A stretch of DNA of 64,000 nt from an uncultured bacterium (GTDB taxonomy: Bacteria > Patescibacteriota > Patescibacteriia > Patescibacteriales > UBA12465): positions 281,159 to 345,158 of the forward strand of contig OW818634.1 of NCBI GenBank assembly GCA_942492765.1, in the 5' to 3' direction. This document shows positions 1 through 64,000 of this stretch, one piece after another (positions within the stretch are counted from its first letter, which is position 1; each line of letters starts with the position of its first letter). The notes under the pieces are model-generated. The model did no database searches. It was not told where the DNA came from and was given only the letters and a program-made list of their open reading frames with translations. A program made the translations under genes and the position numbers.

Positions 1-1811
1 GCCTTAATTCTCCTGACCCCGGCGCTGGAAGCTTCCTCCTTCTGGATAGAGAAATGGCCTAATGTTTGCGTATTTTCTACATGAGGGCCGCCACATATTT
101 CCTGAGAAAAGGCTGTTTTCAGGGCTTCTGGGGAAATATTATCCCCCTCCCCCAAACGACAGACCGTATAGACCTTAACTTTTTCTCCATATTTTGAATC
201 GAAAACTCCCATAGCTCCCCGTTTTTTCGCTTCTTCCAGGGTCAATTCTTCGCAGATGACTTTAAGGTTGTCCTGGATAGCTTCGTTCACGAGCGCCTCT
301 ACCCGACCAATTTGGTCCGGGGTCATCTTGTCTGGATGAGAAAAATCTAAACGCAAGCGTTCGGGGGTGATATTAGCGCCCTTCTGCAAGACATGATCTC
401 CGAGCACGCGTCTGAGAGCGGCCAAGAGCAGATGAGCAGCAGTGTGCAGCTTAACAGTCTCTTCGCCGGCATCGGCCAAGCCACCTTTAAATTTCCCAGC
501 CGAGGCGGTGCGGGACAAATCCTGATGCTTCTTGAGTTCAGCCTCAAAGCCAGCGCGATCGATAGTAACGCCCTTTTCCTTAGCTAACTCCTCAGTTATC
601 TCTAGCGGGAAGCCATAGCTCTGATAAAGATTGAAAGCTTCTTCTCCGCTAATGCCGTCAACAGATAATTTATTGAACTCAATCAAACCTTTTTCTAAAG
701 TCCGATTGAATTTTTCTTCTTCCTTATTCAGGTTATCGATAACAGAGGCTCTGTTATTTTCGAATTCAATATAAATACCCTTATAGCCGTTAATCGCGAT
801 AGCTGCAATATCAGCTGTCCATAATTCTTTAGAGATTCCCAATTGACGTCCATAACGGATAGCGCGCCTGATTAGGCGGCGAACGACATAACCTTGATCA
901 GTATTGGACGGAGCCACGCCCCGATTATCGCCAATAATGAAAGCCGCGGCCTTGAGATGATCGGCAATGATGCGCATCGCGCGCGTTATTTCCGGAGTTT
1001 CGCCATATTTATGACCGCTCAATTTTTCTATTTCATTGATAATATCAATAAATAGGTCGGTTCGATAATTATCATCAAAGCCGTTCATAACGGCCAGCAC
1101 TCTTTCTAGGCCCAAGCCAGTGTCCACATTTTTCTGGACTAAAGGTTCAAATTTTCCAGCAGCATTCTTATTATATTGCATGAAGACGTTATTCCAGATC
1201 TCTACCCAGGAATCATTATCATCATTGAAGCTAGCGGGAACATGAGCGGTGTCACCGGTCCAATAGAATATTTCCGTATCCGGTCCGCAAGGTCCGGTCG
1301 TGCCAGCCGGTCCCCACCAATTATTTTTTTTCGGCAATTTAGCGATGCGTTCTAGCGGCAAGCCATTAGCCTTGAATATTTCCGACCAGAGGCTATAAGC
1401 CTCTTCATCAAAAGGCGCATTTTCATCGCCCTTAAAGACAGAAACAGCCAAACGGCTCTTATCCAATCCGAGCCATTTAGCGCTCGTCAGAAACTCCCAG
1501 CTGAAATTAATGGCTTCCTTCTTAAAATAATCTCCCAGAGACCAATTTCCCATCATCTCAAAAAAAGTATGATGCGTCGCATCGCCGACTTCATCGATGT
1601 CGCCAGTGCGGATGCATTTCTGCGCGTCAGTCAGGCGCTTTCCGGCCGGATGCTTCTGGCCTAATAGATACGGCACTAAAGGATGCATGCCGGCCGTCGT
1701 GAACAGGACGGTCGGATCATTTTCCGGAATTAAAGAGGCGCTCGAAATCACGGCGTGATCTTGGCTCTTAAAAAAATCTAAATATTTTTGGCGAAGCTCT
1801 CTTGAAGTCAT
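1..1811 (-). CDS. alaS: Alanine--tRNA ligase, N-terminal ~603 codons; 3' end lies outside the window
   Basis: Not in the ORF track because it runs off the window edge. My minus-strand translation from the ATG at 1809-1811 gives MTSRELRQKYLDFFKSQDHAVISSASLIPENDPTVLFTTAGMHPLVPYLLG...HHTFFEMMGNWSLGDYFKKEAI, and at the window edge GHFSIQKEEASSAGVRRIKA. These are typical AlaRS catalytic and editing-domain signatures. Confidence 0.9.
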   Translation of the reverse strand, partial: MTSRELRQKYLDFFKSQDHAVISSASLIPENDPTVLFTTAGMHPLVPYLLGQKHPAGKRLTDAQKCIRTGDIDEVGDATHHTFFEMMGNWSLGDYFKKEAINFSWEFLTSAKWLGLDKSRLAVSVFKGDENAPFDEEAYSLWSEIFKANGLPLERIAKLPKKNNWWGPAGTTGPCGPDTEIFYWTGDTAHVPASFNDDNDSWVEIWNNVFMQYNKNAAGKFEPLVQKNVDTGLGLERVLAVMNGFDDNYRTDLFIDIINEIEKLSGHKYGETPEITRAMRIIADHLKAAAFIIGDNRGVAPSNTDQGYVVRRLIRRAIRYGRQLGISKELWTADIAAIAINGYKGIYIEFENNRASVIDNLNKEEEKFNRTLEKGLIEFNKLSVDGISGEEAFNLYQSYGFPLEITEELAKEKGVTIDRAGFEAELKKHQDLSRTASAGKFKGGLADAGEETVKLHTAAHLLLAALRRVLGDHVLQKGANITPERLRLDFSHPDKMTPDQIGRVEALVNEAIQDNLKVICEELTLEEAKKRGAMGVFDSKYGEKVKVYTVCRLGEGDNISPEALKTAFSQEICGGPHVENTQTLGHFSIQKEEASSAGVRRIK

Positions 1812-1830
1812 ATGTTTGAATTTTGCCTTC

Positions 1831-2877
1831 TTATATTATATTAACTTCCTCCTCTAAATCAAGGCCGAATTTCTTCTTGATGGCCGATTTTATCTTTTTC
1901 ACCAGCGTCGTGGCCTGGTTAGAGGTCGCGCCGCCGTAATTGACGAAAATCAGCGCCTGCTTCTCGTACATGCCGACCGAACGGAATCTCTTGCCCTTAA
2001 AGCCGGTATTCTCTATCAGCCAGCCGGCCGGAATCTTAACGCGCGTTGCTGAGACCGGAAAAGACGGCATGGCCGGATAGGTTTTCAATAATCTCTTGTA
2101 GGCAGCCGCGCTGGTTTCTATATTCTTGAAAAAAGAGCCGGCGTTAGGCAAGACGCCCGGATTCGGCAATTTACTATTTCTTATTTCCGCGATAACGGCA
2201 ATAACATCTCTCGGAGACGGATTTTCAATCCCCTGCTCTGATAATTTTTCCCGCAACGAGCCGTAATCTAATTTCAGAGATGGCTGCTTGCTTAATTTCA
2301 AAGCTACCGAGTAAATGAAGTAGCGACCTTTCAGCTTGTTCTTAAAGATGCTGTCGCGATAGCCGAAGCGGCAATCGGCCGGCTTGAAGATTTTTTCTCG
2401 TCCGGTTTTCAGATCTATCGCCGTGAGCGAATAAAACGAATCTTTCAATTCCACGCCATAAGCGCCGATATTCTGAACTGGAGCCGCCCCGACAGTGCCA
2501 TATATCAAAAACAGATTTTCCAATCCGCTCAGATTATTTTCCACGGTAAAATTTACGAAGCGTGTCCAAATTTCACCCGACTTCGCTTCGACGATAGCTG
2601 AAACAGCGTTATCCTTTTTTATTTCCATCCCCCTGATCTCATTCTTCAAGACCAAGCCTTTAACTTTCTTAGAAATCAAGATATTAGAGCCGCCTCCTAA
2701 GACCCAGATAGCCTTCTTATTCCTTTTGGCCCAGAGGATAGCTTCTTCCAGGTCTTCTCGACTCTTGATAACGGCGAAAAATTCAGCCGGAGCGCCGATC
2801 TTTAAAGTCGTATACGGAGTCAAATCTTTGTTTTTCTCGATATTTAACATATTTTTATTATAGTCGAAAAATTTCAT
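1831..2877 (-). CDS. murB: UDP-N-acetylenolpyruvoylglucosamine reductase
   Basis: 348-aa ORF. It has an FAD-binding MurB-like N-terminus (TTLKIGAPAEFFAVIKSREDLEEAILWAKRNKKAIWVLGGGSNILIS) and a MurB C-terminal region (AGWLIENTGFKGKRF). It sits beside other mur genes. Confidence 0.9.
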   Translation of the reverse strand: MKFFDYNKNMLNIEKNKDLTPYTTLKIGAPAEFFAVIKSREDLEEAILWAKRNKKAIWVLGGGSNILISKKVKGLVLKNEIRGMEIKKDNAVSAIVEAKSGEIWTRFVNFTVENNLSGLENLFLIYGTVGAAPVQNIGAYGVELKDSFYSLTAIDLKTGREKIFKPADCRFGYRDSIFKNKLKGRYFIYSVALKLSKQPSLKLDYGSLREKLSEQGIENPSPRDVIAVIAEIRNSKLPNPGVLPNAGSFFKNIETSAAAYKRLLKTYPAMPSFPVSATRVKIPAGWLIENTGFKGKRFRSVGMYEKQALIFVNYGGATSNQATTLVKKIKSAIKKKFGLDLEEEVNII

Positions 2878-2907
2878 TCAGTAAACTCTAAAAGATATTT
2901 ACATGTT

Positions 2908-2936
2908 TTGACTAATACTACAAAACATATTACAAT
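2908..2936 (+). promoter_or_regulatory. Sigma70-like promoter for the Nudix gene (TTGACT-N17-TACAAT)
   Basis: TTGACT at 2908-2913, a 17-nt spacer, and TACAAT at 2931-2936, about 27 nt upstream of the ATG at 2963. The same architecture recurs at 33175-33203. Confidence 0.5.
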
Positions 2937-2962
2937 TATTATAATTAAATATAAATATATTT

Positions 2963-3400
2963 ATGAAAATAAAAAAATTAACTTCCAAAGAATTTAAATA
3001 TATATATAGTCGAGTGCCAAGGCTGTGCGTAGAACTTATAATATGCAAAAATAAAAGTGTTCTCCTTACAAGGAGAGACATAGAGCCTTTACGCGGAAAG
3101 TGGCACATTCCCGGGGGAACGGTTCTAATGGGCGAAACACTAGAACAAGCGATTAAAAGAGTGGCTAAAAAAGAACTTGGCGTAAAAATTAATGTTAAAA
3201 AGATGCTAGGCGTTATCCAATATAATATTAAAAATTATTTCAGCCAGCCTATCGGCCTAGCATTTCTTATAGACATTATTTCTCCTAGTAACATCCGGCT
3301 AGACGAGCAGGCTAGTGAAGCTAAATTATTTAAAATTATTCCTAAAAATACCGTCAAAGAACAAAAAATATTTTTAAATAAACTATTAAATAAAAAATAG
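2963..3400 (+). CDS. Nudix hydrolase, GDP-mannose mannosyl hydrolase (NudD/WcaH)-like
   Basis: 145 aa. The Nudix box is GGTVLMGETLEQAIKRVAKKELGV. The overall pattern (P-L-C-V-E-L-I...LL..R...P..GKWHIPGG) resembles sugar-nucleotide Nudix enzymes of the Gmm type. Confidence 0.8.
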   Translation: MKIKKLTSKEFKYIYSRVPRLCVELIICKNKSVLLTRRDIEPLRGKWHIPGGTVLMGETLEQAIKRVAKKELGVKINVKKMLGVIQYNIKNYFSQPIGLAFLIDIISPSNIRLDEQASEAKLFKIIPKNTVKEQKIFLNKLLNKK

Positions 3401-3435
3401 AGCAGTTAATCATTTTGAATAACTGCTCTTTTTTG
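3401..3435. terminator. Bidirectional intrinsic terminator between convergent Nudix and radical SAM genes
   Basis: Stem agcagtta (3401-3408) pairs with taactgct (3420-3427) across an 11-nt loop. A T-tract (cttttttg) follows on the plus strand and an A-run (3392-3400) precedes it, giving a T-tract on the minus strand. Confidence 0.6.
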
Positions 3436-3449
3436 TTTGTCCACACTAG

Positions 3450-4943
3450 CTAGATTCTCACTGCATAATACGGGTTAAACTTTTTTACATAATGCTTCAC
3501 GAATTTTGAAGATAAGTTTTTTGATGTTTCTTCGATTTTTTTTGATAACGCCTCTTGTTTAGTTACGGAATTAAAATCTTCTTCGGAAAACGAATTGATT
3601 TCATTTACTATACCGACATAATAATCGGAAATATTTGTGTCTAAATAGTTCAAATAGCAATCAAGATGTTTTATAACTTTCAGCAGAAATACCTTAAAAT
3701 CACTATCAAAATCTAATATAGACTTCGACGAATAAGTCAGATGCCTTTGCCCTCGGTTCTTTGATAGCACCCCTAATTTTTTACATAAAGAGTGAATTGG
3801 GGTCCCTTCGTATGGGTAGAAAGTCGCAACGCGCACAACATCTGGATTTAATCGAGCGTTTAGCTGTAGAGTTTCTAGAACATTTGCCTTCGTTTCGGTT
3901 GGTAATCCAATCATATTAAACGTGAATAATCTTATTCCGTATTTTTTGATAATTTCAGATTTTTCGACGAAGCTTTGATTGGTCGCCGCGCGGCTCAAGA
4001 TATTCTTCCTTATATTGTAATTACCGGACTCAACGCCAATTCTTATTAAATCACAGCCACAACTCTTCAGGGTGGCAACTTTTTCATCAGTAATGGAATC
4101 AACATGAGCATTAACTATAAAAGGTAAACCGATCTCTTTCTTGAATAATTCTATGAATTCAAGAATAGAGGAAGATAATAGAAAATCATCATCAAAAAAA
4201 TTTACAGCCTTAACATTATTATACTTAAACAAAATACCCTTTATTCCTTCTATAGTCTTATAAAAATCGCCGATTCTCATATATTTTCCTGATCGCTTAC
4301 ACACATTCCTGTAGATATCCTTATACGAGCCGTTAAAACAATAGGTGCATCTCCTTGGGCAACCCCTCGATAATATTAAATCGACCCATCCATTCCTAAG
4401 GTCAATTATTCTCTGATAATCCATAACTTCAACATCAATAAAGGGTAATTTTTCTAAAGATATATACGGCCTTAGGTCATTTTTTATAATTTGACCATTC
4501 TTCTTAAGCCATAAATTCTTTATTTTACTAATATCCCTATTATCTTGCATCCTTTCTACTAATTCCAAAAGAGCCTGTTCGCCTTCTCCCAAGACAATCA
4601 TATCAACGCATTTAAATCCAATAACTTCAGATGGCTTCAGCGTCACATGTATGCCTCCAAATATTATAGGGATTCTGCTATTCACGTCCCTTTTTATAAA
4701 TTTTGCAATCTCTATAGCTACGGGAAATTGATTTGTTGTTGCGGAGAATCCAATAATATCCGGCCGATAATCGTTAACAGCCGTCTTTATCCTTTCTAAA
4801 TCAAGAGGAAAACCTATTGATTCATTTAAATATACCAGCTTAGTTTCGTGCGATTTGGTTTTAAGAACGGCAGAAAGAGTAGCGATGCCTATACAGGGGG
4901 ACGGGTCCCACCCCAAATTAGGAAATATAAATAGTATTTTCAT
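3450..4943 (-). CDS. Cobalamin-binding (class B) radical SAM enzyme
   Basis: 497 aa. The N-terminal B12-binding-like domain reads DIIGFSATTNQFPVAIEIAKFIK...IPIIFGGIHVTLKPSEV...VDMIVLGEGEQALLELVE. It is followed by the radical SAM cluster motif CPRRCTYC (CxxxCxxC). An SD-like aaagga lies upstream of the ATG. Confidence 0.85.
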   Translation of the reverse strand: MKILFIFPNLGWDPSPCIGIATLSAVLKTKSHETKLVYLNESIGFPLDLERIKTAVNDYRPDIIGFSATTNQFPVAIEIAKFIKRDVNSRIPIIFGGIHVTLKPSEVIGFKCVDMIVLGEGEQALLELVERMQDNRDISKIKNLWLKKNGQIIKNDLRPYISLEKLPFIDVEVMDYQRIIDLRNGWVDLILSRGCPRRCTYCFNGSYKDIYRNVCKRSGKYMRIGDFYKTIEGIKGILFKYNNVKAVNFFDDDFLLSSSILEFIELFKKEIGLPFIVNAHVDSITDEKVATLKSCGCDLIRIGVESGNYNIRKNILSRAATNQSFVEKSEIIKKYGIRLFTFNMIGLPTETKANVLETLQLNARLNPDVVRVATFYPYEGTPIHSLCKKLGVLSKNRGQRHLTYSSKSILDFDSDFKVFLLKVIKHLDCYLNYLDTNISDYYVGIVNEINSFSEEDFNSVTKQEALSKKIEETSKNLSSKFVKHYVKKFNPYYAVRI

Positions 4944-4969
4944 GATATCGGATCCTTTCTTTAATTGGT

Positions 4970-5986
4970 TTATGAATCTAATTTTATTTTACCTAGTTGT
5001 TCGTAGAATCGTTCAGTTTCTTGTTTTAATGGACGCCACCATGTTTCATTCTGTTGGTACCAGAATATGGTTTCTGCGAGCATGTCAACAAATTTATACT
5101 CGGGATTCCAACCCAAGTCTCGGTTAATTTTACTGCAATCAATAAAATATTGGCTATCATGACCAGGTCGATCAGAAACAAATTCTATATAATCCTGGGT
5201 TTTATTCATAATCTTCAAAATCATTTTTACCAATGTTAAATTATTGATTTCTTCAGCGGAACTGCCAACGTAATAAGTTTCTCCGATATTATTCGCAATT
5301 AAAACCGCTTCGATTGCCCTACAATTATCTTCTACATATAACCAATCCCTAATCTGATTACCGCTCCCGTAGATAGGAGCCCTCCTATTATCAATAAGAT
5401 TGGTAATTACACGAGGAATAAATTTTTCTGGATGTTGATATGGGCCGTAATTATTCGAACATTTTGTGATTGTTATCGGCAAACCAAACGATTGATAAAA
5501 ATATTTGACTAAATAGTCTGAGGCCATTTTACTAGCCATATAAGGATTAGAAAAACAGTGCTCTCCGTCCTTATCATCTCTTTTTATCAAATCTAAAGTA
5601 GAGACATGATGGAATCTTTTAACCCCGTATTTTAATGCTGCTTCAAGTAAATTACTTGTTCCAACTACGTTTGTTTGCGTAAACACGCCCGGATTAACTA
5701 AGGAACGATCGATATGCGTTTCGGCTGCGAAGTTTACAATGCAGTCTGGTTTATTGTTTTTGATAATTCTATCAACAAATGCAAAATCGCTAATATTACC
5801 TCTAATAAACTGATAATCAAGGATGCTTTCTATATCTTTTAAGCTATTAGCATTACCAGCATAAGTTAATTTATCAAAATTTATAACCTTGCACTGTTTA
5901 TGATTTTTCAACCAAAAACGTATAAAATTAGACCCCATAAACCCCGATCCCCCGGTAATCATTAGTGTCGAGAATATTTCTTTCAT
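4970..5986 (-). CDS. NDP-sugar 4,6-dehydratase family (RmlB-like) SDR paralog with non-canonical active-site motif
   Basis: 338 aa. Features: GGSGFMGSNF Rossmann motif, FDKLTYAGNANSLKD, YMASK (YxxxK), IRDWLYVEDNCRAI, and RPGHDSQYFIDCSKINRDLGW. The family-conserved STDE motif reads STLD here. A strong SD (aaaggag) is present. Confidence 0.8.
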   Translation of the reverse strand: MKEIFSTLMITGGSGFMGSNFIRFWLKNHKQCKVINFDKLTYAGNANSLKDIESILDYQFIRGNISDFAFVDRIIKNNKPDCIVNFAAETHIDRSLVNPGVFTQTNVVGTSNLLEAALKYGVKRFHHVSTLDLIKRDDKDGEHCFSNPYMASKMASDYLVKYFYQSFGLPITITKCSNNYGPYQHPEKFIPRVITNLIDNRRAPIYGSGNQIRDWLYVEDNCRAIEAVLIANNIGETYYVGSSAEEINNLTLVKMILKIMNKTQDYIEFVSDRPGHDSQYFIDCSKINRDLGWNPEYKFVDMLAETIFWYQQNETWWRPLKQETERFYEQLGKIKLDS

Positions 5987-6039
5987 AGTTATACTCCTTT
6001 CAATTTTTAAAGTTCAACAATATAAAGCAATAACTAATT

Positions 6040-6068
6040 AGTTTACATATATTTATCTTTTGTGTCAA
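6040..6068 (-). promoter_or_regulatory. Sigma70-like promoter for the RmlB-like/radical SAM operon (TTGACA-N17-TAAACT)
   Basis: The minus strand reads TTGACA (6068-6063), a 17-nt spacer, and TAAACT (6045-6040), about 55 nt upstream of the ATG at 5986. The -35 lies in the outer end of the left arm of the 6064-6130 inverted repeat. Confidence 0.5.
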
Positions 6069-6130
6069 TATTTTTTATTACAAAAAGACAGGGTGTCCAG
6101 CTCTGTCTTTTTGTAATAAAAAATATTGAC
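6064..6130. terminator. 28-bp perfect inverted repeat (hairpin, 11-nt loop); probable terminator of the mur/ABC operon
   Basis: gtcaatattttttattacaaaaagacag (6064-6091) is the exact reverse complement of ctgtctttttgtaataaaaaatattgac (6103-6130). The right arm abuts the ABC transporter stop codon (6130-6132). The inner part has the A-tract/stem/T-tract form of a bidirectional terminator. Confidence 0.6.
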
Positions 6131-7920
6131 TAATCAACCTCTCCCATCGCTTGCAGCTTCAAGAGCTTGGCGTATAGGCCGCCCTGAGCTGAGGCTAGCT
6201 CCTTGTGGCTGCCCTGCTCAGCCACCTTTCCACCTTCGAGGACGACGATATTATCGGCCTGTTTGATTGTGCTTAAGCGATGGGCGATGATTATCATGGT
6301 CCGGTTCTGACTGATCTTCTTCATCGCATCTTGAATCAGCACTTCGCTCTGGCTATCAAGATTGGAAGTCGCTTCATCAAATATTAAGACGCGTGGATTG
6401 GCTAAGATAGCCCGAGCGATGCCGAGGCGCTGGCGCTGCCCGCCGGATAATTTTATGCCTCTCTCTCCGGTCATCGTGTCATAACCCTTGTCGAGCTTAT
6501 TGATAAACTCGTCAGCATTGGCAATTTTCGCCGCCGCGACTATCTCAGCGCGCGTCGCTTCGGGCCGCGCGTAGGCAATATTTTCCGCCACAGTCAGATC
6601 GAAAATTTCCACTTCTTGCGGCACGATCGCTAAGAATTTCCTAAAACTCTGCAAGTCATAATCGCGCAGATCCTTCCCGTCTAACAAAACGCGGCCTTTC
6701 TGAGGATCATAATGACGATAAGCTAAACGGGCGATAGTCGTCTTGCCGCCGCCGGAAGGGCCGACGAGCGCCGTGACGCTGCCTGGCTGAATCGTAAAAT
6801 TAAGGTCGCTGACGGCAGCGCGCTTATTAACATTATAATAGAAAGAGGCGTTATCAAAACTGATTTCGCCTTTGATATCTTGCGGCTTAAAGCCGTCCGG
6901 CGAGCTGACTATCTCGCTCTCTTCATTAAATAAGGCGATTAAGCGGCTGACGCCCTCACGGCCCTCTTCCATCCGGTCATAGAAACGTGACAAGCGATAC
7001 AAGGAAGCGTAAGCTTTCTCGCTGAGTGTGAAAACGAAGATCAGAGAGCCGACTGTCATGAGTTCTTTATAGACCAGATAAACGCCGAGAAAGAGTACAG
7101 CTGAACGACCGATATCGACGATGAAATTACGCCCTAAGCCGATCTTCATCATCCAGCCATATTGCTTGTTCTCATTATCGCGAATATTCTCTTTGACGCG
7201 CCCGAAGCCTTTCAATTCATTCTCTTCCTGCACGAAAGACTGAACGGCATTAATATTGATTATCGCCTGCCCCATCTTGCCCGACGCGATCTCATAATCG
7301 CGGAAGATGGCCTTCCTAATCGGGTACATCCGCTTATTCTGCCAATAGGTGATGAAGATGAACAGCGGTGCAAAAATCAAAAAAGACAGGCCGATGCGCC
7401 AATCGGACCAGAACAAGGCGACGAGAGTGAAGACGAGCTGGAAGACGGTCGGCAGCACTTCCCAGCAGATATTATTCAAAAATTCGGAAATCTTATCGAC
7501 GCCTTTCTCGATCTTGATTATCTTGGATCCGGTATTCTGGCGCTCATGATAACCGAGGCTGAGCGAGACTAATTTCTCTTGCGCCTTCATGCCCAAAAAA
7601 TATTCAACCTTCACCAGTAATTTCAAGATCCGGCGGTCGCTCAAGTATTGAATATAAGAACGGACCTCGTCGGTCACGAGATAGAGAGCGATCAATTTCA
7701 AGAGGAAAAAGAACTGGTCCTTAGAAAAATTATCCAGGCCATCAATGACTAATTTCAAGATATACGGCTTTCCCAAATCTAAGATAGCTGCCGCCAAGAT
7801 TATGACCGTGATAACTCCGAACAATTTCCTGAAAGACGCTAATAAGCGCCATAATTCCGGCCAGAAGCGTTTCCAGGATATGCTATCTTTTTCAGTTTTC
7901 TTTCCCTCCTCTTGATTCAT
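6130..7920 (-). CDS. ABC exporter, fused permease/ATPase (MsbA/ABCB type)
   Basis: 596 aa. It has six predicted N-terminal TM helices, Walker A GPSGGGKTT, ABC signature LSGGQRQR, and Walker B LIFDEATS. Confidence 0.9.
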   Translation of the reverse strand: MNQEEGKKTEKDSISWKRFWPELWRLLASFRKLFGVITVIILAAAILDLGKPYILKLVIDGLDNFSKDQFFFLLKLIALYLVTDEVRSYIQYLSDRRILKLLVKVEYFLGMKAQEKLVSLSLGYHERQNTGSKIIKIEKGVDKISEFLNNICWEVLPTVFQLVFTLVALFWSDWRIGLSFLIFAPLFIFITYWQNKRMYPIRKAIFRDYEIASGKMGQAIININAVQSFVQEENELKGFGRVKENIRDNENKQYGWMMKIGLGRNFIVDIGRSAVLFLGVYLVYKELMTVGSLIFVFTLSEKAYASLYRLSRFYDRMEEGREGVSRLIALFNEESEIVSSPDGFKPQDIKGEISFDNASFYYNVNKRAAVSDLNFTIQPGSVTALVGPSGGGKTTIARLAYRHYDPQKGRVLLDGKDLRDYDLQSFRKFLAIVPQEVEIFDLTVAENIAYARPEATRAEIVAAAKIANADEFINKLDKGYDTMTGERGIKLSGGQRQRLGIARAILANPRVLIFDEATSNLDSQSEVLIQDAMKKISQNRTMIIIAHRLSTIKQADNIVVLEGGKVAEQGSHKELASAQGGLYAKLLKLQAMGEVD

Positions 7921-7942
7921 AAGCAGGAATAGTACAATATTT

Positions 7943-9430
7943 TTACGATTTTAACAAGTCTTTCCCGATTCTAAAGACATCGCCAGCCCCCATCAGCAAT
8001 AAGACATCCTTGGCCGACAAATGCCGGCGCAGATAGGCTGTCGCCTCTGCCATGGAGCCTAAATGCCTGACTGGCTGGGCTATCTTCCGAGTTTTGTTGA
8101 ATTTAGAGACGGCGCTGGCGAACTGGCGGCTGGACACCCCGCCCTGTTTCTCTCTAGCTGAGCCATAGATATCCAAGATCACTAACTCATCAGCGGCGGT
8201 AAAGCTCTTAGAGAAATCCTTAAAAAACGCTTTCGTGCGAGTAAAAGTATGGGGGTGGAAAACAGTGATAATTTTCTTATCCTGATAATGCGCGCGCAAT
8301 CCGGATAAAGTCGCGGCTATTTCCGTCGGATGATGGGCATAATCGTCGATGATCAGGGCGCCGTGATATTTTCCCAAAAGCTGAGCGCGGCGCTCGGTGC
8401 CGGAAAAAGAAGCTAGGCCGCTCCTAATCTTTTCTAAAGGCACTTTTAATTCGCGGCTGGCAGCGATGACGGCGAGTGCATTCAAGACATTATGCTCACC
8501 CCAGAGGCGGATCTTGAATTCTCCCAAGCCGGAGACCGCTTCGAGGCGCATATTTTTCTTCAGGCTGACAGCGCGATAAGCGAGCTTGAATATCTGATAG
8601 CCATTCTTCAGCCGCAAATCATAAGCTAAATAGTCTGATTTATTTCCAATAGCCTCCTCGGCTTCGACAAAAGTCTCAGCTCGCGGCGCTAAATCATAAG
8701 AAGATATCCGGCCGCGGCAGTTTTTCCTGATCCTCTGGCTCGCTTGATCGCGGCCGCTTATAACCAAGAAGCCTGCAGCCGGAATCTTCTTGATGAAATC
8801 AGCGAAAACTTTGATATAAGCCGCTTCAGTCTTAAAATAATCCGGATGATCATAATCAATATTATTAAGGACGACGCCAGCCGGCTTAAAATACTGCAAT
8901 TTATTCTGATACTCATCGACTTCCGCGATCAAATTATCGGACGCGCCCTTTAAGCCGCTGCCCCCGAACTGCGGCACGCGCGAACCGACCAGCACGTTCG
9001 GCTTCTCACCCGCTTTCATCAGGACATAGCCGAGCCAGGCCGAGGTCGTCGTCTTGCCATGGCTGCCGCAGACAGCGACGCCGTGATACTCATTAAAGAC
9101 CTGGCCCAAGGCCTCAGCATAAGACAAAATCGGAATACCCTTAAAAAGCGGCTGATGCTTCTTGATATAAGCCATCTCCGGATTATTCTTCTCGTTGAAA
9201 GCGGAGGAATAGATAATGACGTCAGGACGAGTAGGCAGATTCTTCTCCGAAAACGGCGACAGGATCTTTATCCTCTCTTTCTTCAGGACTTTATCAGTCA
9301 TGAAGGAGTCACTAATATCAGAGCCGAGAATATGATGGCCGTGCGCCGCCAAAAATTGCGCCAGCATGGTCATGCCGACGCCCTTGATGCCGATAAGATA
9401 GAAATTCTTTTTTGCTTTAGTTTTTTTCAT
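7943..9430 (-). CDS. murC: UDP-N-acetylmuramate--L-alanine ligase
   Basis: 495 aa with YLIGIKGVGMTMLAQFLAAHGHHILGSD and the Mur ligase P-loop GSHGKTTTSAW. It lies in a mur/dcw-type context. Confidence 0.9.
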   Translation of the reverse strand: MKKTKAKKNFYLIGIKGVGMTMLAQFLAAHGHHILGSDISDSFMTDKVLKKERIKILSPFSEKNLPTRPDVIIYSSAFNEKNNPEMAYIKKHQPLFKGIPILSYAEALGQVFNEYHGVAVCGSHGKTTTSAWLGYVLMKAGEKPNVLVGSRVPQFGGSGLKGASDNLIAEVDEYQNKLQYFKPAGVVLNNIDYDHPDYFKTEAAYIKVFADFIKKIPAAGFLVISGRDQASQRIRKNCRGRISSYDLAPRAETFVEAEEAIGNKSDYLAYDLRLKNGYQIFKLAYRAVSLKKNMRLEAVSGLGEFKIRLWGEHNVLNALAVIAASRELKVPLEKIRSGLASFSGTERRAQLLGKYHGALIIDDYAHHPTEIAATLSGLRAHYQDKKIITVFHPHTFTRTKAFFKDFSKSFTAADELVILDIYGSAREKQGGVSSRQFASAVSKFNKTRKIAQPVRHLGSMAEATAYLRRHLSAKDVLLLMGAGDVFRIGKDLLKS

Positions 9431-9442
9431 GGATGTCTATTA

Positions 9443-10573
9443 TTATTCCCGACCGCTAATCATTTCCCAGATTATCCCGGAGATAGTATCGGCCGCGTCG
9501 CGCTTCATGATCTTGCCGATATTATTGCCGAGTTCCCTTTTCAAGGCCGGATTGCCTAAGACATTATTTATCTCTTTGATCAGCCCTTCTGGAGATAATC
9601 CGGCTTGATCAAGACGCAAGGCTGCTTTCGCTTTGACGAAATAAGCGGCATTATCTTCCTGGTGCGATTGCGGCATTGGGATCAGTATCGCCGGCTTGCG
9701 CCAATAAGACATCTCCGTCAAAGCGCCGAGACCCGCGCGGGAGACGACCATATCAGACATAGACATCAGGGTAGACATGACGCGATTATCTAGGAACTCT
9801 AGAATATGATAATTTTTAATATTAGAAAGCGAGTCATCTTCAGGCATTTTTCCGCGCCCGACCAGATGAATTATCTGATAATCGCGAGCCAATTCTGGAG
9901 CAGCTTGGAAGATCAAGCGATTTATTCCGGTCGCGCCCGTGCCGCCGCCGATGACTAATATCAAAGGGATAGAATTGTCTAAAGAATATTCTGTTTTCAG
10001 CTCCTGGATCAGGCTTTCATCCTGAATGCCGCTTAATCGTCGTATCGGATTTCCGGCTAAGATTGTCCTCGGTCCGTAATCGATCAAAGATTTCTCAAAG
10101 ACGACAGTGATAGCTCGCGCCCAAGGAGCCATCAGCCTATTAGCCAGCCCAGGGCGCAGATCCTGCTGATGGATAAGTATCGGAATCTTCTTGGCCGCAG
10201 CCGCCCAGACTAAGGGCACGCTGACGAAGGCGCCGGCGCTGATGACGATATCGGGGTGGATATTCTTCAATATCCTGAAAGATTGAAAATAGGCAGCCGA
10301 AACCTTGAAGATATCCAAGATATTATGAATTGAAAAATAGCGGCGCCATTTGCCGCTGATAAGCGGGATGAATTCCATCGCACCGACTTCCTTATTGAAA
10401 GAGGCGACCATCTCCCTTTCGACTCCATCTTTAGTGCCGACAAAGGCGAAGCGCAAGCTAGCAGCAGCGCCGCCGCGATGCAATTCTTCAGCTATGGCTA
10501 AGAGAGGCGCGACTGATCCGCCCGTCCCTCCGCCGCTGAAGACTATCGTCTTTATTGCCTTATCTTCTCTCAT
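9443..10573 (-). CDS. murG: UDP-GlcNAc:lipid I N-acetylglucosaminyltransferase
   Basis: 376 aa with a GT28 N-terminus (FSGGGTGGSVAPLLAIAEEL) and a C-terminal VVSRAGLGALTEM motif. Confidence 0.9.
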   Translation of the reverse strand: MREDKAIKTIVFSGGGTGGSVAPLLAIAEELHRGGAAASLRFAFVGTKDGVEREMVASFNKEVGAMEFIPLISGKWRRYFSIHNILDIFKVSAAYFQSFRILKNIHPDIVISAGAFVSVPLVWAAAAKKIPILIHQQDLRPGLANRLMAPWARAITVVFEKSLIDYGPRTILAGNPIRRLSGIQDESLIQELKTEYSLDNSIPLILVIGGGTGATGINRLIFQAAPELARDYQIIHLVGRGKMPEDDSLSNIKNYHILEFLDNRVMSTLMSMSDMVVSRAGLGALTEMSYWRKPAILIPMPQSHQEDNAAYFVKAKAALRLDQAGLSPEGLIKEINNVLGNPALKRELGNNIGKIMKRDAADTISGIIWEMISGRE

Positions 10574-10600
10574 ATCGTTAATCTATAATTATCTGCTTTT

Positions 10601-11740
10601 CTAGCCGCGAATCTTCGCATGCTTGCTGATATTCACTAATATCCCCATGCCCAATAATGAAGAAAGCGCGGCTGATCCGCCGGCAGAAATGAACGGCAAG
10701 GGGACGCCGGTCATGGGAATAAGATTGATCATGCCGCCGATATTCAAGAAAGACTGGACAGAAAGCCAAGCGACGATACCGATAGCCAAAGAAGAACCGT
10801 AGAGATCCGGAGCGCCGCGCGCGATTAGCAAGCCGCGATAAAAAAGAAAAAGATACAATAATATCAGGAGCGTGGAAAAGAAGAAGCCGGTTTCCTCAGC
10901 GATGATCGGAAAGATAGAATCGCCCCAGACTTCAGGCAGGTACATGAATTTCTGCCGGCTCTCTCCTAGGCCGCGTCCGAAAAAACCGCCGGAACCAACC
11001 GCTATCAGAGATTGGCTGATCTGATAGCATTTATCTTGAGCGCTGAAGCTCGGGTCCTGCAAGCATTTGAAACGATCGCTCTGATAATTCGAATTTAAGC
11101 TTAAAAACAAGAAGAGAGCCAGCGCGGCGAGAATAAGAGCGATCGCTATATGAATGACTTTGCCGCCGCCGGCAAAAAAAACAATCACGGCTGTAAAAGC
11201 GATGATGAACAAAGTTCCGAGATCAGGCTGTAACATCATCAATAGACTGATGACTCCGAGTATCACCAGGAACGGCAAGACGCCGCTCGTCAAGCTATTC
11301 AGGTCCCCCTTCTTCGCTTCCAGCCAAGTCGCCAAATATATCAAGAAGGAAACTTTCACTAATTCCGACGGCTGGAAAGACTGGCCAAAGATATTGATCC
11401 AGCTGCGAGCGGTGCCGTAGTCGGCGCGCAGGCCGGGAATAAAAACCAACAGGAGTAAGACTATAGAAGACAATAGAAAAAAACCAGCGAATTTCTTCCA
11501 CCAATGATAATTGATGCGCGAGGCGGCAAAAAAGACGGCTAAGCCGATGCCGAGACTGAAGACCTGGCGGATAAAATAATGATAAGTATTGCCGTAGCGG
11601 GCATAAGAAACGACTGAAGAAGCGCTAAAAAGCATCACTAACCCGACGACGAGCAAAATGAATAAAGCCGTTATCAGGCTTTTGTCGGGTTCATGCTCGC
11701 CGGGACGCGGCGATGTTTTTTTCGTGTGTATGCCGAACAT
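10601..11740 (-). CDS. ftsW: SEDS family peptidoglycan glycosyltransferase (FtsW/RodA)
   Basis: 379 aa polytopic membrane protein. It carries SEDS motifs (QPSELVK, LQPDLGT, LPFISAGGSA) and lies between mraY and murG. Confidence 0.85.
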   Translation of the reverse strand: MFGIHTKKTSPRPGEHEPDKSLITALFILLVVGLVMLFSASSVVSYARYGNTYHYFIRQVFSLGIGLAVFFAASRINYHWWKKFAGFFLLSSIVLLLLVFIPGLRADYGTARSWINIFGQSFQPSELVKVSFLIYLATWLEAKKGDLNSLTSGVLPFLVILGVISLLMMLQPDLGTLFIIAFTAVIVFFAGGGKVIHIAIALILAALALFLFLSLNSNYQSDRFKCLQDPSFSAQDKCYQISQSLIAVGSGGFFGRGLGESRQKFMYLPEVWGDSIFPIIAEETGFFFSTLLILLYLFLFYRGLLIARGAPDLYGSSLAIGIVAWLSVQSFLNIGGMINLIPMTGVPLPFISAGGSAALSSLLGMGILVNISKHAKIRG

Positions 11741-11743
11741 AAT

Positions 11744-12793
11744 TTAAAACTTCTGATCAAGCAGGAAGACCATCAGGCCGATAGCCGAGCCGATAGCCGC
11801 TATCACCCAGAAGCGCATGACCACCTTTGCCTCGGGCCAGCCCTTCGCCTGATAATGATGGTGGATCGGAGCGGATAAGAAGACTTTGCGGCCGCGCAAT
11901 TTCTTTGATAAGACCTGAATGATGACGGATAATGATTCTAATAGGAAAATCAACCCGATAAAAATCAAGAGTAGCGAATTATTGGTCAACATCGCGATGA
12001 TGCCGAGCGTGACGCCCAAGCTCATAGAGCCCGTATCGCCCATATAGAAACGGGCCGGAGGAATATTAAACCACAGGAAAGCGAGCAGCGCGCCAATGAT
12101 AACGCCGCAGAAAGTAGCCAACTCATAGCGGCCCAGCATGAAAGCGATGATACCGAAGACAGAAAAAGCGATAGCCAGGGTTCCTCCGGCCAAGCCGTCC
12201 AGACCGTCAGTCTCGTTGACCGAGAAAGAGGTGGCAACGATAATGAAGATGAATATCGGAATATACCAAGCGCCGATCTCGAAATTTCCCAAAAAAGGAA
12301 CGTGGAAGACGGTCCAGTCTAATTTGAAATAAAACCAGAGCGCGCCGGCGATAGCGATAAGCGTGTAGATGAGCAAGCGGTGGCGCAGCTTCAAGCCGCC
12401 GCCGCCGAGAACGCCCTTGCCGCGCACGTCCAGCCAATCGTCAAAAAGGCCGATCAGCGCGGAAATGATCAAGGCGCCCAAAGGCAATAAAGTTTCGGAG
12501 CGGGATAAGAAATTAAGATGTTGAAAAATATTTCCCGGGAACAGACTGCTTAAAGCAGAAAAGCCCAAGATGAAGACTAGGACAGTCCCCCAAATGAGAA
12601 CTCCGCCCATAGTCGGCGTTCCCTCCTTATGAGCATGAAGCTCGGTAAAGATCGGAGTCGCGCCGCCATTCCTGATTTTTTTTCCTAACTTATATTTATA
12701 GAGATAATGAGTCAGGATCGGAGCCACGATGATCGTAAAAATAAAAGCGAGGGCGGAAAAGAACAAGATCTTGACGACATAGAATTCCATCAT
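11744..12793 (-). CDS. mraY: Phospho-N-acetylmuramoyl-pentapeptide transferase
   Basis: 349 aa with DDWLDVRGKG, NETDGLDGLA and PIHHH motifs typical of MraY. Confidence 0.9.
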   Translation of the reverse strand: MMEFYVVKILFFSALAFIFTIIVAPILTHYLYKYKLGKKIRNGGATPIFTELHAHKEGTPTMGGVLIWGTVLVFILGFSALSSLFPGNIFQHLNFLSRSETLLPLGALIISALIGLFDDWLDVRGKGVLGGGGLKLRHRLLIYTLIAIAGALWFYFKLDWTVFHVPFLGNFEIGAWYIPIFIFIIVATSFSVNETDGLDGLAGGTLAIAFSVFGIIAFMLGRYELATFCGVIIGALLAFLWFNIPPARFYMGDTGSMSLGVTLGIIAMLTNNSLLLIFIGLIFLLESLSVIIQVLSKKLRGRKVFLSAPIHHHYQAKGWPEAKVVMRFWVIAAIGSAIGLMVFLLDQKF

Positions 12794-12800
12794 AAGGAGA

Positions 12801-13214
12801 TTATCTAAAATTAATCAAATAAATAAACATCAGAGCCAAGCTGATAAACATCAGGAAGAGCTCGGCGGCCGTTAATAAGATATTGGCGAACAACCGAAAA
12901 TACTGGCGGCGATGCAAGACTGCGGCCATGATCCAATTAAAAGCTAAGATGCCTAAGCCGTAAAGGGGATATAAGAATATGTGCCAAGGCGCGCCGACCA
13001 GATCGATGCCAAAATCTATATTATAATGCAGCACCAGCAGCTCTCCGCTCAGATGCTTATAGATGAAAACGGCCTGCAGCCAGGCGAGGATTTGGAACAA
13101 GCCAGCTAGCCCTAAATAGAAGCGGCTGGGCACAAAACGCCAAAGCGCCGCCAAGGCAACCCTTATTTCTTGACAAAAAGAGTAAAAACGGACGTAAAGA
13201 TTAGAATAAACCAT
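12801..13214 (-). CDS. Hypothetical ~4-TM membrane protein at the head of the mraY operon
   Basis: 137-aa ORF, hydrophobic and aromatic-rich, ending 8 nt upstream of the mraY start. I recognise no family. Confidence 0.45.
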   Translation of the reverse strand: MVYSNLYVRFYSFCQEIRVALAALWRFVPSRFYLGLAGLFQILAWLQAVFIYKHLSGELLVLHYNIDFGIDLVGAPWHIFLYPLYGLGILAFNWIMAAVLHRRQYFRLFANILLTAAELFLMFISLALMFIYLINFR

Positions 13215-13295
13215 AAAAAAATAAGAGAATAATCTATTTATTTTCAGTTTATCACATTTTAAAATAATACAAAACTATGTTATAATTAAGATATT

Positions 13296-14306
13296 ATGAG
13301 CCAAAAAATTATCACTAAAATATTCAATTACGCCGCTAGCGAAGGGGCCGACAACCTGGTCATCGCCAGGCGAGCCGACCAGCTTGTTCTAGACTACTAC
13401 TTCTCTGGACAAGACAAACAGAGCCTGATCTTGCCTAAGAAGCTAGAGAAGGAATTATTCTCCAGCCTGAGAAAAATATTAGCCGTCGCTCCCGGAGAAT
13501 TCATCGCTAAAAAATACTGCAAGCTTCCTCATAAATCCGGCTGCCTTAATTTCTATCTGACTATCATGCCGGAAGCGAACGGAGAAAAGATAATCATCAA
13601 TCTCATCACTAAGCCATTCACTCTCTGGCGCCTCAACAGGCTCGGATTGCAGAAAGCAGAGCTCCAGGAGATCAAGAAATCTCTTAATCTTAAGTCGGGG
13701 CTAGTGATTATCAGCTCTCCTGAGGGCGAAGGCAAGAGCGCCACCCTGAACTCCCTACTCCTCGAGCTGAATGACCCCTCTAAGAGCGTCTATTCCCTCC
13801 AAGGGCGAGAAGCTTACGAAGTCCCTGGCGTCGTAGCGCTCCCTCCGAGCGAAACTAATTGGGATAAGCTGCTGCGCTTAGATTCTGAGATAATCTTCAC
13901 TGATAGCCTAGACGAGTCTCGTTCGCTAGAACACGCGATTCGAGCGGCCGCTAGCGGCCGCCTAGTCTTCGGCACTATGACTGCGGCTGATTCCTTCGAA
14001 GCCTTGCGTAAAGTTCTGGCAGCTGAACCGCCCTTGAAATTAAAGCTGGATAACCTTAAGATGATCGTAAGCCAGCGCTTAGTCGGAATGAAGCGAAAGC
14101 CAGGAAAAACTAGCCGTGACCGGCGCAAGGAGATCGGCTTATTCGAAGTCCTCCGCATTACTCCAGCTATAAAGACGCTGCTGCTTAAGAAGCTCGAAAA
14201 AAAATCAGACGACCGCTATCAGGAATTGGAAAAAATAGCCTTAAAGGACGGCTTCCGTCCGCTCGCTCACGACCGCCTTAAGAAAAAGAAAGAAGGATTG
14301 ATATGA
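13296..14306 (+). CDS. GspE/PilB (type II secretion/type IV pilus ATPase) family protein with eroded catalytic motifs
   Basis: 336 aa. The N-terminal region resembles the GspE N2 domain (ADNLVIARRADQLVLDYYFSG...). The Walker A is partly kept (SPEGEGKSAT). The Asp box, Walker B and His box are replaced: QGREAY, IIFTDSLDES, and GRLVFGTMTAAD in place of the GHLVxSTLHTND type. Confidence 0.6.
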   Translation: MSQKIITKIFNYAASEGADNLVIARRADQLVLDYYFSGQDKQSLILPKKLEKELFSSLRKILAVAPGEFIAKKYCKLPHKSGCLNFYLTIMPEANGEKIIINLITKPFTLWRLNRLGLQKAELQEIKKSLNLKSGLVIISSPEGEGKSATLNSLLLELNDPSKSVYSLQGREAYEVPGVVALPPSETNWDKLLRLDSEIIFTDSLDESRSLEHAIRAAASGRLVFGTMTAADSFEALRKVLAAEPPLKLKLDNLKMIVSQRLVGMKRKPGKTSRDRRKEIGLFEVLRITPAIKTLLLKKLEKKSDDRYQELEKIALKDGFRPLAHDRLKKKKEGLI

Positions 14307-14965
14307 AGATAATCTGCGTCATCCCTGCCTGGAACGAAGGAAAGAATATCGCTAAAGTCATTACCGGCGCTAAGCCTTTTGTCGACGAGATCGTCGTCAT
14401 TGATGACGGCTCTCGCGATGATACTGCGGCGGCGGCTGAAGCGGCCGGCGCGACTGTTTTCCGCCATCCGATCAACCGCGGCCAAGGCGCGGCTCTCCAG
14501 ACCGGCAATGATTATGCTCTCGACCATGGCGCCGATATCATCGTCCATTTCGACGCTGACGACCAATTCTTGGCTACAGAAATAAAAGATATGACCGCGC
14601 CGATAATAGCAGGGCGCGCCGATATCGTCTTTGGTTCCCGCTTCTTAGGCAAGAAAGCTAATCTGCCGGCGGTCAAGAAATATCTGATCATGCCGCTCGC
14701 TCAGATATTCACTAGAGTGATATTGGGCATAAAGCTGAGCGATCCGCAAAACGGCTTCCGGGCGATGAGCCGCTTGGCCGCCGAAAAGATCAGAATAAAC
14801 AATCGGGAGATGGCCCATAACAGCGAAATCCAGATAAAGGCCTTCCAGGAAAAACTGCGAGTAGCCGAGGTTCCGATCACTGTCATCTACCACCGCGTCG
14901 GCCGCGGCTGGTCGGATGCTAAAAAGATCGTCCGCGACCTTCTGATCCACAGGATAATAAAATAA
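14303..14965 (+). CDS. Glycosyltransferase family 2 (polyprenol-phosphate glycosyltransferase-like)
   Basis: 220 aa with IPAWNEGKNIAKVI...VVIDDGSRDDT and a DADD motif. Its start overlaps the upstream stop (ATGA). Confidence 0.85.
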   Translation: MKIICVIPAWNEGKNIAKVITGAKPFVDEIVVIDDGSRDDTAAAAEAAGATVFRHPINRGQGAALQTGNDYALDHGADIIVHFDADDQFLATEIKDMTAPIIAGRADIVFGSRFLGKKANLPAVKKYLIMPLAQIFTRVILGIKLSDPQNGFRAMSRLAAEKIRINNREMAHNSEIQIKAFQEKLRVAEVPITVIYHRVGRGWSDAKKIVRDLLIHRIIK

Positions 14966-14991
14966 AAATAAATAAACTTAAAGATAAACTT

Positions 14992-15312
14992 ATGTTGCAG
15001 CAGATAATCGCCATCGTCATCATCCTTTTCTTCATTTTCCGCCTAGTCGCGCAGAAAAAAAAGAACCAGATCAGCAATAGCGAATTCACGTTATGGCTCG
15101 TCTTCTGGCTGATTGCCGCCGCCGCTATCATCTTCATAAAGGCTATCGACAGCTTGGTCGCCTGGCTCGGCTTTTCCGGCAGCGGCATAAATTTCCTGAT
15201 CTATATCGCGGTTCTGGCCTTATTCTACCTCGTCTTCAGGCTCAGATTAGATCTGGCCAAGATGGACAGGAGTCTCACAGAAATCGTCCGCCAGATAACC
15301 TTAAAGAAATAA
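14992..15312 (+). CDS. Small membrane protein, DUF2304-like (GT2-associated)
   Basis: 106 aa and 3 TM helices. The pattern GSGINFLIYIAVLALFYLVFRLRLDLAKMDRSLTEIVRQ matches my recollection of the DUF2304 family, which typically follows a GT2 gene. Confidence 0.55.
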   Translation: MLQQIIAIVIILFFIFRLVAQKKKNQISNSEFTLWLVFWLIAAAAIIFIKAIDSLVAWLGFSGSGINFLIYIAVLALFYLVFRLRLDLAKMDRSLTEIVRQITLKK

Positions 15313-15314
15313 AC

Positions 15315-16448
15315 ATGAAAATCGCTTCTATCGTCTGCGCTTTCCCGCCTTATGCCGGCGGTATGGGCAACAGCGCCGATCGAATCAGCCAGATACTGAG
15401 AACCGAATATGAAGTCGTCGACTTCACTCCTTATAATACGAAACCGTGGCTGAAATATGGCCACGGTTCTGTTTTAGGCTCCCTGCTCTGGCGCTTGAGA
15501 TCATTCGATTATATTTACCTCCATTACCCGTATTTCGGCACGGCTGAGATCGTCTGGCTCTTCAAGATCTTCCACAAGAGAACGAAACTTGTGATCCATT
15601 ACCATATGGACGTAAGCGGCCTTAGCCCTTGGGCCAGGATATTAAGCCTTCCCAGCCGCCTGATTCGCGCCTCCCTGCTCCAACAAGCTGACCTTATCGT
15701 CACGGCCAGCCTAGACTATGTGAAGAACAGCGAAATAAAAGATTATTACGCGGCCCATCCCGAAAAATTTCGTGAGATCCCTTTCGCCGTCGACCTGCAG
15801 AGATTCCAGCCGAGCGGACTGAAGGCGCCGGCTGGTAATAGCCTCTTAGCCAAGGCTAAGGAGATCGTGAATTTCGTCAGCGCCCAATTCATAAAAAAGG
15901 ATCGTTTCGACCTGCTCTTTGTCGGCGCGCTCGATGCGGCCCATTATTTCAAAGGCGTGGACGTGCTCTTGCGCGCCGCCGCCGGGCTCGGCGATTGCCA
16001 TTTCGAATTGACGATTGCGGGCGAAGGCGATAAGCGCCAGGAATATGAGGCTTTAGCCGTGCGCCTCAATCTCGACAAGAAAATAAGGTTCGCCGGGAAA
16101 CTGAGCGAGGCCGACCTAGTTCGCGCTTATCAGAAAGCAGATCTCCTGATATTGCCCTCGATTAACGGCAACGAAGCCTTTGGCATCGTCTTGATAGAAG
16201 CTTTAGCTTGCGGCGTGCCAGTTATGGCCTCTGATCTTCCCGGCGTCCGCGGCGTCTTTAATGACGGCGAAGAAGGCTGGCTGATCAAGCCAGGAGACGT
16301 ATCAGACCTCGAAAAGAAATTGAGGCTATTTATGAGCGATAAATCTATATCCGAAAGAATGGCGGCAAAAGCGAGAAGCTTGGCGGAAGCCAAATATGGA
16401 GAAGAGATAGTAGCCGCTAAGCTAAAAGAAATATTCAAAGCGATATGA
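15315..16448 (+). CDS. Glycosyltransferase family 4
   Basis: The track ORF 15093..16448 has an N-terminal extension that overlaps the DUF2304 gene. The in-frame ATG at 15315 (MKIASIVCAFPPYAGGMGN) is the plausible start. The GT4 E-x7-E region is LPSINGNEAFGIVLIEALACGVPVMASD. Confidence 0.85.
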   Translation: MKIASIVCAFPPYAGGMGNSADRISQILRTEYEVVDFTPYNTKPWLKYGHGSVLGSLLWRLRSFDYIYLHYPYFGTAEIVWLFKIFHKRTKLVIHYHMDVSGLSPWARILSLPSRLIRASLLQQADLIVTASLDYVKNSEIKDYYAAHPEKFREIPFAVDLQRFQPSGLKAPAGNSLLAKAKEIVNFVSAQFIKKDRFDLLFVGALDAAHYFKGVDVLLRAAAGLGDCHFELTIAGEGDKRQEYEALAVRLNLDKKIRFAGKLSEADLVRAYQKADLLILPSINGNEAFGIVLIEALACGVPVMASDLPGVRGVFNDGEEGWLIKPGDVSDLEKKLRLFMSDKSISERMAAKARSLAEAKYGEEIVAAKLKEIFKAI

Positions 16449-17530
16449 AGATAGGCTTGATGCACAATCTATACGGGAAATACAGCCGCGGCGGCGCGGA
16501 AACAGCCGTGAAGATGATGGCTGAAGATTTGCGCCGATCCGGGCATGAAGTCTTCTTGATAACTACGCGCCCGGAGAATGATAAGCAGAACTCTGATCAG
16601 AAAGAAAATAAAACATTGAACGGAGAAAAAATATATCAGATAGATTCCGATTTCTATGATCTGGGCAAGCGTTCCCCGCTCTACCGCGCTCTCTGGCAGG
16701 TCAGAAATATCTTCTCGTTCCAGCAAGCGCGCCAGATAAAGGCTATACTGAAATCAGAAAAACCGGATGCAATCATCACTCACAACTTGATGGGCCTAGG
16801 CTTCATGGTTCCTCGCGTCTTGAAGAAGTTGGATATCCGCCACGAACATTTCCTCCATGATATCCAGCTCATCCACCCTTCGGGACTGATGATCTTCGGG
16901 CAAGAACAGAAAATCGACAGCCTGGCCGCTAAGATATACCAAGCGCTGACGCGGACGCTATTCGCTTCTCCGGCTAAAGTCATCTCTCCGTCCGACTGGC
17001 TCCTAGAGATCCATAAGCAGCGCGGCTTCTTCAAGGATTCGGAACAGGAGATCCGCCCATTCGTCTGGCCCGAGACAGAAGCGCCGCGGCCAGCCAAAAT
17101 CGGTTCGGCCAAGAATTTTATCTTCATCGGACAGATCGAGGAACAGAAAGGCATACTCTTCCTTATCAACGCTTTTAAGAAGATAAGCCGGCCGGAGCTA
17201 AGCTTATTCATCGCAGTCCGCAACGGCGGCAAGGATCTGGATAAGGCGCGAGCGGCCGCTAGCGGCGATGCGCGCATCCAGATTTCCGGATTGCTTTCCT
17301 ATGACGAGACTAAAGAGATAATGAACGCCAAAGATTACCTGATCATCCCCTCTTTATGCTATGAGAATTCTCCGACCGTGATCTACGGCGCCCACGCGGC
17401 CGGCCTGTCTGTCATCGCTTCCCGTCTCGGCGGCATTCCGGAATTGATGAAAAAAGGCGACGAACTTTTCACCCCCGGAGACGAGGGCGACCTGATAAAA
17501 AAAATAACGCTAGCGACGAAGACGAAATAG
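16445..17530 (+). CDS. Glycosyltransferase family 4
   Basis: 361 aa with MKIGLMHNLYGKYSRGGAETAV and a C-terminal IPSLCYENSPTVIYGAHAAGLSVIASRLGGIPE. It has an ATGA overlap with the upstream GT4. Confidence 0.8.
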   Translation: MKIGLMHNLYGKYSRGGAETAVKMMAEDLRRSGHEVFLITTRPENDKQNSDQKENKTLNGEKIYQIDSDFYDLGKRSPLYRALWQVRNIFSFQQARQIKAILKSEKPDAIITHNLMGLGFMVPRVLKKLDIRHEHFLHDIQLIHPSGLMIFGQEQKIDSLAAKIYQALTRTLFASPAKVISPSDWLLEIHKQRGFFKDSEQEIRPFVWPETEAPRPAKIGSAKNFIFIGQIEEQKGILFLINAFKKISRPELSLFIAVRNGGKDLDKARAAASGDARIQISGLLSYDETKEIMNAKDYLIIPSLCYENSPTVIYGAHAAGLSVIASRLGGIPELMKKGDELFTPGDEGDLIKKITLATKTK

Positions 17531-17560
17531 AAAAGGCCGGACTGATCCGGCCTTTTATTA
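17531..17560. terminator. Bidirectional intrinsic terminator
   Basis: aaaaggccgg (17531-17540) pairs with ccggcctttt (17547-17556) across a 6-nt loop. It is flanked by A/T tracts and lies between convergent genes. Confidence 0.7.
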
Positions 17561-17579
17561 TCTACGATGCTTGAATATA

Positions 17580-18602
17580 TCAGGCTCCGAAACCCTGCAA
17601 TCTCTTGTTAGCTTCGATATCAAAGATAGTTTTCTTCAGTCCGTTCTCGAGCGTTACGACCGGCATCCAGCCGAGTTCGTTGCGCGCCTGATGGATATCT
17701 GGCAAGACCAGCTCGCTGAGAAACAGCTTATCTTCAGAATAAGCTATCTTAGAGCTAGAGCCGGTCAGAGACAAGATCGTCTTGACCAAGTCAGTTAAAT
17801 TAGTGTCTATGTCCGAACCGATATTGATCGGGCCCGTCAGTTCAGAATTCATGAATTTTCCGATCGCGTCGATAACGTCATCGATATAGCAGAAAGAAGA
17901 AGAGAAAGTCTCATCGCCATTGATAGTGACGTCGACATTATCCAGGGCATTCTTGATGAAATCCGGGATCATCTGATCATCATTCGCTTCCATGCGCGGA
18001 CCATAGACGCGGAAGAGGCGCATGATGCGCGCATCCACGCTATAGAGAGAGCGATAGTTGCTGACCACGGTTTCCGCAAAACGCTTGCCCTCATCATAAG
18101 AACTGCGCTCTGACAGCTGATCGACCGCGCCCAAATCGCTCTCTTTGACTTTCAGTTCGGGATTATCGGCGCGACGCGGACCATAGACGACCGAGGATGA
18201 GAATTGCAAGAGCTTAGAATTATATTTGACGGCCATATCCAGAAGATTCTTGACCACATAGGAATTCGCCAGAATAGTGGCTAAACGATTCTCTAGGAAG
18301 CGGCGCGGCGACATCGGACAAGCCAGATTATATATCTCCTGCAAGCCTTGGAATTCTATCTTGAATTTCTTCAGCTCCGGAAGCGTCTCTAAATCCAAGG
18401 GCTTAGATAAATCATGATTAATAAAAATGAAGTCAGGATTGGCGAGCAGATGATCGATATTGCGCTCGCTGCCGGTGATAAAGCTGTCCACGCAGATGAC
18501 CTTACTGGTCTTAACCAACTCATCGCAGAGGTGAGACCCGATAAAGCCGGCGCCGCCAGCGACGAGGATGTTTTTCTTATCAAAGATGACTTGCTTAGAC
18601 AT
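17580..18602 (-). CDS. UDP-glucuronate decarboxylase (UDP-xylose synthase)-like SDR
   Basis: 340 aa with ILVAGGAGFIGSHLCDELV, VDSFITGSERNIDHL, and the catalytic YDEGKRFAE motif characteristic of the UXS/ArnA-decarboxylase type. Confidence 0.75.
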   Translation of the reverse strand: MSKQVIFDKKNILVAGGAGFIGSHLCDELVKTSKVICVDSFITGSERNIDHLLANPDFIFINHDLSKPLDLETLPELKKFKIEFQGLQEIYNLACPMSPRRFLENRLATILANSYVVKNLLDMAVKYNSKLLQFSSSVVYGPRRADNPELKVKESDLGAVDQLSERSSYDEGKRFAETVVSNYRSLYSVDARIMRLFRVYGPRMEANDDQMIPDFIKNALDNVDVTINGDETFSSSFCYIDDVIDAIGKFMNSELTGPINIGSDIDTNLTDLVKTILSLTGSSSKIAYSEDKLFLSELVLPDIHQARNELGWMPVVTLENGLKKTIFDIEANKRLQGFGA

Positions 18603-18609
18603 ATGATTA

Positions 18610-20640
18610 TTAGTTACTGATCTTTATTATACCAATATTAACGCCGCCGTTCCAGTTTTCCTCCCAAGCGTAGAACGATTCCATTAATTCTCCGCGAGTG
18701 CTGAAGACGCGGACATGGGGTGCGGCTCCCGCCTGAGCGGCCGTAGCTATTTCAGGCAAGCCGTCGTTATTCAAGTCGCCGGCAGACAGGTTCACCCCGC
18801 CTTGCCAATTGCGGCTATAAGCTAAGAACTGGCGCACCAGTGCGCCGCGATTATCAAAAATCTTTATCTGCGGATCACGGCCTTTGCCCGGAGAAACGAT
18901 GATGTTCGCCTTATTATGATCTTTGCGGCCGTTGATATTCGCGACCGCTATCTTCACTCCGCCACGGAATTTCTTTTCATAAGCTAAAAAAGCTCCGATA
19001 ATCTTGCCGTCAGCATGGAAGATCTTAACCATCGGCTCGGAGCCGGCGCCATAAGCGGCGACGATTTCCTGGTCGCCGTTGCCATCAATATCGCCAGCCG
19101 CCAGATTCAGGCCGCCGCGCCAATAGCGGCTGTCGACCAAAAATTGCTTCTTCAATTGGCCGTTGAAATTGAATATTTTGATTTGACCGGTGCCGCGCGC
19201 GGCTTGGGCAACGGCTATCTCCATCTGCTCATCGCCGTCAATATCAATCAAAGCGACGCTCACCCCGCCGCGAAAATACTTGTCATAAGCTAATATCTGC
19301 TTGATCAACCGGCCGCTTTCACTATAAATCATAATCTTCGGTTCGCTGCTCGGCCCCGCGCCGACGATTATTTCTTCTAAGCCGTCGCTGTTGACGTCTC
19401 CGATGGCGATGCTTTCCCCGCCCTTGATATCTAGGGATAATTTATCGGCCAGATCGCCAGTGGCAGCCGTAAGCTTGGACTGCTTGGTCTTGACGGAGCT
19501 CTGCGGCAGAACGACTAGGCGTCCGACGCGGCTATATAATTTCTCTTTAGCCATCTCGACAGCCCGATTGACATTTAAGCGTCCGTTGCCCAGCTTGCCC
19601 TCATAGTCAGGATTTAAACGGCTGATATTATCAGTAGAAGCGAAAAGAATATTAACTATCTCGCGGCGGCTCAATTCCGGATTAGCCTGGGCGATTAAGG
19701 CTAGGGTCGCCGTGACTTGCGGCGCTGCCATGGAAGTTCCCGACCAATAGCCGTCATAGAGCTTATTCGGAAAATCAGCCACGCTGCCCGCAGTCACTGC
19801 GCTGAAGAAGCTGATGCCCGGAGCGACTAAGTCGACACAGCGCGATCCATAGCTGGAAAATTTAGCTTTCTGATCAAGCGCATCGGTCGCGGCTACGCCG
19901 ATGACCATATTCTCGCCGATGAGCTCGCCGTCATAACAAGCCGGATAGATAGGCGTCTTCTCGATATCATAACCGACGCCGTCCGCTTGCTCATTTCCGG
20001 CCGCGGCGACGATCATGATTCCGGCCTTATGCGCCCGGCGTATCGCTTCTTGCATGCCGTCGCTATAATTAAAAGAGACGAAGCTCAGATTTATTATATC
20101 CGCGCCATTAGCGATCGCGTAGTCAATCGCGCGGATGACATTGCTCAATTTTCCCTCTCCTTTATCATTTAGAACTTTTAGAGCCATGATCTGCGCCTGC
20201 CAGGTGATGCCGGCGACACCCTCGCTATTATTGCCGCGCGCGGCGATTATGCCGGCGACCATCGTGCCGTGAGAGACCCCAGCCTCAGTCCAGCCGGCCG
20301 TAAATTTCGGCGATGGGTCTGGGGCGTTATTAACGAAGTCCCAGCCATTCACGTCATCAATGAAGCCATTCCCGTCGTCATCAATATTATTTCCCGGAAT
20401 TTCCCGAAGGTTATTCCAGATATTATTTTTCAAATCGGGATGATTGATCTGTATGCCTGAATCGATTACCGCGATTACCATATCCGGACTGCCGGTAATC
20501 TTATCCCAGGCGCTGTCGGCTTTTATCTTAGATAAATACCATTGATTGCTATAAAAAAAATCGTTCGGCGTAATATTAGCCAAAACAGGCTCTGCCAGGA
20601 ACAGCGAGAGAATAAAAAAAGATGTTATCAGTTTTCTCAT
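18610..20640 (-). CDS. Secreted subtilisin-like (S8) serine peptidase with C-terminal FG-GAP/VCBS-like repeats
   Basis: The catalytic triad contexts are AVIDSGI (Asp), HGTMVAGIIAA (His) and GTSMAAPQV (Ser). The signal peptide is MRKLITSFFILSLFLAEPVLA, and the ATG at 20640 is preferred over the track start 20661. The C-terminal 263 aa form about five 50-55 aa repeats. Confidence 0.85.
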   Translation of the reverse strand: MRKLITSFFILSLFLAEPVLANITPNDFFYSNQWYLSKIKADSAWDKITGSPDMVIAVIDSGIQINHPDLKNNIWNNLREIPGNNIDDDGNGFIDDVNGWDFVNNAPDPSPKFTAGWTEAGVSHGTMVAGIIAARGNNSEGVAGITWQAQIMALKVLNDKGEGKLSNVIRAIDYAIANGADIINLSFVSFNYSDGMQEAIRRAHKAGIMIVAAAGNEQADGVGYDIEKTPIYPACYDGELIGENMVIGVAATDALDQKAKFSSYGSRCVDLVAPGISFFSAVTAGSVADFPNKLYDGYWSGTSMAAPQVTATLALIAQANPELSRREIVNILFASTDNISRLNPDYEGKLGNGRLNVNRAVEMAKEKLYSRVGRLVVLPQSSVKTKQSKLTAATGDLADKLSLDIKGGESIAIGDVNSDGLEEIIVGAGPSSEPKIMIYSESGRLIKQILAYDKYFRGGVSVALIDIDGDEQMEIAVAQAARGTGQIKIFNFNGQLKKQFLVDSRYWRGGLNLAAGDIDGNGDQEIVAAYGAGSEPMVKIFHADGKIIGAFLAYEKKFRGGVKIAVANINGRKDHNKANIIVSPGKGRDPQIKIFDNRGALVRQFLAYSRNWQGGVNLSAGDLNNDGLPEIATAAQAGAAPHVRVFSTRGELMESFYAWEENWNGGVNIGIIKISN
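18613..19401 (-). repeat. Coding tandem repeats (about 5 units of ~150-165 nt) encoding FG-GAP-like blades
   Basis: The peptide pattern recurs five times: GD[VIL][DN]xDGxxEI...P.[IV][KR][IV]F...G.L...F.AY....RGG[VL]. Examples are GDVNSDGLEEI, DIDGDEQMEI, GDIDGNGDQEI and GDLNNDGLPEI. Confidence 0.75.
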
Positions 20641-20675
20641 ATAACACCTTAATACTAACATATCTTAATTATTAT

Positions 20676-21890
20676 TTACAGACTCTTGATAACCTCTAAA
20701 GTCTCTTCGGCAGAGCGGCGCCAACTGAATTTTTTAACCTGTTCCAATCCTTTTACTATCAGGTCTTTTCTCAGATCTTCATCAGACAATATCCGGCCCA
20801 TCGCGGCCGCAATCGCCCGCTTGTCGTTCTGATCGAAATACAGGGCGGCTTCGCCGGCGACTTCTCTGAGCACCGGAATATCAGAAACAGCAGCCGGAAT
20901 GCCGCAAGCCAGGGCTTGCAAGACTGGGATGCCGAAACCTTCGTGCTTAGACGGAAAAATAAAAGCGGCGGCGGCGTTCATGACATAAGGCATGTCCTCT
21001 TCAGCTACCCAGCCCGGCATGATAACCTTGCCATTAAGATTAAATTCTTCAATAGTATATTTTATCTCGTCATACCCGAAGCCGGCATCGCCGATAAGGA
21101 CCAATTTCGCCTCCATATCCGGATGATTCTCTCGCAAGTAGGCGAACGCTTCCACCAGAGCAGATACGTTTTTCTTCTTTTCCAAGCGGCCGATATATAA
21201 GAAAAAAGGCGCCTCAAGAGCATACTTATCCAAAACGGCCTGAGTCTTCTCTGGATTTTCCGGCAAGCGGCGATAAAGATGATCAGGATAACCGTTATGA
21301 ACGACGGAAATCTTCGTCGCTGGAGTCTTGGGATAGAGATTCAGGATGTCCTGCTTGGTAAACTCGGAAACGGCAATGATCTTCTTAGCATGACGCAGGG
21401 CGAACGCGGTCGACCAATAAAGATAATCGACAGAATCGCTGCGGTAGCGGCCTAAGGTCAGAAGCCTGACAAAAAAATTTATCAGCTGGCGCGTTCCGAC
21501 TAAGCTGGTCTTGGCTTTGACTGCCCGATAAAGATTCTGCTCGCGGACAAAAGCGACATCATGGATAGTGTTGAGGGTGCGGCGCGGGCCGAAGAGCGGC
21601 AAAGTATGCGCCGGAATGAATAAAACGTCCGGACGGCGATACAGCATCTCCAGAGTCAAGCGGCCCAGAGTCCAGAAAGAAAAGAAGGGCCACTTCAAGA
21701 GCTTGAAGGAAAAATTCGGGTTATCTTTGACGGCCTCGATCAATTCCGGACGAGCCGGCTGATTGATATAGAGCCAATAAGTATTAGCCTTATCTATCTC
21801 CGCCAGATTCTTGATCAAGTAAAAAGAGTACCATTCGGTACCAGTCTTGTGGAGCAAATTAGCGCGCGAGGCGTCTATTCCGATAATCAT
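20676..21890 (-). CDS. Glycosyltransferase family 4
   Basis: 404 aa with FPSKHEGFGIPVLQALACGIPAAVSD (E-x7-E motif). Confidence 0.85.
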   Translation of the reverse strand: MIIGIDASRANLLHKTGTEWYSFYLIKNLAEIDKANTYWLYINQPARPELIEAVKDNPNFSFKLLKWPFFSFWTLGRLTLEMLYRRPDVLFIPAHTLPLFGPRRTLNTIHDVAFVREQNLYRAVKAKTSLVGTRQLINFFVRLLTLGRYRSDSVDYLYWSTAFALRHAKKIIAVSEFTKQDILNLYPKTPATKISVVHNGYPDHLYRRLPENPEKTQAVLDKYALEAPFFLYIGRLEKKKNVSALVEAFAYLRENHPDMEAKLVLIGDAGFGYDEIKYTIEEFNLNGKVIMPGWVAEEDMPYVMNAAAAFIFPSKHEGFGIPVLQALACGIPAAVSDIPVLREVAGEAALYFDQNDKRAIAAAMGRILSDEDLRKDLIVKGLEQVKKFSWRRSAEETLEVIKSL

Positions 21891-21900
21891 AATCCTCTGA

Positions 21901-22914
21901 TTATTTAGTGGCGAGGATGCTGCGTTTATAAGAATCCAAATTATCTAAAGCGATACCCGTGCCCTTGGCGACGCAAAGCATGGCGTCGTCAGCGACATAA
22001 GCGGAAACACCGGTAGTCCGAGCGATTAATTGATCGATATTGCGGAGCAAGGAGCTGCCACCGGTAAGCACTATGCCCTTATCCATGATATCGGCCGATA
22101 ATTCCGGCGGAGTCTTCTGCAGCACTTTCTTAGCGGCAGCGATTATCGCCTCTAGCTCGTTCTGGATAGCTTCAGTCACATCATCGCTCGAGACAGTCAG
22201 ACTGCGCGGCAGGCCGGTCACGATATCGCGTCCGCGTATCTCCAGATAAAGCTTATCCTCCATATATAAGGCCGAGCCGATATTGATCTTTATTTCTTCA
22301 GCTGTACGCTCGCCGATAGCCAGGTTATATTTCTTGCGAATATATTCCAGGATAGCAGCATCGAACTTATTGCCGCCGACGCGCACAGAAGTCGAAGCGA
22401 CGATTCCGCCCAAAGAAATGACGGCCATTTCCGCGGTTCCGCCGCCGATATCGATAACCATGTGCCCAGTAGCTGAGCCGATGGGTATGTCAGCGCCGAT
22501 AGCCGCCGCCACCGGTTCCTTGATGATATAGGCCGCTTTAGCGCCAGCCGCGATAGTCGCTTCAATGACCGCGCGGCGCTCAGTAGACGAAATGCCCGCC
22601 GGGACGGCGACCATGACTTCCGGACGGAATAAGCGGATGCCCCCTAAGGTCTTATTGATGAAATAGCGTATCATCGCTTCGGTCGCCCGATAATCAGCGA
22701 TGACTCCGTCCTTCAAAGGACGCACGGCCATAATAGTATCCGGGGTGCGGCCGATCATATCCTTAGCCTCGTTGCCGACAGCCAGGATCTTCTTGTCATG
22801 GATAGAGACTGCCACCACGCTCGGCTCATTAATAACAATGCCGCGCTTAGGCAGATGGATTAGAGTATAGGTTGTACCAAGATCGATTCCGATCCTTTTA
22901 ATAAACATACGCAA
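21901..22914 (-). CDS. mreB: Actin-like rod-shape protein MreB (paralog 1, not next to mreCD)
   Basis: 337 aa with IGIDLGTTYTL, VIDIGGGTAEMAVISLGG and VLTGGSSLLRNIDQLI actin-fold motifs. Confidence 0.9.
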   Translation of the reverse strand: MRMFIKRIGIDLGTTYTLIHLPKRGIVINEPSVVAVSIHDKKILAVGNEAKDMIGRTPDTIMAVRPLKDGVIADYRATEAMIRYFINKTLGGIRLFRPEVMVAVPAGISSTERRAVIEATIAAGAKAAYIIKEPVAAAIGADIPIGSATGHMVIDIGGGTAEMAVISLGGIVASTSVRVGGNKFDAAILEYIRKKYNLAIGERTAEEIKINIGSALYMEDKLYLEIRGRDIVTGLPRSLTVSSDDVTEAIQNELEAIIAAAKKVLQKTPPELSADIMDKGIVLTGGSSLLRNIDQLIARTTGVSAYVADDAMLCVAKGTGIALDNLDSYKRSILATK

Positions 22915-22986
22915 AAATATAACACTAATCTATCTTAGTATTTTTGTGAACATTAGTCAAACCGGTCAAAACCGGAAAATGAAGTC

Positions 22987-23430
22987 TTATTCTTCATAAT
23001 CACGATCGACGCTCTTCTCGCTGGCCGCGACTATCCGTTTGACTTTCTCGGCGAATTCAAAAGTATCGAATTCTTCCTTGAAGAAAACATAATCAGCGCC
23101 GAGCTGCAGGCTGCGCTGACGGCTGTCCTCGTCGCTCAGATCGGTAAAGATGAAGATCTGCTTATCATTGAGCTCATCGTCGGACTTCAATTTCTTAATG
23201 ATCTCGAAGCCGTCAACCTTGGGAAGAATGAGATCAAGAATAATATAATCCGGCTCGAAATCCCGAAGCTTATTGAATAATTCTTCCATCTCTTCGTCGC
23301 CAGTCGCGGTTTCCACCTCGAACTCATCAGCGGAAAACTGAGATTCTAGCCCGTAAAGAAGATTAGCGTCGTCTTCGATGATAAAGATTTTCTTGTTTTC
23401 CATATTTTTGATTATTTTAATTTCTTCCAC
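22987..23430 (-). CDS. Stand-alone response regulator receiver domain (CheY-like)
   Basis: Motifs are KIFIIEDD, the phospho-acceptor context DYIILDLILPKVDG, and the conserved Lys region (GADYVFFK). The track start at 23430 is GTG and overlaps the rfbB stop. The ATG at 23403 (MENKKIFIIEDD) is an equally plausible start. Confidence 0.8.
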   Translation of the reverse strand: MEEIKIIKNMENKKIFIIEDDANLLYGLESQFSADEFEVETATGDEEMEELFNKLRDFEPDYIILDLILPKVDGFEIIKKLKSDDELNDKQIFIFTDLSDEDSRQRSLQLGADYVFFKEEFDTFEFAEKVKRIVAASEKSVDRDYEE

Positions 23431-24374
23431 CAGGATTCATTAGCTTTATACCATTCTAGCGTAGCGCGCAAGCCCTCCTCGAAAGATTGGAGCGGCTCCC
23501 AGCCTAATTCCGCCCGCGCTTTGGAAAAATCAATCGCGTATCTCAAATCGTGGCCGAGACGATCGGGCACATATTCGATCATCTCTTCACCGCGACCCAT
23601 CAGGCTAAGTATCAGCTTGGTTATTTCCATGTTAGTCTTCTCGTTGCCGCCTCCTAGGCAATAAGTCTCGCCGATGCGGCCATGTTTAATGATCATATCG
23701 ACGCCGCGGTTATGGTCATCGACATGAATCCAGTCGCGGACATTCGCGCCCGCGCCATAAACCGGAACCTTCTTCCCTTCCATCAGGTTAGTGATAAAGA
23801 GCGGAATCAGCTTTTCTGGATATTGATAAGGTCCGTAATTATTGGAGCAATTAGAAATAGTGATCGGCAGCTTATAAGTATGGTAATAAGCGCGGACCAG
23901 ATGATCCGAACCAGCCTTAGAAGCGCTATAAGGAGAGCGCGGATCATAAGGAGTCTTCTCATTAAATTTCGGCGCGCCGAAATCCAAGGCGCCGAAAACC
24001 TCATCGGTCGAGATATGATGGAAGCGGATATGGCCGTTGTTCTTCGCCGCTTCCAATAAGGTCCGCGTCCCTTCGACATTAGTACGGATAAAGTCAGCGC
24101 TATTCTTGATAGAGCGATCGACGTGGCTCTCGGCCGCAAAATGAACAATGACATCTATTCCCTGCACCAGATCATTAACCAGCGCCGCATCGCAGATATC
24201 GCCTTTGACGAACTTATAGTTAGGATTATTCTCCACATCCTTAAGATTATCCAGATTGCCGGCATAAGTAAGCGCATCCAGATTGATAAGGCTGTCTTCC
24301 GGATATTCCTTCAGCCAATAGCGTATGAAGTTGGAGCCGATGAAGCCGGCGCCGCCGGTAACGAGTAATTTCAT
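23412..24374 (-). CDS. rfbB: dTDP-glucose 4,6-dehydratase (canonical)
   Basis: 320 aa with TGGAGFIGSNF, LDALTYAGNLDNLKD, the canonical HHISTDEVFG, YSASK, VRDWIHVDDH and RLGHDLRYAID. Confidence 0.9.
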   Translation of the reverse strand: MKLLVTGGAGFIGSNFIRYWLKEYPEDSLINLDALTYAGNLDNLKDVENNPNYKFVKGDICDAALVNDLVQGIDVIVHFAAESHVDRSIKNSADFIRTNVEGTRTLLEAAKNNGHIRFHHISTDEVFGALDFGAPKFNEKTPYDPRSPYSASKAGSDHLVRAYYHTYKLPITISNCSNNYGPYQYPEKLIPLFITNLMEGKKVPVYGAGANVRDWIHVDDHNRGVDMIIKHGRIGETYCLGGGNEKTNMEITKLILSLMGRGEEMIEYVPDRLGHDLRYAIDFSKARAELGWEPLQSFEEGLRATLEWYKANESWWKKLK

Positions 24375-24772
24375 ATTTTGGATAATAATTTATTCAAGAT
24401 TTCTTCAGCCTCGCCATATGCATATGGATGCTGCGGCCACTGCACATGGCCATCGCCCGCGTGGCGCGGAATGACATGGAAATGAATATGGGGGACGTTC
24501 TGCCCGGCCACCGGATCATTGTTAGTCGTAACATTATAGCCGAGAACTCCCAGCCTATCTTTCAATAAGCGGCCGATCTTCTTAACTGCTAAGATTATGG
24601 CGCACAAGTCATCTTCGCTCGCTTCTTCGATATTCTGATAATGCTTCTTGCTTAACACCAGGGTATGGCCCGCGTTGACAGGTTTGGCATCCAAAAAAGC
24701 AAAGATGCGATCATCTTCGTAAACCTTGGCGCAAGGAATCTCATTATTGATTATCTGGCAAAAAACGCACAT
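24371..24772 (-). CDS. HIT family (Hint-type) protein
   Basis: 133 aa with CVFCQII at the N-terminus and the histidine triad HIHFHVIPR. It has an ATGA overlap with rfbB. Confidence 0.85.
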   Translation of the reverse strand: MCVFCQIINNEIPCAKVYEDDRIFAFLDAKPVNAGHTLVLSKKHYQNIEEASEDDLCAIILAVKKIGRLLKDRLGVLGYNVTTNNDPVAGQNVPHIHFHVIPRHAGDGHVQWPQHPYAYGEAEEILNKLLSKI

Positions 24773-24773
24773 A

Positions 24774-25226
24774 TTATTTTATCTTATAAGGACTATCCTC
24801 TTTAGCTTCCCATCTGATCTCATCAATTTCTTCCTTCTTACCCTCTCCTTTATACAATTTATCAGGCAAGTTGATGCTCAAGGCCGCGATATCGGAAATG
24901 CATTTATAGCCATGGACGACGCCTGGCGGCACGATGACGAGGGTCGGATTGTCTTCTCCGACTTCAAGCTCTAAGGATTCGCCCTCGGTCTTCGAATCGC
25001 CGCGACGATCCCAAAGATAAAGGCGGAAAGCGCCCGGACCGAGGAACACGAAGCAGTCGCTTTGATGGACGTGTTCATGCGGGCCGCGGATGATTCCCGG
25101 CTTAGTCAGGCTGACATAGGCCATGGACATATCGAAAGCTAGCTCGTCGCGGCGGAATATCTCTGCCAGCCAGCCGCGGTTATCTTCGTATTTCTCTATC
25201 TTCTTGATGATGACTCCATTGATCAT
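24774..25226 (-). CDS. dTDP-4-dehydrorhamnose 3,5-epimerase-like cupin (short RmlC family)
   Basis: 150 aa with YEDNRGWLAEIFR and IIRGPHEH...DCFVFLGPGAFRLYLWD, which resemble the RmlC/WxcM cupin fold. It is shorter than classical RmlC. Confidence 0.65.
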   Translation of the reverse strand: MINGVIIKKIEKYEDNRGWLAEIFRRDELAFDMSMAYVSLTKPGIIRGPHEHVHQSDCFVFLGPGAFRLYLWDRRGDSKTEGESLELEVGEDNPTLVIVPPGVVHGYKCISDIAALSINLPDKLYKGEGKKEEIDEIRWEAKEDSPYKIK

Positions 25227-25227
25227 A

Positions 25228-26208
25228 TTATTTTATCTTAATTAAGCTAGTCTGAGCGCCGATATGGGCGACCTTGGCGGCCGCATTCTGCAAACTCAGA
25301 TGCAAGGCCTTATCGATATCGCCTTTGAACAGCGTCCAAGCCGCGGCAAATGAGGAATTAAAGATATCGCCGACGCCAGTAGTATCGACGCGCTTCTCTT
25401 CCTTGATGATATCATGCTGGATTATCTTCTGACCGTCAAAGACTATCACGCCGTCGCTGCCCATAGTGATTACGACGATCTTCGCGCCGAAGCTATGGAT
25501 GATCTTAATCAGACTCTCCGTATTATTCAAGACTATATGATCGGTATTCTTATAGCCTTCAGTATGCAAGACCAACGCCAGCGCCTCATCTTTATTGCAA
25601 GCGAGGACGGTAGTTTTCTTCAAATATGCCTTGATCTTATCAGCTCCGCCCAAAAGCTGGGTCATGCCCGGATTCCAGAAGACATTAGGTCCCTGCGGAG
25701 AGACGACTGAAAATATCTTTCTCAGATTCCCTGGCCAATCTCCAGCCAAGGAAGCTATATAGATGCCCTTAGTCTTCTTCAGATAAGAAATATCTTTCTC
25801 ATCTATCGCCAAAATCTTATTGGCGCCGCGCTGAGCGAAGATGATGCGCTCTCCGTTCGGAGCGATCAGGATAAACGATGACCCGCTCTCTTCGTTCTTG
25901 ATTCTTTTGATCATGCGGGTGTCGACATAGCGCGCCCTCAGGTTTTCAACGATCAAGCGGCCATTCCTATCGCTGCCGACCGGCGCCAGGCAGGCGGTCC
26001 GAAAGCCAAAATTAGCTAAACAAGCCGCGGCATTAGCTGCGCCGCCGCCGTAAGAATAATAAAACTTATCGACTTTTATCTTGGCGCCAGATTCAAACGC
26101 TAAAAGTTTCTGGCGCAGAATGTCGTTTCCATCTTTCATCAGCACCCCTTGGTCAGTGAAAAAAGAGATGTCGCGAGTCGTTCCGCCGATAGTTATGAAA
26201 TCATACAT
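25228..26208 (-). CDS. PfkB family carbohydrate kinase
   Basis: The probable start is the ATG at 26208 (MYDFITIGGTTRD); the track ORF extends to 26280. PfkB motifs are GGGAANAA and DTTGVGDIFNSSFAAA near the C-terminus. Confidence 0.8.
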   Translation of the reverse strand: MYDFITIGGTTRDISFFTDQGVLMKDGNDILRQKLLAFESGAKIKVDKFYYSYGGGAANAAACLANFGFRTACLAPVGSDRNGRLIVENLRARYVDTRMIKRIKNEESGSSFILIAPNGERIIFAQRGANKILAIDEKDISYLKKTKGIYIASLAGDWPGNLRKIFSVVSPQGPNVFWNPGMTQLLGGADKIKAYLKKTTVLACNKDEALALVLHTEGYKNTDHIVLNNTESLIKIIHSFGAKIVVITMGSDGVIVFDGQKIIQHDIIKEEKRVDTTGVGDIFNSSFAAAWTLFKGDIDKALHLSLQNAAAKVAHIGAQTSLIKIK

Positions 26209-26284
26209 ATATGTGGACAAGAATATATTATCGAAATAAATTACTATGGTAATAATAACATGAGAAACCCCTTTATCCAAAGGC

Positions 26285-26818
26285 TCAAGCCTTCTCTAAG
26301 AAGAACGGCTTGAAGCGGCGCGTCAAGGCGCCAGCCAGGCTGAACATTAATAAGCCGGCTGATCCGCTCCAGAGCATCTGATAAAAGAGATTAGACCAGA
26401 AAATTCCATTCCACAAGAAGAAAGCTCCAATAGAAGCGCCGGACAGATAGAACAGGAAGGCGGCAGCGATATCGTAAGCAGCCGTCGCCAAGAGCAGCAG
26501 CAACAAGAAAGAATACAAAGAACGGTTAGTCAGCCGGGTTTCCAATATCCAATTGGCAAAAATTACGGACAGGAAGAAAAGCAAGAGATAGAGGCCGAAA
26601 AAATAAAAAGAAAAAAGATCGAGCCAAAAGCCTAAGATCAAGGCGGCATACAACGAAGACTTGAATCCGAAAAAGAACAGGGTGAACATCAAGGCGATCA
26701 TCGCTAGGTTTATCTGGCTGAAAACTGAAGGCAGCGAAAAGATAAAAGAAAACTGGACGATGGCGACGCCTGAAAGCAATAAGATCAAGAATGCTATCTG
26801 CCAGATTTTTTTTATCAT
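26285..26818 (-). CDS. mreD: Rod shape-determining protein MreD (by position and topology)
   Basis: 177-aa polytopic hydrophobic protein immediately downstream of mreC. The sequence itself is poorly diagnostic. Confidence 0.55.
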   Translation of the reverse strand: MIKKIWQIAFLILLLSGVAIVQFSFIFSLPSVFSQINLAMIALMFTLFFFGFKSSLYAALILGFWLDLFSFYFFGLYLLLFFLSVIFANWILETRLTNRSLYSFLLLLLLATAAYDIAAAFLFYLSGASIGAFFLWNGIFWSNLFYQMLWSGSAGLLMFSLAGALTRRFKPFFLEKA

Positions 26819-26830
26819 AACCGGAATATA

Positions 26831-27634
26831 TTAAGGTATAAGGACAGACACTATAGTCAGATTATCAAGGTCGACGAGAGGCTCGATGATCGCCTCCTGC
26901 CAAACCTCGTTGCTTTCATTGAAAACCTGGGTGACGCGGCCGATAACCAGACCGCGGGCGATATGTTCGCCCAAACCCGAGGTGATGACGATGTCTCCCG
27001 GCGCTATCTTCTCTAGCTGCGGAATATAATTCATCCTGATAGTCAGGCCGAGATCGCCATCGGTTATGCCCTGCGTCTTATCGGAATTCTGGATAGCGGC
27101 GGCTAGCTGGCAATTAGGATTAGTCGTCAAGCATATCTTAGCCGTCGCGTCTTTCGTTTCTAAGACTTTACCGACGATCAAGCCGTCTTCGCTGACTACC
27201 GCTAAGCCAGCGACTAATCCGTCCTTGGCACCGCGATTGATAACTAAGCCCAGGCTATCTTCAGCGGCCGCTTCTTTGGCGATGACGCTCGCGACTACAG
27301 TCCGTGAATTACTATTGCTAGCGAATTTCAAGGCCTCGCGCAGCTTGCGATTCTCTTCCTCTATCTCTAAGCTGCGGGAATTAGCCACAGTCAGGACTAA
27401 CACTTCTTTAGCTAAACGATCAGCTCGCGCGGCTGGATCTTCCGGATTATTATTGGCGTCATAAGCCGTCTTGATATTCGTGCCGGCATTATAAAAACGG
27501 CTGGCGATAGGCTTGACCAGATAAACCAGAGAATTCTCCAACGGCCGCAAGAATCCCGATATATGCAAAAAAAACAGCGCGGCGGCTATTATCAGGCAAG
27601 GGACGACCGGATTGTTTTTCTTGATTCTAACCAT
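26831..27634 (-). CDS. mreC: Rod shape-determining protein MreC
   Basis: 267 aa with an N-terminal TM, a coiled-coil segment (LEIEEENRKLREAL) and a beta-rich C-terminal domain (GDIVITSGLGEHIARGLVIGRV). It follows mreB. Confidence 0.8.
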   Translation of the reverse strand: MVRIKKNNPVVPCLIIAAALFFLHISGFLRPLENSLVYLVKPIASRFYNAGTNIKTAYDANNNPEDPAARADRLAKEVLVLTVANSRSLEIEEENRKLREALKFASNSNSRTVVASVIAKEAAAEDSLGLVINRGAKDGLVAGLAVVSEDGLIVGKVLETKDATAKICLTTNPNCQLAAAIQNSDKTQGITDGDLGLTIRMNYIPQLEKIAPGDIVITSGLGEHIARGLVIGRVTQVFNESNEVWQEAIIEPLVDLDNLTIVSVLIP

Positions 27635-27635
27635 A

Positions 27636-28676
27636 TTAATCAGTATTCGAAGGCAGAACGACTTTCTCTAATAATTCCTTATCAGTTAATAAGATGCCGG
27701 TGCCGCGCACGACGCAAGTCAATGGATCATCGGAAATCTTGACAGGAATCTTGGTCGCCAGAGAGATAGCCTTGTCCAAGCCGCGCAGCAGGGCGCCGCC
27801 GCCGGAAAGATACAGGCCGCGCTCATAAATGTCAGAAACTAATTCCGGAGGAGTCGTCTCTAAGATAGTCTTGATGTTATCGATGATCTTGACGACGGTG
27901 CGATTGATCGCTTCCCTGATCTGCTTGTCGCTGACCATGAGAGCCTTAGGCAAGCCGGTAACGAGATCGCGGCCGCGCACTTCTATCTCGGTCGGAGCCT
28001 CCAGGGGGACAGCCGAACCGATAGCGATCTTGATCGCTTCCGCCAGCTGCTCGCCGATGAGAATATTGAATTCTTCGCGGATATACTCGATGATGTTGTT
28101 ATCAAATTCGTTTCCGGCCGCTTTCAGAGATTTCCAGGTGACGACGCCGCCGAGCGAGATGACGGCGATTTCCGTCGTGCCGCCGCCGATATCTACGACC
28201 ATGGTCGCGGTCGCTTCAGTTACGGGCAAGCGGGCGCCGATAGCAGCGGCCATCGCTTCCTCGATCAGATAGACCTTGCGGGCGCCGGCAGACTTGGCAG
28301 CATCCTCGACCGCCTTCTTCTCTACCTCGGTCAGGTCGAGCGGAATGCCGATGACGACGCGCGGGCGGGAGATGAGAGTAAAATTCTCAGTATGGACTTT
28401 ATTAATAAAATATTTGAGCATCTTCTCAGTCACTTCAAAATCAGAAATGATCCCTTCGACGAGCGGCTTAATCGCTTCGATATGGCCCGGAGTCTTGCCG
28501 ACCATCTTCTTGGCAGCCTCGCCGACCTCCAGGATTTCATTCGTACGCTTATTGATAGCGACAACGCTAGGCTCGTTGATTACTAGCCCCTTATCAACAA
28601 CATAAACCAGGGTATTCTTGGTTCCCAAGTCGATTCCTAAGTCATGGCTGAATTTTCCGAGCAGATTATTGAACAT
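27636..28676 (-). CDS. mreB: Actin-like rod-shape protein MreB (paralog 2, in mreBCD)
   Basis: 346 aa with LGIDLGTKNTLVYV, VVDIGGGTTEIAVISLGG and YLSGGGALLRGLDKAI. Confidence 0.9.
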   Translation of the reverse strand: MFNNLLGKFSHDLGIDLGTKNTLVYVVDKGLVINEPSVVAINKRTNEILEVGEAAKKMVGKTPGHIEAIKPLVEGIISDFEVTEKMLKYFINKVHTENFTLISRPRVVIGIPLDLTEVEKKAVEDAAKSAGARKVYLIEEAMAAAIGARLPVTEATATMVVDIGGGTTEIAVISLGGVVTWKSLKAAGNEFDNNIIEYIREEFNILIGEQLAEAIKIAIGSAVPLEAPTEIEVRGRDLVTGLPKALMVSDKQIREAINRTVVKIIDNIKTILETTPPELVSDIYERGLYLSGGGALLRGLDKAISLATKIPVKISDDPLTCVVRGTGILLTDKELLEKVVLPSNTD

Positions 28677-28718
28677 AGATTATTTATATGATGGGTTTAA
28701 CGAATAAGCTGAGGACGA

Positions 28719-29945
28719 CTATCTCAAACTAGAAGATAAATCTTTTATCTTCACTAATACGCCCTTATCCTCAGAGCGGCGTTTCATCTCGACGCTATCT
28801 TCGCTCAAAGTCTTCTTGCTGACGACGACGCGATACGGGCAGCCGATCAGATCGGCATCGGCGAATTTTTCTCCGGCCGACGCTTCGCGGTCGTCGAATA
28901 AGACTTCGAAACCGGCCTTAACCAATTCCTCATAGATACGCGCCGCCGCCTCATTCTCATTCAAGGATATCAGATGAAGCTTGAAGGGCGCGATATTCTC
29001 CGGCCAGATGATTCCTTTATCATCATGAAAAGTCTCAACGATGGTTCCCATGATGCGGCTCGGCCCCATGCCGTAGCAGCCCATTACCGGAGTATTCTCC
29101 TGGCCGGCGCTATCCTTATAAGAGATATTGAAAGGCGCGGAAAATTTCGTGCTGAGCTTGAAGATATTGCCGACCTCGATCGCTTTCTTTTCAACCAGCT
29201 TCTTATTACCGCAAATCGGGCAGGAATCCTGCTCGGCTATTATCTCCTTATTGACGGCGACATGGCATTTCTCACAGATATAGATCAGGTCTTCTCCGGC
29301 CTCGGCTAAAGTCTGAAACTCATGAGAGTATTTAGAAAAAGTTCCGCCGGAAGCGTAAGTCAGATAAGTGATCTCGCCCAGGCCGAGGCGATCATAAGTT
29401 TTCTTATAGGCCCCAGTCGCTTTCTCATAATAAGCGTCGAGATCGGCTTGATCGGTGTGGAAGGAATACAAGTCTTTCATCAAGAATTCACGGCCACGCA
29501 ATAATCCGGCCTTAGCTCTCTTCTCGTTGCGAAACTTCGTCTGGATTTGATAAACGCCAAAAGGCAGATCTTTATAAGAAGCGATAAATTTCTTAGCCAG
29601 AGGCGAGACGATTTCCTCATGCGTCGCTCCGAGAGCGTATTCCTTATTGTCGCCGCCAGTCAAACGGAATAGGACATCGAAATGAGCCCAGCGTCCGGAA
29701 GCTTCGAGGTTCTCTTTCGGGATCAAAGACGTCATTAATATTTCCTGACCGCCGATGGAGTCCATCTCCTCGCGGATGACGCGGCAGATCTTATCAAGCA
29801 CGCGCTTGCCTAAAGGCAGATAAGAATAGACTCCGGCCGCGACTTTATCGATAAAACCAGCGCGAATTAGCGCCTGAGCATTATAACTCGGTTCATCTTT
29901 TGGTAATTCTTTGACAGTCCTGGTAAAAAGTTGCGATTGGCGCAT
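28719..29945 (-). CDS. proS: Proline--tRNA ligase, minimal bacterial-type lacking the INS editing domain
   Basis: 408 aa with MRQSQLFTRTVKELPKDEPSYNAQALIRAGFI, motif 2 FRNEKRAKAGLLRGREFLMKDLYSF, motif 3 GCYGMGPSR, and a C-terminal anticodon-binding domain. Only about 25 aa containing CEKC...CPIC occupy the position of the INS insertion. Confidence 0.85.
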   Translation of the reverse strand: MRQSQLFTRTVKELPKDEPSYNAQALIRAGFIDKVAAGVYSYLPLGKRVLDKICRVIREEMDSIGGQEILMTSLIPKENLEASGRWAHFDVLFRLTGGDNKEYALGATHEEIVSPLAKKFIASYKDLPFGVYQIQTKFRNEKRAKAGLLRGREFLMKDLYSFHTDQADLDAYYEKATGAYKKTYDRLGLGEITYLTYASGGTFSKYSHEFQTLAEAGEDLIYICEKCHVAVNKEIIAEQDSCPICGNKKLVEKKAIEVGNIFKLSTKFSAPFNISYKDSAGQENTPVMGCYGMGPSRIMGTIVETFHDDKGIIWPENIAPFKLHLISLNENEAAARIYEELVKAGFEVLFDDREASAGEKFADADLIGCPYRVVVSKKTLSEDSVEMKRRSEDKGVLVKIKDLSSSLR

Positions 29946-30024
29946 AAATATGAAGAATAAGAGTGTTTAATCATCTATATCTTAACCAAAAAACCGGCTC
30001 TTGTAAAGGCGATTTAAGAATGAT

Positions 30025-31224
30025 TTACGGACGTTCAGCCAGCATATAATAGCGCTCCTCGTCACTTAAGACCGTCACGATCAGGAAAAGATCGCCGCCT
30101 TCTTTCACTTTCAATTTCTTATATAATTCTTCGGGTAAAAGCGGGAATCTTTTAGTGATAATATTAACACGGTTGATGCCCCCATCTTTAAGAAAAGCTT
30201 TTAATTCCCTGAGGGCGAAGGGGTGGCAGGTTTTAATCTTAAATGCCCGGAAAATTCCAGGCCTATCAGTCCCGACCAAGGCGTCTCCGGTCAAAAAAGA
30301 CAAATGGCGATTGATCTTTGATAGACTGTAAGAGGCGGCCAGCTCTTCAATCAAATGGGCTTTGATTATCGCCTTATTCGGCTCATAAAGAAAAAGCTTG
30401 GGCTGCGGTGCTATGGGCACTATCGGACGAAGCTCAGAATCAATCAGGTCATAAGCGGCGCCTTTAGCCAGGATAGTCGCTCGGCGTTGAGCTGCTGTCT
30501 TCAATTCTCCGAACCAGAGCATCGCGACCTTGCAATTATTATCCTCGGCAATAATCTCTATCTCCGGCTTTTCCGGTAAGGTCTCCAATTCTTTATAATC
30601 GAAAGCTGGCGATATCTTTACGCCGACGTTGTGAGTGATCTTGAATATTTCCGGCAATATCTTGAACAAGGAGGGCTCGGAATTAAGGAGAGAACGAGTC
30701 TTAGTCTTTCCTTCCCTATCTCTAGCCGGATCTAGGAAGAAAGCATCGACATCAGGACTGATATTGTCATAGGCGTCGCCAACGATAAATTCTATCTTGC
30801 CAACGATTCCGTAAGCCGCAGCATTGGCCTGAGCGCAAACGATATTGCTTTCCAACTTATCGACTGCGACCGCCGAGCGACAGCGCTTCGCTAGAGGAAT
30901 CAGATTGCCGCCGAGGCCGCAAGTCAAATCGGCGACTTTCCACTCCGGCTTGAAGCGCCGGGCGATATGCTCCGAGATATCTTCGCTCGTCGATTGCTCC
31001 AGATTAAGCGGAGTAAACAGCATGGCTCCGGCTAAAGCGAATTTCTTCGCAGCCTGCCGCCTTAATTTTATAAGCGTCACGATCCCGGGCAAAAACTTAT
31101 ATTCCGGCCCGCCGGCGCTCTTAAACAATAAGCGATATAAATCTTCATCCTTGAAAGATCCATACCGCTTTAATGTTTCGCGTCCGTCTTCGGACTTCAA
31201 GAAATTCAAGTCTTCAATAGTCAT
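30025..31224 (-). CDS. Class I SAM-dependent methyltransferase with C-terminal THUMP-like region
   Basis: 399 aa. SAM motif I is VADLTCGLGGNLIPLA and the post-I acidic residue is in AVDK. The size and architecture match bacterial THUMP-like methyltransferases. Confidence 0.65.
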   Translation of the reverse strand: MTIEDLNFLKSEDGRETLKRYGSFKDEDLYRLLFKSAGGPEYKFLPGIVTLIKLRRQAAKKFALAGAMLFTPLNLEQSTSEDISEHIARRFKPEWKVADLTCGLGGNLIPLAKRCRSAVAVDKLESNIVCAQANAAAYGIVGKIEFIVGDAYDNISPDVDAFFLDPARDREGKTKTRSLLNSEPSLFKILPEIFKITHNVGVKISPAFDYKELETLPEKPEIEIIAEDNNCKVAMLWFGELKTAAQRRATILAKGAAYDLIDSELRPIVPIAPQPKLFLYEPNKAIIKAHLIEELAASYSLSKINRHLSFLTGDALVGTDRPGIFRAFKIKTCHPFALRELKAFLKDGGINRVNIITKRFPLLPEELYKKLKVKEGGDLFLIVTVLSDEERYYMLAERP

Positions 31225-31225
31225 G

Positions 31226-31819
31226 TTATTTTTGTCTCATCTTCTTAAGGGCCGCTTTCACTCTCTCGCCGCTATCGACTAAGCTCGCGTCGACGAGATT
31301 CAAGGCCGCGCGCGCTTCCGATAAAGAATAGCCTAGAGACATCAGCGCGTCGATCTCATCGCTGCCAGAAGACATGGACGAATTAAGCGCGATCGAGCTG
31401 CCCCCGATGCGCATTATCTTGGTCTTTAATTCTAAGACGAGGCGTTCGGCCGTCTTTTTGCCGATGCCGGAAACTTTGGTCAGGAGATTGGCATCACCGC
31501 GTATGATCGCTTCTTTGATATCACCGGCGGAAGCGATGCTGAGCACTCCCAGCGCTGATTTCGGACCGACGCCGGAAACTGTCAAAAGGAGTTCGAATAA
31601 CTCCAAATCTTCTAAAGATCTGAAGCCGTATAAGTCGCTAGCATCTTCCTTGATCTGGTGATGGGTATACAATTCTACCTCCGTATCGATTTTTAGATCA
31701 TTAAGCAGGTTCTCGCCCGCAAATACCTGATAGCCGATATCGCGCGTTTCGATAATCGCGTAATTAAGGCTCTTATTGATTATCCGGCCGCGTAAGAATG
31801 AAATCATATCTTTAGACAA
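31226..31819 (-). CDS. ruvA: Holliday junction branch migration complex subunit RuvA
   Basis: 197 aa with MISFLRGRI...GYQVF (OB domain), HhH motifs (VSGVGPKSALGVL, VSGIGKKTAERL), and C-terminal domain III (LMSLGYSLSEARAAL). Confidence 0.85.
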   Translation of the reverse strand: MSKDMISFLRGRIINKSLNYAIIETRDIGYQVFAGENLLNDLKIDTEVELYTHHQIKEDASDLYGFRSLEDLELFELLLTVSGVGPKSALGVLSIASAGDIKEAIIRGDANLLTKVSGIGKKTAERLVLELKTKIMRIGGSSIALNSSMSSGSDEIDALMSLGYSLSEARAALNLVDASLVDSGERVKAALKKMRQK

Positions 31820-31824
31820 TCTTA

Positions 31825-33117
31825 TTATTTTACTAGTCTTCTTATAACCGAGAAAGGAGGGATAAATCCGACGCTTTTAGGCAAGGCGATGACCGCGATC
31901 TGCCCTCCTCCGCCGCCATGCGCTTCCTTGATTTCCTCTCCAGTTTTAGCGTCCCAGATCATCTCCGGGCGCATCTTGATTATATCATATCCAGGCCTGA
32001 TTATCTCTATCTCTTCATCCGCTCTGACGGTATTATGGACTTGGAAAACTAGCGGGTTCGCGAGCCTCATCTTCTCCAGGTTACGGCGCAACGGCGCGGA
32101 CAGCTCTGCCAAGGTCTGGCCGCAGAATTCCCAGGCGCTCTTCTCGTGCGAATCCGAGATATTCTGATCGGCCTTCCCGCCCAACAAGAACCCGGCGGTA
32201 TAGCCGCGATGAACGAGCTTGGTATTCAATTCTGAAAAAAGATAATCTAGTTCCTGCTTAAGCTTGGCCCGCGGCATTTTTTTCTCTAACGCCGCTAGAG
32301 CGCGACGATAGATGCCCACAACGGTCGCTTGATAATAGACGCTCTTGGCTCGTCCCTCGATCTTGAAGCTGGTCACGCCCGCGTCCGCTAATTCTTTCAG
32401 ATATCTGACTAGACACATATCCTTGGAATTCAAAAGATAGGCCCCGTGCTTCTCTTCCACGAGTTCTAATTCTTCGGCGTGTCTCTCGGCTTTCAAACTA
32501 TAGCGGCTGACATCATATTTCCAGCGGCAAGGCTGGGCGCAATCGCCGAGATTGCCGCTCCTATCCACGAACAGCTTAGACAGGAAACAGCGGCCAGAAT
32601 AAGCCATGCACATCGCGCCATGGACAAAATATTCTAATTCGGCCTTAGGCGCAGTCCGATGAATCTCCTTAATTTCTTTCAGGGTCACTTCGCGGCCCAG
32701 AATTATCCGTTTTACTCCCTGCTTCGTCCAGAACTTCACGGCTTCGGAATTAGTGCAATTCGCCTGAGTCGACAGATGTATTTCCGCGCTCGGCCAAGAT
32801 TTTTTCACGAGCGCGATTATTCCTGGATCGGAAATTATGAGTGCGTCCGCTTTCATAGCTTTCAGTTTCTTGAGATAAGCCGGCAGTTTTTTCAGATGTT
32901 CATTATGAGCAAAGATATTGATAGTCACATAGACCTTTTTCTTGGCGGCATGCGCATACTTGATAGCTTCAGCCACTTCTTTCAAGCCGAAATCATTGAT
33001 TCTGACGCGCAAAGAAAAATCTGGAATACCCAAATAAACCGCGTCAGCGCCATGGGCATAGGCAGTTTTCATCTTTAAAGTATTTCCAGCGGGAGCCAAT
33101 AGCTCTATTTTTTTCAT
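31825..33117 (-). CDS. Peptidase U32 family protein
   Basis: 430 aa with MKKIELLAPAGN...AYAHGADAVYLG and a Cys-rich central motif (HGAMCMAYSGRCFLS...CAQPCRW) typical of U32. Confidence 0.85.
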   Translation of the reverse strand: MKKIELLAPAGNTLKMKTAYAHGADAVYLGIPDFSLRVRINDFGLKEVAEAIKYAHAAKKKVYVTINIFAHNEHLKKLPAYLKKLKAMKADALIISDPGIIALVKKSWPSAEIHLSTQANCTNSEAVKFWTKQGVKRIILGREVTLKEIKEIHRTAPKAELEYFVHGAMCMAYSGRCFLSKLFVDRSGNLGDCAQPCRWKYDVSRYSLKAERHAEELELVEEKHGAYLLNSKDMCLVRYLKELADAGVTSFKIEGRAKSVYYQATVVGIYRRALAALEKKMPRAKLKQELDYLFSELNTKLVHRGYTAGFLLGGKADQNISDSHEKSAWEFCGQTLAELSAPLRRNLEKMRLANPLVFQVHNTVRADEEIEIIRPGYDIIKMRPEMIWDAKTGEEIKEAHGGGGGQIAVIALPKSVGFIPPFSVIRRLVK

Positions 33118-33174
33118 ATATATTAGCCAATTTTTATATTATAAGTATAATCTAAATTCTCATTTTTTGGAATA

Positions 33175-33203
33175 TTGACTAAATCAAAATTAAATGATAC
33201 AAT
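33175..33203 (+). promoter_or_regulatory. Sigma70-like promoter (TTGACT-N17-TACAAT)
   Basis: TTGACT at 33175-33180, a 17-nt spacer, and TACAAT at 33198-33203, about 55 nt upstream of the ATG at 33258. Confidence 0.5.
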
Positions 33204-33257
33204 TTTTTCCATCAAATAGTAGTACGTTTCAAATATCGTCTAACTAAAATATCTCCC

Positions 33258-33791
33258 ATGAAAAAGCTGATCTTATCGATGCTGCTCGTCGCAGTAGTTT
33301 CTGCCAGCGCCAGCGCTATTAGAACTAATGACGAAGTCATTGTCATGCAAAAAGGAGGCAACTATATCACCTATGTCCTCCAGCATTATAATAATGACGT
33401 CAGGCTCGTCTATCGCGCCCCCGTAGGACTCAATAATTCAGACCTTAAGAATCTCGGCATCCCGACAGAGGCTTGGCCGCTGATAAAGTCAAACGGGGAC
33501 ATGATATTCTCTTTAAATCATTATAATGATACGAAGAAGATCGAGTCCTTAAGCCAAGAGATATCTGAAAAGAAAGAGACTATCAGGAAACAGAATCTCT
33601 GGCTATTTATCATGGTCATAAGTCTCGGGGTCATGACTTCTTTAGCAATCAGGGGAATGGTCTCCAGCTCTAACCGCTGGACTATCGAAGGCACATTAAA
33701 CAAGATCAATCCCTGGAATGATCGGCACAGAGCCCAATCTTATCGCATCCCCCTGAAAGTTTTTTTCGGCGGCAGCGGCGATGATTATTAG
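33258..33791 (+). CDS. Hypothetical exported, membrane-anchored protein
   Basis: 177 aa. It has a signal peptide (MKKLILSMLLVAVVSASASA), a ~90-aa ectodomain, a short coiled segment and one TM helix (LWLFIMVISLGVMTSLAI). I recognise no family. Confidence 0.5.
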   Translation: MKKLILSMLLVAVVSASASAIRTNDEVIVMQKGGNYITYVLQHYNNDVRLVYRAPVGLNNSDLKNLGIPTEAWPLIKSNGDMIFSLNHYNDTKKIESLSQEISEKKETIRKQNLWLFIMVISLGVMTSLAIRGMVSSSNRWTIEGTLNKINPWNDRHRAQSYRIPLKVFFGGSGDDY

Positions 33792-33824
33792 CTCCCATCG
33801 GGCGACGTAGTATCAAAAAACACG

Positions 33825-33851
33825 AAAGGCTTCTTTAAAGAAGCCTTTTTT
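33825..33851 (+). terminator. Intrinsic terminator
   Basis: The perfect palindrome aaaggcttcttt/aaagaagccttt (33825-33848) runs into a T-tract ending at 33851. Confidence 0.6.
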
Positions 33852-33856
33852 AATTA

Positions 33857-33885
33857 TTGACTAAAATAAAATATCATTATAATAT
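33857..33885 (+). promoter_or_regulatory. Candidate sigma70-like promoter (TTGACT ... TATAAT/TAATAT)
   Basis: TTGACT at 33857-33862. TATAAT at 33878-33883 gives a 15-nt spacer, or TAATAT at 33880-33885 gives a 17-nt spacer. It is upstream of the ATG at 33941. Confidence 0.4.
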
Positions 33886-33940
33886 ATTAAGTCAACCACA
33901 GATCTTTAAAAAACAAAATGTCTAACCTAAAATACACCCC

Positions 33941-34615
33941 ATGGAAACAACGGAAAGCCAAATTTATCAAAACCCCAACTTGATTATCCTCTTCATCACC
34001 CTTCTCCTTTTATTCCTAGTTCTGAGATTCTTCTTGAAAAAATTGAACACCAGACTGGCCATATACGATATCCGCCGGAGATTGAAAGAAAAGTGCCGCT
34101 TCGAGTTCGAGGGCATCGTTGAGCTATTCAAGCATCTCCCCGTGCGCAAGATTTGGGGAGAACAATATGAAATCGATGATTATATTAAAACCATGATTAC
34201 CGATGCCGCTTCTCTGAAAGAATGCTTCTTCCATATTCAAGTAATAATCTCGAACCGAAAAAAGAGAGAAGCGCTGACAGAGCTGGTTATCGACAGCATC
34301 AAGAGGCAATTCTCTATCGAGGACTTGGCCAAAATCTACGCCGACTGTCTTCTAAAAAATGCCCTGCAAAGAAATGGGCTGGCTCACAATCTATTTCCAG
34401 AAGAAAAGGCTCTCATAGCTTCGATCATAGCTGATAATCATCTGAATGAAGATGCTATGCGGAGAGAAGAGTCTTTCCGAAACCAAGTAATAAGAACAAT
34501 GGAAAGCGCTCTCGGCAGCAAAAACGAAGAAGCGAGAGTGTTGATTAGGGCTGAAATTATCAAATTCAAGAACTCGAAACTTCCGGCCAATAAGAACTCC
34601 GAATTCAGGGCTTAG
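33941..34615 (+). CDS. Hypothetical N-terminally anchored all-alpha protein
   Basis: 224 aa with one N-terminal TM (LIILFITLLLLFLVLRFF) and then charged helical sequence. I recognise no family. Confidence 0.5.
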   Translation: METTESQIYQNPNLIILFITLLLLFLVLRFFLKKLNTRLAIYDIRRRLKEKCRFEFEGIVELFKHLPVRKIWGEQYEIDDYIKTMITDAASLKECFFHIQVIISNRKKREALTELVIDSIKRQFSIEDLAKIYADCLLKNALQRNGLAHNLFPEEKALIASIIADNHLNEDAMRREESFRNQVIRTMESALGSKNEEARVLIRAEIIKFKNSKLPANKNSEFRA

Positions 34616-34639
34616 ACCGCATTAAACCACAGACAAAAC

Positions 34640-34670
34640 AAAAATCGGAAGAAAAAACTTCCGATTTTTT
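34640..34670. terminator. Bidirectional intrinsic terminator
   Basis: aaaaatcggaag (34640-34651) pairs with cttccgattttt (34658-34669) across a 6-nt loop, between convergent genes. Confidence 0.7.
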
Positions 34671-34697
34671 ATTGGCTAAGCTTATCCTAGATTAAAA

Positions 34698-35462
34698 CTA
34701 TTCTTTCTTATCAGCTTTATTAAGATTAAAGCTAGTAAAAGCTTTCAAGATTTCCACTGGGGTCACGAAGACGACGGTATTAGATTGATCGCTGGATAAA
34801 TCATTGATAGATTGCAGGGTCCTGAGGTGGAGAGCTCCGTCCGATTGCGCTAAGATCGCAGCTGCTTTAGAAATGTTCTCTGCCGCTGCCAGCTCGCCTT
34901 CGGAATTAATGATAACAGCGCGCTTCTCGCGCTCCGCCTCGGCTTGCTTGGCGATGGTCCTTTCCATCGATTCTGGCAAAGAAACATCTTTCAGCTCGAC
35001 ATTATTGACTTTGATTCCCCATTCGTCAGTCTCCTTGTCGACTATCTCTTTTATCTTGTCAGCGATCTCATCGCGCTTGCTCAATAATTCGTCGAGAGTG
35101 ACTGAACCGACGATATTGCGCATAGTCGTCTGCGCGTATTGAGAAATGGCGTAATAAAAATTTTCTACTTCAATCACGGCCTTCTCGGCGAAGGCGACCT
35201 TATAATAGATGACCGCGTTGACGGTGACAGAGACATTATCGCGAGTGATCGCTTTCTGATCCGGAACGTCCACGGCCTTGACGCGAATGTCCACTTTCTT
35301 ATAGGTCTGGAATATCGGAATCAATAATTTCCATCCCGGTTCCATGATGCCGCTGTACTTACCCATAGTAAACTTAACGCCCCGCTCGTACTGATTGATC
35401 TGCTTTAAGCTCGCTAAGATCAAAATACCGACGATGATAAAAAACGTAATAGAGCCTCCCAT
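34698..35462 (-). CDS. SPFH/band 7 (stomatin/prohibitin-like) membrane protein
   Basis: 254 aa with an N-terminal TM, then INQYERGVKFTMGKY...DVPDQKAITRDNVSVTVNAVIYYKV and an Ala/Glu-rich helix (AEREKRA). Confidence 0.85.
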   Translation of the reverse strand: MGGSITFFIIVGILILASLKQINQYERGVKFTMGKYSGIMEPGWKLLIPIFQTYKKVDIRVKAVDVPDQKAITRDNVSVTVNAVIYYKVAFAEKAVIEVENFYYAISQYAQTTMRNIVGSVTLDELLSKRDEIADKIKEIVDKETDEWGIKVNNVELKDVSLPESMERTIAKQAEAEREKRAVIINSEGELAAAENISKAAAILAQSDGALHLRTLQSINDLSSDQSNTVVFVTPVEILKAFTSFNLNKADKKE

Positions 35463-35492
35463 ACATTTATGATTATAGCCGGCAGCCCGGCT

Positions 35493-38423
35493 TTAAATTT
35501 TCTTTATGCCTAGTTCTAATTTAATGCCATCAACCTTGATTTCTTTCTTGAATTCGGCTTTTATTTCCGAAACTATCTCTAAGGACGAAGACAAAGTATC
35601 GCGCTGAATGTCGGCGCTCATTTTTTTGATGTCTTCAGCCATAGCGGCCTCCGCTCCGGCGATGAAGATGGCGGCTTTGTCTTGCAAATTTAAGCCCGCG
35701 TCCTTGCGAAGCATGTTCACGAAGCGGATGATCTCGCGCTTAGTTCCCTCCAATTTAAGTTCGGGGGTGATATTCGTGTCTAGCTCGACTTCGATCTTCT
35801 CGGTCGCGACGACAGAAAAATCTATCTCTTGGATATTAAGCTCGTCAGTAATCAGGCTCAAATATTCCGGAGCTAAGATGCCGACGCCTTTAACGGTCAT
35901 CTTAGCTAGCATCTGGCGGATCTTGATTCCAGCCTCATCGCGCTTCGCCAAACCTAATTCGACCAAGCGGCGAGCCAAGGCCATCTTTTCCAAGACTGAA
36001 TCTTCTTCCTGCTTCTCATTTATTAATTCAATCGCTTCCGGCCAAGCTTCTAGATGCACTGATTGGCTCTCATTCTTAAAATCATTGCCAGTCGCTTTCT
36101 GCCAGAGATTTTCCGCCATAAACGGCATGAACGGCGCTATCAGCTTAGACAGCTCTGTTAAGATATATTTAGTGGTCGCTAAAGCCGCCTGCTTATCAGC
36201 TTCGTCCTCGGATTTGAAACGATCGCGGCTGCGGCGCAGATACCAAGTGGACAGTTCATCGATAAATTCCGTGATCGGACGCATCGCCTTTGGCAAACTA
36301 TAAGCTTCCAGAGCGTCAGTTATCTCCTTGACTAATAAATTCAATTTCTCCAATATCCATTGATCAAGGATGTTTTCGCTCTCGTTCGCCTTGATTTGAC
36401 CCTTCTCTTCGGCGGCGAACATCTCATAAAACTTATAAACGTTCCATAAGACCATTAAGTTCTTGCGCAGTGATTCCTGGACTCCGGCTTCGGAAAAATT
36501 AAGATTCTCGGCGGCCATAACCGGCGCCGCTGACAAATAGGCGCGTAAAGCATCGGAACCATATTTTTCCATCACGACCATCGGGTCCGGGTAATTTTTC
36601 AAGCGCTTAGACATCTTCTTGCCGTCTTCAGCCAGGACGATGCCGTTGGCAATGACGTTCTGAAAAGAATGGCAGCCGAAGATTCCACCGGCGATGACGT
36701 GCAAATAATAAAACCAAGCCCTAGTCTGATCGATGCCCTCGGCAATGAATTGCGCCGGAAAATTATTATCAAATCTCTCCTTATTTTCCATCGGATAATG
36801 CAACTGCGCGAACGGCATGGAGCCGGATTCAAACCAACAATCGAGCACGTCGGGGATGCGCCTCATCTCGCCGCCGCATTTCGGGCATTCGAAAGTTAAC
36901 GGATCAACCTTATCTTTATGAATGTCAGCAATCTTCTTGCCGGTCAGCTTCTCTAATTCCGCGACGCTGCCGATGACGTGGCGCTCGCCGCAAGCGCATT
37001 CCCAGATCGGAATAGCGCTTGCCCAAAAACGCTGGCGGGAGATTGACCAATCGCGCGCGCCTTCGAGCCAATTGCCGAAACGGCCTTCTTTAATATAATC
37101 AGGCGACCAATTGATATGCTTCGCGCTCTCTAATAATTGCTCTTTTATCTTCGTGACGCCGACGAACCAAGAAGAGGTCGCGTAATTTATCAACGGCGTG
37201 TCGCAACGCCAGCAATGCGGATAGCTATGTTCGTATTTAGCCTTAGAGAATAATAATCCGTTCTTCGCCAGATATTTTATGATTTCGACATCGGTAGAAG
37301 TATGGTCATCAAGCGGTTTGACGTGCAGTCCGAGAAAATCTTTCACTTCCGGCTTGAAAACGCCATCCATGCCGACATGCTGGACAAAGGGCAAATTATT
37401 AACCTTGCCGAGATTCATATCGTCTTCACCAAAAGCCGGCGCGATGTGAACGACGCCAGTGCCGTCAGTCGTGGTTACGAAATCTCCAGCATAGATCTTC
37501 CAGCCGTTAGCATGATTCTTTAAGGACTTATCGTCAGAGTAATAACTGAAAAGAGGCTTATAGGATTTACCGACAAGATCGGAGCCTTTAAGAGAGGCTG
37601 CGATTTCATAAGCCTGATCTTTAAAAACTTCAGCTAAGCGCTCTTTAGCAATAATATAATTAACACCAGCTGCTTTAATTTTTACATATTCAATCTCCTT
37701 CCCCACTGCTAACGCCACGTTACCGATCAAAGTCCAAGGCGTCGTCGTCCAAGCGAGAACGAAAGTTTCCGGCTCATCCAGCAATTCAAACTTAGCGATC
37801 ACCGATAAGTCCTTGATGTCGCGGTAGCCTTCGCTCACCTCCGACTGCGACAAAGTCGTTTCGCAGCGCGGACAGATATGCATGGAGCGATAATCCTTAT
37901 AGATCAAATCCTTATCCCAGAGCTGCTTGAAAGACCACCAAATAGAATCCATGAAATTAAGATCCATGGTCTTATAGGAATTATCCATATCGGCCCAGCG
38001 ACCGAGACGGCGGATGACCTTCTTCCATTCGTCAACATAAGTCATGACGCTAGCGCGACAAAGGTCATTGAATTTCCCGACGCCGAGCTCTTCAATTTCT
38101 TTCTTGGTCTTAGTGCCGAGCTGCTTCTCGACGATGTTTTCGACTGGCAAGCCGTGGCAATCCCAGCCCCATTTCCTGTCCACATGGAATCCCCGCATGG
38201 TCTGATAGCGCGGCACGATATCCTTCATGATGCTCGCGACTATGTGGCCGTAATGCGGCGTGCCAGTCGCGAAAGGAGGCCCATCGTAAAAGACATAGTC
38301 CCCCTTAGGCGCATCCTTCTCTAGGGTCTTATTAAAAATATCCGCCTTATCCCAAAAATCCAGGACAATTTCTTCCATGGCGGGAAAAGAGTTGGCATTT
38401 GGCGTCTTTTGTTCGTCAGACAT
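35493..38423 (-). CDS. ileS: Isoleucine--tRNA ligase, type 2 (eukaryote-like)
   Basis: 976 aa with FYDGPPFATGTPHYGHIVASIMKDIVPRY (HIGH region of the type 2 style), a CP1 editing domain (TTTPWTLIGN) and KMSKRLKNY. Confidence 0.9.
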   Translation of the reverse strand: MSDEQKTPNANSFPAMEEIVLDFWDKADIFNKTLEKDAPKGDYVFYDGPPFATGTPHYGHIVASIMKDIVPRYQTMRGFHVDRKWGWDCHGLPVENIVEKQLGTKTKKEIEELGVGKFNDLCRASVMTYVDEWKKVIRRLGRWADMDNSYKTMDLNFMDSIWWSFKQLWDKDLIYKDYRSMHICPRCETTLSQSEVSEGYRDIKDLSVIAKFELLDEPETFVLAWTTTPWTLIGNVALAVGKEIEYVKIKAAGVNYIIAKERLAEVFKDQAYEIAASLKGSDLVGKSYKPLFSYYSDDKSLKNHANGWKIYAGDFVTTTDGTGVVHIAPAFGEDDMNLGKVNNLPFVQHVGMDGVFKPEVKDFLGLHVKPLDDHTSTDVEIIKYLAKNGLLFSKAKYEHSYPHCWRCDTPLINYATSSWFVGVTKIKEQLLESAKHINWSPDYIKEGRFGNWLEGARDWSISRQRFWASAIPIWECACGERHVIGSVAELEKLTGKKIADIHKDKVDPLTFECPKCGGEMRRIPDVLDCWFESGSMPFAQLHYPMENKERFDNNFPAQFIAEGIDQTRAWFYYLHVIAGGIFGCHSFQNVIANGIVLAEDGKKMSKRLKNYPDPMVVMEKYGSDALRAYLSAAPVMAAENLNFSEAGVQESLRKNLMVLWNVYKFYEMFAAEEKGQIKANESENILDQWILEKLNLLVKEITDALEAYSLPKAMRPITEFIDELSTWYLRRSRDRFKSEDEADKQAALATTKYILTELSKLIAPFMPFMAENLWQKATGNDFKNESQSVHLEAWPEAIELINEKQEEDSVLEKMALARRLVELGLAKRDEAGIKIRQMLAKMTVKGVGILAPEYLSLITDELNIQEIDFSVVATEKIEVELDTNITPELKLEGTKREIIRFVNMLRKDAGLNLQDKAAIFIAGAEAAMAEDIKKMSADIQRDTLSSSLEIVSEIKAEFKKEIKVDGIKLELGIKKI

Positions 38424-38435
38424 ATAATTTAATGA

Positions 38436-38843
38436 TTAGCGTCGATTAAGATTACGGCTATTGGGATAGATATCCTCGTAAGGGTGGTTTACTTCATCAT
38501 CCCCACTCTTTTCCGGATTCAATTTTGCCGGATTTTCCATGCCTCCATCAACTGGGACAATCTTTTCAGCCGGCTTTCTATTTATTTTTATTCCAGTTTC
38601 TTTAGCCCGATACATGTGAGTCTGAGATTTCGGATAAATCTTCTTATCGCTCTTGAGTTTATGGCGACCACCTTCTTCCTCTTTCTTCTCCTGCTCAGCA
38701 ACCAGCTCGGCGGTCTTCTCCATCTCGGCCATCTCTTGCTGCTCCATAATTTCATCCGCCTTTTCCCGCTCTAATAATTCTTCAGAATTTTCTGAATCGG
38801 ATGAATCTATCGGCTTTGGCCATCTAAAAGTTTCAAAATTCAT
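38436..38843 (-). CDS. Hypothetical charged low-complexity protein
   Basis: 135-aa ORF rich in E/K, probably disordered, tightly spaced upstream of ileS. Whether it is coding is uncertain. Confidence 0.4.
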   Translation of the reverse strand: MNFETFRWPKPIDSSDSENSEELLEREKADEIMEQQEMAEMEKTAELVAEQEKKEEEGGRHKLKSDKKIYPKSQTHMYRAKETGIKINRKPAEKIVPVDGGMENPAKLNPEKSGDDEVNHPYEDIYPNSRNLNRR

Positions 38844-38875
38844 ATATAAGCGTATTAATCACTTTTTATTAATGT

Positions 38876-39400
38876 TTAAGCTTTTCTACTTTTGATGTGC
38901 TTACTAATCTCAGCAATCACCGACTCTTTGCCGGAATCATACTTAGAGTAGTCGTCAGCATAAAGGCTATATAAATATTTCTTAGTCGCAATATACAAAT
39001 CACGATCTTCTTTATTCCCCAATAGATGATTACGGAAAGCTAAAATATTATCTATCTCTTGATGCCCTTTTGGAAGAACATGAATACTGGCCAATCTTTC
39101 TCCTGCCGCATCGTCTTCGGTAAAATATTCTTCTCCTATACCAGTATAATTGCCGCGAGAACTAAATCGGGCAGTCTCCATCTTGGCTAGATTTTCTCGC
39201 AGTGCATCCAGATTATCGACTACGACCAAAACATCGATTTGCGGTTTAGCAATCATCCCTGGGATAGAGGTGCTGCCGACATGATAAATTTCTAAAACTA
39301 AATCTCCAAGAGCTCCAATAATCCGCTGTTTTTTATCCGCAAACCAGCTGGGCCATTCAGGGTTATATTCGACTAATTTGTAAGGACGGTGAATTTTCAT
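38876..39400 (-). CDS. GrpB family protein
   Basis: 174 aa with YNPEWPSWF and HVGSTSIPGMIAKPQIDVLVVV, typical of the GrpB/nucleotidyltransferase-like family. Confidence 0.8.
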   Translation of the reverse strand: MKIHRPYKLVEYNPEWPSWFADKKQRIIGALGDLVLEIYHVGSTSIPGMIAKPQIDVLVVVDNLDALRENLAKMETARFSSRGNYTGIGEEYFTEDDAAGERLASIHVLPKGHQEIDNILAFRNHLLGNKEDRDLYIATKKYLYSLYADDYSKYDSGKESVIAEISKHIKSRKA

Positions 39401-39410
39401 ATAAACTTAA

Positions 39411-40055
39411 TTACTTCCTGCAGCACTTCTTAAGCTGAACTGATGTCCCGTTCCTGCCGACTGCTTGAATCCAGTTCGTTCTCCCTGAGACGGATACATC
39501 GGAAAAAATAATTTCTAGCCCTAGGTCTGTAATATATTTTTCAATTTCAGATTGAGTGAAATAACTAAAAAATCTCTTATATTCATAGCCATAATCATTT
39601 TCGGTCTTTATCTCTTCCTCTACGCCCTTAACATGCGATTCTTTGACGGCTACATATAGATAGCCGCCCGGCTTTAACTTAGCTACCGCGTCACGCAGCC
39701 TGGCAAATACCTCTTTTTTAGGGACATGAAGCAATACTGCCTGCATGAATATCGCTTCAAAAGAATAATCCAATTTTCTAATATCTTCCAATGGCAAAGT
39801 GAAAAAAATACCATCTGGAGTTTCTTTTTTTGCAATTTCAATCATTTTTTCTGAAATATCAATCCCAACAACTCGTAATTTATTTTGGATAAAATATTTC
39901 GATTTTAACCCTCCAGCGCAACCAACATCCAGGACTAAATCTCCTGGCTTCAGCAAGGAAATAAATCTATTAGTTCCCTCGATCCACCAGTCATCAGCCA
40001 TGTGATCCTGGTGCCAGTCGGACGCGATTTTATTATAGGTTTCTTTTAAATCCAT
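39411..40055 (-). CDS. Class I SAM-dependent methyltransferase
   Basis: The probable start is the ATG at 40055 (MDLKETYNKIASDW), one nt after the secA stop; the track ORF extends to 40160 inside secA. SAM motif I is VLDVGCAGG. Confidence 0.8.
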   Translation of the reverse strand: MDLKETYNKIASDWHQDHMADDWWIEGTNRFISLLKPGDLVLDVGCAGGLKSKYFIQNKLRVVGIDISEKMIEIAKKETPDGIFFTLPLEDIRKLDYSFEAIFMQAVLLHVPKKEVFARLRDAVAKLKPGGYLYVAVKESHVKGVEEEIKTENDYGYEYKRFFSYFTQSEIEKYITDLGLEIIFSDVSVSGRTNWIQAVGRNGTSVQLKKCCRK

Positions 40056-40056
40056 A

Positions 40057-42789
40057 TTATTTCCCGCAACACTGCTTATACTTTTTCTCGCTGCCGCACG
40101 GGCACGGATCATTGCGGCCGACTTTCTCGCCGCTCTCGTCCTTGGCTTTCTCATGGACAAGATCAGTCGTATTGCGTCCGCTCGCTTCCTTATGCATCTC
40201 CTTGACCGCTCCGGTAAAATCTAATTTCTTCTCCGGAGCTTCAGCGAATAATTTCAGATCTGAAGACGCCGCCATCGTCAAAGCGTCAGCTGTCTTATAG
40301 ATAGAATAGACTACCTGGCGGCTGATGAGATCGTTCAATTCCTGATAAAGATGGTAAGCCTCTTTCTTATATTCGACGAGCGGATCGCGCTGGCCATAGC
40401 CGCGCAGGCCGATGCCGCGGCGCAGATAATCGACAGTTTCGAGATGCTCTACCCACATCTGATCGATAGAACGAATGAGCACGCCCTTCTCAACTTCCTT
40501 GAATTCGAGGTTGGCGGTCTTGAAGGTCGCATCCAAAGTCTGATATTTATTTTTCGCTTCCGTAATCAAGAGATTCAAGATCTCACTTCTCAGCTCATCC
40601 TTAGAGCGGCTGCTTTTTATGACCTCTTCCATGGGAGCCAGCATATCAGCGCCAGTCCAGATAGTGCGCATGGTTTCGGCAATTTCCTTGATATTCCATT
40701 CGGCCGCATTATCGGCAGCCGTATGAAAATTGACGACTTTGGCGATTTCAGCGTCAACCATCTCTAAGACGATATCACCCAAAGCGCGCGCTGGCTCAAT
40801 AGAGCCATCTTCCTTACCCTGCTCCGCTCTCACGCCCTCGGCAATCTCTAAGATTTCGCGGCGGCGGCGATAGATGCCTAGGCGATGCTTATTGATGACA
40901 TCATCATATTCCACTAAGTGCTTTCTGATATCGAAATTATTCCCTTCTACTTTCTTCTGCGCGCTTTCAATCGAACGGGAAATCATCTTATTCTCTATCG
41001 GCATATCAGCTGGGACTTTCAGAGTCTTCATCAATCCCTTCATGCGGTCGCCGCCGAAGATACGCATCAGATCGTCATCGGTCGAGACATAGAATTGGGA
41101 AGAGCCCGGGTCGCCTTGGCGGCCAGCGCGGCCGCGCAGCTGGTTATCGATGCGGCGCGATTCATGGCGCTCGGTACCGACGACATGCAAGCCGCCTAAA
41201 GCGCGGACTTCAGCCTGTTCAGTCTCTAGCGGCGGATTGCCGCCCAAGATTATATCGACGCCGCGGCCGGCCATGTTCGTCGCTAAAGTGATGGCGCCCT
41301 TACGTCCGGCCTGAGCGATGATCTCCGCTTCCTTCTGATGATTCTTGGCGTTTAACATCTGCGGGCGCAAGCCTTCGCGTTCCATGAGCTCCGCTAGCAC
41401 TTCATTCTTCTCGATTGAAATAGTACCGATCAGCACCGGCTGGCCTTTTTGGCTTCTCTCTTTAGTGTCGCGGATGACAGCCTGAAACTTATCCATTTCC
41501 GTGCGGTATATCAAATCATTCAAATCCTTACGGACATTCGGACGATTAGTCGGGATGATGATAGTCTCTAAATTATAAATCTTATGGAATTCCTCGGCTT
41601 CAGTCGCGGCCGTTCCAGTCATGCCGGATAATTTTGTATATAGGCGGAACAAATTCTGAAAAGTGATAGTCGCCATGGTCTGGGATTCTTTCTGGACCTT
41701 CACGCCTTCTTTCGCTTCAATCGCCTGATGCAAACCTTCGCTATAGCGGCGTCCGGGCATCAAGCGTCCGGTGAATTCGTCGACGATGATTATTTCTCCA
41801 TCTTTCACGACATAATCCTTATCGCGCTTGAACAAGACGCGCGCTTTCAAGGCCTGCTCGAGATGATGGACTTCCTTGACTCCGCCTTCGACATAGATAT
41901 TGCCGAGCCCGAGGATCTTCTCGACTTTGTTGATGCCGCCTTCGGTTAGGGTCGCGGCTCGCATCTTCTCATCGACGTTATAATCGTCATTCTCTTCCAA
42001 ACGTTCTACTATCTGGGCAAACTTGAAATATTTATCAGTCGATTCTTCGGCGGCAGCGCTGATGATAAGAGGCGTACGCGCTTCATCGATCAAGATGGAG
42101 TCGATCTCATCCACAATAGCGTAATGAAGCGGACGCTGGACAGCCTGATCCAGATTATAGACCATATTATCGCGCAGATAATCAAAACCGAATTCGTTAT
42201 TAGTGCCATAAGTGATGTCGCAAGCATAAGCCTCGCGGCGCGGGATCCTCTTGAAATGCTGCAAGCGCTCATCATACTGGCTCTCGTCGACATATTCCGG
42301 ATCATAACCATAAGCGATATCATGGACGATGACGCCGGTCGTGAGGCCCAAACTATGAAATACCGGAGCCATCCAGCCAGCGCCTAAGCGGGACAAGTAA
42401 TCATTAACGGTGATCAGGTGGACGCCTTTTCCAGCCAAAGCGTTAAGATATAGAGGCAACGTCGCAACCAAGGTCTTGCCTTCGCCAGTCTTCATTTCCG
42501 CAATCTGGCCGCGATGCAGCACAATACCGCCGATAAGCTGGACATCGAAATGGCGCTGGTTTAAGATACGGCGAGCGGCTTCGCGGATAGTAGCGTATGC
42601 TTCCGGCAAAAGGTCATCAAGAGTCTCGCCCTTGGCCAATCTCTCTTTGAATTTTGCGGTCTGCGCTTTCAGCTTTTCCGCATCCAGGGCCTGCAATTCC
42701 GGCTCAAAGCTGGCAATCTTATCGATCGTCGGCTTCATGGCTTTGACCATTTTTTCATTAGCGTCTCCAAATAGCTTAAAAATATTCAT
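40057..42789 (-). CDS. secA: Preprotein translocase ATPase SecA
   Basis: 910 aa with MKTGEGKTLVATLP, a DEAD-like DEIDSILIDEARTPLIIS, and the C-terminal zinc motif CPCGSEKKYKQCCG. Confidence 0.95.
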   Translation of the reverse strand: MNIFKLFGDANEKMVKAMKPTIDKIASFEPELQALDAEKLKAQTAKFKERLAKGETLDDLLPEAYATIREAARRILNQRHFDVQLIGGIVLHRGQIAEMKTGEGKTLVATLPLYLNALAGKGVHLITVNDYLSRLGAGWMAPVFHSLGLTTGVIVHDIAYGYDPEYVDESQYDERLQHFKRIPRREAYACDITYGTNNEFGFDYLRDNMVYNLDQAVQRPLHYAIVDEIDSILIDEARTPLIISAAAEESTDKYFKFAQIVERLEENDDYNVDEKMRAATLTEGGINKVEKILGLGNIYVEGGVKEVHHLEQALKARVLFKRDKDYVVKDGEIIIVDEFTGRLMPGRRYSEGLHQAIEAKEGVKVQKESQTMATITFQNLFRLYTKLSGMTGTAATEAEEFHKIYNLETIIIPTNRPNVRKDLNDLIYRTEMDKFQAVIRDTKERSQKGQPVLIGTISIEKNEVLAELMEREGLRPQMLNAKNHQKEAEIIAQAGRKGAITLATNMAGRGVDIILGGNPPLETEQAEVRALGGLHVVGTERHESRRIDNQLRGRAGRQGDPGSSQFYVSTDDDLMRIFGGDRMKGLMKTLKVPADMPIENKMISRSIESAQKKVEGNNFDIRKHLVEYDDVINKHRLGIYRRRREILEIAEGVRAEQGKEDGSIEPARALGDIVLEMVDAEIAKVVNFHTAADNAAEWNIKEIAETMRTIWTGADMLAPMEEVIKSSRSKDELRSEILNLLITEAKNKYQTLDATFKTANLEFKEVEKGVLIRSIDQMWVEHLETVDYLRRGIGLRGYGQRDPLVEYKKEAYHLYQELNDLISRQVVYSIYKTADALTMAASSDLKLFAEAPEKKLDFTGAVKEMHKEASGRNTTDLVHEKAKDESGEKVGRNDPCPCGSEKKYKQCCGK

Positions 42790-42989
42790 ATCATTAAAAT
42801 AATTTAGCCAAGATTACAAAAAATAAATCAAGCAAAATAGTTCTTTAGCTCTAACATTAGTATAATACGTATTTCCTATTAAATAAATATTGACTTAGCG
42901 ACAAAAAGATGATAAATCCGATTCTAAAAGACCCCGCTGCTAGCAAGGCCTTTTTTTATTAACCATTAGTCTATCTGACGAAAGCAGGA

Positions 42990-43964
42990 TCAATGAGCGC
43001 GATTATCAACTTCATATTTCGTATTCTGCGCTTCAAAAAAATTGACGAGCTCGAGCGTGTCGGTTTCCGTCGCCATCCATTGCGCCGGGTTAACGTCATG
43101 GAAATGCGCTTCAAAACCTAATTCCTCCAGGCGCCGATCAGCGACATAGCGGACATATTGGTTGACATAATTGGCGTTCACGCCGGCGATGCCGCGCGGA
43201 AAAAGATCCTGATTATAAGCATTCTCCAGGCTGACGCCTTCGATGATGATACTCTTGATCTCAGCGGCAAATTCCGTCGTCGCGATTTCCGGATTCTCTT
43301 CTAGAATAGTTAGGATGAGATTCAGGCCGAATTTCAGATGCAGACTCTCGTCGCGGACGACCCAATCGATCATCGACGCGAAATTCTTGAGCTGCTGCTT
43401 CTGACGAAAACTGAGCGCGACCATGAAGCCGCTGTAGAACCAGATGCCTTCCATAACTATATTGAAAGCGACTAAGTTACGGACCAGATCCTGCTTGCCG
43501 CCGACGCTCTCGATATCTAGGTTCTCAGTCATGCGGCCGAGATATTTAGCAATGAACGCTTCTTTGGCTCTGATCGAAGGCGTCTCGAGATGAACATTGA
43601 AAGCTTTTTCTTTATCGAGCGGAAAAGTTTCTAAGACATATTCGAAAGCCTGACAATGATTAGCTTCTTCCCACATCTGTTTCGCTAGATACAGGTGCGC
43701 TTCCGGCGCTTTCAGGTAAGGATAGACTCCTAGGGCCAAAGAACGATTGACGATCAGCTCAGACGGATTAAAGAAGCTCATCAGGAAACTGACGGCATGC
43801 TTCTCGTCGGCGCTCATCTTCTTAAAATCCTCCAGGTCTTCCCCGAGCGCGATCTCGTGCGGAAACCAGGTATTGGCGACAGCTTGATTATATAAGTCAT
43901 AAGCCCACTGATAGTGAATGGGGCGGAGATTCATGTCTCCTTCTAAAGGTTTTCCTAATATCAT
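42990..43964 (-). CDS. nrdB: Ribonucleotide reductase small subunit, class Ic-like (R2c: Phe at the radical-Tyr position)
   Basis: 324 aa. The ferritin-like metal motifs are FFNPSELIV, EEANHCQAF (E-x-x-H-x-x-x-F), MEGIWFYSGF and RDESLHLKF. Overall it strongly resembles my recollection of Chlamydia trachomatis R2. Confidence 0.85.
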   Translation of the reverse strand: MILGKPLEGDMNLRPIHYQWAYDLYNQAVANTWFPHEIALGEDLEDFKKMSADEKHAVSFLMSFFNPSELIVNRSLALGVYPYLKAPEAHLYLAKQMWEEANHCQAFEYVLETFPLDKEKAFNVHLETPSIRAKEAFIAKYLGRMTENLDIESVGGKQDLVRNLVAFNIVMEGIWFYSGFMVALSFRQKQQLKNFASMIDWVVRDESLHLKFGLNLILTILEENPEIATTEFAAEIKSIIIEGVSLENAYNQDLFPRGIAGVNANYVNQYVRYVADRRLEELGFEAHFHDVNPAQWMATETDTLELVNFFEAQNTKYEVDNRAH

Positions 43965-44005
43965 ATATTTAATTATTTAATCATTAATTTATTACGGCGA
44001 TCCGA

Positions 44006-46444
44006 TTACTGGCAGCTTTCGCATTGCAAGCGTTCTTGCGGATCAAGCGGACAAGCTTTGTTTTCCGTCTCGCCCGCAGATTCTTTCGTAGCGCTGACCG
44101 GCGGCGCCGCGACTGCGCCAAAACCACGCTTGCCTAGCGCCGCGCCCTTATTGATCTTGACCGTGCTTTGTTCGGCGCTATGGCGCGGCTTCATGTGCAG
44201 ATAATAAGTCGTCTTCAAACCGCTCTCCCAAGCCGAGATATATAACTCCATGATAGTATCGATCGCTCGCGTCTCCAGATACATATTGCGGCTGATCGCT
44301 TGATCAACCCATTTCTGCGCCCGAGCCGCTACTTCGATGAAGGCTTCGGGCCGGACAGAAAAAGAATCCTTAAAGATAGCGCGGATATCTTCTGGGATAT
44401 TATCAAGCCCGCTGATATCGCCGTAGCTCGATAAGATCACGTCTTTCAAGCTCTCCCATAAGCCGAGCTCTTTCAGGCGCCCGACTAGATTAGTATTCAG
44501 CTCCAAATGCTTGCCGCCGAGAGTGTTGCGGCTGAATATCTGAGAGAAGCGCGGATCGATTCCGGTCGAAGTGCCGGCGACCAAGCCGATATTAGCCGTC
44601 GGGGCGATCGCCAAGAGCGTCGAATTGCGCATCCCTTTCTTAACGCGTTCGCGCAGCTTCTCCCAATCGAGCTTGAAATCTCGGCTCACCTTCAGAGCGA
44701 GGCCGCGATTCTTTTCTAAAGTCGACAAGGTATCATAAGGCACGCAGCCTTTTTCCCAGCGCGAACCGGGAAAATTAGGATAAGCGCCGCGCTCAATCGC
44801 TAGATCAGCGCTAGCGGAAATCGCTTCATAGCTGATGAATTCCATGAGCTCATCAGTCAACTCAGCCGCGGCCGGCGCATCATACGCCAGATCTAATGAT
44901 TCGAAGATGTCGGCTAAACCCATGACTCCAAGCCCGAGAGCGCGGTTGCGGCTGTCAAAATTCTTCGCTTCTGGAATCGGCGGTTCATTTATATCCACGA
45001 GATTATCCAAACTGCGTATCGCCAAGCGCACGCTTTCGCCCAGCTTCCTCCAATCGATCTCGCGGCCGTCTAGATGCCGCGCTAGATTTATCGAAGTCAG
45101 GTTGCAGACCGCCACGTTATCGCGATTCGCGGGCAGAGTTATTTCCGTACAGAGATTAGAACCATAGATAGTCCCGGTATTATTGTTCAACGCGCGCACG
45201 TTGATCGCATCCTTGAACGTGAGCCAGGGATGCGCGGTCGCCTGCAGCGAAACGATTATCTGGCGGAACTGATCAAGGGCTTTGAGCTTCTTGAAATGCC
45301 GCATCTTCCCCGCCTCGGCCAGCCGGCAATATTCTTCATAACGGCGGCTGAAATCAGCGCCATAGAGGTCAACTAGGTCAGGCGTCTCGGCCGGATCGAA
45401 AAGATACCAATCCGCGTCCGCTTTGACTCGCTTCATGAACTCATCAGAAAGATAGACGGCGATATTAGCCGTCCGCGTCCGCCGATAATCATCGCCGGCA
45501 TTCTGCTTCAGATCCATGTATTCCTGAAAATCAAGATGCCAATTCTCCATATAGAAGCAGAGCGCTCCCATCTTCTTGCCCGCTCGCGAAATCGCGCGGA
45601 TCGAAGAATCAATGATATGCAGGAACGGAATCGGGCCGGAAGAAAAAGTATTATTAGTCGATATCGGCGAGCCGCTAGCGCGCAGCTTGGTCACGGACAG
45701 GCCGATGCCGCCGGTCGCTTTCGACAGCTTCAAGACATCGGCCACGGTCTTGCCGATATGATCGATATCATCTTCCATATCCATGATGAAGCAATTGCTC
45801 AAACGCGAACGGACCGCGCCGACATTAACGTTGGTCGAGCCTCCAGGGACATATTCCAAGCGCGACATCTTCTCGTAGAACCGCGCGGCGATATCATCTG
45901 GATCGGCTTCGTTCCAAGATAAGCCCATAGCGGCGCGCAGCCAGAAATACTGCGGCAGCTCCAACAGGCGCTGATTCCGATCGCGCATCAGATAGCGGCG
46001 CGACAGCGTTTCTAAGCCGGCAAAAGTAAACAGATCATCGCGACCGATATCGGCCGCGCCGATCAGCTTGTCGAAGTCGAATCTTTCTAATTTCGGCGAC
46101 AACCAGCCAGCCTTGATGCTCGTCTCGATATTCTCTCGGAACTGCGCGCGATAACGCGACGCGAAGACTGGGTGGCCGCTGCTGATGCCCAGAACTTCAC
46201 GATAAAGGCTATCCAGCAAAAGACGCGCCGCTAAGCGGTCATAGACGGGATCCTCCTTGATATGCTGGCTCGCGGCTCGGATAATCACTTTTTCTAATTC
46301 CGCCTCGGTGATGCCTGCGTAAGACATCAAGGCGGCTTCGCCGGCGATCGCCGCCAAAGATTCTGCTTCTAGATTAAGCGCCGCTCTCTGCCCGTTAAGG
46401 CCGACGGCGGCTGATTTCAGCCTTTCGATTATTTTCGTATCCAT
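44006..46444 (-). CDS. nrdA: Ribonucleotide reductase large subunit, class I, without a recognisable ATP-cone
   Basis: 812 aa with SNCFIM, NLCTEITLP (active-site Cys/Glu region), APTANIG, and a C-terminal Cys-containing tail (CESCQ). Confidence 0.9.
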   Translation of the reverse strand: MDTKIIERLKSAAVGLNGQRAALNLEAESLAAIAGEAALMSYAGITEAELEKVIIRAASQHIKEDPVYDRLAARLLLDSLYREVLGISSGHPVFASRYRAQFRENIETSIKAGWLSPKLERFDFDKLIGAADIGRDDLFTFAGLETLSRRYLMRDRNQRLLELPQYFWLRAAMGLSWNEADPDDIAARFYEKMSRLEYVPGGSTNVNVGAVRSRLSNCFIMDMEDDIDHIGKTVADVLKLSKATGGIGLSVTKLRASGSPISTNNTFSSGPIPFLHIIDSSIRAISRAGKKMGALCFYMENWHLDFQEYMDLKQNAGDDYRRTRTANIAVYLSDEFMKRVKADADWYLFDPAETPDLVDLYGADFSRRYEEYCRLAEAGKMRHFKKLKALDQFRQIIVSLQATAHPWLTFKDAINVRALNNNTGTIYGSNLCTEITLPANRDNVAVCNLTSINLARHLDGREIDWRKLGESVRLAIRSLDNLVDINEPPIPEAKNFDSRNRALGLGVMGLADIFESLDLAYDAPAAAELTDELMEFISYEAISASADLAIERGAYPNFPGSRWEKGCVPYDTLSTLEKNRGLALKVSRDFKLDWEKLRERVKKGMRNSTLLAIAPTANIGLVAGTSTGIDPRFSQIFSRNTLGGKHLELNTNLVGRLKELGLWESLKDVILSSYGDISGLDNIPEDIRAIFKDSFSVRPEAFIEVAARAQKWVDQAISRNMYLETRAIDTIMELYISAWESGLKTTYYLHMKPRHSAEQSTVKINKGAALGKRGFGAVAAPPVSATKESAGETENKACPLDPQERLQCESCQ

Positions 46445-46487
46445 AAAAGAAAAATAAAATATTATAAATATATGAACTAGGCTTTCG

Positions 46488-46532
46488 CCTATGTTGTGGT
46501 CTAATTATATTTATTATACCATATGTAGTGGT
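46488..46532. promoter_or_regulatory. Candidate tandem NrdR boxes upstream of nrdA
   Basis: The related elements cctatgttgtgg (46488-46499) and ccatatgtagtgg (46519-46531) have right ends 32 bp apart. The gene-strand form CCACTACATATGGTAT matches about 12/16 positions of the remembered NrdR consensus acaCwAtATaTwGtgt. The second box matches mainly one half-site. Confidence 0.4.
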
Positions 46533-46541
46533 AGGGGACAA
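46513..46541 (-). promoter_or_regulatory. Candidate nrdAB promoter (TTGTCC-N17-TATAAT)
   Basis: The minus strand reads TTGTCC (46541-46536), a 17-nt spacer, and TATAAT (46518-46513), about 70 nt upstream of the nrdA ATG. The spacer contains one candidate NrdR box. Confidence 0.5.
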
Positions 46542-46573
46542 TGCCGCAAAATCCCCGAAAAATCAAATAAATA

Positions 46574-46598
46574 CCAAAAATCCGCCTGGCGGGCGGAT
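46574..46598 (-). terminator. Intrinsic terminator downstream of hpf
   Basis: The minus strand reads atccgcc-cgcca-ggcggat followed by ttttgg (hairpin 46580-46598). Confidence 0.6.
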
Positions 46599-46651
46599 CT
46601 TTAATCTTTTCTGTGGATAACTTTTAAACTCAAGGCGGAACGAGCACTTCT

Positions 46652-47008
46652 CTATTCCTCGTCTGGCAATTCTTCAGCGCCGAGTTTTTCCGCCTTCTTG
46701 CGATTGTAGAGCTTCTCCTTATATTTCTTGATGACTAATTCTAAATGATCCTTGACCTTATCGATCGCCTTATACATATCCTCTTCAGTCTTCTCGACGC
46801 GCAAGATCTCGTGCGGCAGCTGCAGATTTACTTCTGCTCTGAAGATTTCACCCTTATGCTGGCCGCCGACCGACTTCTCAATCTCGACGTCGCAATTAAG
46901 GATCTGGATGCCGCCGAGATATTTCTCGACCATATCCATCTTCTCCTGAACATAATCCCGGATAGCCGGAGTCATCTCTAACTTAGTCGCTTTCAGTTTT
47001 ATTTGCAT
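46652..47008 (-). CDS. hpf: Ribosome hibernation factor (short HPF/RaiA type)
   Basis: 118 aa with MQIKLKATKLEMTPAIRDYVQEKM...AEVNLQLP...EDMYKAIDKV, typical of the sigma-54 modulation protein/S30EA family. Confidence 0.85.
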   Translation of the reverse strand: MQIKLKATKLEMTPAIRDYVQEKMDMVEKYLGGIQILNCDVEIEKSVGGQHKGEIFRAEVNLQLPHEILRVEKTEEDMYKAIDKVKDHLELVIKKYKEKLYNRKKAEKLGAEELPDEE

Positions 47009-47028
47009 ATTTTTAATATTAATACTTC

Positions 47029-48189
47029 TTAAAAGAACTTAGCGATATCCTTATAGGTGACGAAAATGATAACCGCGATGAGCAACAGGAAACCGATGTT
47101 ATGGATAAGCGCTTCCACTTCCTTGCGGACGGGCTTCCCCTTCAGCTTCTCGATCGCTAGGAACAAGATGCGTCCGCCGTCTAAAGCCGGGAACGGAACG
47201 ATATTGATGATTGCCAGGTTCAAAGATAAGAGCGCCATGAACTGAAGCAGATAGGTGAAACCGAGACGAGCGGCTTGGCCGGTAATATTGGCTATTCCGA
47301 CCGGACCGGCGAATTGGTCGCCGACATTATCGCCGTGGAATACCTGAGCGAATAGGTGTCCGAAGGCGACTACTATCTGGCCCAAGATCCAACCGGTCGT
47401 CTTCGCCCCCTCCCAGAAGGCCGCGAAGAAAGGATACTGCACTAGCCCGGAAGAATAAATCGCGATACCGATAGTCGCGCGGCTGCCCTCTTTAACCGGA
47501 GGCGTCACTTTTATAGTCTGCTCAGCCCCATCCCTCTTGATTAATAATTCCGCTTCTTGTCCGGCGCTAGCCGCGACCGCGTCTTGCAAGACTTTCTCAG
47601 TCTCGATGCCCATATCATTGATACGCAGGATAGCGTCGCCAGCTTTAAGTCCGGCGCTAGCCGCCGCTGATTCCGGCAAAACTTCCTGGACCAATACTTG
47701 CGCGTCAGTGACGCGCGCTTTCCTGCCCAGCGTCTCTGAAGATTGCGGCAAGCCAATCATGTAGCCGACAGAAAACAAAATCCAGGCTAGGACGACATTC
47801 ATGATTACGCCGGCTGATAAGATAGCGATGCGCCGAGCGATATTCTTAGAGCTGAAGCTATCGCCTTCGTCCTTATCGCCGCCATTCTCCCCTTTTATCC
47901 TGACGAATCCGCCTATCGGCAGCCAATTAAGAGAATAGATAGTCGCGCGCTTAGCCGGATGCAGCGCCTCGTTGTCGCTCGCTTCCAAGCTCTCGACGCT
48001 GCGATTGCCGGTGACAAAACGCCATTTCCCGAACCGATTGCGATACCAACCCAGGGCTCGCGGCGGAAAGCCTAAACCGAATTCTTCAGCCTTCACACCG
48101 AAGAAACGCGCTGTCACGAAATGTCCGAGCTCATGCACGAGAACGAGCACGGATAAGACCAGCAAGAAGATGATGATTGTTACTAGCAT
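47029..48189 (-). CDS. rseP: Site-2 (M50) zinc metalloprotease RseP with PDZ domain
   Basis: 386 aa with HELGHF, a PDZ segment (AASAGLKAGDAILRINDM) and NLAIINIVPFPALDGGR. Confidence 0.85.
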   Translation of the reverse strand: MLVTIIIFLLVLSVLVLVHELGHFVTARFFGVKAEEFGLGFPPRALGWYRNRFGKWRFVTGNRSVESLEASDNEALHPAKRATIYSLNWLPIGGFVRIKGENGGDKDEGDSFSSKNIARRIAILSAGVIMNVVLAWILFSVGYMIGLPQSSETLGRKARVTDAQVLVQEVLPESAAASAGLKAGDAILRINDMGIETEKVLQDAVAASAGQEAELLIKRDGAEQTIKVTPPVKEGSRATIGIAIYSSGLVQYPFFAAFWEGAKTTGWILGQIVVAFGHLFAQVFHGDNVGDQFAGPVGIANITGQAARLGFTYLLQFMALLSLNLAIINIVPFPALDGGRILFLAIEKLKGKPVRKEVEALIHNIGFLLLIAVIIFVTYKDIAKFF

Positions 48190-48198
48190 AGATTAGGA

Positions 48199-48753
48199 TT
48201 ATATTTCCATGATATCCTTCTCCTTGCGGTCGCGGATATCTTTCAGCTCCTCGTTCTTCTTCGCCGAGAATTCGTCCAATTCCTTCATGAAGCGGAACTT
48301 ATCATCTTCGGAGATCTCCTTAGCCTCAAAGGCTTTCTCAATCAGATTCTTAACATTATCGCGAGCGCCGCGCAGGATGATGCGGACCTTCTCCATCTTT
48401 TCATTCAGCTTCTTCGCGAGATCCTTGCGATTCTCTTCAGTAAGCGGCGGAACTGTCAGCCTGATCTTATCGCCTTCGTTGACGACGCCGAGGCCTAAAT
48501 CAGCTTCGACGATCGCTTTCTCAATATTCTTGACGACGGTCTTGTCCCAAGCCGCGATGACGATGCTGCGGGAATCGGAAACAGCGATATTACCGACGGC
48601 ATTAAGCGGATTCATGACGCCATAGGCTTCGACTTCGACATTATCGAGCACAGCCGGATTAGCGCGGCCAGTGCGCAGGGCGCCGATCTCCTTCTTGAAG
48701 AAATCAAGCGCGTTAGTGAATTCATTCTGTTTGGTTTGTAGATACTGGTTCAT
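48199..48753 (-). CDS. frr: Ribosome recycling factor
   Basis: 184 aa with FKKEIGALRTGRANPAVLDNVEVEAYG...LTVPPLTEENRKDLAK. Confidence 0.9.
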   Translation of the reverse strand: MNQYLQTKQNEFTNALDFFKKEIGALRTGRANPAVLDNVEVEAYGVMNPLNAVGNIAVSDSRSIVIAAWDKTVVKNIEKAIVEADLGLGVVNEGDKIRLTVPPLTEENRKDLAKKLNEKMEKVRIILRGARDNVKNLIEKAFEAKEISEDDKFRFMKELDEFSAKKNEELKDIRDRKEKDIMEI

Positions 48754-48774
48754 ATATTTTTATTATTAATATTA

Positions 48775-49887
48775 TTATTTTAGTTTCACCGTTCCTAGAT
48801 AGATATTGTTCGGATTATTGAAATCGATGAGTAGGGCGCGGCCAGCGCGGGCGGTCGGCAGATTCTTAGTGGTCCAAGTCGTGCCGCCGTCAGTCGACTT
48901 GAAGAAGGTCGTATTGGTCACATAATAGATATTGCTGGAATTCTGCGGATCGATAGCGATAGCATTGATAGCCGCGGACTTATCGGGCTGGAGCAGCTTG
49001 ATGTTCTCCCAAGTGATGCCGTTATCCGGAGAGCGCAGGATAAGCTTCTCGGTCGCTAGAAAGATCGAACCGTCTTTAGCGCTCACGACAATGTCCTTGA
49101 AGCTCGCTCCGAGGTCGAAATCGCTCAGGACCGCGTTCAGATCCGTCCAATTATCGACGATGAAGTTCTGCTCGATATCGGAAGAATAGGCGGCATTAGT
49201 ATCAGTATTAGAAGTGAAGCTATAGATCTTGTTCTTGACGGTAGCGACGAAGACCAGGCGGCTATCAAGCGGCGAGATCAATAAGCGAGCGATGCCATCA
49301 TCTGTCCTCTGGATAGTCCTCCAGGCCGCGCCGGAGTCGATGCTCTTGATTATTTCGCCGCGGCTCGTGCCGATATAGATATTGGCGGTATTATAATGAT
49401 CGATAGCGACGGCATTCACGGTTACGTCAGTATTATTGTCAAAATAAATCTGCGTCCAAGTCCGGGCGCAATCAGAAGAACGATAGACCCGATTAGCCAG
49501 AGCCGCATAGATCACGCATTTATTCTTCGGATCGACTTTAACATCGCTGATGGTCGTTGTCGGTAAGCCAGAAACCCCGACCCAGCCCTTGGTGGCGTTA
49601 TAAGTATAATATAGGCCATGCTCGAAAGTGCCCAGATAAACCGCTAAGGAGTCTTGGGGGTCCATAGACATGACGTTGACATTGACGTCGCTGATAGACT
49701 GGAGGCGCCCGTCATTAGTCGGCACGCTAGCCACTGAACGCCAAGTATTGCCGGCATCGGTCGATAAGAACAAGCTGCTGTCTTTAACAGAGTTCCCTCC
49801 CGTAGAAGAGGTGGTGATGGAGCAGGCCGAGGCCGTGATCATGACAGCCGCGAGCGCGATTATCATCTTGAGATTTTTCCGATTCAT
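48775..49887 (-). CDS. Exported BNR/Asp-box repeat beta-propeller protein (possible lipoprotein)
   Basis: 370 aa. The signal sequence ends in ITASAC. There are five Asp-box-like motifs: STDAGNTW, SSDCARTW, SIDSGAAW, SPDNGITW and STDGGTTW. Confidence 0.7.
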   Translation of the reverse strand: MNRKNLKMIIALAAVMITASACSITTSSTGGNSVKDSSLFLSTDAGNTWRSVASVPTNDGRLQSISDVNVNVMSMDPQDSLAVYLGTFEHGLYYTYNATKGWVGVSGLPTTTISDVKVDPKNKCVIYAALANRVYRSSDCARTWTQIYFDNNTDVTVNAVAIDHYNTANIYIGTSRGEIIKSIDSGAAWRTIQRTDDGIARLLISPLDSRLVFVATVKNKIYSFTSNTDTNAAYSSDIEQNFIVDNWTDLNAVLSDFDLGASFKDIVVSAKDGSIFLATEKLILRSPDNGITWENIKLLQPDKSAAINAIAIDPQNSSNIYYVTNTTFFKSTDGGTTWTTKNLPTARAGRALLIDFNNPNNIYLGTVKLK

Positions 49888-49891
49888 ATTT

Positions 49892-50884
49892 TTAAAAATT
49901 TAAAATAATCTGTTCAAGCACTAAGCGCGGATTAACGTTCCCGGCCAAATAATCCTTCGCCTGCGACAATATCCGGAATTGATTCAATACCCCGGCGGCA
50001 TTCAAGCCGCTGCCGCCGTCGCCGCTATTTCCTCCTAAGGCTTCCAAAGTTTTCTCTAATTCTGATTTAAGAGCCGCGTGCTGGAGATGCTCATCCTTAT
50101 CAAGACTCAAGAGCAACAGGTCGCGAGCCAGGCCTTCAGCCATGAGAATCACAGCGTTCGCCGATTCGACGGCTGATTTGCTCCAGGTCTTATCAATGAA
50201 AATCTTGTCTAGGATATTCAAGCGATCGCTCGCGCCCAGACGCATCAATTCCAGCCAGCGGGTCGCTTTTTCTAAATAAGCTTCATAGGCGTCAGGATTC
50301 TCAAATAATTTCAAGGCGGCTAAAGGCCGGCCTAACGCCAGAGACGAAAGATCTTTAGCCAGATTCCGATTCGCGCCCTGATTCTTCAAAAGATAGTCAT
50401 AGATGGTCGCTGTGGGTACTGGATAAAAATATAGGACTTGAGCGCGCGAGAGGATCGTTTCCGGCAGATTATGCTCATCAACGGTCAGCAAGATGATAAT
50501 CACCTTCTCTTTCGGTTCTTCTAAAGTCTTAAGCAAGGCGCTTTTCGCTTCCGGGCTCATGAGGTCGGCCTGCTTGATGATTCCAATCTTATAGGAATTA
50601 AGGAAAGAACTCAAATTAAGCGTCTTGATTAATTCTCGGACAGCTTCGATCGAGATGCTTTTCTTCTCGGCTTCCGGCTCTAAGATATGCAGATCGCTAT
50701 TGAAGCCTTGAGGATGGCTCTGGAGATTATCCGCGAAAGCCAGAGCGATCGTGGATTTGCCCAAATCGTCGGCGCCAGTAAAAACATAAGTCTGAGCGAT
50801 GCGGTCATTCTTCAGGCCGCGCTCTAAGAATTCTATCACTTTCTCATTGCCGATAGTCGGCCATTTATAATCGGTTTCTGCCAT
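49892..50884 (-). CDS. holB: DNA polymerase III delta-prime subunit
   Basis: 330 aa with an AAA+ clamp-loader N-terminus (AQTYVFTGADDLGKSTIALAFA) and the SRAQ sensor motif (TILSRAQVLYF). Confidence 0.75.
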   Translation of the reverse strand: MAETDYKWPTIGNEKVIEFLERGLKNDRIAQTYVFTGADDLGKSTIALAFADNLQSHPQGFNSDLHILEPEAEKKSISIEAVRELIKTLNLSSFLNSYKIGIIKQADLMSPEAKSALLKTLEEPKEKVIIILLTVDEHNLPETILSRAQVLYFYPVPTATIYDYLLKNQGANRNLAKDLSSLALGRPLAALKLFENPDAYEAYLEKATRWLELMRLGASDRLNILDKIFIDKTWSKSAVESANAVILMAEGLARDLLLLSLDKDEHLQHAALKSELEKTLEALGGNSGDGGSGLNAAGVLNQFRILSQAKDYLAGNVNPRLVLEQIILNF

Positions 50885-50904
50885 AGAGTCTTTCCGCTTG
50901 ATAA

Positions 50905-53013
50905 TTATTTTCCGGTCGCGATCTTATCCAGGTTAGCGTTGCTGATCCCTAAGCCGCGGCTCCTGATGACGTTGAAAGCATCCGCCGGGCGGCCGAGATA
51001 ATATAATTTCAGCTTGAGCGGATCGAAATAATAGGCCATGCCCTTGTCTTCCGTTTTTAATAAGATACGTCCGGCCAGTTGTTTCCAGGCGCTCGGATTT
51101 TTCGCCAACGCTGTAAAATTCTCATTAGATATCCCTAAACCGAAACGACGCATCAAATTAAAAGCGTCGGTCGGGCGGCCGAGATAATACTTCTTGCTGT
51201 CTGTCGGATTGACATACCAAGCCTGCCCCTTATCCTGGACCTGCAATAAGATCCGGCCTTTCAGACTCTGAGCCAGAGAAGACGCGGCCGTAACGGTAGA
51301 GTTCGCGGATGAAGACGAAGATGAATTCGCAGTCGAGTTCGAGGCGGCCGAGCTTGATGAAGTCGAACTAGTCGAAGGCGCATTCTCTTTTATCCGCGCC
51401 TCGAAAGTCGTATCCTTATCCGCAGAAACGAGAATATTATACAGAATTATCGTCGTGCCGCTAGCATTCTTCGAACTAACGACATAGCGCCCGGTCTGAT
51501 TGCGGCGATACGGATTATAAGGAGCGACATAGATATAAGCTTGCCCGCCAGCATCAGTGGTCATATTCGAAATCAGGCCGTTATTAGGGATGATCGGATT
51601 ATTGTCAGCGTCATATTGCTGAGCGGAAAGAGAAAAATTATGATTGCGTTTCAGATTTCCTTTGCCATCGCGCAAGATTATCTTAAGTAGCGGCACGGTT
51701 TTAGCAATCGTCTTATCCGTAGCGCAAGTGAACTTAAGCGCATCGAAGAACCAGAACTCGCCGAGATCAGCTCTCTTATCCCAGACTTTCAAAGCATAAG
51801 TCTTGGCAGTGTCCGGCTTAAAAGCCACAGAAGCTCTCCCGCCCGAATCAATGGTTCCGCTTGAAACCTTGGTTCCGGCCGACGGCAAGCCATTCGCGTC
51901 AACTACCTGAGTATAGACTTCGAATTTCAATCCCGGAGCGATATCGCCGGCAGCATTGCGCAAAGTTATATTCAGATTAGAACTGCTATTGCAGACGCCG
52001 GTTGACGAAACCGAAGACGACGACGATGAAGAATAGGCTTTATCTAAAGTCAGGAGGAATTGACTGGTAGTGCCATCGGCCACCCGGTTATCCCAAACAT
52101 ATTTATAGGTCCCATCGGCGTTCTTAATGGCCAACATATACAGACCGGGGGCGATTTCCATTGAGCCATAGCCGTTGTCGCCGATAGTAAATTCTCCAAC
52201 TTTTGTACCTTTAACATAATTGTCGCTCGCATCCGTGCCCTGGTTATAGACCTCGACCTTCGCGCCGACCGCATTATTATCGTTAGCATCCTTTAGGCGG
52301 ACTTTTATGACGCTCAAATAATAATTGACGTTAGTCAGCTGGCCGTCATAAATCTGAATGTTATAGAAATAAGATTTCACGCCATTGTAAGTTATCTCCA
52401 TGACGTAAAGATCTTTCAAGGTTCCGTCGATGCTTCGGACGCTTCCCTGCGGCAGATAGGCCTTGACGCGACCGGTCGAACCGGAATTAAGGCTAGCTAG
52501 CAGCTCGTCCTTCATCGGTTCGCCGTCAGTATCGGTCGTCTGAGAATAAACATTGAAAGAAGTATTGGTCAGAAGATTATTATCAGAATCATAGAGAGTA
52601 AATGAAGCGCCGCTCAAAGTCCGCTCGACCGCGGCGGTTTCGCCGCAATCTAAATTTATCCCATAGAACCAGAAGCTCGCGTTATCCTTAGAAATTGTCT
52701 GGACGCGGATGACATAGGTATCGGACGAGACGTTAGCATTGCGCCAGATCAGATTCACACGGCCTAAGACCGAATCAGTATTGCCGCCAGTAAACTTGGT
52801 AGTCGGCCGAGTAAGGCCGTTCGCATCTCGCTCTTGTTTATAGACATCAACGCGGGCGTTCATAATATAAGCGCCGCCCGGATCGCGCGCTACGAAATTA
52901 ATACTCGTATTCTGATTGCAAGTCGCCGCCTCTGAAACTGACGGGGCTAAAAATAAAGCCGCAAAGAAAAAACAGACCCCTAAAATCAGCCAGGTTTTTT
53001 TTATCTTTAACAT
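50905..53013 (-). CDS. Large secreted modular surface protein (Ig-like/CarboxypepD_reg-like modules, Ser-rich linkers, tandem C-terminal repeat domain)
   Basis: The ATG at 53013 (MLKIKKTWLILGVCFFFAALFLAPSVSEA signal peptide) is preferred over the TTG at 53031. Several ~100-aa beta-rich modules are present (INFVARDPGG..., LNITLRNAAGD..., LKIILRDGKGN...). There are two poly-Ser/Thr linkers and two C-terminal ~60-aa repeats. Confidence 0.7.
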   Translation of the reverse strand: MLKIKKTWLILGVCFFFAALFLAPSVSEAATCNQNTSINFVARDPGGAYIMNARVDVYKQERDANGLTRPTTKFTGGNTDSVLGRVNLIWRNANVSSDTYVIRVQTISKDNASFWFYGINLDCGETAAVERTLSGASFTLYDSDNNLLTNTSFNVYSQTTDTDGEPMKDELLASLNSGSTGRVKAYLPQGSVRSIDGTLKDLYVMEITYNGVKSYFYNIQIYDGQLTNVNYYLSVIKVRLKDANDNNAVGAKVEVYNQGTDASDNYVKGTKVGEFTIGDNGYGSMEIAPGLYMLAIKNADGTYKYVWDNRVADGTTSQFLLTLDKAYSSSSSSSVSSTGVCNSSSNLNITLRNAAGDIAPGLKFEVYTQVVDANGLPSAGTKVSSGTIDSGGRASVAFKPDTAKTYALKVWDKRADLGEFWFFDALKFTCATDKTIAKTVPLLKIILRDGKGNLKRNHNFSLSAQQYDADNNPIIPNNGLISNMTTDAGGQAYIYVAPYNPYRRNQTGRYVVSSKNASGTTIILYNILVSADKDTTFEARIKENAPSTSSTSSSSAASNSTANSSSSSSANSTVTAASSLAQSLKGRILLQVQDKGQAWYVNPTDSKKYYLGRPTDAFNLMRRFGLGISNENFTALAKNPSAWKQLAGRILLKTEDKGMAYYFDPLKLKLYYLGRPADAFNVIRSRGLGISNANLDKIATGK
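50908..51260 (-). repeat. Coding tandem repeat (2 units of ~185 nt)
   Basis: The peptides GRILLQVQDKGQAWYVNPTDSKKYYLGRPTDAFNLMRRFGLGISNENF and GRILLKTEDKGMAYYFDPLKLKLYYLGRPADAFNVIRSRGLGISNANL repeat. At the DNA level, gggcggccgagataata recurs at about 50988 and about 51173. Confidence 0.8.
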
Positions 53014-53184
53014 TTTATTTAATATTAGCAAAATAAATTAAATATTCCTATTACCCCGGCAGGCTAGAAAAATCGCCAGGGATAACTGAGTTCATTATAG
53101 CATATCTGACTAGAAAATAAACTGGATTTTTCATTGATTTTTAGGGATTAAACTGATATATTTAGAACATAATCCGCTAAAAAT

Positions 53185-54510
53185 ATGCTAAATCGTTTTC
53201 GTAAATTCATCCTCTTATGCGGCGATCTCGTCAGTCTTAACCTGGCGCTATTTTTGACTATCGCTATCCGCTATCCGCAGCCGCTCTGGACTAGTACCTG
53301 GCTGGAGCACTCGCGCTATTTTTTCGTCGTCTTCATTATCTGGCTGATTGTCCTCTATATCAATGATTTCTATAATCTCAACCTGAAAGCGAACGGCCGC
53401 AGCTTCTTTCAGAAACTCGTCAGCGCCATCATCTTGAGCGGCGGACTGTCCATTCTCTTCTTTTACCTTAATTCCAATACCAGCATCGCCCCCAAGACTA
53501 ATCTCTTGATCTTCCTGGGGTTATTCAGCCTGATCTTCTTTGCCTGGCGCGGGCTTTACCAGGGCCTGATTCATTCTTTCATTCCCAAAGAGAGCTTAGC
53601 GATCATCGGCTTCAACCAAAAAACGGAAAAGATCGTTGCCGGCCTGCAAAATAATCCCGGTGCCGGCTATCAGGCTGCTCTGATCTTCAAGAATCAAGAA
53701 GAGATCGCGAGCTTAGCCGACAGCGTCAAGGAAAAAGATATCCATACCGTCGTCATCTGCGACGATTTCGGACTGAGCGGCGGCTTGCGCCAAGTCTTAT
53801 TCAATTGCCTCTCCCTTAACATCACTTTCTTCGATTATCCGGATTTCTACGAACTCCTAACCGGAAAGGTTCCGGTCGAAGAGATCGGGCCGAGCTGGTT
53901 CCTAGAAAATCTGAAGGAGGGCGGTAAGAATTATTATAATTTCATCAAGCAGCTGATTGACACGATCTTGGCGATAATCGTCCTGATAATCACTCTGCCC
54001 CTCTGGCCCCTGATCGCTATTATCATCAAGCTCGAGAGCCGCGGTCCGATCTTCTTCCGCCAAGTTCGCCTCGGCCGCAATGAGAAGCCTTTTAGAATGA
54101 TAAAATTCCGGACCATGAAAGAAGAGGGCAATGCCAGAACACTAACCATAGAAGGCGACAAGCGCATCACTAATTTCGGCTCTTTCCTACGCAAGACGCG
54201 GCTAGATGAAATTCCTCAGGTCTTGAATATCCTGCGCGGCGAGATGAGCTTCATCGGCCCGCGCCCGGAACGCCCAGAGATAATCGCTGATTTAGAAAAG
54301 CAGATTCCCTTCTTCAAGACCCGCCTCCTAATCAAGCCGGGGCTCACCGGCTGGGATCAGATTTCCGGCCACTACCACTCCCCTTCGGTCGAAGACAGCT
54401 TAGAGAAGCTCCAATACGACTTATTCTATCTCAAGCATCGTTCTCTCTACCTAGACCTATCCATCGCCCTGCGGACGATAGCGACCATGCTTAGCAGAGG
54501 GGGGAGATAA
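53185..54510 (+). CDS. Polyprenyl-phosphate glycosyl-1-phosphate transferase (bacterial sugar transferase, WbaP/EpsE type)
   Basis: 441 aa with N-terminal TM helices and a C-terminal catalytic domain: IKLESRGPIFFRQVRLGRNEKPFRMIKFRTM...DEIPQVLNILRGEMSFIGPRPERP. Confidence 0.85.
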   Translation: MLNRFRKFILLCGDLVSLNLALFLTIAIRYPQPLWTSTWLEHSRYFFVVFIIWLIVLYINDFYNLNLKANGRSFFQKLVSAIILSGGLSILFFYLNSNTSIAPKTNLLIFLGLFSLIFFAWRGLYQGLIHSFIPKESLAIIGFNQKTEKIVAGLQNNPGAGYQAALIFKNQEEIASLADSVKEKDIHTVVICDDFGLSGGLRQVLFNCLSLNITFFDYPDFYELLTGKVPVEEIGPSWFLENLKEGGKNYYNFIKQLIDTILAIIVLIITLPLWPLIAIIIKLESRGPIFFRQVRLGRNEKPFRMIKFRTMKEEGNARTLTIEGDKRITNFGSFLRKTRLDEIPQVLNILRGEMSFIGPRPERPEIIADLEKQIPFFKTRLLIKPGLTGWDQISGHYHSPSVEDSLEKLQYDLFYLKHRSLYLDLSIALRTIATMLSRGGR

Positions 54511-54527
54511 AAGAATTAATGGAATTT

Positions 54528-54560
54528 AAAAAAGACTTACCACAAAATAAGTCTTTTTAA
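54528..54560. terminator. Bidirectional intrinsic terminator
   Basis: aaaagactta (54530-54539) pairs with taagtctttt (54548-54557) across an 8-nt loop, with flanking A and T tracts, between convergent genes. Confidence 0.65.
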
Positions 54561-54570
54561 TTATTATATT

Positions 54571-56139
54571 CTAACGAGAATTGATCTTGAATAAGCTGTA
54601 AGTGAAATCTTGGCCGTTCTTCTTGTAATCAGTAATGAACTTGAAAGGCAGAAGCTTCTTGAAACTGTATATCCGCCAAGTCACTGCTCCGACTTTGGAA
54701 TAATTATCTCTGATATGGTCTTCGATGATCTGACTGCGCAAAGTGGTTTCTATGGGCTTATCTGCGACCAAGAGACAGTCGACCAGCTTGTCCTCCAGCT
54801 CAGCGACAATCATTTTCTGTACATCTTCCGTGAAGGTCCAATTCCAATTAGGGTAAACAAACCTGATCCTCTTGACCGCGGGCAACTTGATATACATCGG
54901 CAGATTATATTGATCGGCCGGATAAACATAAACATATCGGCAGCCCACTACCTCTTCTATATAGGCGGCGGCGCCCGGAGCAAAATCAGAATGATAGAAT
55001 TCCCCAGGCCTGATCCAGAAGATGCGATAAGCCTCTTTGCCTAATGAAAAGATAAAATTAGCGCCGGCTAAAAGTATGTACGATAGAATCAAAAGAGCTA
55101 GCGCGCCGGCGACACGCCTCTTATAGCCAGAAATCCGAACAACAAATCGCTGGTAAAGCTTCTCCCTGAAAAATAAGAATACCCCGGTCAAGAAACCGGC
55201 CATGGCCGGAAGCAAATGAAAATTACCATAGAGGGGGTAAGACATCAGCAGCAGGCACAGCGAAGATAGGATCGGAAAAGTCAGCTTATAATATCTCTCC
55301 CTGCTCTCTTTATTGAAGAATATCGCGCCTAGAACGATGATATCGACAGAAAAAATCAAGAAAAACAGACTGAACGGCTTCGGCGGCCAAGCGCGGGCCA
55401 GACGAGAAACGACTTCAAAATTATAGGTGAACATCAGATAAGCGACTTCTTTGAGATTATCACGATAGATATATAAGAACGGCAATAACGGCGTAATCAT
55501 CCCGGCGACGAAGCGGGCGATGTTCTTCAGGTTTATCAGAACCCGTTCCCTTTTGAAATTAAGCAGGCAATAAAGAAAAAAACCGCAAGATAATAAGACA
55601 AAGGCGTTAAATTTTATCAGGAAGAGCGCTCCGAATAAGACACCGAGAATGACGAGATTAATATTATTGGACCGTGATCGAGACTCCGCCCTGATCTTTG
55701 AGAAAGACAGATAAATAAGAATTACCAGACAAGCGACGTACGGCTCGGGCAGGAAGACGCCGCCGAACATGACCGTCCAAATCAAGATGAGAAACGCTGC
55801 CGATAATATCCGCCCCTTGATCCCGAAAGAAAAATTACGAAAAAAATACCTGATGAACAAGGTGCAGATCGAGGAATTTATGATTATCATCCACAGCGGA
55901 AAAAACTCATAGCCGCCGAGATAAAAGAGCGGCGCGAATAGATAATATTGCAACGGACCGTGATGCTCAAAAAAATCTATAAATGGAACGTAGCCGGAAA
56001 AAGTTTGCCAAGCCGACAAGAGATGCTCCCAGCCATGAATGCCTTTAGACAAATAGAAAAGATAAGCAGCGAAAGCGGCCGCCAAGAAATATGCCAGATA
56101 CTCCCAGAAATATTTATTTATTCTCTTTTTTAGTTTCAT
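54571..56139 (-). CDS. Polytopic (~11-12 TM) membrane protein with ~150-aa C-terminal soluble domain; candidate GT-C-type glycosyltransferase/polymerase
   Basis: 522 aa. The early loop [13 protein letters not shown] carries acidic residues, as in the first loops of GT-C enzymes. It lies in a glycan locus that otherwise lacks a polymerase/ligase. I recognise no definite family. Confidence 0.5.
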
Positions 56140-57619
56140 GATATTCTTCTTCAGTATTTATGTCCCAGAGATTATCCTTAGTTTTCACGTCCGCGATGAT
56201 ATTATCGGCGGCCACGAACCCTGACAAGATAGAATGATCCATATTATTATACTTATGCATGCCATTGCGGCCGACGAGATAGAGGTTCTCGAACTTATCG
56301 AGATAGCTTCTTATCTCTCCGAAGCGGTCATAAGAGCCGAAATAGGCCGGATAAGTCTTCTTCACTCGCAAGACGACATGATCTATGAGATCGGTTTTGT
56401 CGACCATCTTCATCCTCTCGAGCTCCCTGGCGGCAAAATCCTTGATCGCCTCGTCGCTCTTATTCCAGAACTCATCTCCCTCAAAACAGAAATATTCCCC
56501 GCCCAGCCAGACATTATCCTTATCCTTGAGCATGTCCGGACTGAAATTATTGAAGATATCCAAGCGCCCGATAGTCGCGTCCCTTTCTTGGATATATATC
56601 CAATTATCGGGCAGGATCTGATAATCCTTATTGAAGACCATCTTCTTGAATAATAAGCCGACCATTATATAATCGCGATAGACCAGGCCGGCGGCGACGT
56701 CCTTGACTGCGGCCGGAACCGGACCGCGCAATGAGGCGATTAATTCTTTCACCGGCATCGTGGATATTATATGATCAGCCATGATCTCGTAGGAAGCGCC
56801 GGATTTCAGATCCTGAATCGTCGCTGAACCCAATTTCCCGTCCGCGCTGATATCAAGGCCCGCCACCCGCTGATTAAGCTTGATGACTCCGCCCCTCTTC
56901 TCGATCAGATTCGCGGTCTCTTGATACATCTGTCCGGCGCCATAACGCGGATAGTGGAATTTCTCTATCAGGCTCGTCTCGACTTTCTTCCCTTTCTTCT
57001 TGAAGATATCGAAGATAGCGTGCTTGATAACCTCGGTGACGGACAAGCCTTTGACTCTCTGCCCGCCCCAAGAAGGCGGAATCTTCTCACAAGGCACTCC
57101 CCAGACTTTTTCCGTATAATCCATGAAAAATGTCTCGTATAATTCTTGGCCGAAACGATTGATATAAAAATCAGCCAGAGATTTTTCTGAACGGATCGGA
57201 AAGAGGCGAATGCGTATATAGCTGAGGCCGATCTTAAACACCCGCCAAGGACCGAGATTAGAAAGAGTCTGATAATTCAGCTTTATCGGGTAATTGAAGA
57301 ACTTCTTAAGAAAGAATATCCGAGTCAGCCGATTAACCGAAAGAAAATCGCCTTCGCCAGACTCCCCGTCCTTAGGCCCGAGAATCTCTTGCCAAAAATC
57401 ATTGACGCGATCGACCTTAGAGAAAAACCGATGCGGGCCGATATCAATGCGATAGCCGTTATGTTCTATAGTCTTAGAGATGCCGCCGACCTGGCTGTCT
57501 TGTTCGATCAGGATAGGCTTGATGCCCGGGACTTTGAGCAATTGATAAGCGGCGGCTAGCCCTGCCGGACCGGCGCCGATGATGATAACTGTCTTGTCTT
57601 TTGATGTCTCTTTCTCCAT
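56114..57619 (-). CDS. FAD-dependent flavoenzyme, UDP-galactopyranose mutase-like (long type)
   Basis: 501 aa. The dinucleotide fold is [17 protein letters not shown]...EQDSQVGG. The C-terminal [21 protein letters not shown] resembles the RFGSWRYEVGNQDHS region of long UGM enzymes as I recall them. Confidence 0.6.
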
Positions 57620-57646
57620 ATTATTAATATTAAGCGCCGGATATAT

Positions 57647-58072
57647 TTACTCCGCTCGGAATCTCTTCAGATTGAAGGTGATATTCTTGTGCGCCCAGAA
57701 ACTCCAGAACATCACCAGCAAGAGGCTGACAGCCTTGGCGAACATATACCAGAGTCCGAATAATTCTACTAAAGCGCTGATGATCGCCTGATTGAGAGCT
57801 AGCCCGACGAGCGCGACGCCGACGAAGACTCCGAATTGCAGGGCGATCTTCTTGTCCTTATCTTTAAAATTGAAAAATTTATTCAAAGTATAATTAACAG
57901 CCATGCCGACGGTATAGGAGATGGCAGCGGATATGAAATAATGGAGATGAGCCTTATCGGTCAGAAGATATAATATGCCGAAATCGAAAATGGTCGCGGC
58001 TCCGGCAAAGAAGACGTAATAGACGATCTGGAATATTTTTTCATTCTTGATTTCTAGAAATATCAGCTTCAT
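57647..58072 (-). CDS. GtrA family membrane protein
   Basis: 141 aa and 4 TM helices, with FFAGAATIFDFGILYLL and LNKFFNF, typical of GtrA-like proteins. It has an ATGA overlap with the next GT4. Confidence 0.8.
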   Translation of the reverse strand: MKLIFLEIKNEKIFQIVYYVFFAGAATIFDFGILYLLTDKAHLHYFISAAISYTVGMAVNYTLNKFFNFKDKDKKIALQFGVFVGVALVGLALNQAIISALVELFGLWYMFAKAVSLLLVMFWSFWAHKNITFNLKRFRAE

Positions 58073-59265
58073 AATTTATGATCTTCCTTCCCTATCTTTT
58101 CAAAAAGCTCCTGCCAGACAACCTTTATTTTTCCGATTGAAAAATCTTCAGCCCGAGCCAGAGATAATTCTTGATATTCCTTCCTCTTCTCTTCGTCATT
58201 CAAGAGAGTCGAAAAAGCTTCGAGCCAGTCGCCATATCCCTTATCGGCGGTATCAATATCTTCAGATATTTTATAGTTTAAGACCGGAACGAGCAAGCCG
58301 AATTTCTTCCCGTTGCTTAAGAGTATCTCTCTCGGCCCGTAATCGCAATCGCTCGAAACGACCGGCAGACCGCAAGCCATAGCCTCTAAGATGACCATCG
58401 GCATGCCCTCGGAAACAGAACTAAGGACGAAGGCAGTCGCTCTGGCCATGAATTTATAAGGGTTCTTTTGGAATCCTAGGAAATAAACATTATAAGAAGA
58501 ATCTATTTCTGCTATCGGATTAGAAAAGACGGAAAATACTTTCAGGCCTAATCCGGCGGCATAAGCTAAGAGCTGACCGCGCAGATCGCCATCGCCGATG
58601 ATGAACAGTTTCGCGCTAGGATTATTTTTCAGCTGACTGCTAAAGGCTTTTAGCAGCGTCCATTGAGCCTTCTGATAAAATAGGCGGCCGACGGTAATGA
58701 GGCTGTCTTGCATCAGTTCGTCGGAAAAATCTAAAGCCTCGGTCTTCAGGCCATTGACCGAAGGCAAGTCAATCGGATTATAGATGACGGAATTATAGCT
58801 TTTAAAACTGATCATCTTCTTAAAGTCATCGTTAATCCCCTCGGAGACGGAGATAACGGCGTCGGCCCAAGGATAAAGCATCTTGATGAGCAGATAATAG
58901 GGGTATTTCTTAAGAGTCTTGAAAGATGAAGAAATATTGGTATGCAGAGCGATGATCGCCTTATGGCCGGATATGATCTTCGCGCAGATGTTCACGAAGT
59001 TAGCCCGTTCGATGAAGCTGACGACCACGTCTCCGCTTCTCAAGATCCGGCGCAAGCGCCAAGCATAGACCGGAATGAAAATAGTCTTGAGCGCGCTGCT
59101 CGTCGCCTGGGTATGCCCGCTAAGTTTCATGACCGGGACGCTAAGCGAAAAATCCTGTTCATCCTCCAGCGTGATGACCTTATCGAAAACGCCGGCGCTA
59201 GACAATATCTGCGCCACTTTCTCTGCTCCGCCGAATTTCAACGAGTTGATAAGAAGATATCTCAT
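58069..59265 (-). CDS. Glycosyltransferase family 4
   Basis: 398 aa with LKFGGAEKV at the N-terminus and LSSVSEGMPMVILEAMACGLPVVSSD. Confidence 0.8.
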   Translation of the reverse strand: MRYLLINSLKFGGAEKVAQILSSAGVFDKVITLEDEQDFSLSVPVMKLSGHTQATSSALKTIFIPVYAWRLRRILRSGDVVVSFIERANFVNICAKIISGHKAIIALHTNISSSFKTLKKYPYYLLIKMLYPWADAVISVSEGINDDFKKMISFKSYNSVIYNPIDLPSVNGLKTEALDFSDELMQDSLITVGRLFYQKAQWTLLKAFSSQLKNNPSAKLFIIGDGDLRGQLLAYAAGLGLKVFSVFSNPIAEIDSSYNVYFLGFQKNPYKFMARATAFVLSSVSEGMPMVILEAMACGLPVVSSDCDYGPREILLSNGKKFGLLVPVLNYKISEDIDTADKGYGDWLEAFSTLLNDEEKRKEYQELSLARAEDFSIGKIKVVWQELFEKIGKEDHKL

Positions 59266-59272
59266 ATAATGA

Positions 59273-60175
59273 TCATTTGCGGCGATCTGAATAAAAGAAA
59301 AACAGGCCTAGCGGCAAGAAAAATAGGAAGAAAAATCTCAGATAAGCCGGGGCCAGCGCTTTTATCTGCTGGCTGATGCTTATATGGCCATGCAGGGAAA
59401 ATCTGATGTAGTTGACGAGATTCCTCAGCTTCCAAGACAGTGCTAGAGGCAAAGCCAAAAATTCCTGATAGTAAGCGATTGCGCCCAGCGGATTCTTCAT
59501 CCTGAGAGCTACTGAGCGAGCAGATAATCCGCCTGGCTGGTAGTCAGCGATCAGCAGGCAGTCGTTGATGAAGCGGGTCTTATACTTCAAGGCCAGGCGA
59601 TTCCAAACTAGAGCTTCTGACAAGAAATTCTCTCCAGGAAATACCGGGAACTTATAAGCTCGCAGGATATCGGTCACGAAGAAACCGCACTTATCGCCCG
59701 TCACTCTCCGGCGGTAGAAAGTCTCGATAAAATCAGAATCATAAACATCTTCAGGAAAGGCGCTGCCGATAAGATTATGAGCGGGATCCATGCAATTAGC
59801 CAGGACTCCTGAAAATAAAGCCTGATCGGCTAGCGATTGCCAATATTTCCAAAAGACGCTCAAAGCATTATCCACGAAATAGTCATCAGAATCAATGACT
59901 AAGAATAAGCGGCCGCGCGCGTTATCAATCCCCACATTCAAAGCCGCGTGCTTGCCTTTATTTTCCTGCTTGATATATCTGATCGGCAATACTCCTTCCT
60001 TAATCCAGGATTCAGCCAGGGCTCCAGTATCGTCAGTCGAGCCATCGTCGATGATCAGCCATTCGAAATCTTTATAATCCTGCCGCTTCAAGGACTCATA
60101 AACCCGCCCCAAGAGATTGGCGCGATTCAAAGTCGGAGTACAGACAGTGAAATTATAGCTGGATTGATTATTCAT
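59273..60175 (-). CDS. Glycosyltransferase family 2
   Basis: 300 aa with VCTPTLNRANLL...FEWLIIDDGSTDDT and a DSDD motif. Confidence 0.85.
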   Translation of the reverse strand: MNNQSSYNFTVCTPTLNRANLLGRVYESLKRQDYKDFEWLIIDDGSTDDTGALAESWIKEGVLPIRYIKQENKGKHAALNVGIDNARGRLFLVIDSDDYFVDNALSVFWKYWQSLADQALFSGVLANCMDPAHNLIGSAFPEDVYDSDFIETFYRRRVTGDKCGFFVTDILRAYKFPVFPGENFLSEALVWNRLALKYKTRFINDCLLIADYQPGGLSARSVALRMKNPLGAIAYYQEFLALPLALSWKLRNLVNYIRFSLHGHISISQQIKALAPAYLRFFFLFFLPLGLFFFYSDRRK

Positions 60176-60803
60176 CTTGCTTGATATCCTTAACGGCTAT
60201 TAATTGAAAAGCGAGGCGCGGAAAACGATAGACGATCTTCTGCCCGATATCATTGATCAGGCGCCACAAGGCATAAGGCTTATATTTATATTCGCCCCTT
60301 TCGCCCCTGATGAATTTAAATCCGCCGATGCCGTTCACGCGATAGCCGCGTTGCTTGAATTCTTCGATGCTCCAGCCGGATTTATGGATTTGCAGCGGAT
60401 TATCATCATAAGTATCCTGCTTGATATAGCCATTCGGGGTAGCGATGACGACTCGCTTCTTAGCCCATCTTTCCGCGTTATCAAGGAGGATAAAGCCGTC
60501 GGCCTTATCAAGATGCTCGATAATCTCGGAAGCTACGACTAGATCATAAGAATGCGGCGGGAATTCGATGGTCAGGATATTATCCTGGAAATATTCGTCA
60601 TGAATCCCCTTCTCCCGGCTCTGGCGCAGATAATCTTCGAACATCTCGACTCCGACCTTATGTTTCACGTTCAAGAACTGCACTAGCGAATTATAGCCGC
60701 AAGCCAAATCGAGCACGCTATCGCAATCCTTGGCTGCCCGCTGCAAATAGATAGTCCAGTCAGGAAAAATCTGCTTATAAATCTTCTTAAGATAGTTGGT
60801 CAT
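60168..60803 (-). CDS. Class I SAM-dependent methyltransferase
   Basis: 211 aa with VLDLACGYNS (motif I) and VVASEIIEHL. It overlaps both neighbours by 4-8 nt. Confidence 0.75.
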   Translation of the reverse strand: MTNYLKKIYKQIFPDWTIYLQRAAKDCDSVLDLACGYNSLVQFLNVKHKVGVEMFEDYLRQSREKGIHDEYFQDNILTIEFPPHSYDLVVASEIIEHLDKADGFILLDNAERWAKKRVVIATPNGYIKQDTYDDNPLQIHKSGWSIEEFKQRGYRVNGIGGFKFIRGERGEYKYKPYALWRLINDIGQKIVYRFPRLAFQLIAVKDIKQDE

Positions 60804-61546
60804 AAATTTTTATTCTTAGCTATAATGACGGCATAGGGAGAAAAGCTCGCGCCGTTAACCGGCCAAAATCTAAGGATTTTTCCTGACAGGTTTAATATCT
60901 TGATCAAAGCTTTCTTAATGACGCTCTGGGACGTGCTTTCGGCCCAGAAATCAAAACCGCCCCTAAAGCCGTAAAACAATATTTCATATCCGGAATCAAT
61001 CAGAATCTTCTTCCAAGCTGCCGGATCCATCGATGGCAGATAATGCCTCTCGAGATTATCGCGATCTAAGCGGCTATGAAGCATCTTCTGGAAAGCGCCG
61101 CGGAAATTCGGAGTAGTGAGAATCAACAGGCCGCCCGGGGAGATGAGGGACAAGTGCCGGCGCAGGACCTCGTCATAATTGACAAAATGTTCGATGAATC
61201 CGAACGAGCAGACGATATCATAAGTCCGGCCGCAATCAAGCTTGAAAAAATCATCACAATAAAAATCTCCCGCCTTGTAGTTGTTAGCGGCCAGCCACCG
61301 CGGCATATCGGTCAGGACGCGCGGCGTCAGGTCGACGCCGTTCAAGACGTAGCCTAAATCTCCGAAGACGCTCAAGTATCGTCCCGGAAAGCAGCCGACT
61401 TCGAAAACGGATCGATCCGCACCGAGAGCGGGCGCATAAGCCTTGATGATTCGACGGATCGGATCAGAGAATGACGGCTTGAAAAAAATCAGATCCTTAT
61501 AAGATTCGTCCCAATGTTCCTGACTAGCCAGATTATTCCCTTCCAT
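60800..61546 (-). CDS. Class I SAM-dependent methyltransferase
   Basis: 248 aa with VFEVGCFPGRY (motif I), DIVCSFGFIEHF and GGLLILTTPN. Confidence 0.75.
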   Translation of the reverse strand: MEGNNLASQEHWDESYKDLIFFKPSFSDPIRRIIKAYAPALGADRSVFEVGCFPGRYLSVFGDLGYVLNGVDLTPRVLTDMPRWLAANNYKAGDFYCDDFFKLDCGRTYDIVCSFGFIEHFVNYDEVLRRHLSLISPGGLLILTTPNFRGAFQKMLHSRLDRDNLERHYLPSMDPAAWKKILIDSGYEILFYGFRGGFDFWAESTSQSVIKKALIKILNLSGKILRFWPVNGASFSPYAVIIAKNKNL

Positions 61547-61547
61547 A

Positions 61548-62474
61548 TTAGTAAGCCGAGAGCGCGCGGCGCTTCTTGGCGTTAAGTATAGATAAATAAA
61601 TATTCTTGCCCAAGAGTGAACAGGCGGCCGTAAACAGATTGCGCCAAGTAAAATCTACCTTAAGAGATTTGAGAAAATATTGACGCGCTTCTTTTGACCT
61701 GCCAGCCAGGAAGTTCATGGTTCCCAGATGCCGATAATGGATGGCCAGGATATCCGGATACTCGCTCAGCAGCTTCAGGTGCTTAGCTACGAAACGTTCA
61801 TAATCAGGCGCGGCTTTCGTGAAATCCTTCGATAGGTTCTCATCATCAATATAATAATTGATCAGGACTTCGTCAACGAAATCAAAACGATAACCCGCGG
61901 CCGCTATCCGGACGAAGATATCCTGATCCTCGAATAATTTCAGAGACTCGTCCCTCGAACCGACTTTTTCGACGACGGTTCTAGGCACCATGATCGAACT
62001 ATTGCTGAAAGCGTAATTTCCTCCCTCCAAGAGCAAATCGCGGATGGAGCTAAATTTATGCATCTTGTGGATGCCGCCGGAATTCTTATTGCTGTTATTG
62101 ACTATCATGACATTGCAGCTGACTAGGCCAAGATTCTCATTGGGATGATCGTTAAAGAATTTCAGCTGTTTCTCCAGTTTAGCCGGCAACCACTCATCGT
62201 CATGATCAAGATAAGCGATGAATTCTCCGGAACTGACCAAGAAGGCTTGGTTCTTCGGATTAGCCGCGCCGCCGGAATTAGCCTGATAGATATATCTTAT
62301 TCGAGAATCGGCCGCCGCCATCTTCCGGACAACTTCGCCGGTATTATCTTTCGAGCCGTCATCGATGACGATCAACTCGAAATCCTTGAAGGTCTGATTC
62401 AGGACGCTATTAATCGTCCGGGGCAGGATGTCCGCGCGATTATAAGCCGGGATGATTACGGAAACTTTAGGCAT
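61548..62474 (-). CDS. Glycosyltransferase family 2
   Basis: 308 aa with VSVIIPAYNRADIL...FELIVIDDGSKDNT and a DHDDEW motif. Confidence 0.85.
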   Translation of the reverse strand: MPKVSVIIPAYNRADILPRTINSVLNQTFKDFELIVIDDGSKDNTGEVVRKMAAADSRIRYIYQANSGGAANPKNQAFLVSSGEFIAYLDHDDEWLPAKLEKQLKFFNDHPNENLGLVSCNVMIVNNSNKNSGGIHKMHKFSSIRDLLLEGGNYAFSNSSIMVPRTVVEKVGSRDESLKLFEDQDIFVRIAAAGYRFDFVDEVLINYYIDDENLSKDFTKAAPDYERFVAKHLKLLSEYPDILAIHYRHLGTMNFLAGRSKEARQYFLKSLKVDFTWRNLFTAACSLLGKNIYLSILNAKKRRALSAY

Positions 62475-62477
62475 AAA

Positions 62478-63776
62478 TCAATTATTATTCTTATCTTTCT
62501 TATTAAGAGACATGAGCAGGGGCCATAAGCTGTAAGAGATGAGCGTGGCGATAGCCGATCCGGCCATGCCGAAGAGCGGCAAGAGCCATAAATTCAAAGC
62601 GACGTTGATGATGACGAGCGCAATCTGCACCAAGAAGATGAATCTCTCCTTATTCTCGACGACTAAGCGGTAATTGATGGTCGCGCCCAAGAACATGCCG
62701 ATATTCGACCAAGCGTATATCTTGAGGATGCCGGCGGCGGCGGCATATTCCGGACCGAATATCAGGGAGATGATGGGCCGAGAAAACAAGGACAAGAAAA
62801 CGGCCAAGAAGAGGGCCGCAAAAAACATGAATATATATAAGGATTTCAGCCGCTTAGCAAAAGAGAGATCGCTTCCCTGCCTAGCGTTAACGATGGCGGG
62901 AAAGAGCGAGTAGCAGACGAGAGTCGGGATGAAATAGAATATCTCCACTAATTTCACGGCTGCCGAATAGATGCCGACCGCTACATCTCCCAAGGCCTGG
63001 CCGATGATGACCTGGTCTATCCGTAACAACAAGAAGCTGGCGGCAGCGGATAGCATCAGGGGCCAAGAATATTTCAGAATCTTATAAAAAAGCGCGCGGT
63101 CGAAATCGAATCGGAAATCTTTCTTCTCAGAAGCCAGATAAGCGAGGAGCAAAAAAAGAGCTAAGAGGGCGGCGTCGAGGACATAAGACGCGGCCAAATA
63201 GATTATTCCCAGCCCTAGCTTGATGATGATCAACTTGACGAGCAAGGAGACGGCTGAGACGGCTATCTGGGAAATAACATTTTTCTTAGCCATCACTTTC
63301 GATTGAAAGAATGATCCGGTCACCTGGAAAGAAGCAGCGATGAAAGTCAGTGAGTATATGGCGATCATGAGATGGATTAAGCCACCCTCGTTGAAGATGA
63401 AAGAAAAGGACAGCGCCGCTAAAAAAGCGACCGCGCCGCCGATAAGCTTCAAGACAAAACCAGAACTCATGATCTTATCCGCCTCCTGATTATTCTTAAT
63501 GATCTCTCGGGAAATGACGATATCTGAGCCGATGGCGGTAATGAAAGAAAATAAGCTGGCGAAGCCGATGGAGTAATTCAAAAGCCCGTAATTCTTCGGC
63601 CCTAGATATCGGGCGACGATAATGCCGGCGACAAAGGCGACTAAGAGTGAAAACATCTGCCCGAAAAAAAGCCAGCCCGTATTCTTAGAATACTTGCGAA
63701 AACCCTCATGGCTCAGGACCCAGCGCCATCTTCCCGGGAGAAAACTATTTATCTTGTCGAACAAAACGTCAATCAT
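62478..63776 (-). CDS. MOP-superfamily polysaccharide flippase (Wzx-like)
   Basis: About 12 TM helices with NTGWLFFGQMFSLLVAFVAGIIVARYLGPKNYG. The ATG at 63776 (MIDVLFDK) is preferred because the track start 63812 would overlap the upstream gene's stop. Confidence 0.75.
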   Translation of the reverse strand: MIDVLFDKINSFLPGRWRWVLSHEGFRKYSKNTGWLFFGQMFSLLVAFVAGIIVARYLGPKNYGLLNYSIGFASLFSFITAIGSDIVISREIIKNNQEADKIMSSGFVLKLIGGAVAFLAALSFSFIFNEGGLIHLMIAIYSLTFIAASFQVTGSFFQSKVMAKKNVISQIAVSAVSLLVKLIIIKLGLGIIYLAASYVLDAALLALFLLLAYLASEKKDFRFDFDRALFYKILKYSWPLMLSAAASFLLLRIDQVIIGQALGDVAVGIYSAAVKLVEIFYFIPTLVCYSLFPAIVNARQGSDLSFAKRLKSLYIFMFFAALFLAVFLSLFSRPIISLIFGPEYAAAAGILKIYAWSNIGMFLGATINYRLVVENKERFIFLVQIALVIINVALNLWLLPLFGMAGSAIATLISYSLWPLLMSLNKKDKNNN

Positions 63777-63805
63777 TTTTATAATAAAAAAGCGGCAGAT
63801 AAATC

Positions 63806-64000
63806 CTACCACTCCTTAGTCTTATCTATAACTTTATTTTTTAAATCTAAATAAGCTTCCACGGCCTTATGCTCTACCGCCGGTGAAACGAGCCTCAGAA
63901 TCTCTAAACCGAGAATGCGATATTGCTTCCCGACCTTATTCGCCTTCAAGAGCCCCTTCTTCAAGAGGCGCTTCAGGGTGCTATTGCTTATCTTGAGTAT
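63806..64000 (-). CDS. Helix-turn-helix (excisionase/MerR-like HTH_17-type) DNA-binding protein, C-terminal part; 5' end outside window
   Basis: My minus-strand translation from the window edge is ILKISNSTLKRLLKKGLLKANKVGKQYRILGLEILRLVSPAVEHKAVEAYLDLKNKVIDKTKEW with a stop at 63806-63808. The pattern ST..RL...G.L.A.KVG..YRI is typical of small HTH binding domains. Confidence 0.5.
   Translation of the reverse strand: MLKISNSTLKRLLKKGLLKANKVGKQYRILGLEILRLVSPAVEHKAVEAYLDLKNKVIDKTKEW

Follow-up and report, generated by a model that had tools for sequence, protein, structure and literature searches.

Gene content and context of the nrdAB locus

The DNA analysed in this study (hereafter the window) is a single stretch of 64,000 nucleotides from an uncultured bacterium. 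Judged from its sequence, the host is a Falkowbacteria-like patescibacterium (Patescibacteria/CPR). Two adjacent genes in the window encode the subunits of a class I ribonucleotide reductase (RNR), and several candidate regulatory features lie ahead of them. These genes and features are given below, with coordinates counted from the first nucleotide of the window.

42990..43964, minus strand: nrdB, class I RNR beta subunit (R2) of the Phe type (class Ic-like), a 324-amino-acid ORF running from ATG to stop
44006..46444, minus strand: nrdA, class I RNR alpha subunit (R1), 812 amino acids, with Pfam lgN and lgC and NCBIfam NF005101 matches
46484..46499, minus strand: second NrdR-box-like 16-mer, CCACAACATAGGCGAA, agreeing at 4/6 conserved positions and starting 32 bp after the first
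46516..46531, minus strand: first NrdR-box-like 16-mer, CCACTACATATGGTAT, agreeing at 6/6 conserved positions and overlapping the -10 hexamer
46513..46541, minus strand: promoter-like TTGTCC-17-TATAAT, TG-extended, ahead of nrdA, assigned from a consensus scan and from its position
46573..46605, minus strand: terminator-like hairpin 3' of hpf, with a stem of 14 pairs and a T run after it, taken as the 5' boundary of the nrdAB unit

The nrdB product matches the Pfam family PF00268 over residues 11-293 (E=5e-77) and scores 361 bits with the NCBIfam equivalog model for the RNR beta subunit (NF007186), for which the cutoff is 237. An earlier note on this DNA had quoted four short motifs from the protein. 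All four are present in the ORF, which occupies exactly positions 42990..43964, and they begin at residues 64 (FFNPSELIV), 99 (EEANHCQAF), 171 (MEGIWFYSGF) and 204 (RDESLHLKF). The chance occurrence of such motifs was rejected as an explanation on the strength of the PF00268 match, which is a match to the family. An identical NrdB protein is on record at NCBI, and those of its homologs that carry a taxon name belong to Falkowbacteria and other Patescibacteria.

Immediately upstream of nrdB, in the same orientation and across a 41 bp gap, lies nrdA. Its product scores 1140 bits with NF005101 (cutoff 988) and, when aligned to E. coli NrdA, keeps Cys218, Asn430, Cys432, Glu434, Cys447 and the Tyr747-Tyr748 pair, as well as the C-terminal CESC pair (Cys808/Cys811). 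The best-matching alpha subunit of solved structure is 5IM3 (608 bits), which we take to be the class Ia NrdA of Pseudomonas aeruginosa. The catalytic core is conserved between the two proteins. However, residues 32-812 of NrdA align from residue 183 of 5IM3 onward, such that approximately 180 additional N-terminal residues of 5IM3 are missing from the protein encoded here. These additional residues are presumably ATP-cones, and the beta partner of 5IM3 is presumably a Tyr-radical protein. The chlamydial-type alpha model PRK12365 (1046 amino acids) aligns to NrdA only from model position 275, and a relaxed Pfam scan (E<=10) of NrdA residues 1-141 revealed no ATP-cone. Because no ATP-cone match was obtained and the N-termini of both 5IM3 and PRK12365 are left unaligned, NrdA appears to lack an allosteric activity-site domain.

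The gene order hpf-nrdA-nrdB-secA is common to the window and to the close relatives L001 and L002. Neighbouring genes in the window serve housekeeping roles, and include secA, hpf, frr, holB, ileS, mreB/C, a gene for an M50 protease, and mur and other cell-wall genes. The GC content at third codon positions is 0.64 for nrdA and 0.57 for nrdB, in line with the core genes secA, frr, rseP and ileS. Based on these sequence characteristics, we conclude that the nrdAB operon is native rather than recently inserted. No second nrdB was seen among the ORFs of the window, and scans of the same 64 kb for Rfam families (gathering thresholds) and for tRNAs yielded no matches.

The NrdR box has six highly conserved positions (C4, A6, A8, T9, T11 and G13), and paired boxes follow a linker rule of 15-16 bp (PMC13584703). 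The linker between the two NrdR-box-like sites upstream of nrdA is 16 bp and fits this rule. Their core, CCACWACATAKG, occurs twice in the 64 kb, at 46520-46531 and 46488-46499, where 0.01 copies are expected by chance. Both sites are kept in the close relatives L001-L005. Among 73 regions upstream of nrdA in the related loci, single sites are not enriched (12 regions, compared with 10% in shuffled sequences), but correctly spaced pairs are (4 regions, compared with 0.14% in shuffles). As candidate sites, the boxes are convincing only in these close relatives. Putative repression of nrdAB by NrdR is likely given the candidate boxes, and such repression could offset the missing ATP-cone of NrdA. 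When the window was translated in all six frames and searched with a regular expression, no NrdR-like zinc ribbon was found. The consensus scan did not return more promoter-like sites in the region, in total, than expected from shuffled sequences.

Residues of the metal site and radical-transfer path of NrdB

Residue equivalences were established from a MAFFT alignment of NrdB with E. coli NrdB (NC_000913.3), Chlamydia trachomatis R2c and the 120 closest database homologs. The C. trachomatis sequence used for this purpose comprised residues 30-339, rebuilt from a HMMER alignment to 1SYY. The key positions are listed here; codons, where given, are on the minus strand.

Trp33: radical-transfer path; E. 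coli Trp48, C. trachomatis Trp51
Glu69 (codon GAG, 43758..43760): first metal ligand; E. coli Asp84, C. trachomatis Glu89
Glu100 and His103: metal ligands; E. coli Glu115 and His118, C. trachomatis Glu120 and His123
Phe107 (codon TTC, 43644..43646): radical-Tyr position; E. coli Tyr122, C. trachomatis Phe127
Glu172: metal ligand; E. coli Glu204, C. trachomatis Glu193
Phe176: between the metal sites; E. coli Phe208, C. trachomatis Phe197
Glu206 and His209: metal ligands; E. coli Glu238 and His241, C. trachomatis Glu227 and His230
Tyr317 (codon TAT, 43014..43016): C-terminal, inter-subunit radical-transfer path; C. trachomatis Tyr338, with the E. coli tail not reliably aligned

The metal site of NrdB is complete, with four Glu and two His residues (E69, E100, H103, E172, E206 and H209). 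This agrees with the earlier note, which had proposed that Phe replaces the radical Tyr, that Glu replaces the Asp84 ligand of E. coli, and that the remaining metal ligands are present. The same note had reasoned that its reading would fall if a Tyr were to occupy the radical position after correct gapping. However, no gap separates the ExxH motif from Phe107 in any of the alignments made, and in the HMMER alignment of NrdB to 1SYY this stretch carries the top posterior confidence. Moreover, the Tyr of 2ANI, an engineered F127Y version of the C. trachomatis protein, falls directly on Phe107. The nearby Tyr109, two residues past Phe107, corresponds to C. trachomatis Tyr129 and is not at the radical position.

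Glu69, Phe107 and Tyr317 are invariant among the 120 closest homologs (120/120). One small difference sets NrdB apart from the chlamydial enzyme: Trp201 of NrdB, like the Trp found in all 120 of these homologs, occupies the place of C. trachomatis Tyr222, which we take to be part of the electron relay in cofactor activation. Not much weight was given to this change, because Trp is also redox-active.

These comparisons confirm, at the level of sequence, the assignment of the ORF at 42990..43964 as a Tyr-less, class Ic-type RNR small subunit. Each defining sequence-level feature of a class Ic beta subunit (R2c) is present, in support of the interpretation in the earlier note, and C. trachomatis R2c ranks highest both by sequence and by predicted fold, as detailed below.

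Relatives, characterised R2 proteins and alternative readings

When one genome per GTDB species was scanned, relatives of NrdB turned up in at least 597 species genomes. The best 80 of these relatives are 70-91% identical to NrdB and nearly all are labelled as Patescibacteria, with Falkow-, Staskawicz-, Nomura-, Zambryski- and Taylorbacteria and Paceibacteria represented. At every one of these best 80 loci, nrdB is preceded by nrdA in the same orientation, and a ten-residue signature (W-E-E-H-F-E-W-E-H-Y) is identical in 80/80. Both the protein and its partnership with nrdA are conserved across many Patescibacteria.

To place NrdB in the wider family, a HMMER search was made against 1.84 billion representatives clustered at 50% identity, which yielded 4181 matches (164 with E<=1e-30), and the best 150 representatives were aligned to the family HMM with hmmalign. 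In this set, the residue at the first ligand and the one at the radical site vary together. Glu is paired with Phe, Leu, Val or Ile in 22 full-length proteins, most others combine Asp with Tyr, and a few carry Glu with Tyr. The occurrence of Glu with a non-Tyr residue, and of Asp with Tyr, is the pattern reported for class Ic (PMC4118035). Other Phe-type relatives include proteins from Bradyrhizobium/Tardiphaga and Hydrogenobaculum, and the near relatives of the Asp/Tyr type are proteins of Xanthomonadales (Lysobacter, Luteimonas and Thermomonas). Degenerate R2 paralogs, with Ser or other residues at ligand positions, were present among the distant representatives and were left out of a neighbour-joining (NJ) tree built with 150 bootstraps. 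In this tree, NrdB groups with its two nearest representatives in 150/150 replicates, and this cluster is joined, with weak support, to two further Phe-type proteins (P0155 and P0178) in 87/150. A Tyr-free clade uniting NrdB with C. trachomatis was recovered in 9/150 replicates, with Asp/Tyr types interleaved and deep nodes unsupported. Because the Tyr-free clade appears in so few replicates, the loss of Tyr may be independent of that in Chlamydia.

A sequence search of the PDB returned three C. trachomatis R2 entries as the top matches to NrdB (251-252 bits; 1SYY, 252), followed by 6Y2N (222 bits) and then by a sharp fall to 6ZJK (117 bits), an Asp/Tyr-type protein of Clostridium botulinum. 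Entry 6Y2N is the R2 protein of Saccharopolyspora erythraea (PMC7467353). An AlphaFold2 model of NrdB, built with 31 homologs, was of moderate quality (mean pLDDT 73, pTM 0.76). When this model was compared with the PDB by Foldseek, ranks 1-13 were taken by C. trachomatis R2c (TM 0.79-0.81) and rank 14 by 6Y2N, with class Ia and Ib proteins all lower. By BLASTP, NrdB is 39.8% identical to the C. trachomatis protein and 35.9% to that of S. erythraea, whereas the closest representative of the Asp/Tyr type shows 33.8% identity. The description of NrdB in the earlier note as highly similar to the chlamydial enzyme therefore has to be toned down, because an identity of 39.8% indicates clear homology and no more.

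The likeness to C. trachomatis R2c (1SYY, 4D8F/G and 4M1H/I) extends to family, fold, the first-ligand Glu and the radical-site Phe. The other ligands are identical, and Trp51/Trp33, Phe197/Phe176 and Tyr338/Tyr317 (C. trachomatis/NrdB) are common to both proteins. Aside from the modest identity and the substitution of Trp201 for Tyr222, NrdB differs in being approximately 20 residues shorter at its N-terminus. Its alpha partner lacks an ATP-cone, whereas the chlamydial alpha subunit has ATP-cones, and its host is a free or episymbiotic groundwater-type patescibacterium, whereas Chlamydia is an intracellular pathogen. The S. erythraea protein likewise has the Glu/Phe signature, seen in its motifs FFATAE and EEAVHTHTF. 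However, it is more distant in sequence, and the NJ tree places it with Bradyrhizobium-type sequences (the P0135 cluster), outside the patescibacterial group. By its signature and by its best match, NrdB is accordingly placed in class Ic.

We consider it probable that nrdA and nrdB constitute a native two-gene class I RNR operon with a class Ic-type beta subunit and a predicted mechanism that uses Mn/Fe. Some alternatives concern the identity of the protein itself. NrdB shares with R2lox the ferritin-like fold and a first-ligand Glu, and characterised R2lox proteins also hold a Mn/Fe site (PMC4118035); some R2lox models do match NrdB weakly. Grouping with R2lox had been put forward in the earlier note as an outcome that would count against its reading. 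However, the best NCBIfam R2lox model reaches 82 bits against a cutoff of 194, while the RNR-beta equivalog exceeds its own cutoff (361 against 237), and the R2lox structure 7QBK scores 44 bits compared with 252 for R2c, the best match. In R2lox, the position of C. trachomatis Phe197 is occupied by Ala, and a Phe there would block the R2lox ligand channel (PMC4118035). NrdB has Phe176 at this position, along with an R1-binding C-terminal tail bearing Tyr, and its gene lies next to nrdA; R2lox, which is no RNR subunit, has neither such a tail nor an nrdA neighbour. There is hardly any likelihood left for the R2lox reading. We assign an equally negligible likelihood to the view that NrdB is an ordinary tyrosyl-radical beta subunit of class Ia, Ib or Id in which Phe107 is an alignment artefact. 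Tyr109 lends this view its one attraction, but the Phe-x-Tyr order also occurs in C. trachomatis (F127 and Y129), the ExxH motif and the residue at +4 are ungapped everywhere, and the Tyr of 2ANI aligns with Phe107. Furthermore, NrdB carries Glu69 and Phe107 in place of the Asp and Tyr of classes Ia and Ib, and structures and models of classes Ib, Id and Ie score far lower. The class Ib NrdF model TIGR04171 gives 95 bits (cutoff 355) and the class Ia model NF006576 gives 78 (cutoff 346). Class Id beta subunits, which are NrdBi-type proteins, keep the radical-site Tyr, which is not oxidised, beside a Mn2 site (PMC8463856). This Tyr is absent from NrdB, and the structures 6CWO, 6CWP and 6CWQ score 56-58 bits. 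Class Ie beta subunits are metal-free and NrdI-dependent, with several carboxylate ligands replaced (PMC6176560). NrdB has all six metal ligands intact, and NrdF-type models fall far below cutoff. On these grounds, NrdB is excluded from R2lox as well as from the other class I subclasses (Ia, Ib, Id and Ie).

Other alternatives accept NrdB as a Tyr-less beta subunit. It might be a catalytically silent or accessory protein partnered by a Tyr-bearing beta whose gene lies elsewhere in the genome, akin to the non-radical second R2 of yeast. Our reading covers 64 kb, so a second nrdB could reside elsewhere in the genome, and degenerate R2 paralogs do exist among the distant representatives. Unlike those paralogs, however, NrdB has its six ligands, Trp33 and Tyr317 intact and invariant. 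It is also coupled to nrdA in all of the best 80 loci (of at least 597), and the ORFs of the window include no second nrdB. An accessory role is very improbable on these grounds. A more serious contender is that NrdB does function as a class I beta subunit without the Tyr, but with a cofactor other than Mn/Fe, such as Fe2, Mn2 or a site served by another oxidant, and that the Tyr was lost independently of Chlamydia. The ligand set does not give the identity of the metals (PMC4118035), the NJ tree lacks a supported common clade of Phe types that includes C. trachomatis (9/150), and NrdB combines 40% identity with a Trp at the Tyr222 position in 120/120 homologs. Nevertheless, both characterised Phe-type R2 proteins of the PDB, those of C. 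trachomatis and S. erythraea, lead the sequence and the fold comparisons alike, and the Glu-for-Asp replacement at site 1, a companion of Mn/Fe use, is present and invariant. We regard this alternative as unlikely.

A broader proposal, which we advance as a doubtful possibility, is that the patescibacterial Phe-type R2 proteins constitute a separate lineage, perhaps one that lost the Tyr independently of Chlamydia, and perhaps the sole RNR of many CPR bacteria. The features that set this group apart are its identity of at most 40% to studied R2c proteins, the invariant Trp201, an alpha subunit without an ATP-cone, and its occurrence in at least 597 species genomes. If so, these symbionts, which are supposed to be anaerobic and fermentative, would require O2 or H2O2 for DNA synthesis, and might rely on a metal or oxidant combination other than that of Chlamydia.

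Predicted mechanism, novelty and ecological setting

Returning to the favoured reading of a class Ic-type operon that uses Mn/Fe, we infer the metal identity, the oxidant and the activity of this RNR from its likeness to studied enzymes. In class Ic proteins, Mn/Fe reacts with O2, or with two H2O2, to form Mn(IV)/Fe(III), which replaces the tyrosyl radical (PMC8463856; PMC4118035). The replacement of Asp by Glu at site 1 accompanies Mn/Fe use in both R2c and R2lox (PMC4118035). However, Griese, Srinivas and Högbom have noted that the coordination sphere permits no a priori metal assignment, and that not even R2c had by then been demonstrated to carry Mn/Fe in vivo (PMC4118035).

By homology with the C. 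trachomatis protein, the beta site formed by E69, E100, H103, E172, E206 and H209 would bind Mn(II) at site 1 and Fe(II) at site 2. Oxidation by O2, or by two H2O2, would then generate a stable Mn(IV)/Fe(III) cofactor that stores the oxidising equivalent, which elsewhere is kept on a tyrosyl radical, with the Phe at position 107 expected to be redox-inert. Docking of beta2 on alpha2 would be mediated by the C-terminal tail of beta. During turnover, an electron would pass from Cys432 of alpha through Tyr748/Tyr747 to Tyr317 of beta, probably also through Trp33, and on to Mn(IV). The resulting Cys432 thiyl radical would start the reduction of NDP to dNDP, and the Cys218-Cys447 disulfide would be re-reduced via the C-terminal Cys808/Cys811 pair.

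Neither the enzyme subclass nor its signature is new, its scattered distribution is well known, and no new mechanism is proposed here. Class Ic was first defined on the enzyme of one pathogen. By 2014, a review had already counted approximately 150 Tyr-less R2 sequences and described class Ic as occurring mainly in extremophiles and pathogens (PMC4118035). In the open-access literature searched, we found no description of a class Ic RNR in CPR, Parcubacteria or Patescibacteria, and databases name these patescibacterial proteins generically as RNR beta subunits. What is new in practice is the large host group, in that nrdAB operons of apparent class Ic type are conserved over a large part of the Patescibacteria. 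This permits a more exact annotation of the generically named proteins, and points to Mn and Fe as needs for the synthesis of DNA precursors in the reduced genomes of CPR bacteria.

CPR bacteria are generally regarded as fermentative symbionts. It is reasonable to predict that this presumed fermentative symbiont possesses an RNR that is O2-dependent and independent of a tyrosyl radical, which raises the question of whether CPR bacteria need O2 or peroxide to replicate. Activation of class Ic enzymes by H2O2 (PMC8463856) bears on the extent of any need for O2. A class II or class III RNR may also coexist in the genome, of which 64 kb were read.

The window also encodes a B12-binding radical-SAM enzyme (3450-4943). 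Enzymes of this type are usually oxygen-labile, and its presence therefore suggests that the host lives at low or fluctuating oxygen.

Promoter region and N-terminus of nrdA

The region upstream of nrdA, the gene for the RNR alpha subunit, carries two 16-mers that resemble NrdR boxes, CCACTACATATGGTAT (first) and CCACAACATAGGCGAA (second), which are separated by a 16-bp linker. The first of these overlaps the -10 element of a TG-extended promoter-like site.

46484-46541, minus strand: two NrdR-box-like 16-mers and promoter-like site, upstream of nrdA

The core motif of the 16-mers has no other occurrence across the 64-kb window, and it is kept upstream of nrdA in the closely related loci L001-L005. 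Within the 64-kb window, an nrdR gene was not found.

An ATP-cone was not detectable in residues 1-141 of NrdA (gene 44006-46444), whereas long N-terminal extensions are present both in the chlamydial-type alpha model PRK12365 and in the alpha subunit of 5IM3, the closest solved alpha subunit in the PDB. Because no ATP-cone is detectable, dATP control of overall activity would need another route, and NrdR is perhaps such an alternative.

Trp201 and distant NrdB representatives

In the beta subunit encoded by nrdB, Trp201 stands where C. trachomatis has Tyr222.

43362-43364, minus strand: codon of Trp201 in nrdB

The 120 closest homologs all have Trp at this position, as do 80 of 80 related loci (the best among at least 597 GTDB species genomes). 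Among the distant NrdB-family representatives, the residue is variable (Tyr, Trp, Phe or Leu) in Phe-type and Tyr-type proteins alike.

Many distant NrdB representatives (P0133, P0134, P0138, P0149, P0151 and others) have lengths of 600-750 aa, and their match to the query is split into two segments. This arrangement would fit inteins inserted into the beta subunit, and some of these putative inteins lie near the metal-ligand helices. Other representatives (P0167, P0175, P0187, P0195, P0196, P0209 and P0246) have a Glu as first ligand but keep the radical-site Tyr, and have family scores far above those of solved class Id proteins.

Composition and other genes of the window

Two genes look foreign because their GC3 (0.34-0.40 across 38876-40160) is below that of the adjoining core genes (0.57-0.65).

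38876-39400: GrpB-family gene
39411-40160: SAM methyltransferase

For the methyltransferase ORF, the start codon as listed is a TTG that lies about 100 bp inside the 3' end of secA, and therefore the true start is probably further downstream.

At 2001-6000 the GC content falls to 0.34-0.38 (the window mean is 0.47), and the two genes in this stretch may represent a sugar-modification cassette that was acquired.

3450-4943: B12-binding radical-SAM enzyme
4970-5986: NAD-dependent sugar epimerase/dehydratase

Enzymes of the radical-SAM type are as a rule sensitive to oxygen, in contrast to the RNR, which requires O2.

Two large ORFs, 50905-53031 (708 aa) and 54571-56139 (522 aa), match nothing in Pfam at E<=1e-5, and the same is true of the smaller ORFs 33258-33791, 33941-34615 and 26285-26818. 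Two MreB paralogs are encoded about 5 kb apart, and mreC follows the second.

21901-22914: MreB paralog
27636-28676: second MreB paralog
26831-27634: mreC

Follow-up and report, generated by a model that had tools for sequence, protein, structure and literature searches.

Organization of the locus

Ten tightly packed genes span positions 53185-63812 of the window, which is the whole 64-kb stretch of DNA analysed here, and all of the ORFs lie at the coordinates given below. The gene for the priming transferase is on the plus strand, and the remaining nine genes (54571-63812) are on the minus strand. A further gene, discussed below as a candidate fourth component of an embedded module, is listed last.

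53185-54510, plus strand: priming polyprenyl-phosphate hexose-1-phosphate transferase (PGT), large, WbaP/WcaJ type, 441 aa
54571-56139, minus strand: predicted divergent GT-C(A)-fold membrane glycosyltransferase (GT-C), 522 aa
56114-57619, minus strand: cytoplasmic flavoenzyme of the UDP-galactopyranose mutase family, long (eukaryote-like) form, 501 aa
57647-58072, minus strand: small membrane protein of the GtrA family, putative flippase for polyprenyl-phosphate sugars or lipid-binding partner, 141 aa
58069-59265, minus strand: GT4 retaining Leloir glycosyltransferase, 398 aa
59273-60175, minus strand: GT2a, a GT2 (GT-A fold) Leloir-type glycosyltransferase, 300 aa
60168-60803, minus strand: MT1, class I SAM-dependent methyltransferase, 211 aa
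60800-61546, minus strand: MT2, class I SAM-dependent methyltransferase, 248 aa
61548-62474, minus strand: GT2b, a GT2 (GT-A fold) Leloir-type glycosyltransferase, 308 aa
62478-63812, minus strand: Wzx-type MOP flippase
14303-14965, plus strand: soluble DPMS/PpgS/AglJ-like polyprenyl-phosphate sugar synthase, candidate fourth component, 220 aa

The spacings, in gene order, are 60 nt between the convergent PGT and GT-C genes, followed by -26, 27, -4, 7, -8, -4, 1 and 3 nt, and so agree with the overlaps of 4-26 nt and gaps of 1-27 nt described in an earlier, sequence-only reading of this DNA; the start of the GtrA gene, for instance, shares 4 nt with the end of the GT4 gene. Such tight spacing implies co-transcription.

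The sequence-only reading had described the locus as Wzx-type, containing two methyltransferases and a module of furanose type, and this description is upheld by Pfam and NCBIfam HMMs for the PGT, GtrA, GT4, both GT2 enzymes, both methyltransferases, Wzx and the mutase-like enzyme, with neither the flippase nor the priming transferase being reassigned. The PGT matches Bac_transf (208 bits) and TIGR03025 EPS_sugtrans (342 bits, against a cutoff of 295.55), carries five N-terminal hydrophobic segments and one at 263-281, and is 94.6% identical to its orthologue in L001, a close relative. GtrA matches GtrA_DPMS_TM (82 bits) and has four hydrophobic segments. The GT4 enzyme matches Glycos_transf_1 (93 bits) and Glyco_transf_4 (35 bits), its best NCBIfam model being PglJ-like at 135 bits, below the model cutoff. 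Both GT2 enzymes match Glycos_transf_2 (100 bits for GT2a and 126 bits for GT2b); the top PDB relatives of GT2a are chondroitin synthase (1.4e-14), GalT1 and TarS-type enzymes rather than GtrB or DPMS, and GT2b matches TuaG-, PglI- and EpsE-like NCBIfam models, each below its cutoff. MT1 matches Methyltransf_11 and Methyltransf_25 (32 bits each), and MT2 matches Methyltransf_23 (54 bits); from its context, MT1 would O-methylate a sugar. The flippase matches Polysacc_synt (123 bits) and Polysacc_synt_3 (76 bits), with approximately 12 hydrophobic segments. Its true start is more likely the ATG at 63776 (432 aa) than the GTG at 63812, because the L001 orthologue (93.5% identical) has the same 432-aa form.

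The host is a monoderm CPR (Patescibacteria) bacterium, in keeping with the sequence-only reading, which saw no evident outer membrane genes, and MraY, MurG, FtsW and Mur ligase genes are encoded in the window. Beside the locus lies the gene for a secreted protein of 708 aa that contains two Ser-rich linkers. No chain-length regulator or ABC exporter is present within the locus, again as described earlier; an MsbA-type ABC exporter at 6130-7920 is unrelated to it. The suggestion that the locus is a complete lipid-linked repeat-unit pathway is unsupported, as genes for a Wzy polymerase, a ligase or an LCP protein are found neither in the locus nor anywhere else in the 64-kb window, and the large polytopic protein is best seen as a GT-C enzyme. 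Hypervariability, raised as a point to check among related genomes, is not evident between two close relatives, the locus proteins of the window and L001 being 83-95% identical as compared to 91-96% for flanking genes.

The polytopic protein and the flavoenzyme

The 522-aa polytopic protein is the only product of the locus with no Pfam, NCBIfam or PDB sequence match when searched alone. Among 45 remote relatives, however, 25 match PF13231 PMT_2, and the family profile matches the PDB entries for Pmt2 (1e-4) and ArnT (3e-4). In an AF2 model (pLDDT 90.2, pTM 0.92), the top 16 Foldseek matches are GT-C enzymes throughout, with Pmt4 at 1.4e-6 and further matches to ALG9, ArnT (TM 0.51-0.53), AftA and PglB; AglB is also among the structural matches. 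A C-terminal alpha/beta domain of approximately 150 aa is present, and the acidic residues of the first, catalytic loop are conserved in the 45 sequences (39 D and 4 E at D55; 26 D and 14 E at E58), as are E132 and K176. By its modelled structure, the protein is thus a divergent GT-C-fold glycosyltransferase. A Wzy polymerase identity was rejected for this protein, the structural matches being GT-C enzymes.

Relatives of the 501-aa flavoenzyme are publicly annotated as 'NAD(P)/FAD-dependent oxidoreductase' or 'protoporphyrinogen oxidase'; the protein itself scores 71 bits against Amino_oxidase and 681 bits against NF005546, a model that carries only the name 'hypothetical protein'. The nearest solved structures are the UDP-galactopyranose mutases (UGMs) of Aspergillus fumigatus (1e-17) and Trypanosoma cruzi (2e-14), and the family profile is much nearer to these eukaryotic enzymes (5e-25 and 5e-22, respectively) than to bacterial Glf (3e-10). 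When compared to the active-site table for the A. fumigatus enzyme (PMC3322874), counterparts of H63, F66, F158, Y162, N/T163, W167, R182, R327, Y419, R447, Y453 and N457 are all found. Eleven UGM active-site positions are invariant in 91 of 91 family members checked, and the F66 counterpart is invariant in an 18-sequence alignment (A3). By sequence, the flavoenzyme is thus a predicted long-form, eukaryote-like UGM with an intact active site.

Conservation of the GtrA-mutase-GT-C module

The combination of GtrA, mutase and GT-C recurs in several bacterial phyla and in Methanobacterium. Neighbourhoods of 73 mutase loci, drawn from diverse species, were analysed with crude ORF calls, TM counts based on hydropathy and small HMMs built for the purpose. 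In 38 of the loci (52%) the mutase has a polytopic or GT-C gene no more than one gene away, and in 47 no more than two genes away, as compared to 18 polytopic products (4%) among 434 background genes more than three positions away. GtrA is found within one gene of the mutase in 13/73 loci and in none of the 434 background genes. GT-C Pfam families (PMT_2, PMT or GT87) are matched by 35 of 80 polytopic neighbours.

In four genomes the association extends to gene fusion. The Nostoc mutase (L081) is fused to a C-terminus that matches the GtrA HMM at 2.8e-22, and in Niastella, Paraflavitalea and Puia (L024, L034 and L040) the mutase is fused to a 9-TM protein. Among close relatives of the GT-C gene, the GtrA-mutase-GT-C arrangement is kept in four of the five contigs whose length allows a judgement, namely the window, L001, L004 and L092; in L004, the GT2 directly upstream of GtrA is 35% identical to GT2b. 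Methyltransferase genes repeatedly adjoin relatives of the GT-C gene (L005, L092 and L093), and one protein (P0200) is a mutase-methyltransferase fusion.

No polyprenyl-phosphate-sugar synthase is found inside the locus, GT2a and GT2b resembling ordinary soluble Leloir enzymes. The candidate at 14303-14965 likely places the fourth component outside the span of the sequence-only reading. It scores 157.6 bits (E 3e-46) against NF058614 PpgS, under the equivalog cutoff of 370, and 89.5 bits against AglJ; its top PDB match is the Pyrococcus furiosus dolichyl-phosphate mannose synthase 5MLZ (6e-10, residues 1-206). Homologues in L037 and L085 have four C-terminal TM helices and directly adjoin the mutase gene, creating full four-gene sets. 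We infer that the candidate serves the glycan locus; it is approximately 40 kb distant, neighbours two other GT4 genes, and may work in another pathway.

A two-part model and its alternatives

The arrangement is best explained, with a probability of about 0.55, by two interlocking parts, a Wzx-dependent oligosaccharide line and an extracytoplasmic furanose branch. In the first part, the PGT would prime undecaprenyl phosphate, the chain would be extended by GT4, GT2a and GT2b at the cytoplasmic face and O-methylated by MT1 and MT2, and Wzx would flip the product, which is more likely a short glycan than a polymer because both Wzy and Wzz are missing. In the second part, the mutase would act on UDP-galactopyranose, or on a closely related UDP-sugar, to give the furanose (UDP-Galf in the case of galactose), and the DPMS/PpgS-like GT2, for which 14303-14965 is the candidate, would transfer the furanose to polyprenyl phosphate. 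The lipid-linked furanose would then be bound and flipped by GtrA, and transferred by the GT-C at the outer face to an acceptor that is either the oligosaccharide flipped by Wzx or a surface protein rich in Ser/Thr. The furanose-type module of the sequence-only reading stands, but is best read as a separate extracytoplasmic branch and not as the supplier of a cytoplasmic transferase. The sugar may be other than galactose, since the module in L092 is preceded by heptose-nucleotide-type genes. Besides the distance of the candidate synthase, further observations count against the furanose branch: only 7 of the 73 mutase genes have a GT2 of any kind up to three genes away, and in L005 the GT-C relative directly follows a PGT gene with no mutase or GtrA in view.

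The mutase could instead feed UDP-Galf only to a cytoplasmic Leloir transferase, with GtrA and the GT-C forming an independent pyranose side-branch system of the ordinary three-component kind, using, for example, glucose from a lipid-phosphate donor. Bacterial glycans that contain Galf are normally built by Leloir transferases, as in the classical glf-bearing O-antigen and capsule loci, and this standard arrangement is matched here by an operon holding three such enzymes (GT2a, GT2b and GT4); the intact uridine- and diphosphate-binding residues imply that the mutase product is a UDP-sugar that they can use. Across phyla, however, the mutase is linked to GT-C and GtrA and not to Leloir transferases, the sparse GT2 neighbours contrasting with the 38 loci that have an adjacent polytopic gene, and this, together with the four genomes with fusions and the modules set among unrelated genes (L009 and L010), makes such a division of labour unlikely.

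Less probable still is that the GT-C acts as a terminal transferase, either a PMT-type protein O-glycosyltransferase or an oligosaccharyltransferase (OST) or ligase that passes the whole glycan, once flipped by Wzx, to its final acceptor in one step. Such a role would account for the missing ligase and Wzy, no other ligase being found in the window, and is consistent with the protein O-mannosyltransferase Pmt4 as top structural match, the PglB and AglB matches, the PMT_2 and PMT membership of remote relatives, the position of the L005 homologue behind a PGT gene, and the neighbouring Ser-rich-linker protein. The GT-C lacks a WWDxG-type OST motif, though, and is nearer in sequence to enzymes that use monosaccharide-phosphate donors (ArnT and PMT) than to STT3, while the tight cross-phylum linkage to GtrA and mutase suggests that the donor is a monosaccharide on a lipid monophosphate. 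The version with a protein acceptor agrees with the two-part model in all but the acceptor. It is highly improbable that the flavoenzyme works as an amine-oxidase/CrtI/PPOX-superfamily redox enzyme, with a lipid-linked sugar or the polyprenyl carrier as its substrate. The public names and the Pfam family would fit, as would an analogy to DprE1, and in mycobacterial arabinan synthesis a flavoenzyme is found together with GtrA-like and GT-C proteins (PMC11127046), but oxidase, CrtI and PPOX matches are confined almost entirely to 60-110 residues of the N-terminal, FAD-binding part, whereas UGM matches run across the whole protein and the substrate-binding and catalytic residues of UGMs are invariant.

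Relationship to known systems

As a block of PGT, Leloir transferase, methyltransferase and MOP flippase genes, the locus resembles Wzx/Wzy O-antigen, capsule and EPS loci and the pgl loci of Campylobacter and Neisseria, in which protein glycosylation is Wzx-dependent. It differs in its monoderm CPR host, and in that no Wzy, Wzz, WaaL/PglL-type ligase, PglB-type OST or LCP transferase is seen in the 64 kb.

In fold, the flavoenzyme agrees with A. fumigatus UgmA, the GLF proteins of T. cruzi and Leishmania, and bacterial Glf, and it has the same active-site residues as these enzymes, namely those of the His loop and the uridine pocket, the Tyr pair and the two essential arginines. The prokaryotic family is approximately 500 aa in length, like the eukaryotic UGMs, as opposed to 370-400 aa for bacterial Glf. 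Known UGMs supply soluble Leloir or Golgi transferases, whereas the present mutase is genetically tied to membrane proteins.

Extracytoplasmic furanose transfer by a GT-C enzyme that uses a polyprenyl-phosphate donor has parallels in the three-component pentofuranose systems of Citrobacter youngae O1/O2 (GT136; Kelly et al. 2024, PMC11127046) and in mycobacterial decaprenyl-phosphate-arabinose and AftA-Emb; the GT-C enzymes also share a C-terminal soluble domain, and AftA is among the structural matches. In those systems the donor is made from PRPP by a phosphoribosyltransferase of the UbiA type, in some cases together with an epimerase (DprE1/E2). The present locus has no such gene, the furanose would come from flavin-dependent ring contraction of a UDP-pyranose, and the flippase would be GtrA and not a MATE protein.

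The closest comparison is to the GtrABC-type three-component systems that glycosylate outside the cytoplasm, as in Shigella and Salmonella O-antigen glucosylation, CsbB/GtcA/YfhO for teichoic acids, and PpgS/Rv3632/Rv3779 in mycobacteria (PMC8035078; PMC11127046). Common to both are a small GtrA-family protein paired with a GT-C-fold transferase, a DPMS/PpgS-like synthase somewhere in the genome, and alteration of the glycan after export (PMC8035078; PMC11127046). In the present module, however, the synthase is mostly non-adjacent, and a flavoenzyme of the UGM family belongs to it as an integral component that is conserved and in some genomes fused. A lipid-linked furanose donor is implied; no lipid-linked galactofuranose donor was found in the searchable literature, where this key intermediate is thus without precedent.

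Most of the locus is ordinary, with an embedded three-gene module that is widespread and apparently unstudied. This module would be a variation on three-component glycosylation, one that probably adds a five-membered-ring sugar at the outer face of the cell membrane.

Gene organization and host

The ten ORFs of the glycan locus were located precisely at the positions proposed by the sequence-only reading, and HMM annotation upheld the families that had been named, with neither the flippase nor the priming transferase being reassigned to another family.

Genes of the glycan locus, with strand, product and profile matches
53185-54510, + strand, PGT, priming transferase; TIGR03025 342 bits (cutoff 295.55), Bac_transf 208 bits
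54571-56139, - strand, polytopic 522-aa protein, the predicted GT-C enzyme
56114-57619, - strand, 501-aa flavoenzyme, the putative mutase (long-form UGM)
57647-58072, - strand, GtrA; PF04138 82 bits (cutoff 26.1)
58069-59265, - strand, GT4; Glycos_transf_1 93 bits
59273-60175, - strand, GT2a; Glycos_transf_2 100 bits
60168-60803, - strand, MT1; class I methyltransferase model 32 bits
60800-61546, - strand, MT2; class I methyltransferase model 54 bits
61548-62474, - strand, GT2b; Glycos_transf_2 126 bits
62478-63812, - strand, Wzx flippase; Polysacc_synt PF01943 122.8 bits (cutoff 28.2), PF13440 76 bits; about 12 hydrophobic segments

The PGT gene is convergent with the nine minus-strand genes (54571-63812), and the spacings in gene order of 60, -26, 27, -4, 7, -8, -4, 1 and 3 nt agree with the overlaps and gaps described before, a close packing that implies co-transcription and translational coupling. 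Antisense ORFs inside the locus genes are shorter shadow frames. For Wzx, the start codon is more probably the ATG at 63776 than the GTG at 63812, as the orthologue of the close relative is 432 aa long. Promoter-like sites were somewhat in excess (28 versus 16.2, sd 3.7, expected from shuffling), terminator-like sites were close to the shuffled expectation, and the scan for both gave no interpretable pattern.

The closest homologues of the locus proteins come from MAGs named 'Patescibacteria group bacterium', and the contig of origin is 895,742 bp long. Outside the locus the window is housekeeping in character, encoding SecA, ribonucleotide reductase, IleRS, RRF and an M50 protease, as well as the cell-wall and shape proteins MurB, a Mur ligase, MurG, FtsW, MraY, two MreB paralogues and MreC. 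This gene content implies a monoderm, peptidoglycan-containing CPR host that uses a polyprenyl-phosphate carrier. The genes for the MreB paralogues and MreC (21901-22914, 26831-27634 and 27636-28676), present here in a small CPR genome, adjoin a GT4 gene (20676-21890) and a gene for an S8 subtilase with FG-GAP repeats (18610-20661). At 2000-6000 the GC content dips to 0.34-0.38, against about 0.47-0.50 elsewhere; this stretch encodes a NUDIX gene, a B12-binding radical SAM enzyme (3450-4943) and one of two RmlB-like dTDP-glucose 4,6-dehydratases (4970-5986, the other being at 23412-24374), and is possibly a sugar-modification island gained horizontally.

The Wzx-dependent pathway

Two hallmarks of Wzx/Wzy pathways are present, an initiating lipid-carrier sugar-phosphate transferase (PGT) and a Wzx flippase of the MOP superfamily. 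Among the approximately 50 window ORFs scanned, neither a Wzy polymerase nor a Wzz/PCP chain-length regulator was found. The absence of a chain-length regulator had been noted from the sequence, and is borne out; the description of the locus as a complete repeat-unit pathway is not, the GT-C protein being the sole polytopic candidate. The same scan of window ORFs likewise revealed no STT3-type OST, no LCP protein and no ligase of the WaaL/PglL type.

Both GT2 enzymes are similar to soluble GT-A enzymes of the Leloir type (chondroitin synthase, GalT1 and TarS-type). With regard to the methyltransferases, a 766-aa fusion of a mutase with a class I methyltransferase (P0200) was observed, the methyltransferase domain of which matches MT2 weakly (31% over 108 aa, E 2e-7), as it does MT1 (E 0.009). 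The Wzx-type locus as such is ordinary, and its interest lies in the embedded module of GtrA, mutase and GT-C protein.

A flavoenzyme of the long-form UGM family

The flavoenzyme matches NF005546, a model titled only 'hypothetical protein', with 681 bits, and homologues that are 50-60% identical occur in Thermodesulfobacteriota, Babeliales, Bacteroidales, Planctomycetota, Cloacimonadota and Methanobacterium, where they are publicly labelled only as oxidoreductase or protoporphyrinogen oxidase. The nearest solved structures are eukaryotic UGMs, to which the flavoenzyme aligns along its full length, namely those of A. fumigatus at 1e-17 (5e-25 with the family profile) and T. cruzi at 2e-14 (5e-22 with the profile). 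Short bacterial Glf is matched at 1e-4 only (3e-10 with the profile), and the curated bacterial UGM model TIGR00031 gives 39 bits, with a cutoff of 303.75. Alignment with oxidases, CrtI and PPOX is confined to the N-terminal FAD-binding stretch.

To compare active sites, an HMMER alignment was placed on the AfUGM active-site table of van Straaten et al. (PMC3322874). The counterparts of AfUGM H63, F158, Y162, N163, W167, R182, R327, Y419, R447, Y453 and N457 are invariant in 91 of 91 family members, and that of F66 is invariant in an 18-sequence family alignment (A3). The residue at the N163 position is T in this family, as it also is in prokaryotic UGMs, and the R327A variant of AfUGM is inactive (PMC3322874). 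The FAD-binding fold, His loop, two catalytic or diphosphate-binding arginines, Tyr pair and uridine pocket of the UGM family are therefore all present. Because the uridine pocket and diphosphate clamp are intact, we argue on sequence grounds for a putative UDP-sugar pyranose/furanose mutase; the reading of the flavoenzyme as a redox enzyme is contradicted by the full-length UGM homology and by the conservation of the active site.

The polytopic protein as a GT-C enzyme

The 522-aa polytopic protein itself has no match in Pfam, NCBIfam or PDB sequences, and does not match PMT_2 even at E <= 1. A word-based search recovered only four homologues beyond the window's own, and both of those bearing a source name are from Patescibacteria. 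An exhaustive profile search of 1.84 billion sequences gave 879 representatives at E <= 1e-3 but no more than 12 at the stricter E <= 1e-30, and among 45 aligned relatives PF13231 (PMT_2) is matched by 25 and PMT by four. When run against solved structures, the family profile matched yeast Pmt2 and ArnT. The lack of a PMT_2 match and the mere 12 representatives at E <= 1e-30 argue that the protein belongs to a separate, small new subfamily as judged by homology.

An AlphaFold2 model built from the 45-sequence alignment has a pLDDT of 90.2 and a pTM of 0.92, superseding a model from five sequences (pLDDT 61) in which a GT-C trend was visible. The best 16 Foldseek matches of the model are all GT-C enzymes, with Pmt4 first at 1.4e-6; further matches include ALG9, ArnT (TM 0.51-0.53), AglB, ALG3, Pmt1/2, EmbC, PglB and the arabinofuranosyltransferase AftA. 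The first external loop reads D55-F-F-E58-H-H-G-P, with D55 being D/E in 43 of the 45 relatives and E58 in 40; E132 and K176 are also conserved (K/R at position 176 in 44/45). Catalytic acids and a phosphate-binding base are the usual GT-C arrangement, as in ArnT, PglB and PMT, and the transferases of GtrABC-type systems combine a GT-C fold with an acid in their first external loop. The WWD motif of STT3/PglB/AglB (WWDxG) is not in the 522-aa sequence, the C-terminal domain is small, at about 150 aa, and the likeness to PglB is at the level of the fold only. Identity as a Wzy polymerase is excluded by fold and remote homology; the protein is, as modelled, a predicted lipid-phosphate-sugar-dependent transferase and not a polymerase.

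Conservation of the GtrA, mutase and GT-C module

In L001, the locus of a close relative, the whole region is syntenic; identity is 83-95% for the locus proteins and 91-96% for the flanks, the most diverged locus gene being that of the GT-C protein (82.8%). Hypervariability, for which a comparison of related genomes had been proposed, was not seen: L001, the only close relative, has the same gene content, and at that distance nothing points to cassette exchange. Among compared loci in other genomes, L004 retains a GT2-GtrA-mutase-GT-C arrangement, its GT2 being more closely related to GT2b than to GT2a, and L092 retains GtrA-mutase-GT-C; in L005 the GT-C gene follows a PGT gene, with no mutase in view. 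In distant taxa (L008-L011), the mutase gene lies beside GtrA and/or large polytopic proteins lacking a Pfam match.

The mutase family matches at least 600 stretches of species-representative genomes, with 599 confirmed relatives. The neighbourhood sample consists of the best 80 of these at least 600 stretches, and includes 73 loci with an intact mutase ORF. A polytopic neighbour was defined as a protein with at least seven TM segments or a match to the GT-C HMM. In this sample, a polytopic or GT-C protein is the immediate neighbour of the mutase in 38 of 73 loci (52%) and lies within two genes in 47 (64%), as compared with 18 of 434 genes (4%) more than three positions away, and GtrA is the immediate neighbour in 13/73 loci versus 0/434 in the background; as neighbours were called from our own ORF calls, small HMMs and hydropathy-based TM counts, these linkage figures are lower bounds. 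The sample's 80 polytopic neighbours include 24 matching PMT_2, six PMT and five GT87.

Fusions of the mutase to a membrane domain were found in four genomes of the same best 80 of at least 600 stretches. In the case of Nostoc (L081:7992-10031), the partner is GtrA, the C-terminal 149 aa matching the GtrA HMM at 2.8e-22. In the Chitinophagaceae Niastella, Paraflavitalea and Puia dinghuensis (L024:8013-11195, L034:7917-11195 and L040:7995-11186), the fusion partner of the mutase is a 9-TM protein of about 530 aa with a GDS-type acidic motif past the first TM helix. Apart from Nostoc and Puia dinghuensis, cultivable carriers include Taibaiella lutea (L051), Kolteria novifilia Pan216 (L041), Microbacterium ginsengisoli DSM 18659 (L061) and Methanobacterium (L023).

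Two further arrangements were observed. In a member of the Babeliales (L011:8499-13947), four paralogous polytopic proteins of 446-466 aa are encoded in tandem after the mutase; the first of them matches PMT_2 weakly and the first three the GT-C profile, suggestive of a battery of GT-C enzymes with one donor in common. In L092:1-6968, from a further member of the close GT-C family, GtrA and the mutase are preceded by an NTP-transferase/HAD fusion, a GHMP kinase and a SIS isomerase; as these are heptose-nucleotide-type genes, the module's sugar may vary by lineage, and the mutase may act on a substrate other than galactose in some lineages. The mutase family occurs in many bacterial phyla as well as in methanogens, and the combination of GtrA, long-form UGM and GT-C would seem to be a widespread form of three-component glycosylation that is as yet uncharacterised.

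A candidate polyprenyl-phosphate sugar synthase

Three-component systems require a polyprenyl-phosphate sugar synthase, and no GtrB/DPMS-like synthase was found within the ten-gene locus. GT2a and GT2b were rejected for this role, as neither is close to DPMS or GtrB and the PDB entries related to them are soluble Leloir enzymes. At 14303-14965 (+), the window encodes a soluble 220-aa GT2 without TM helices that matches AglJ, dolichyl-phosphate hexose transferases and, below the equivalog cutoff, PpgS (157.6 bits, E 3e-46). Among solved structures the P. furiosus DPMS is closest to it (6e-10); the membrane domain of that enzyme belongs to the GtrA/DPMS_TM Pfam family. Homologues with four C-terminal TM helices directly adjoin the mutase gene in L037 and L085, the order in L037 (Thiobacillus) being two polytopic genes, GtrA, mutase and GT2. 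A GT2 lies within three genes of the mutase in 7 of 73 loci versus 4/434 in the background, again in the best 80 of at least 600 stretches. The start of the candidate gene overlaps a T2SSE-type ATPase gene (13296-14306), and two GT4 genes follow it (15093-17530); this region may be a second glycosylation locus or may provide the furanose module's missing synthase.

Proposed mechanism and alternative readings

In the model that we favour, PGT would prime Und-P, GT4, GT2a and GT2b would lengthen the chain, MT1 and MT2 would methylate it and Wzx would flip it, the product probably being a short glycan given the lack of Wzy. In parallel, the mutase would turn UDP-Galp or a related UDP-sugar into its furanose form, the DPMS/PpgS-like GT2 would move the furanose onto polyprenyl phosphate, GtrA would flip the polyprenyl-P-furanose, and the GT-C enzyme would transfer the furanose at the outer face, either to the flipped oligosaccharide or to a surface protein. 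With regard to the latter acceptor, the best structural match of the GT-C protein, Pmt4, is a protein O-mannosyltransferase. Of this model, the analysis establishes the gene families, the GT-C fold, the active sites, the linkage and the fusions, whereas the nature of the sugar, the lipid-linked furanose intermediate, the part played by the distant GT2, the acceptor and the target of methylation are inferences.

Divergent from PGT lies a gene (50905-53031, -) for a secreted 708-aa protein with a signal peptide, prealbumin/SpaA-like repeat units, two Ser-rich linkers and a duplicated C-terminal repeat of about 45 aa; it is 91% conserved in L001, and is a possible O-glycosylation acceptor. At the GT-C/PGT junction, which is only a 60-nt gap in the window, L001 carries a Bro-N domain gene (L001:11741-12445), and another is close to the GT-C homologue in L005 (L005:11451-12296), hinting at a recurrent insertion site of mobile or phage-derived DNA. 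Past Wzx, L001:1-2315 carries HTH_17, Fic and HTH_3 genes and then another GT4; the window ends within a partial HTH_17 homologue (63813-64000, -), and the glycan region may extend beyond this edge, behind a Fic toxin-like cassette.

For this one locus it is plausible that the mutase feeds a cytoplasmic Leloir transferase and that GtrA and the GT-C protein are unrelated to it, yet such an arrangement leaves the cross-phylum linkage and the fusions unexplained. A role for the GT-C protein as a terminal protein O-glycosyltransferase or OST is compatible with the favoured model, with which it agrees on the donor and differs in the acceptor only. A more radical possibility is that the flavoenzyme itself makes polyprenyl-P-Galf in place of GtrB by flavin-mediated glycosyl transfer, whereby UDP departs, the ring contracts on the flavin, and the flavin-galactofuranosyl adduct is resolved not by UDP but by polyprenyl phosphate that GtrA holds. 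In line with this, a GT2 is lacking in the vicinity of the module in 66 of the 73 loci in the best 80 of at least 600 stretches, several genomes have the module standing alone with unrelated genes around it, and there are fusions of the enzyme to GtrA, a DPMS-like architecture, or to a GT-C-like protein. However, the UDP-binding site is fully conserved, giving such direct synthesis a low prior, and we regard it as improbable. A milder version, in which the module is a pan-prokaryotic means of furanose addition outside the membrane via polyprenyl-P-Galf and eukaryotic UGMs derive from this prokaryotic family, is considerably more probable.

Relation to known systems and significance

In function, the locus resembles a Wzx-dependent oligosaccharide pathway joined to a system of the GtrABC type. 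A small membrane protein of the GtrA family and a GT-C enzyme are shared with the latter, where the synthase is encoded with the other two components, whereas here it is absent from the locus and a DPMS/PpgS-like GT2 is found at 14303-14965. The nearest precedent for furanose transfer outside the membrane is the PRPP-based pentofuranose pathway, known from the three-component systems with GT136 described in 2024 (PMC11127046) and from the mycobacterial DPA/AftA/Emb system. Unlike in the pentofuranose pathway, the furanose here would arise by flavin-dependent ring contraction of a UDP-sugar, and the flippase type (a GtrA candidate here, MATE in GT136 systems) and GT-C subfamily also differ. Neither the UbiA-type polyprenyl phosphoribose synthase (PRPP) nor the MATE flippase of GT136-type systems was found among the scanned window ORFs. 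The open-access literature searched held no description of a lipid-linked galactofuranose donor or of this gene module, and nothing relevant on GtrA with galactofuranose or the mutase, or on bacterial long-form UGMs; an earlier description elsewhere is possible.

To our knowledge, every characterised hexofuranose route employs UDP-Galf and a cytoplasmic or Golgi Leloir-type transferase. If the model is true, GtrA, mutase and GT-C would constitute a second hexofuranose route, outside the membrane and with a lipid-linked donor, parallel to the pentofuranose systems. It would also assign a role to a very large family labelled only 'NAD(P)/FAD-dependent oxidoreductase' or 'protoporphyrinogen oxidase', delimit new subfamilies of GT-C enzymes, yield components for glycoengineering, and be relevant to the question of how eukaryotic UGMs arose. 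Mammals lack galactofuranose and other furanoses, which are antigenic and are drug and diagnostic targets. The envelopes of Patescibacteria mediate their episymbiotic lifestyle and are largely unstudied, and the model would indicate the presence of a methylated, furanose-bearing surface glycan in these organisms.
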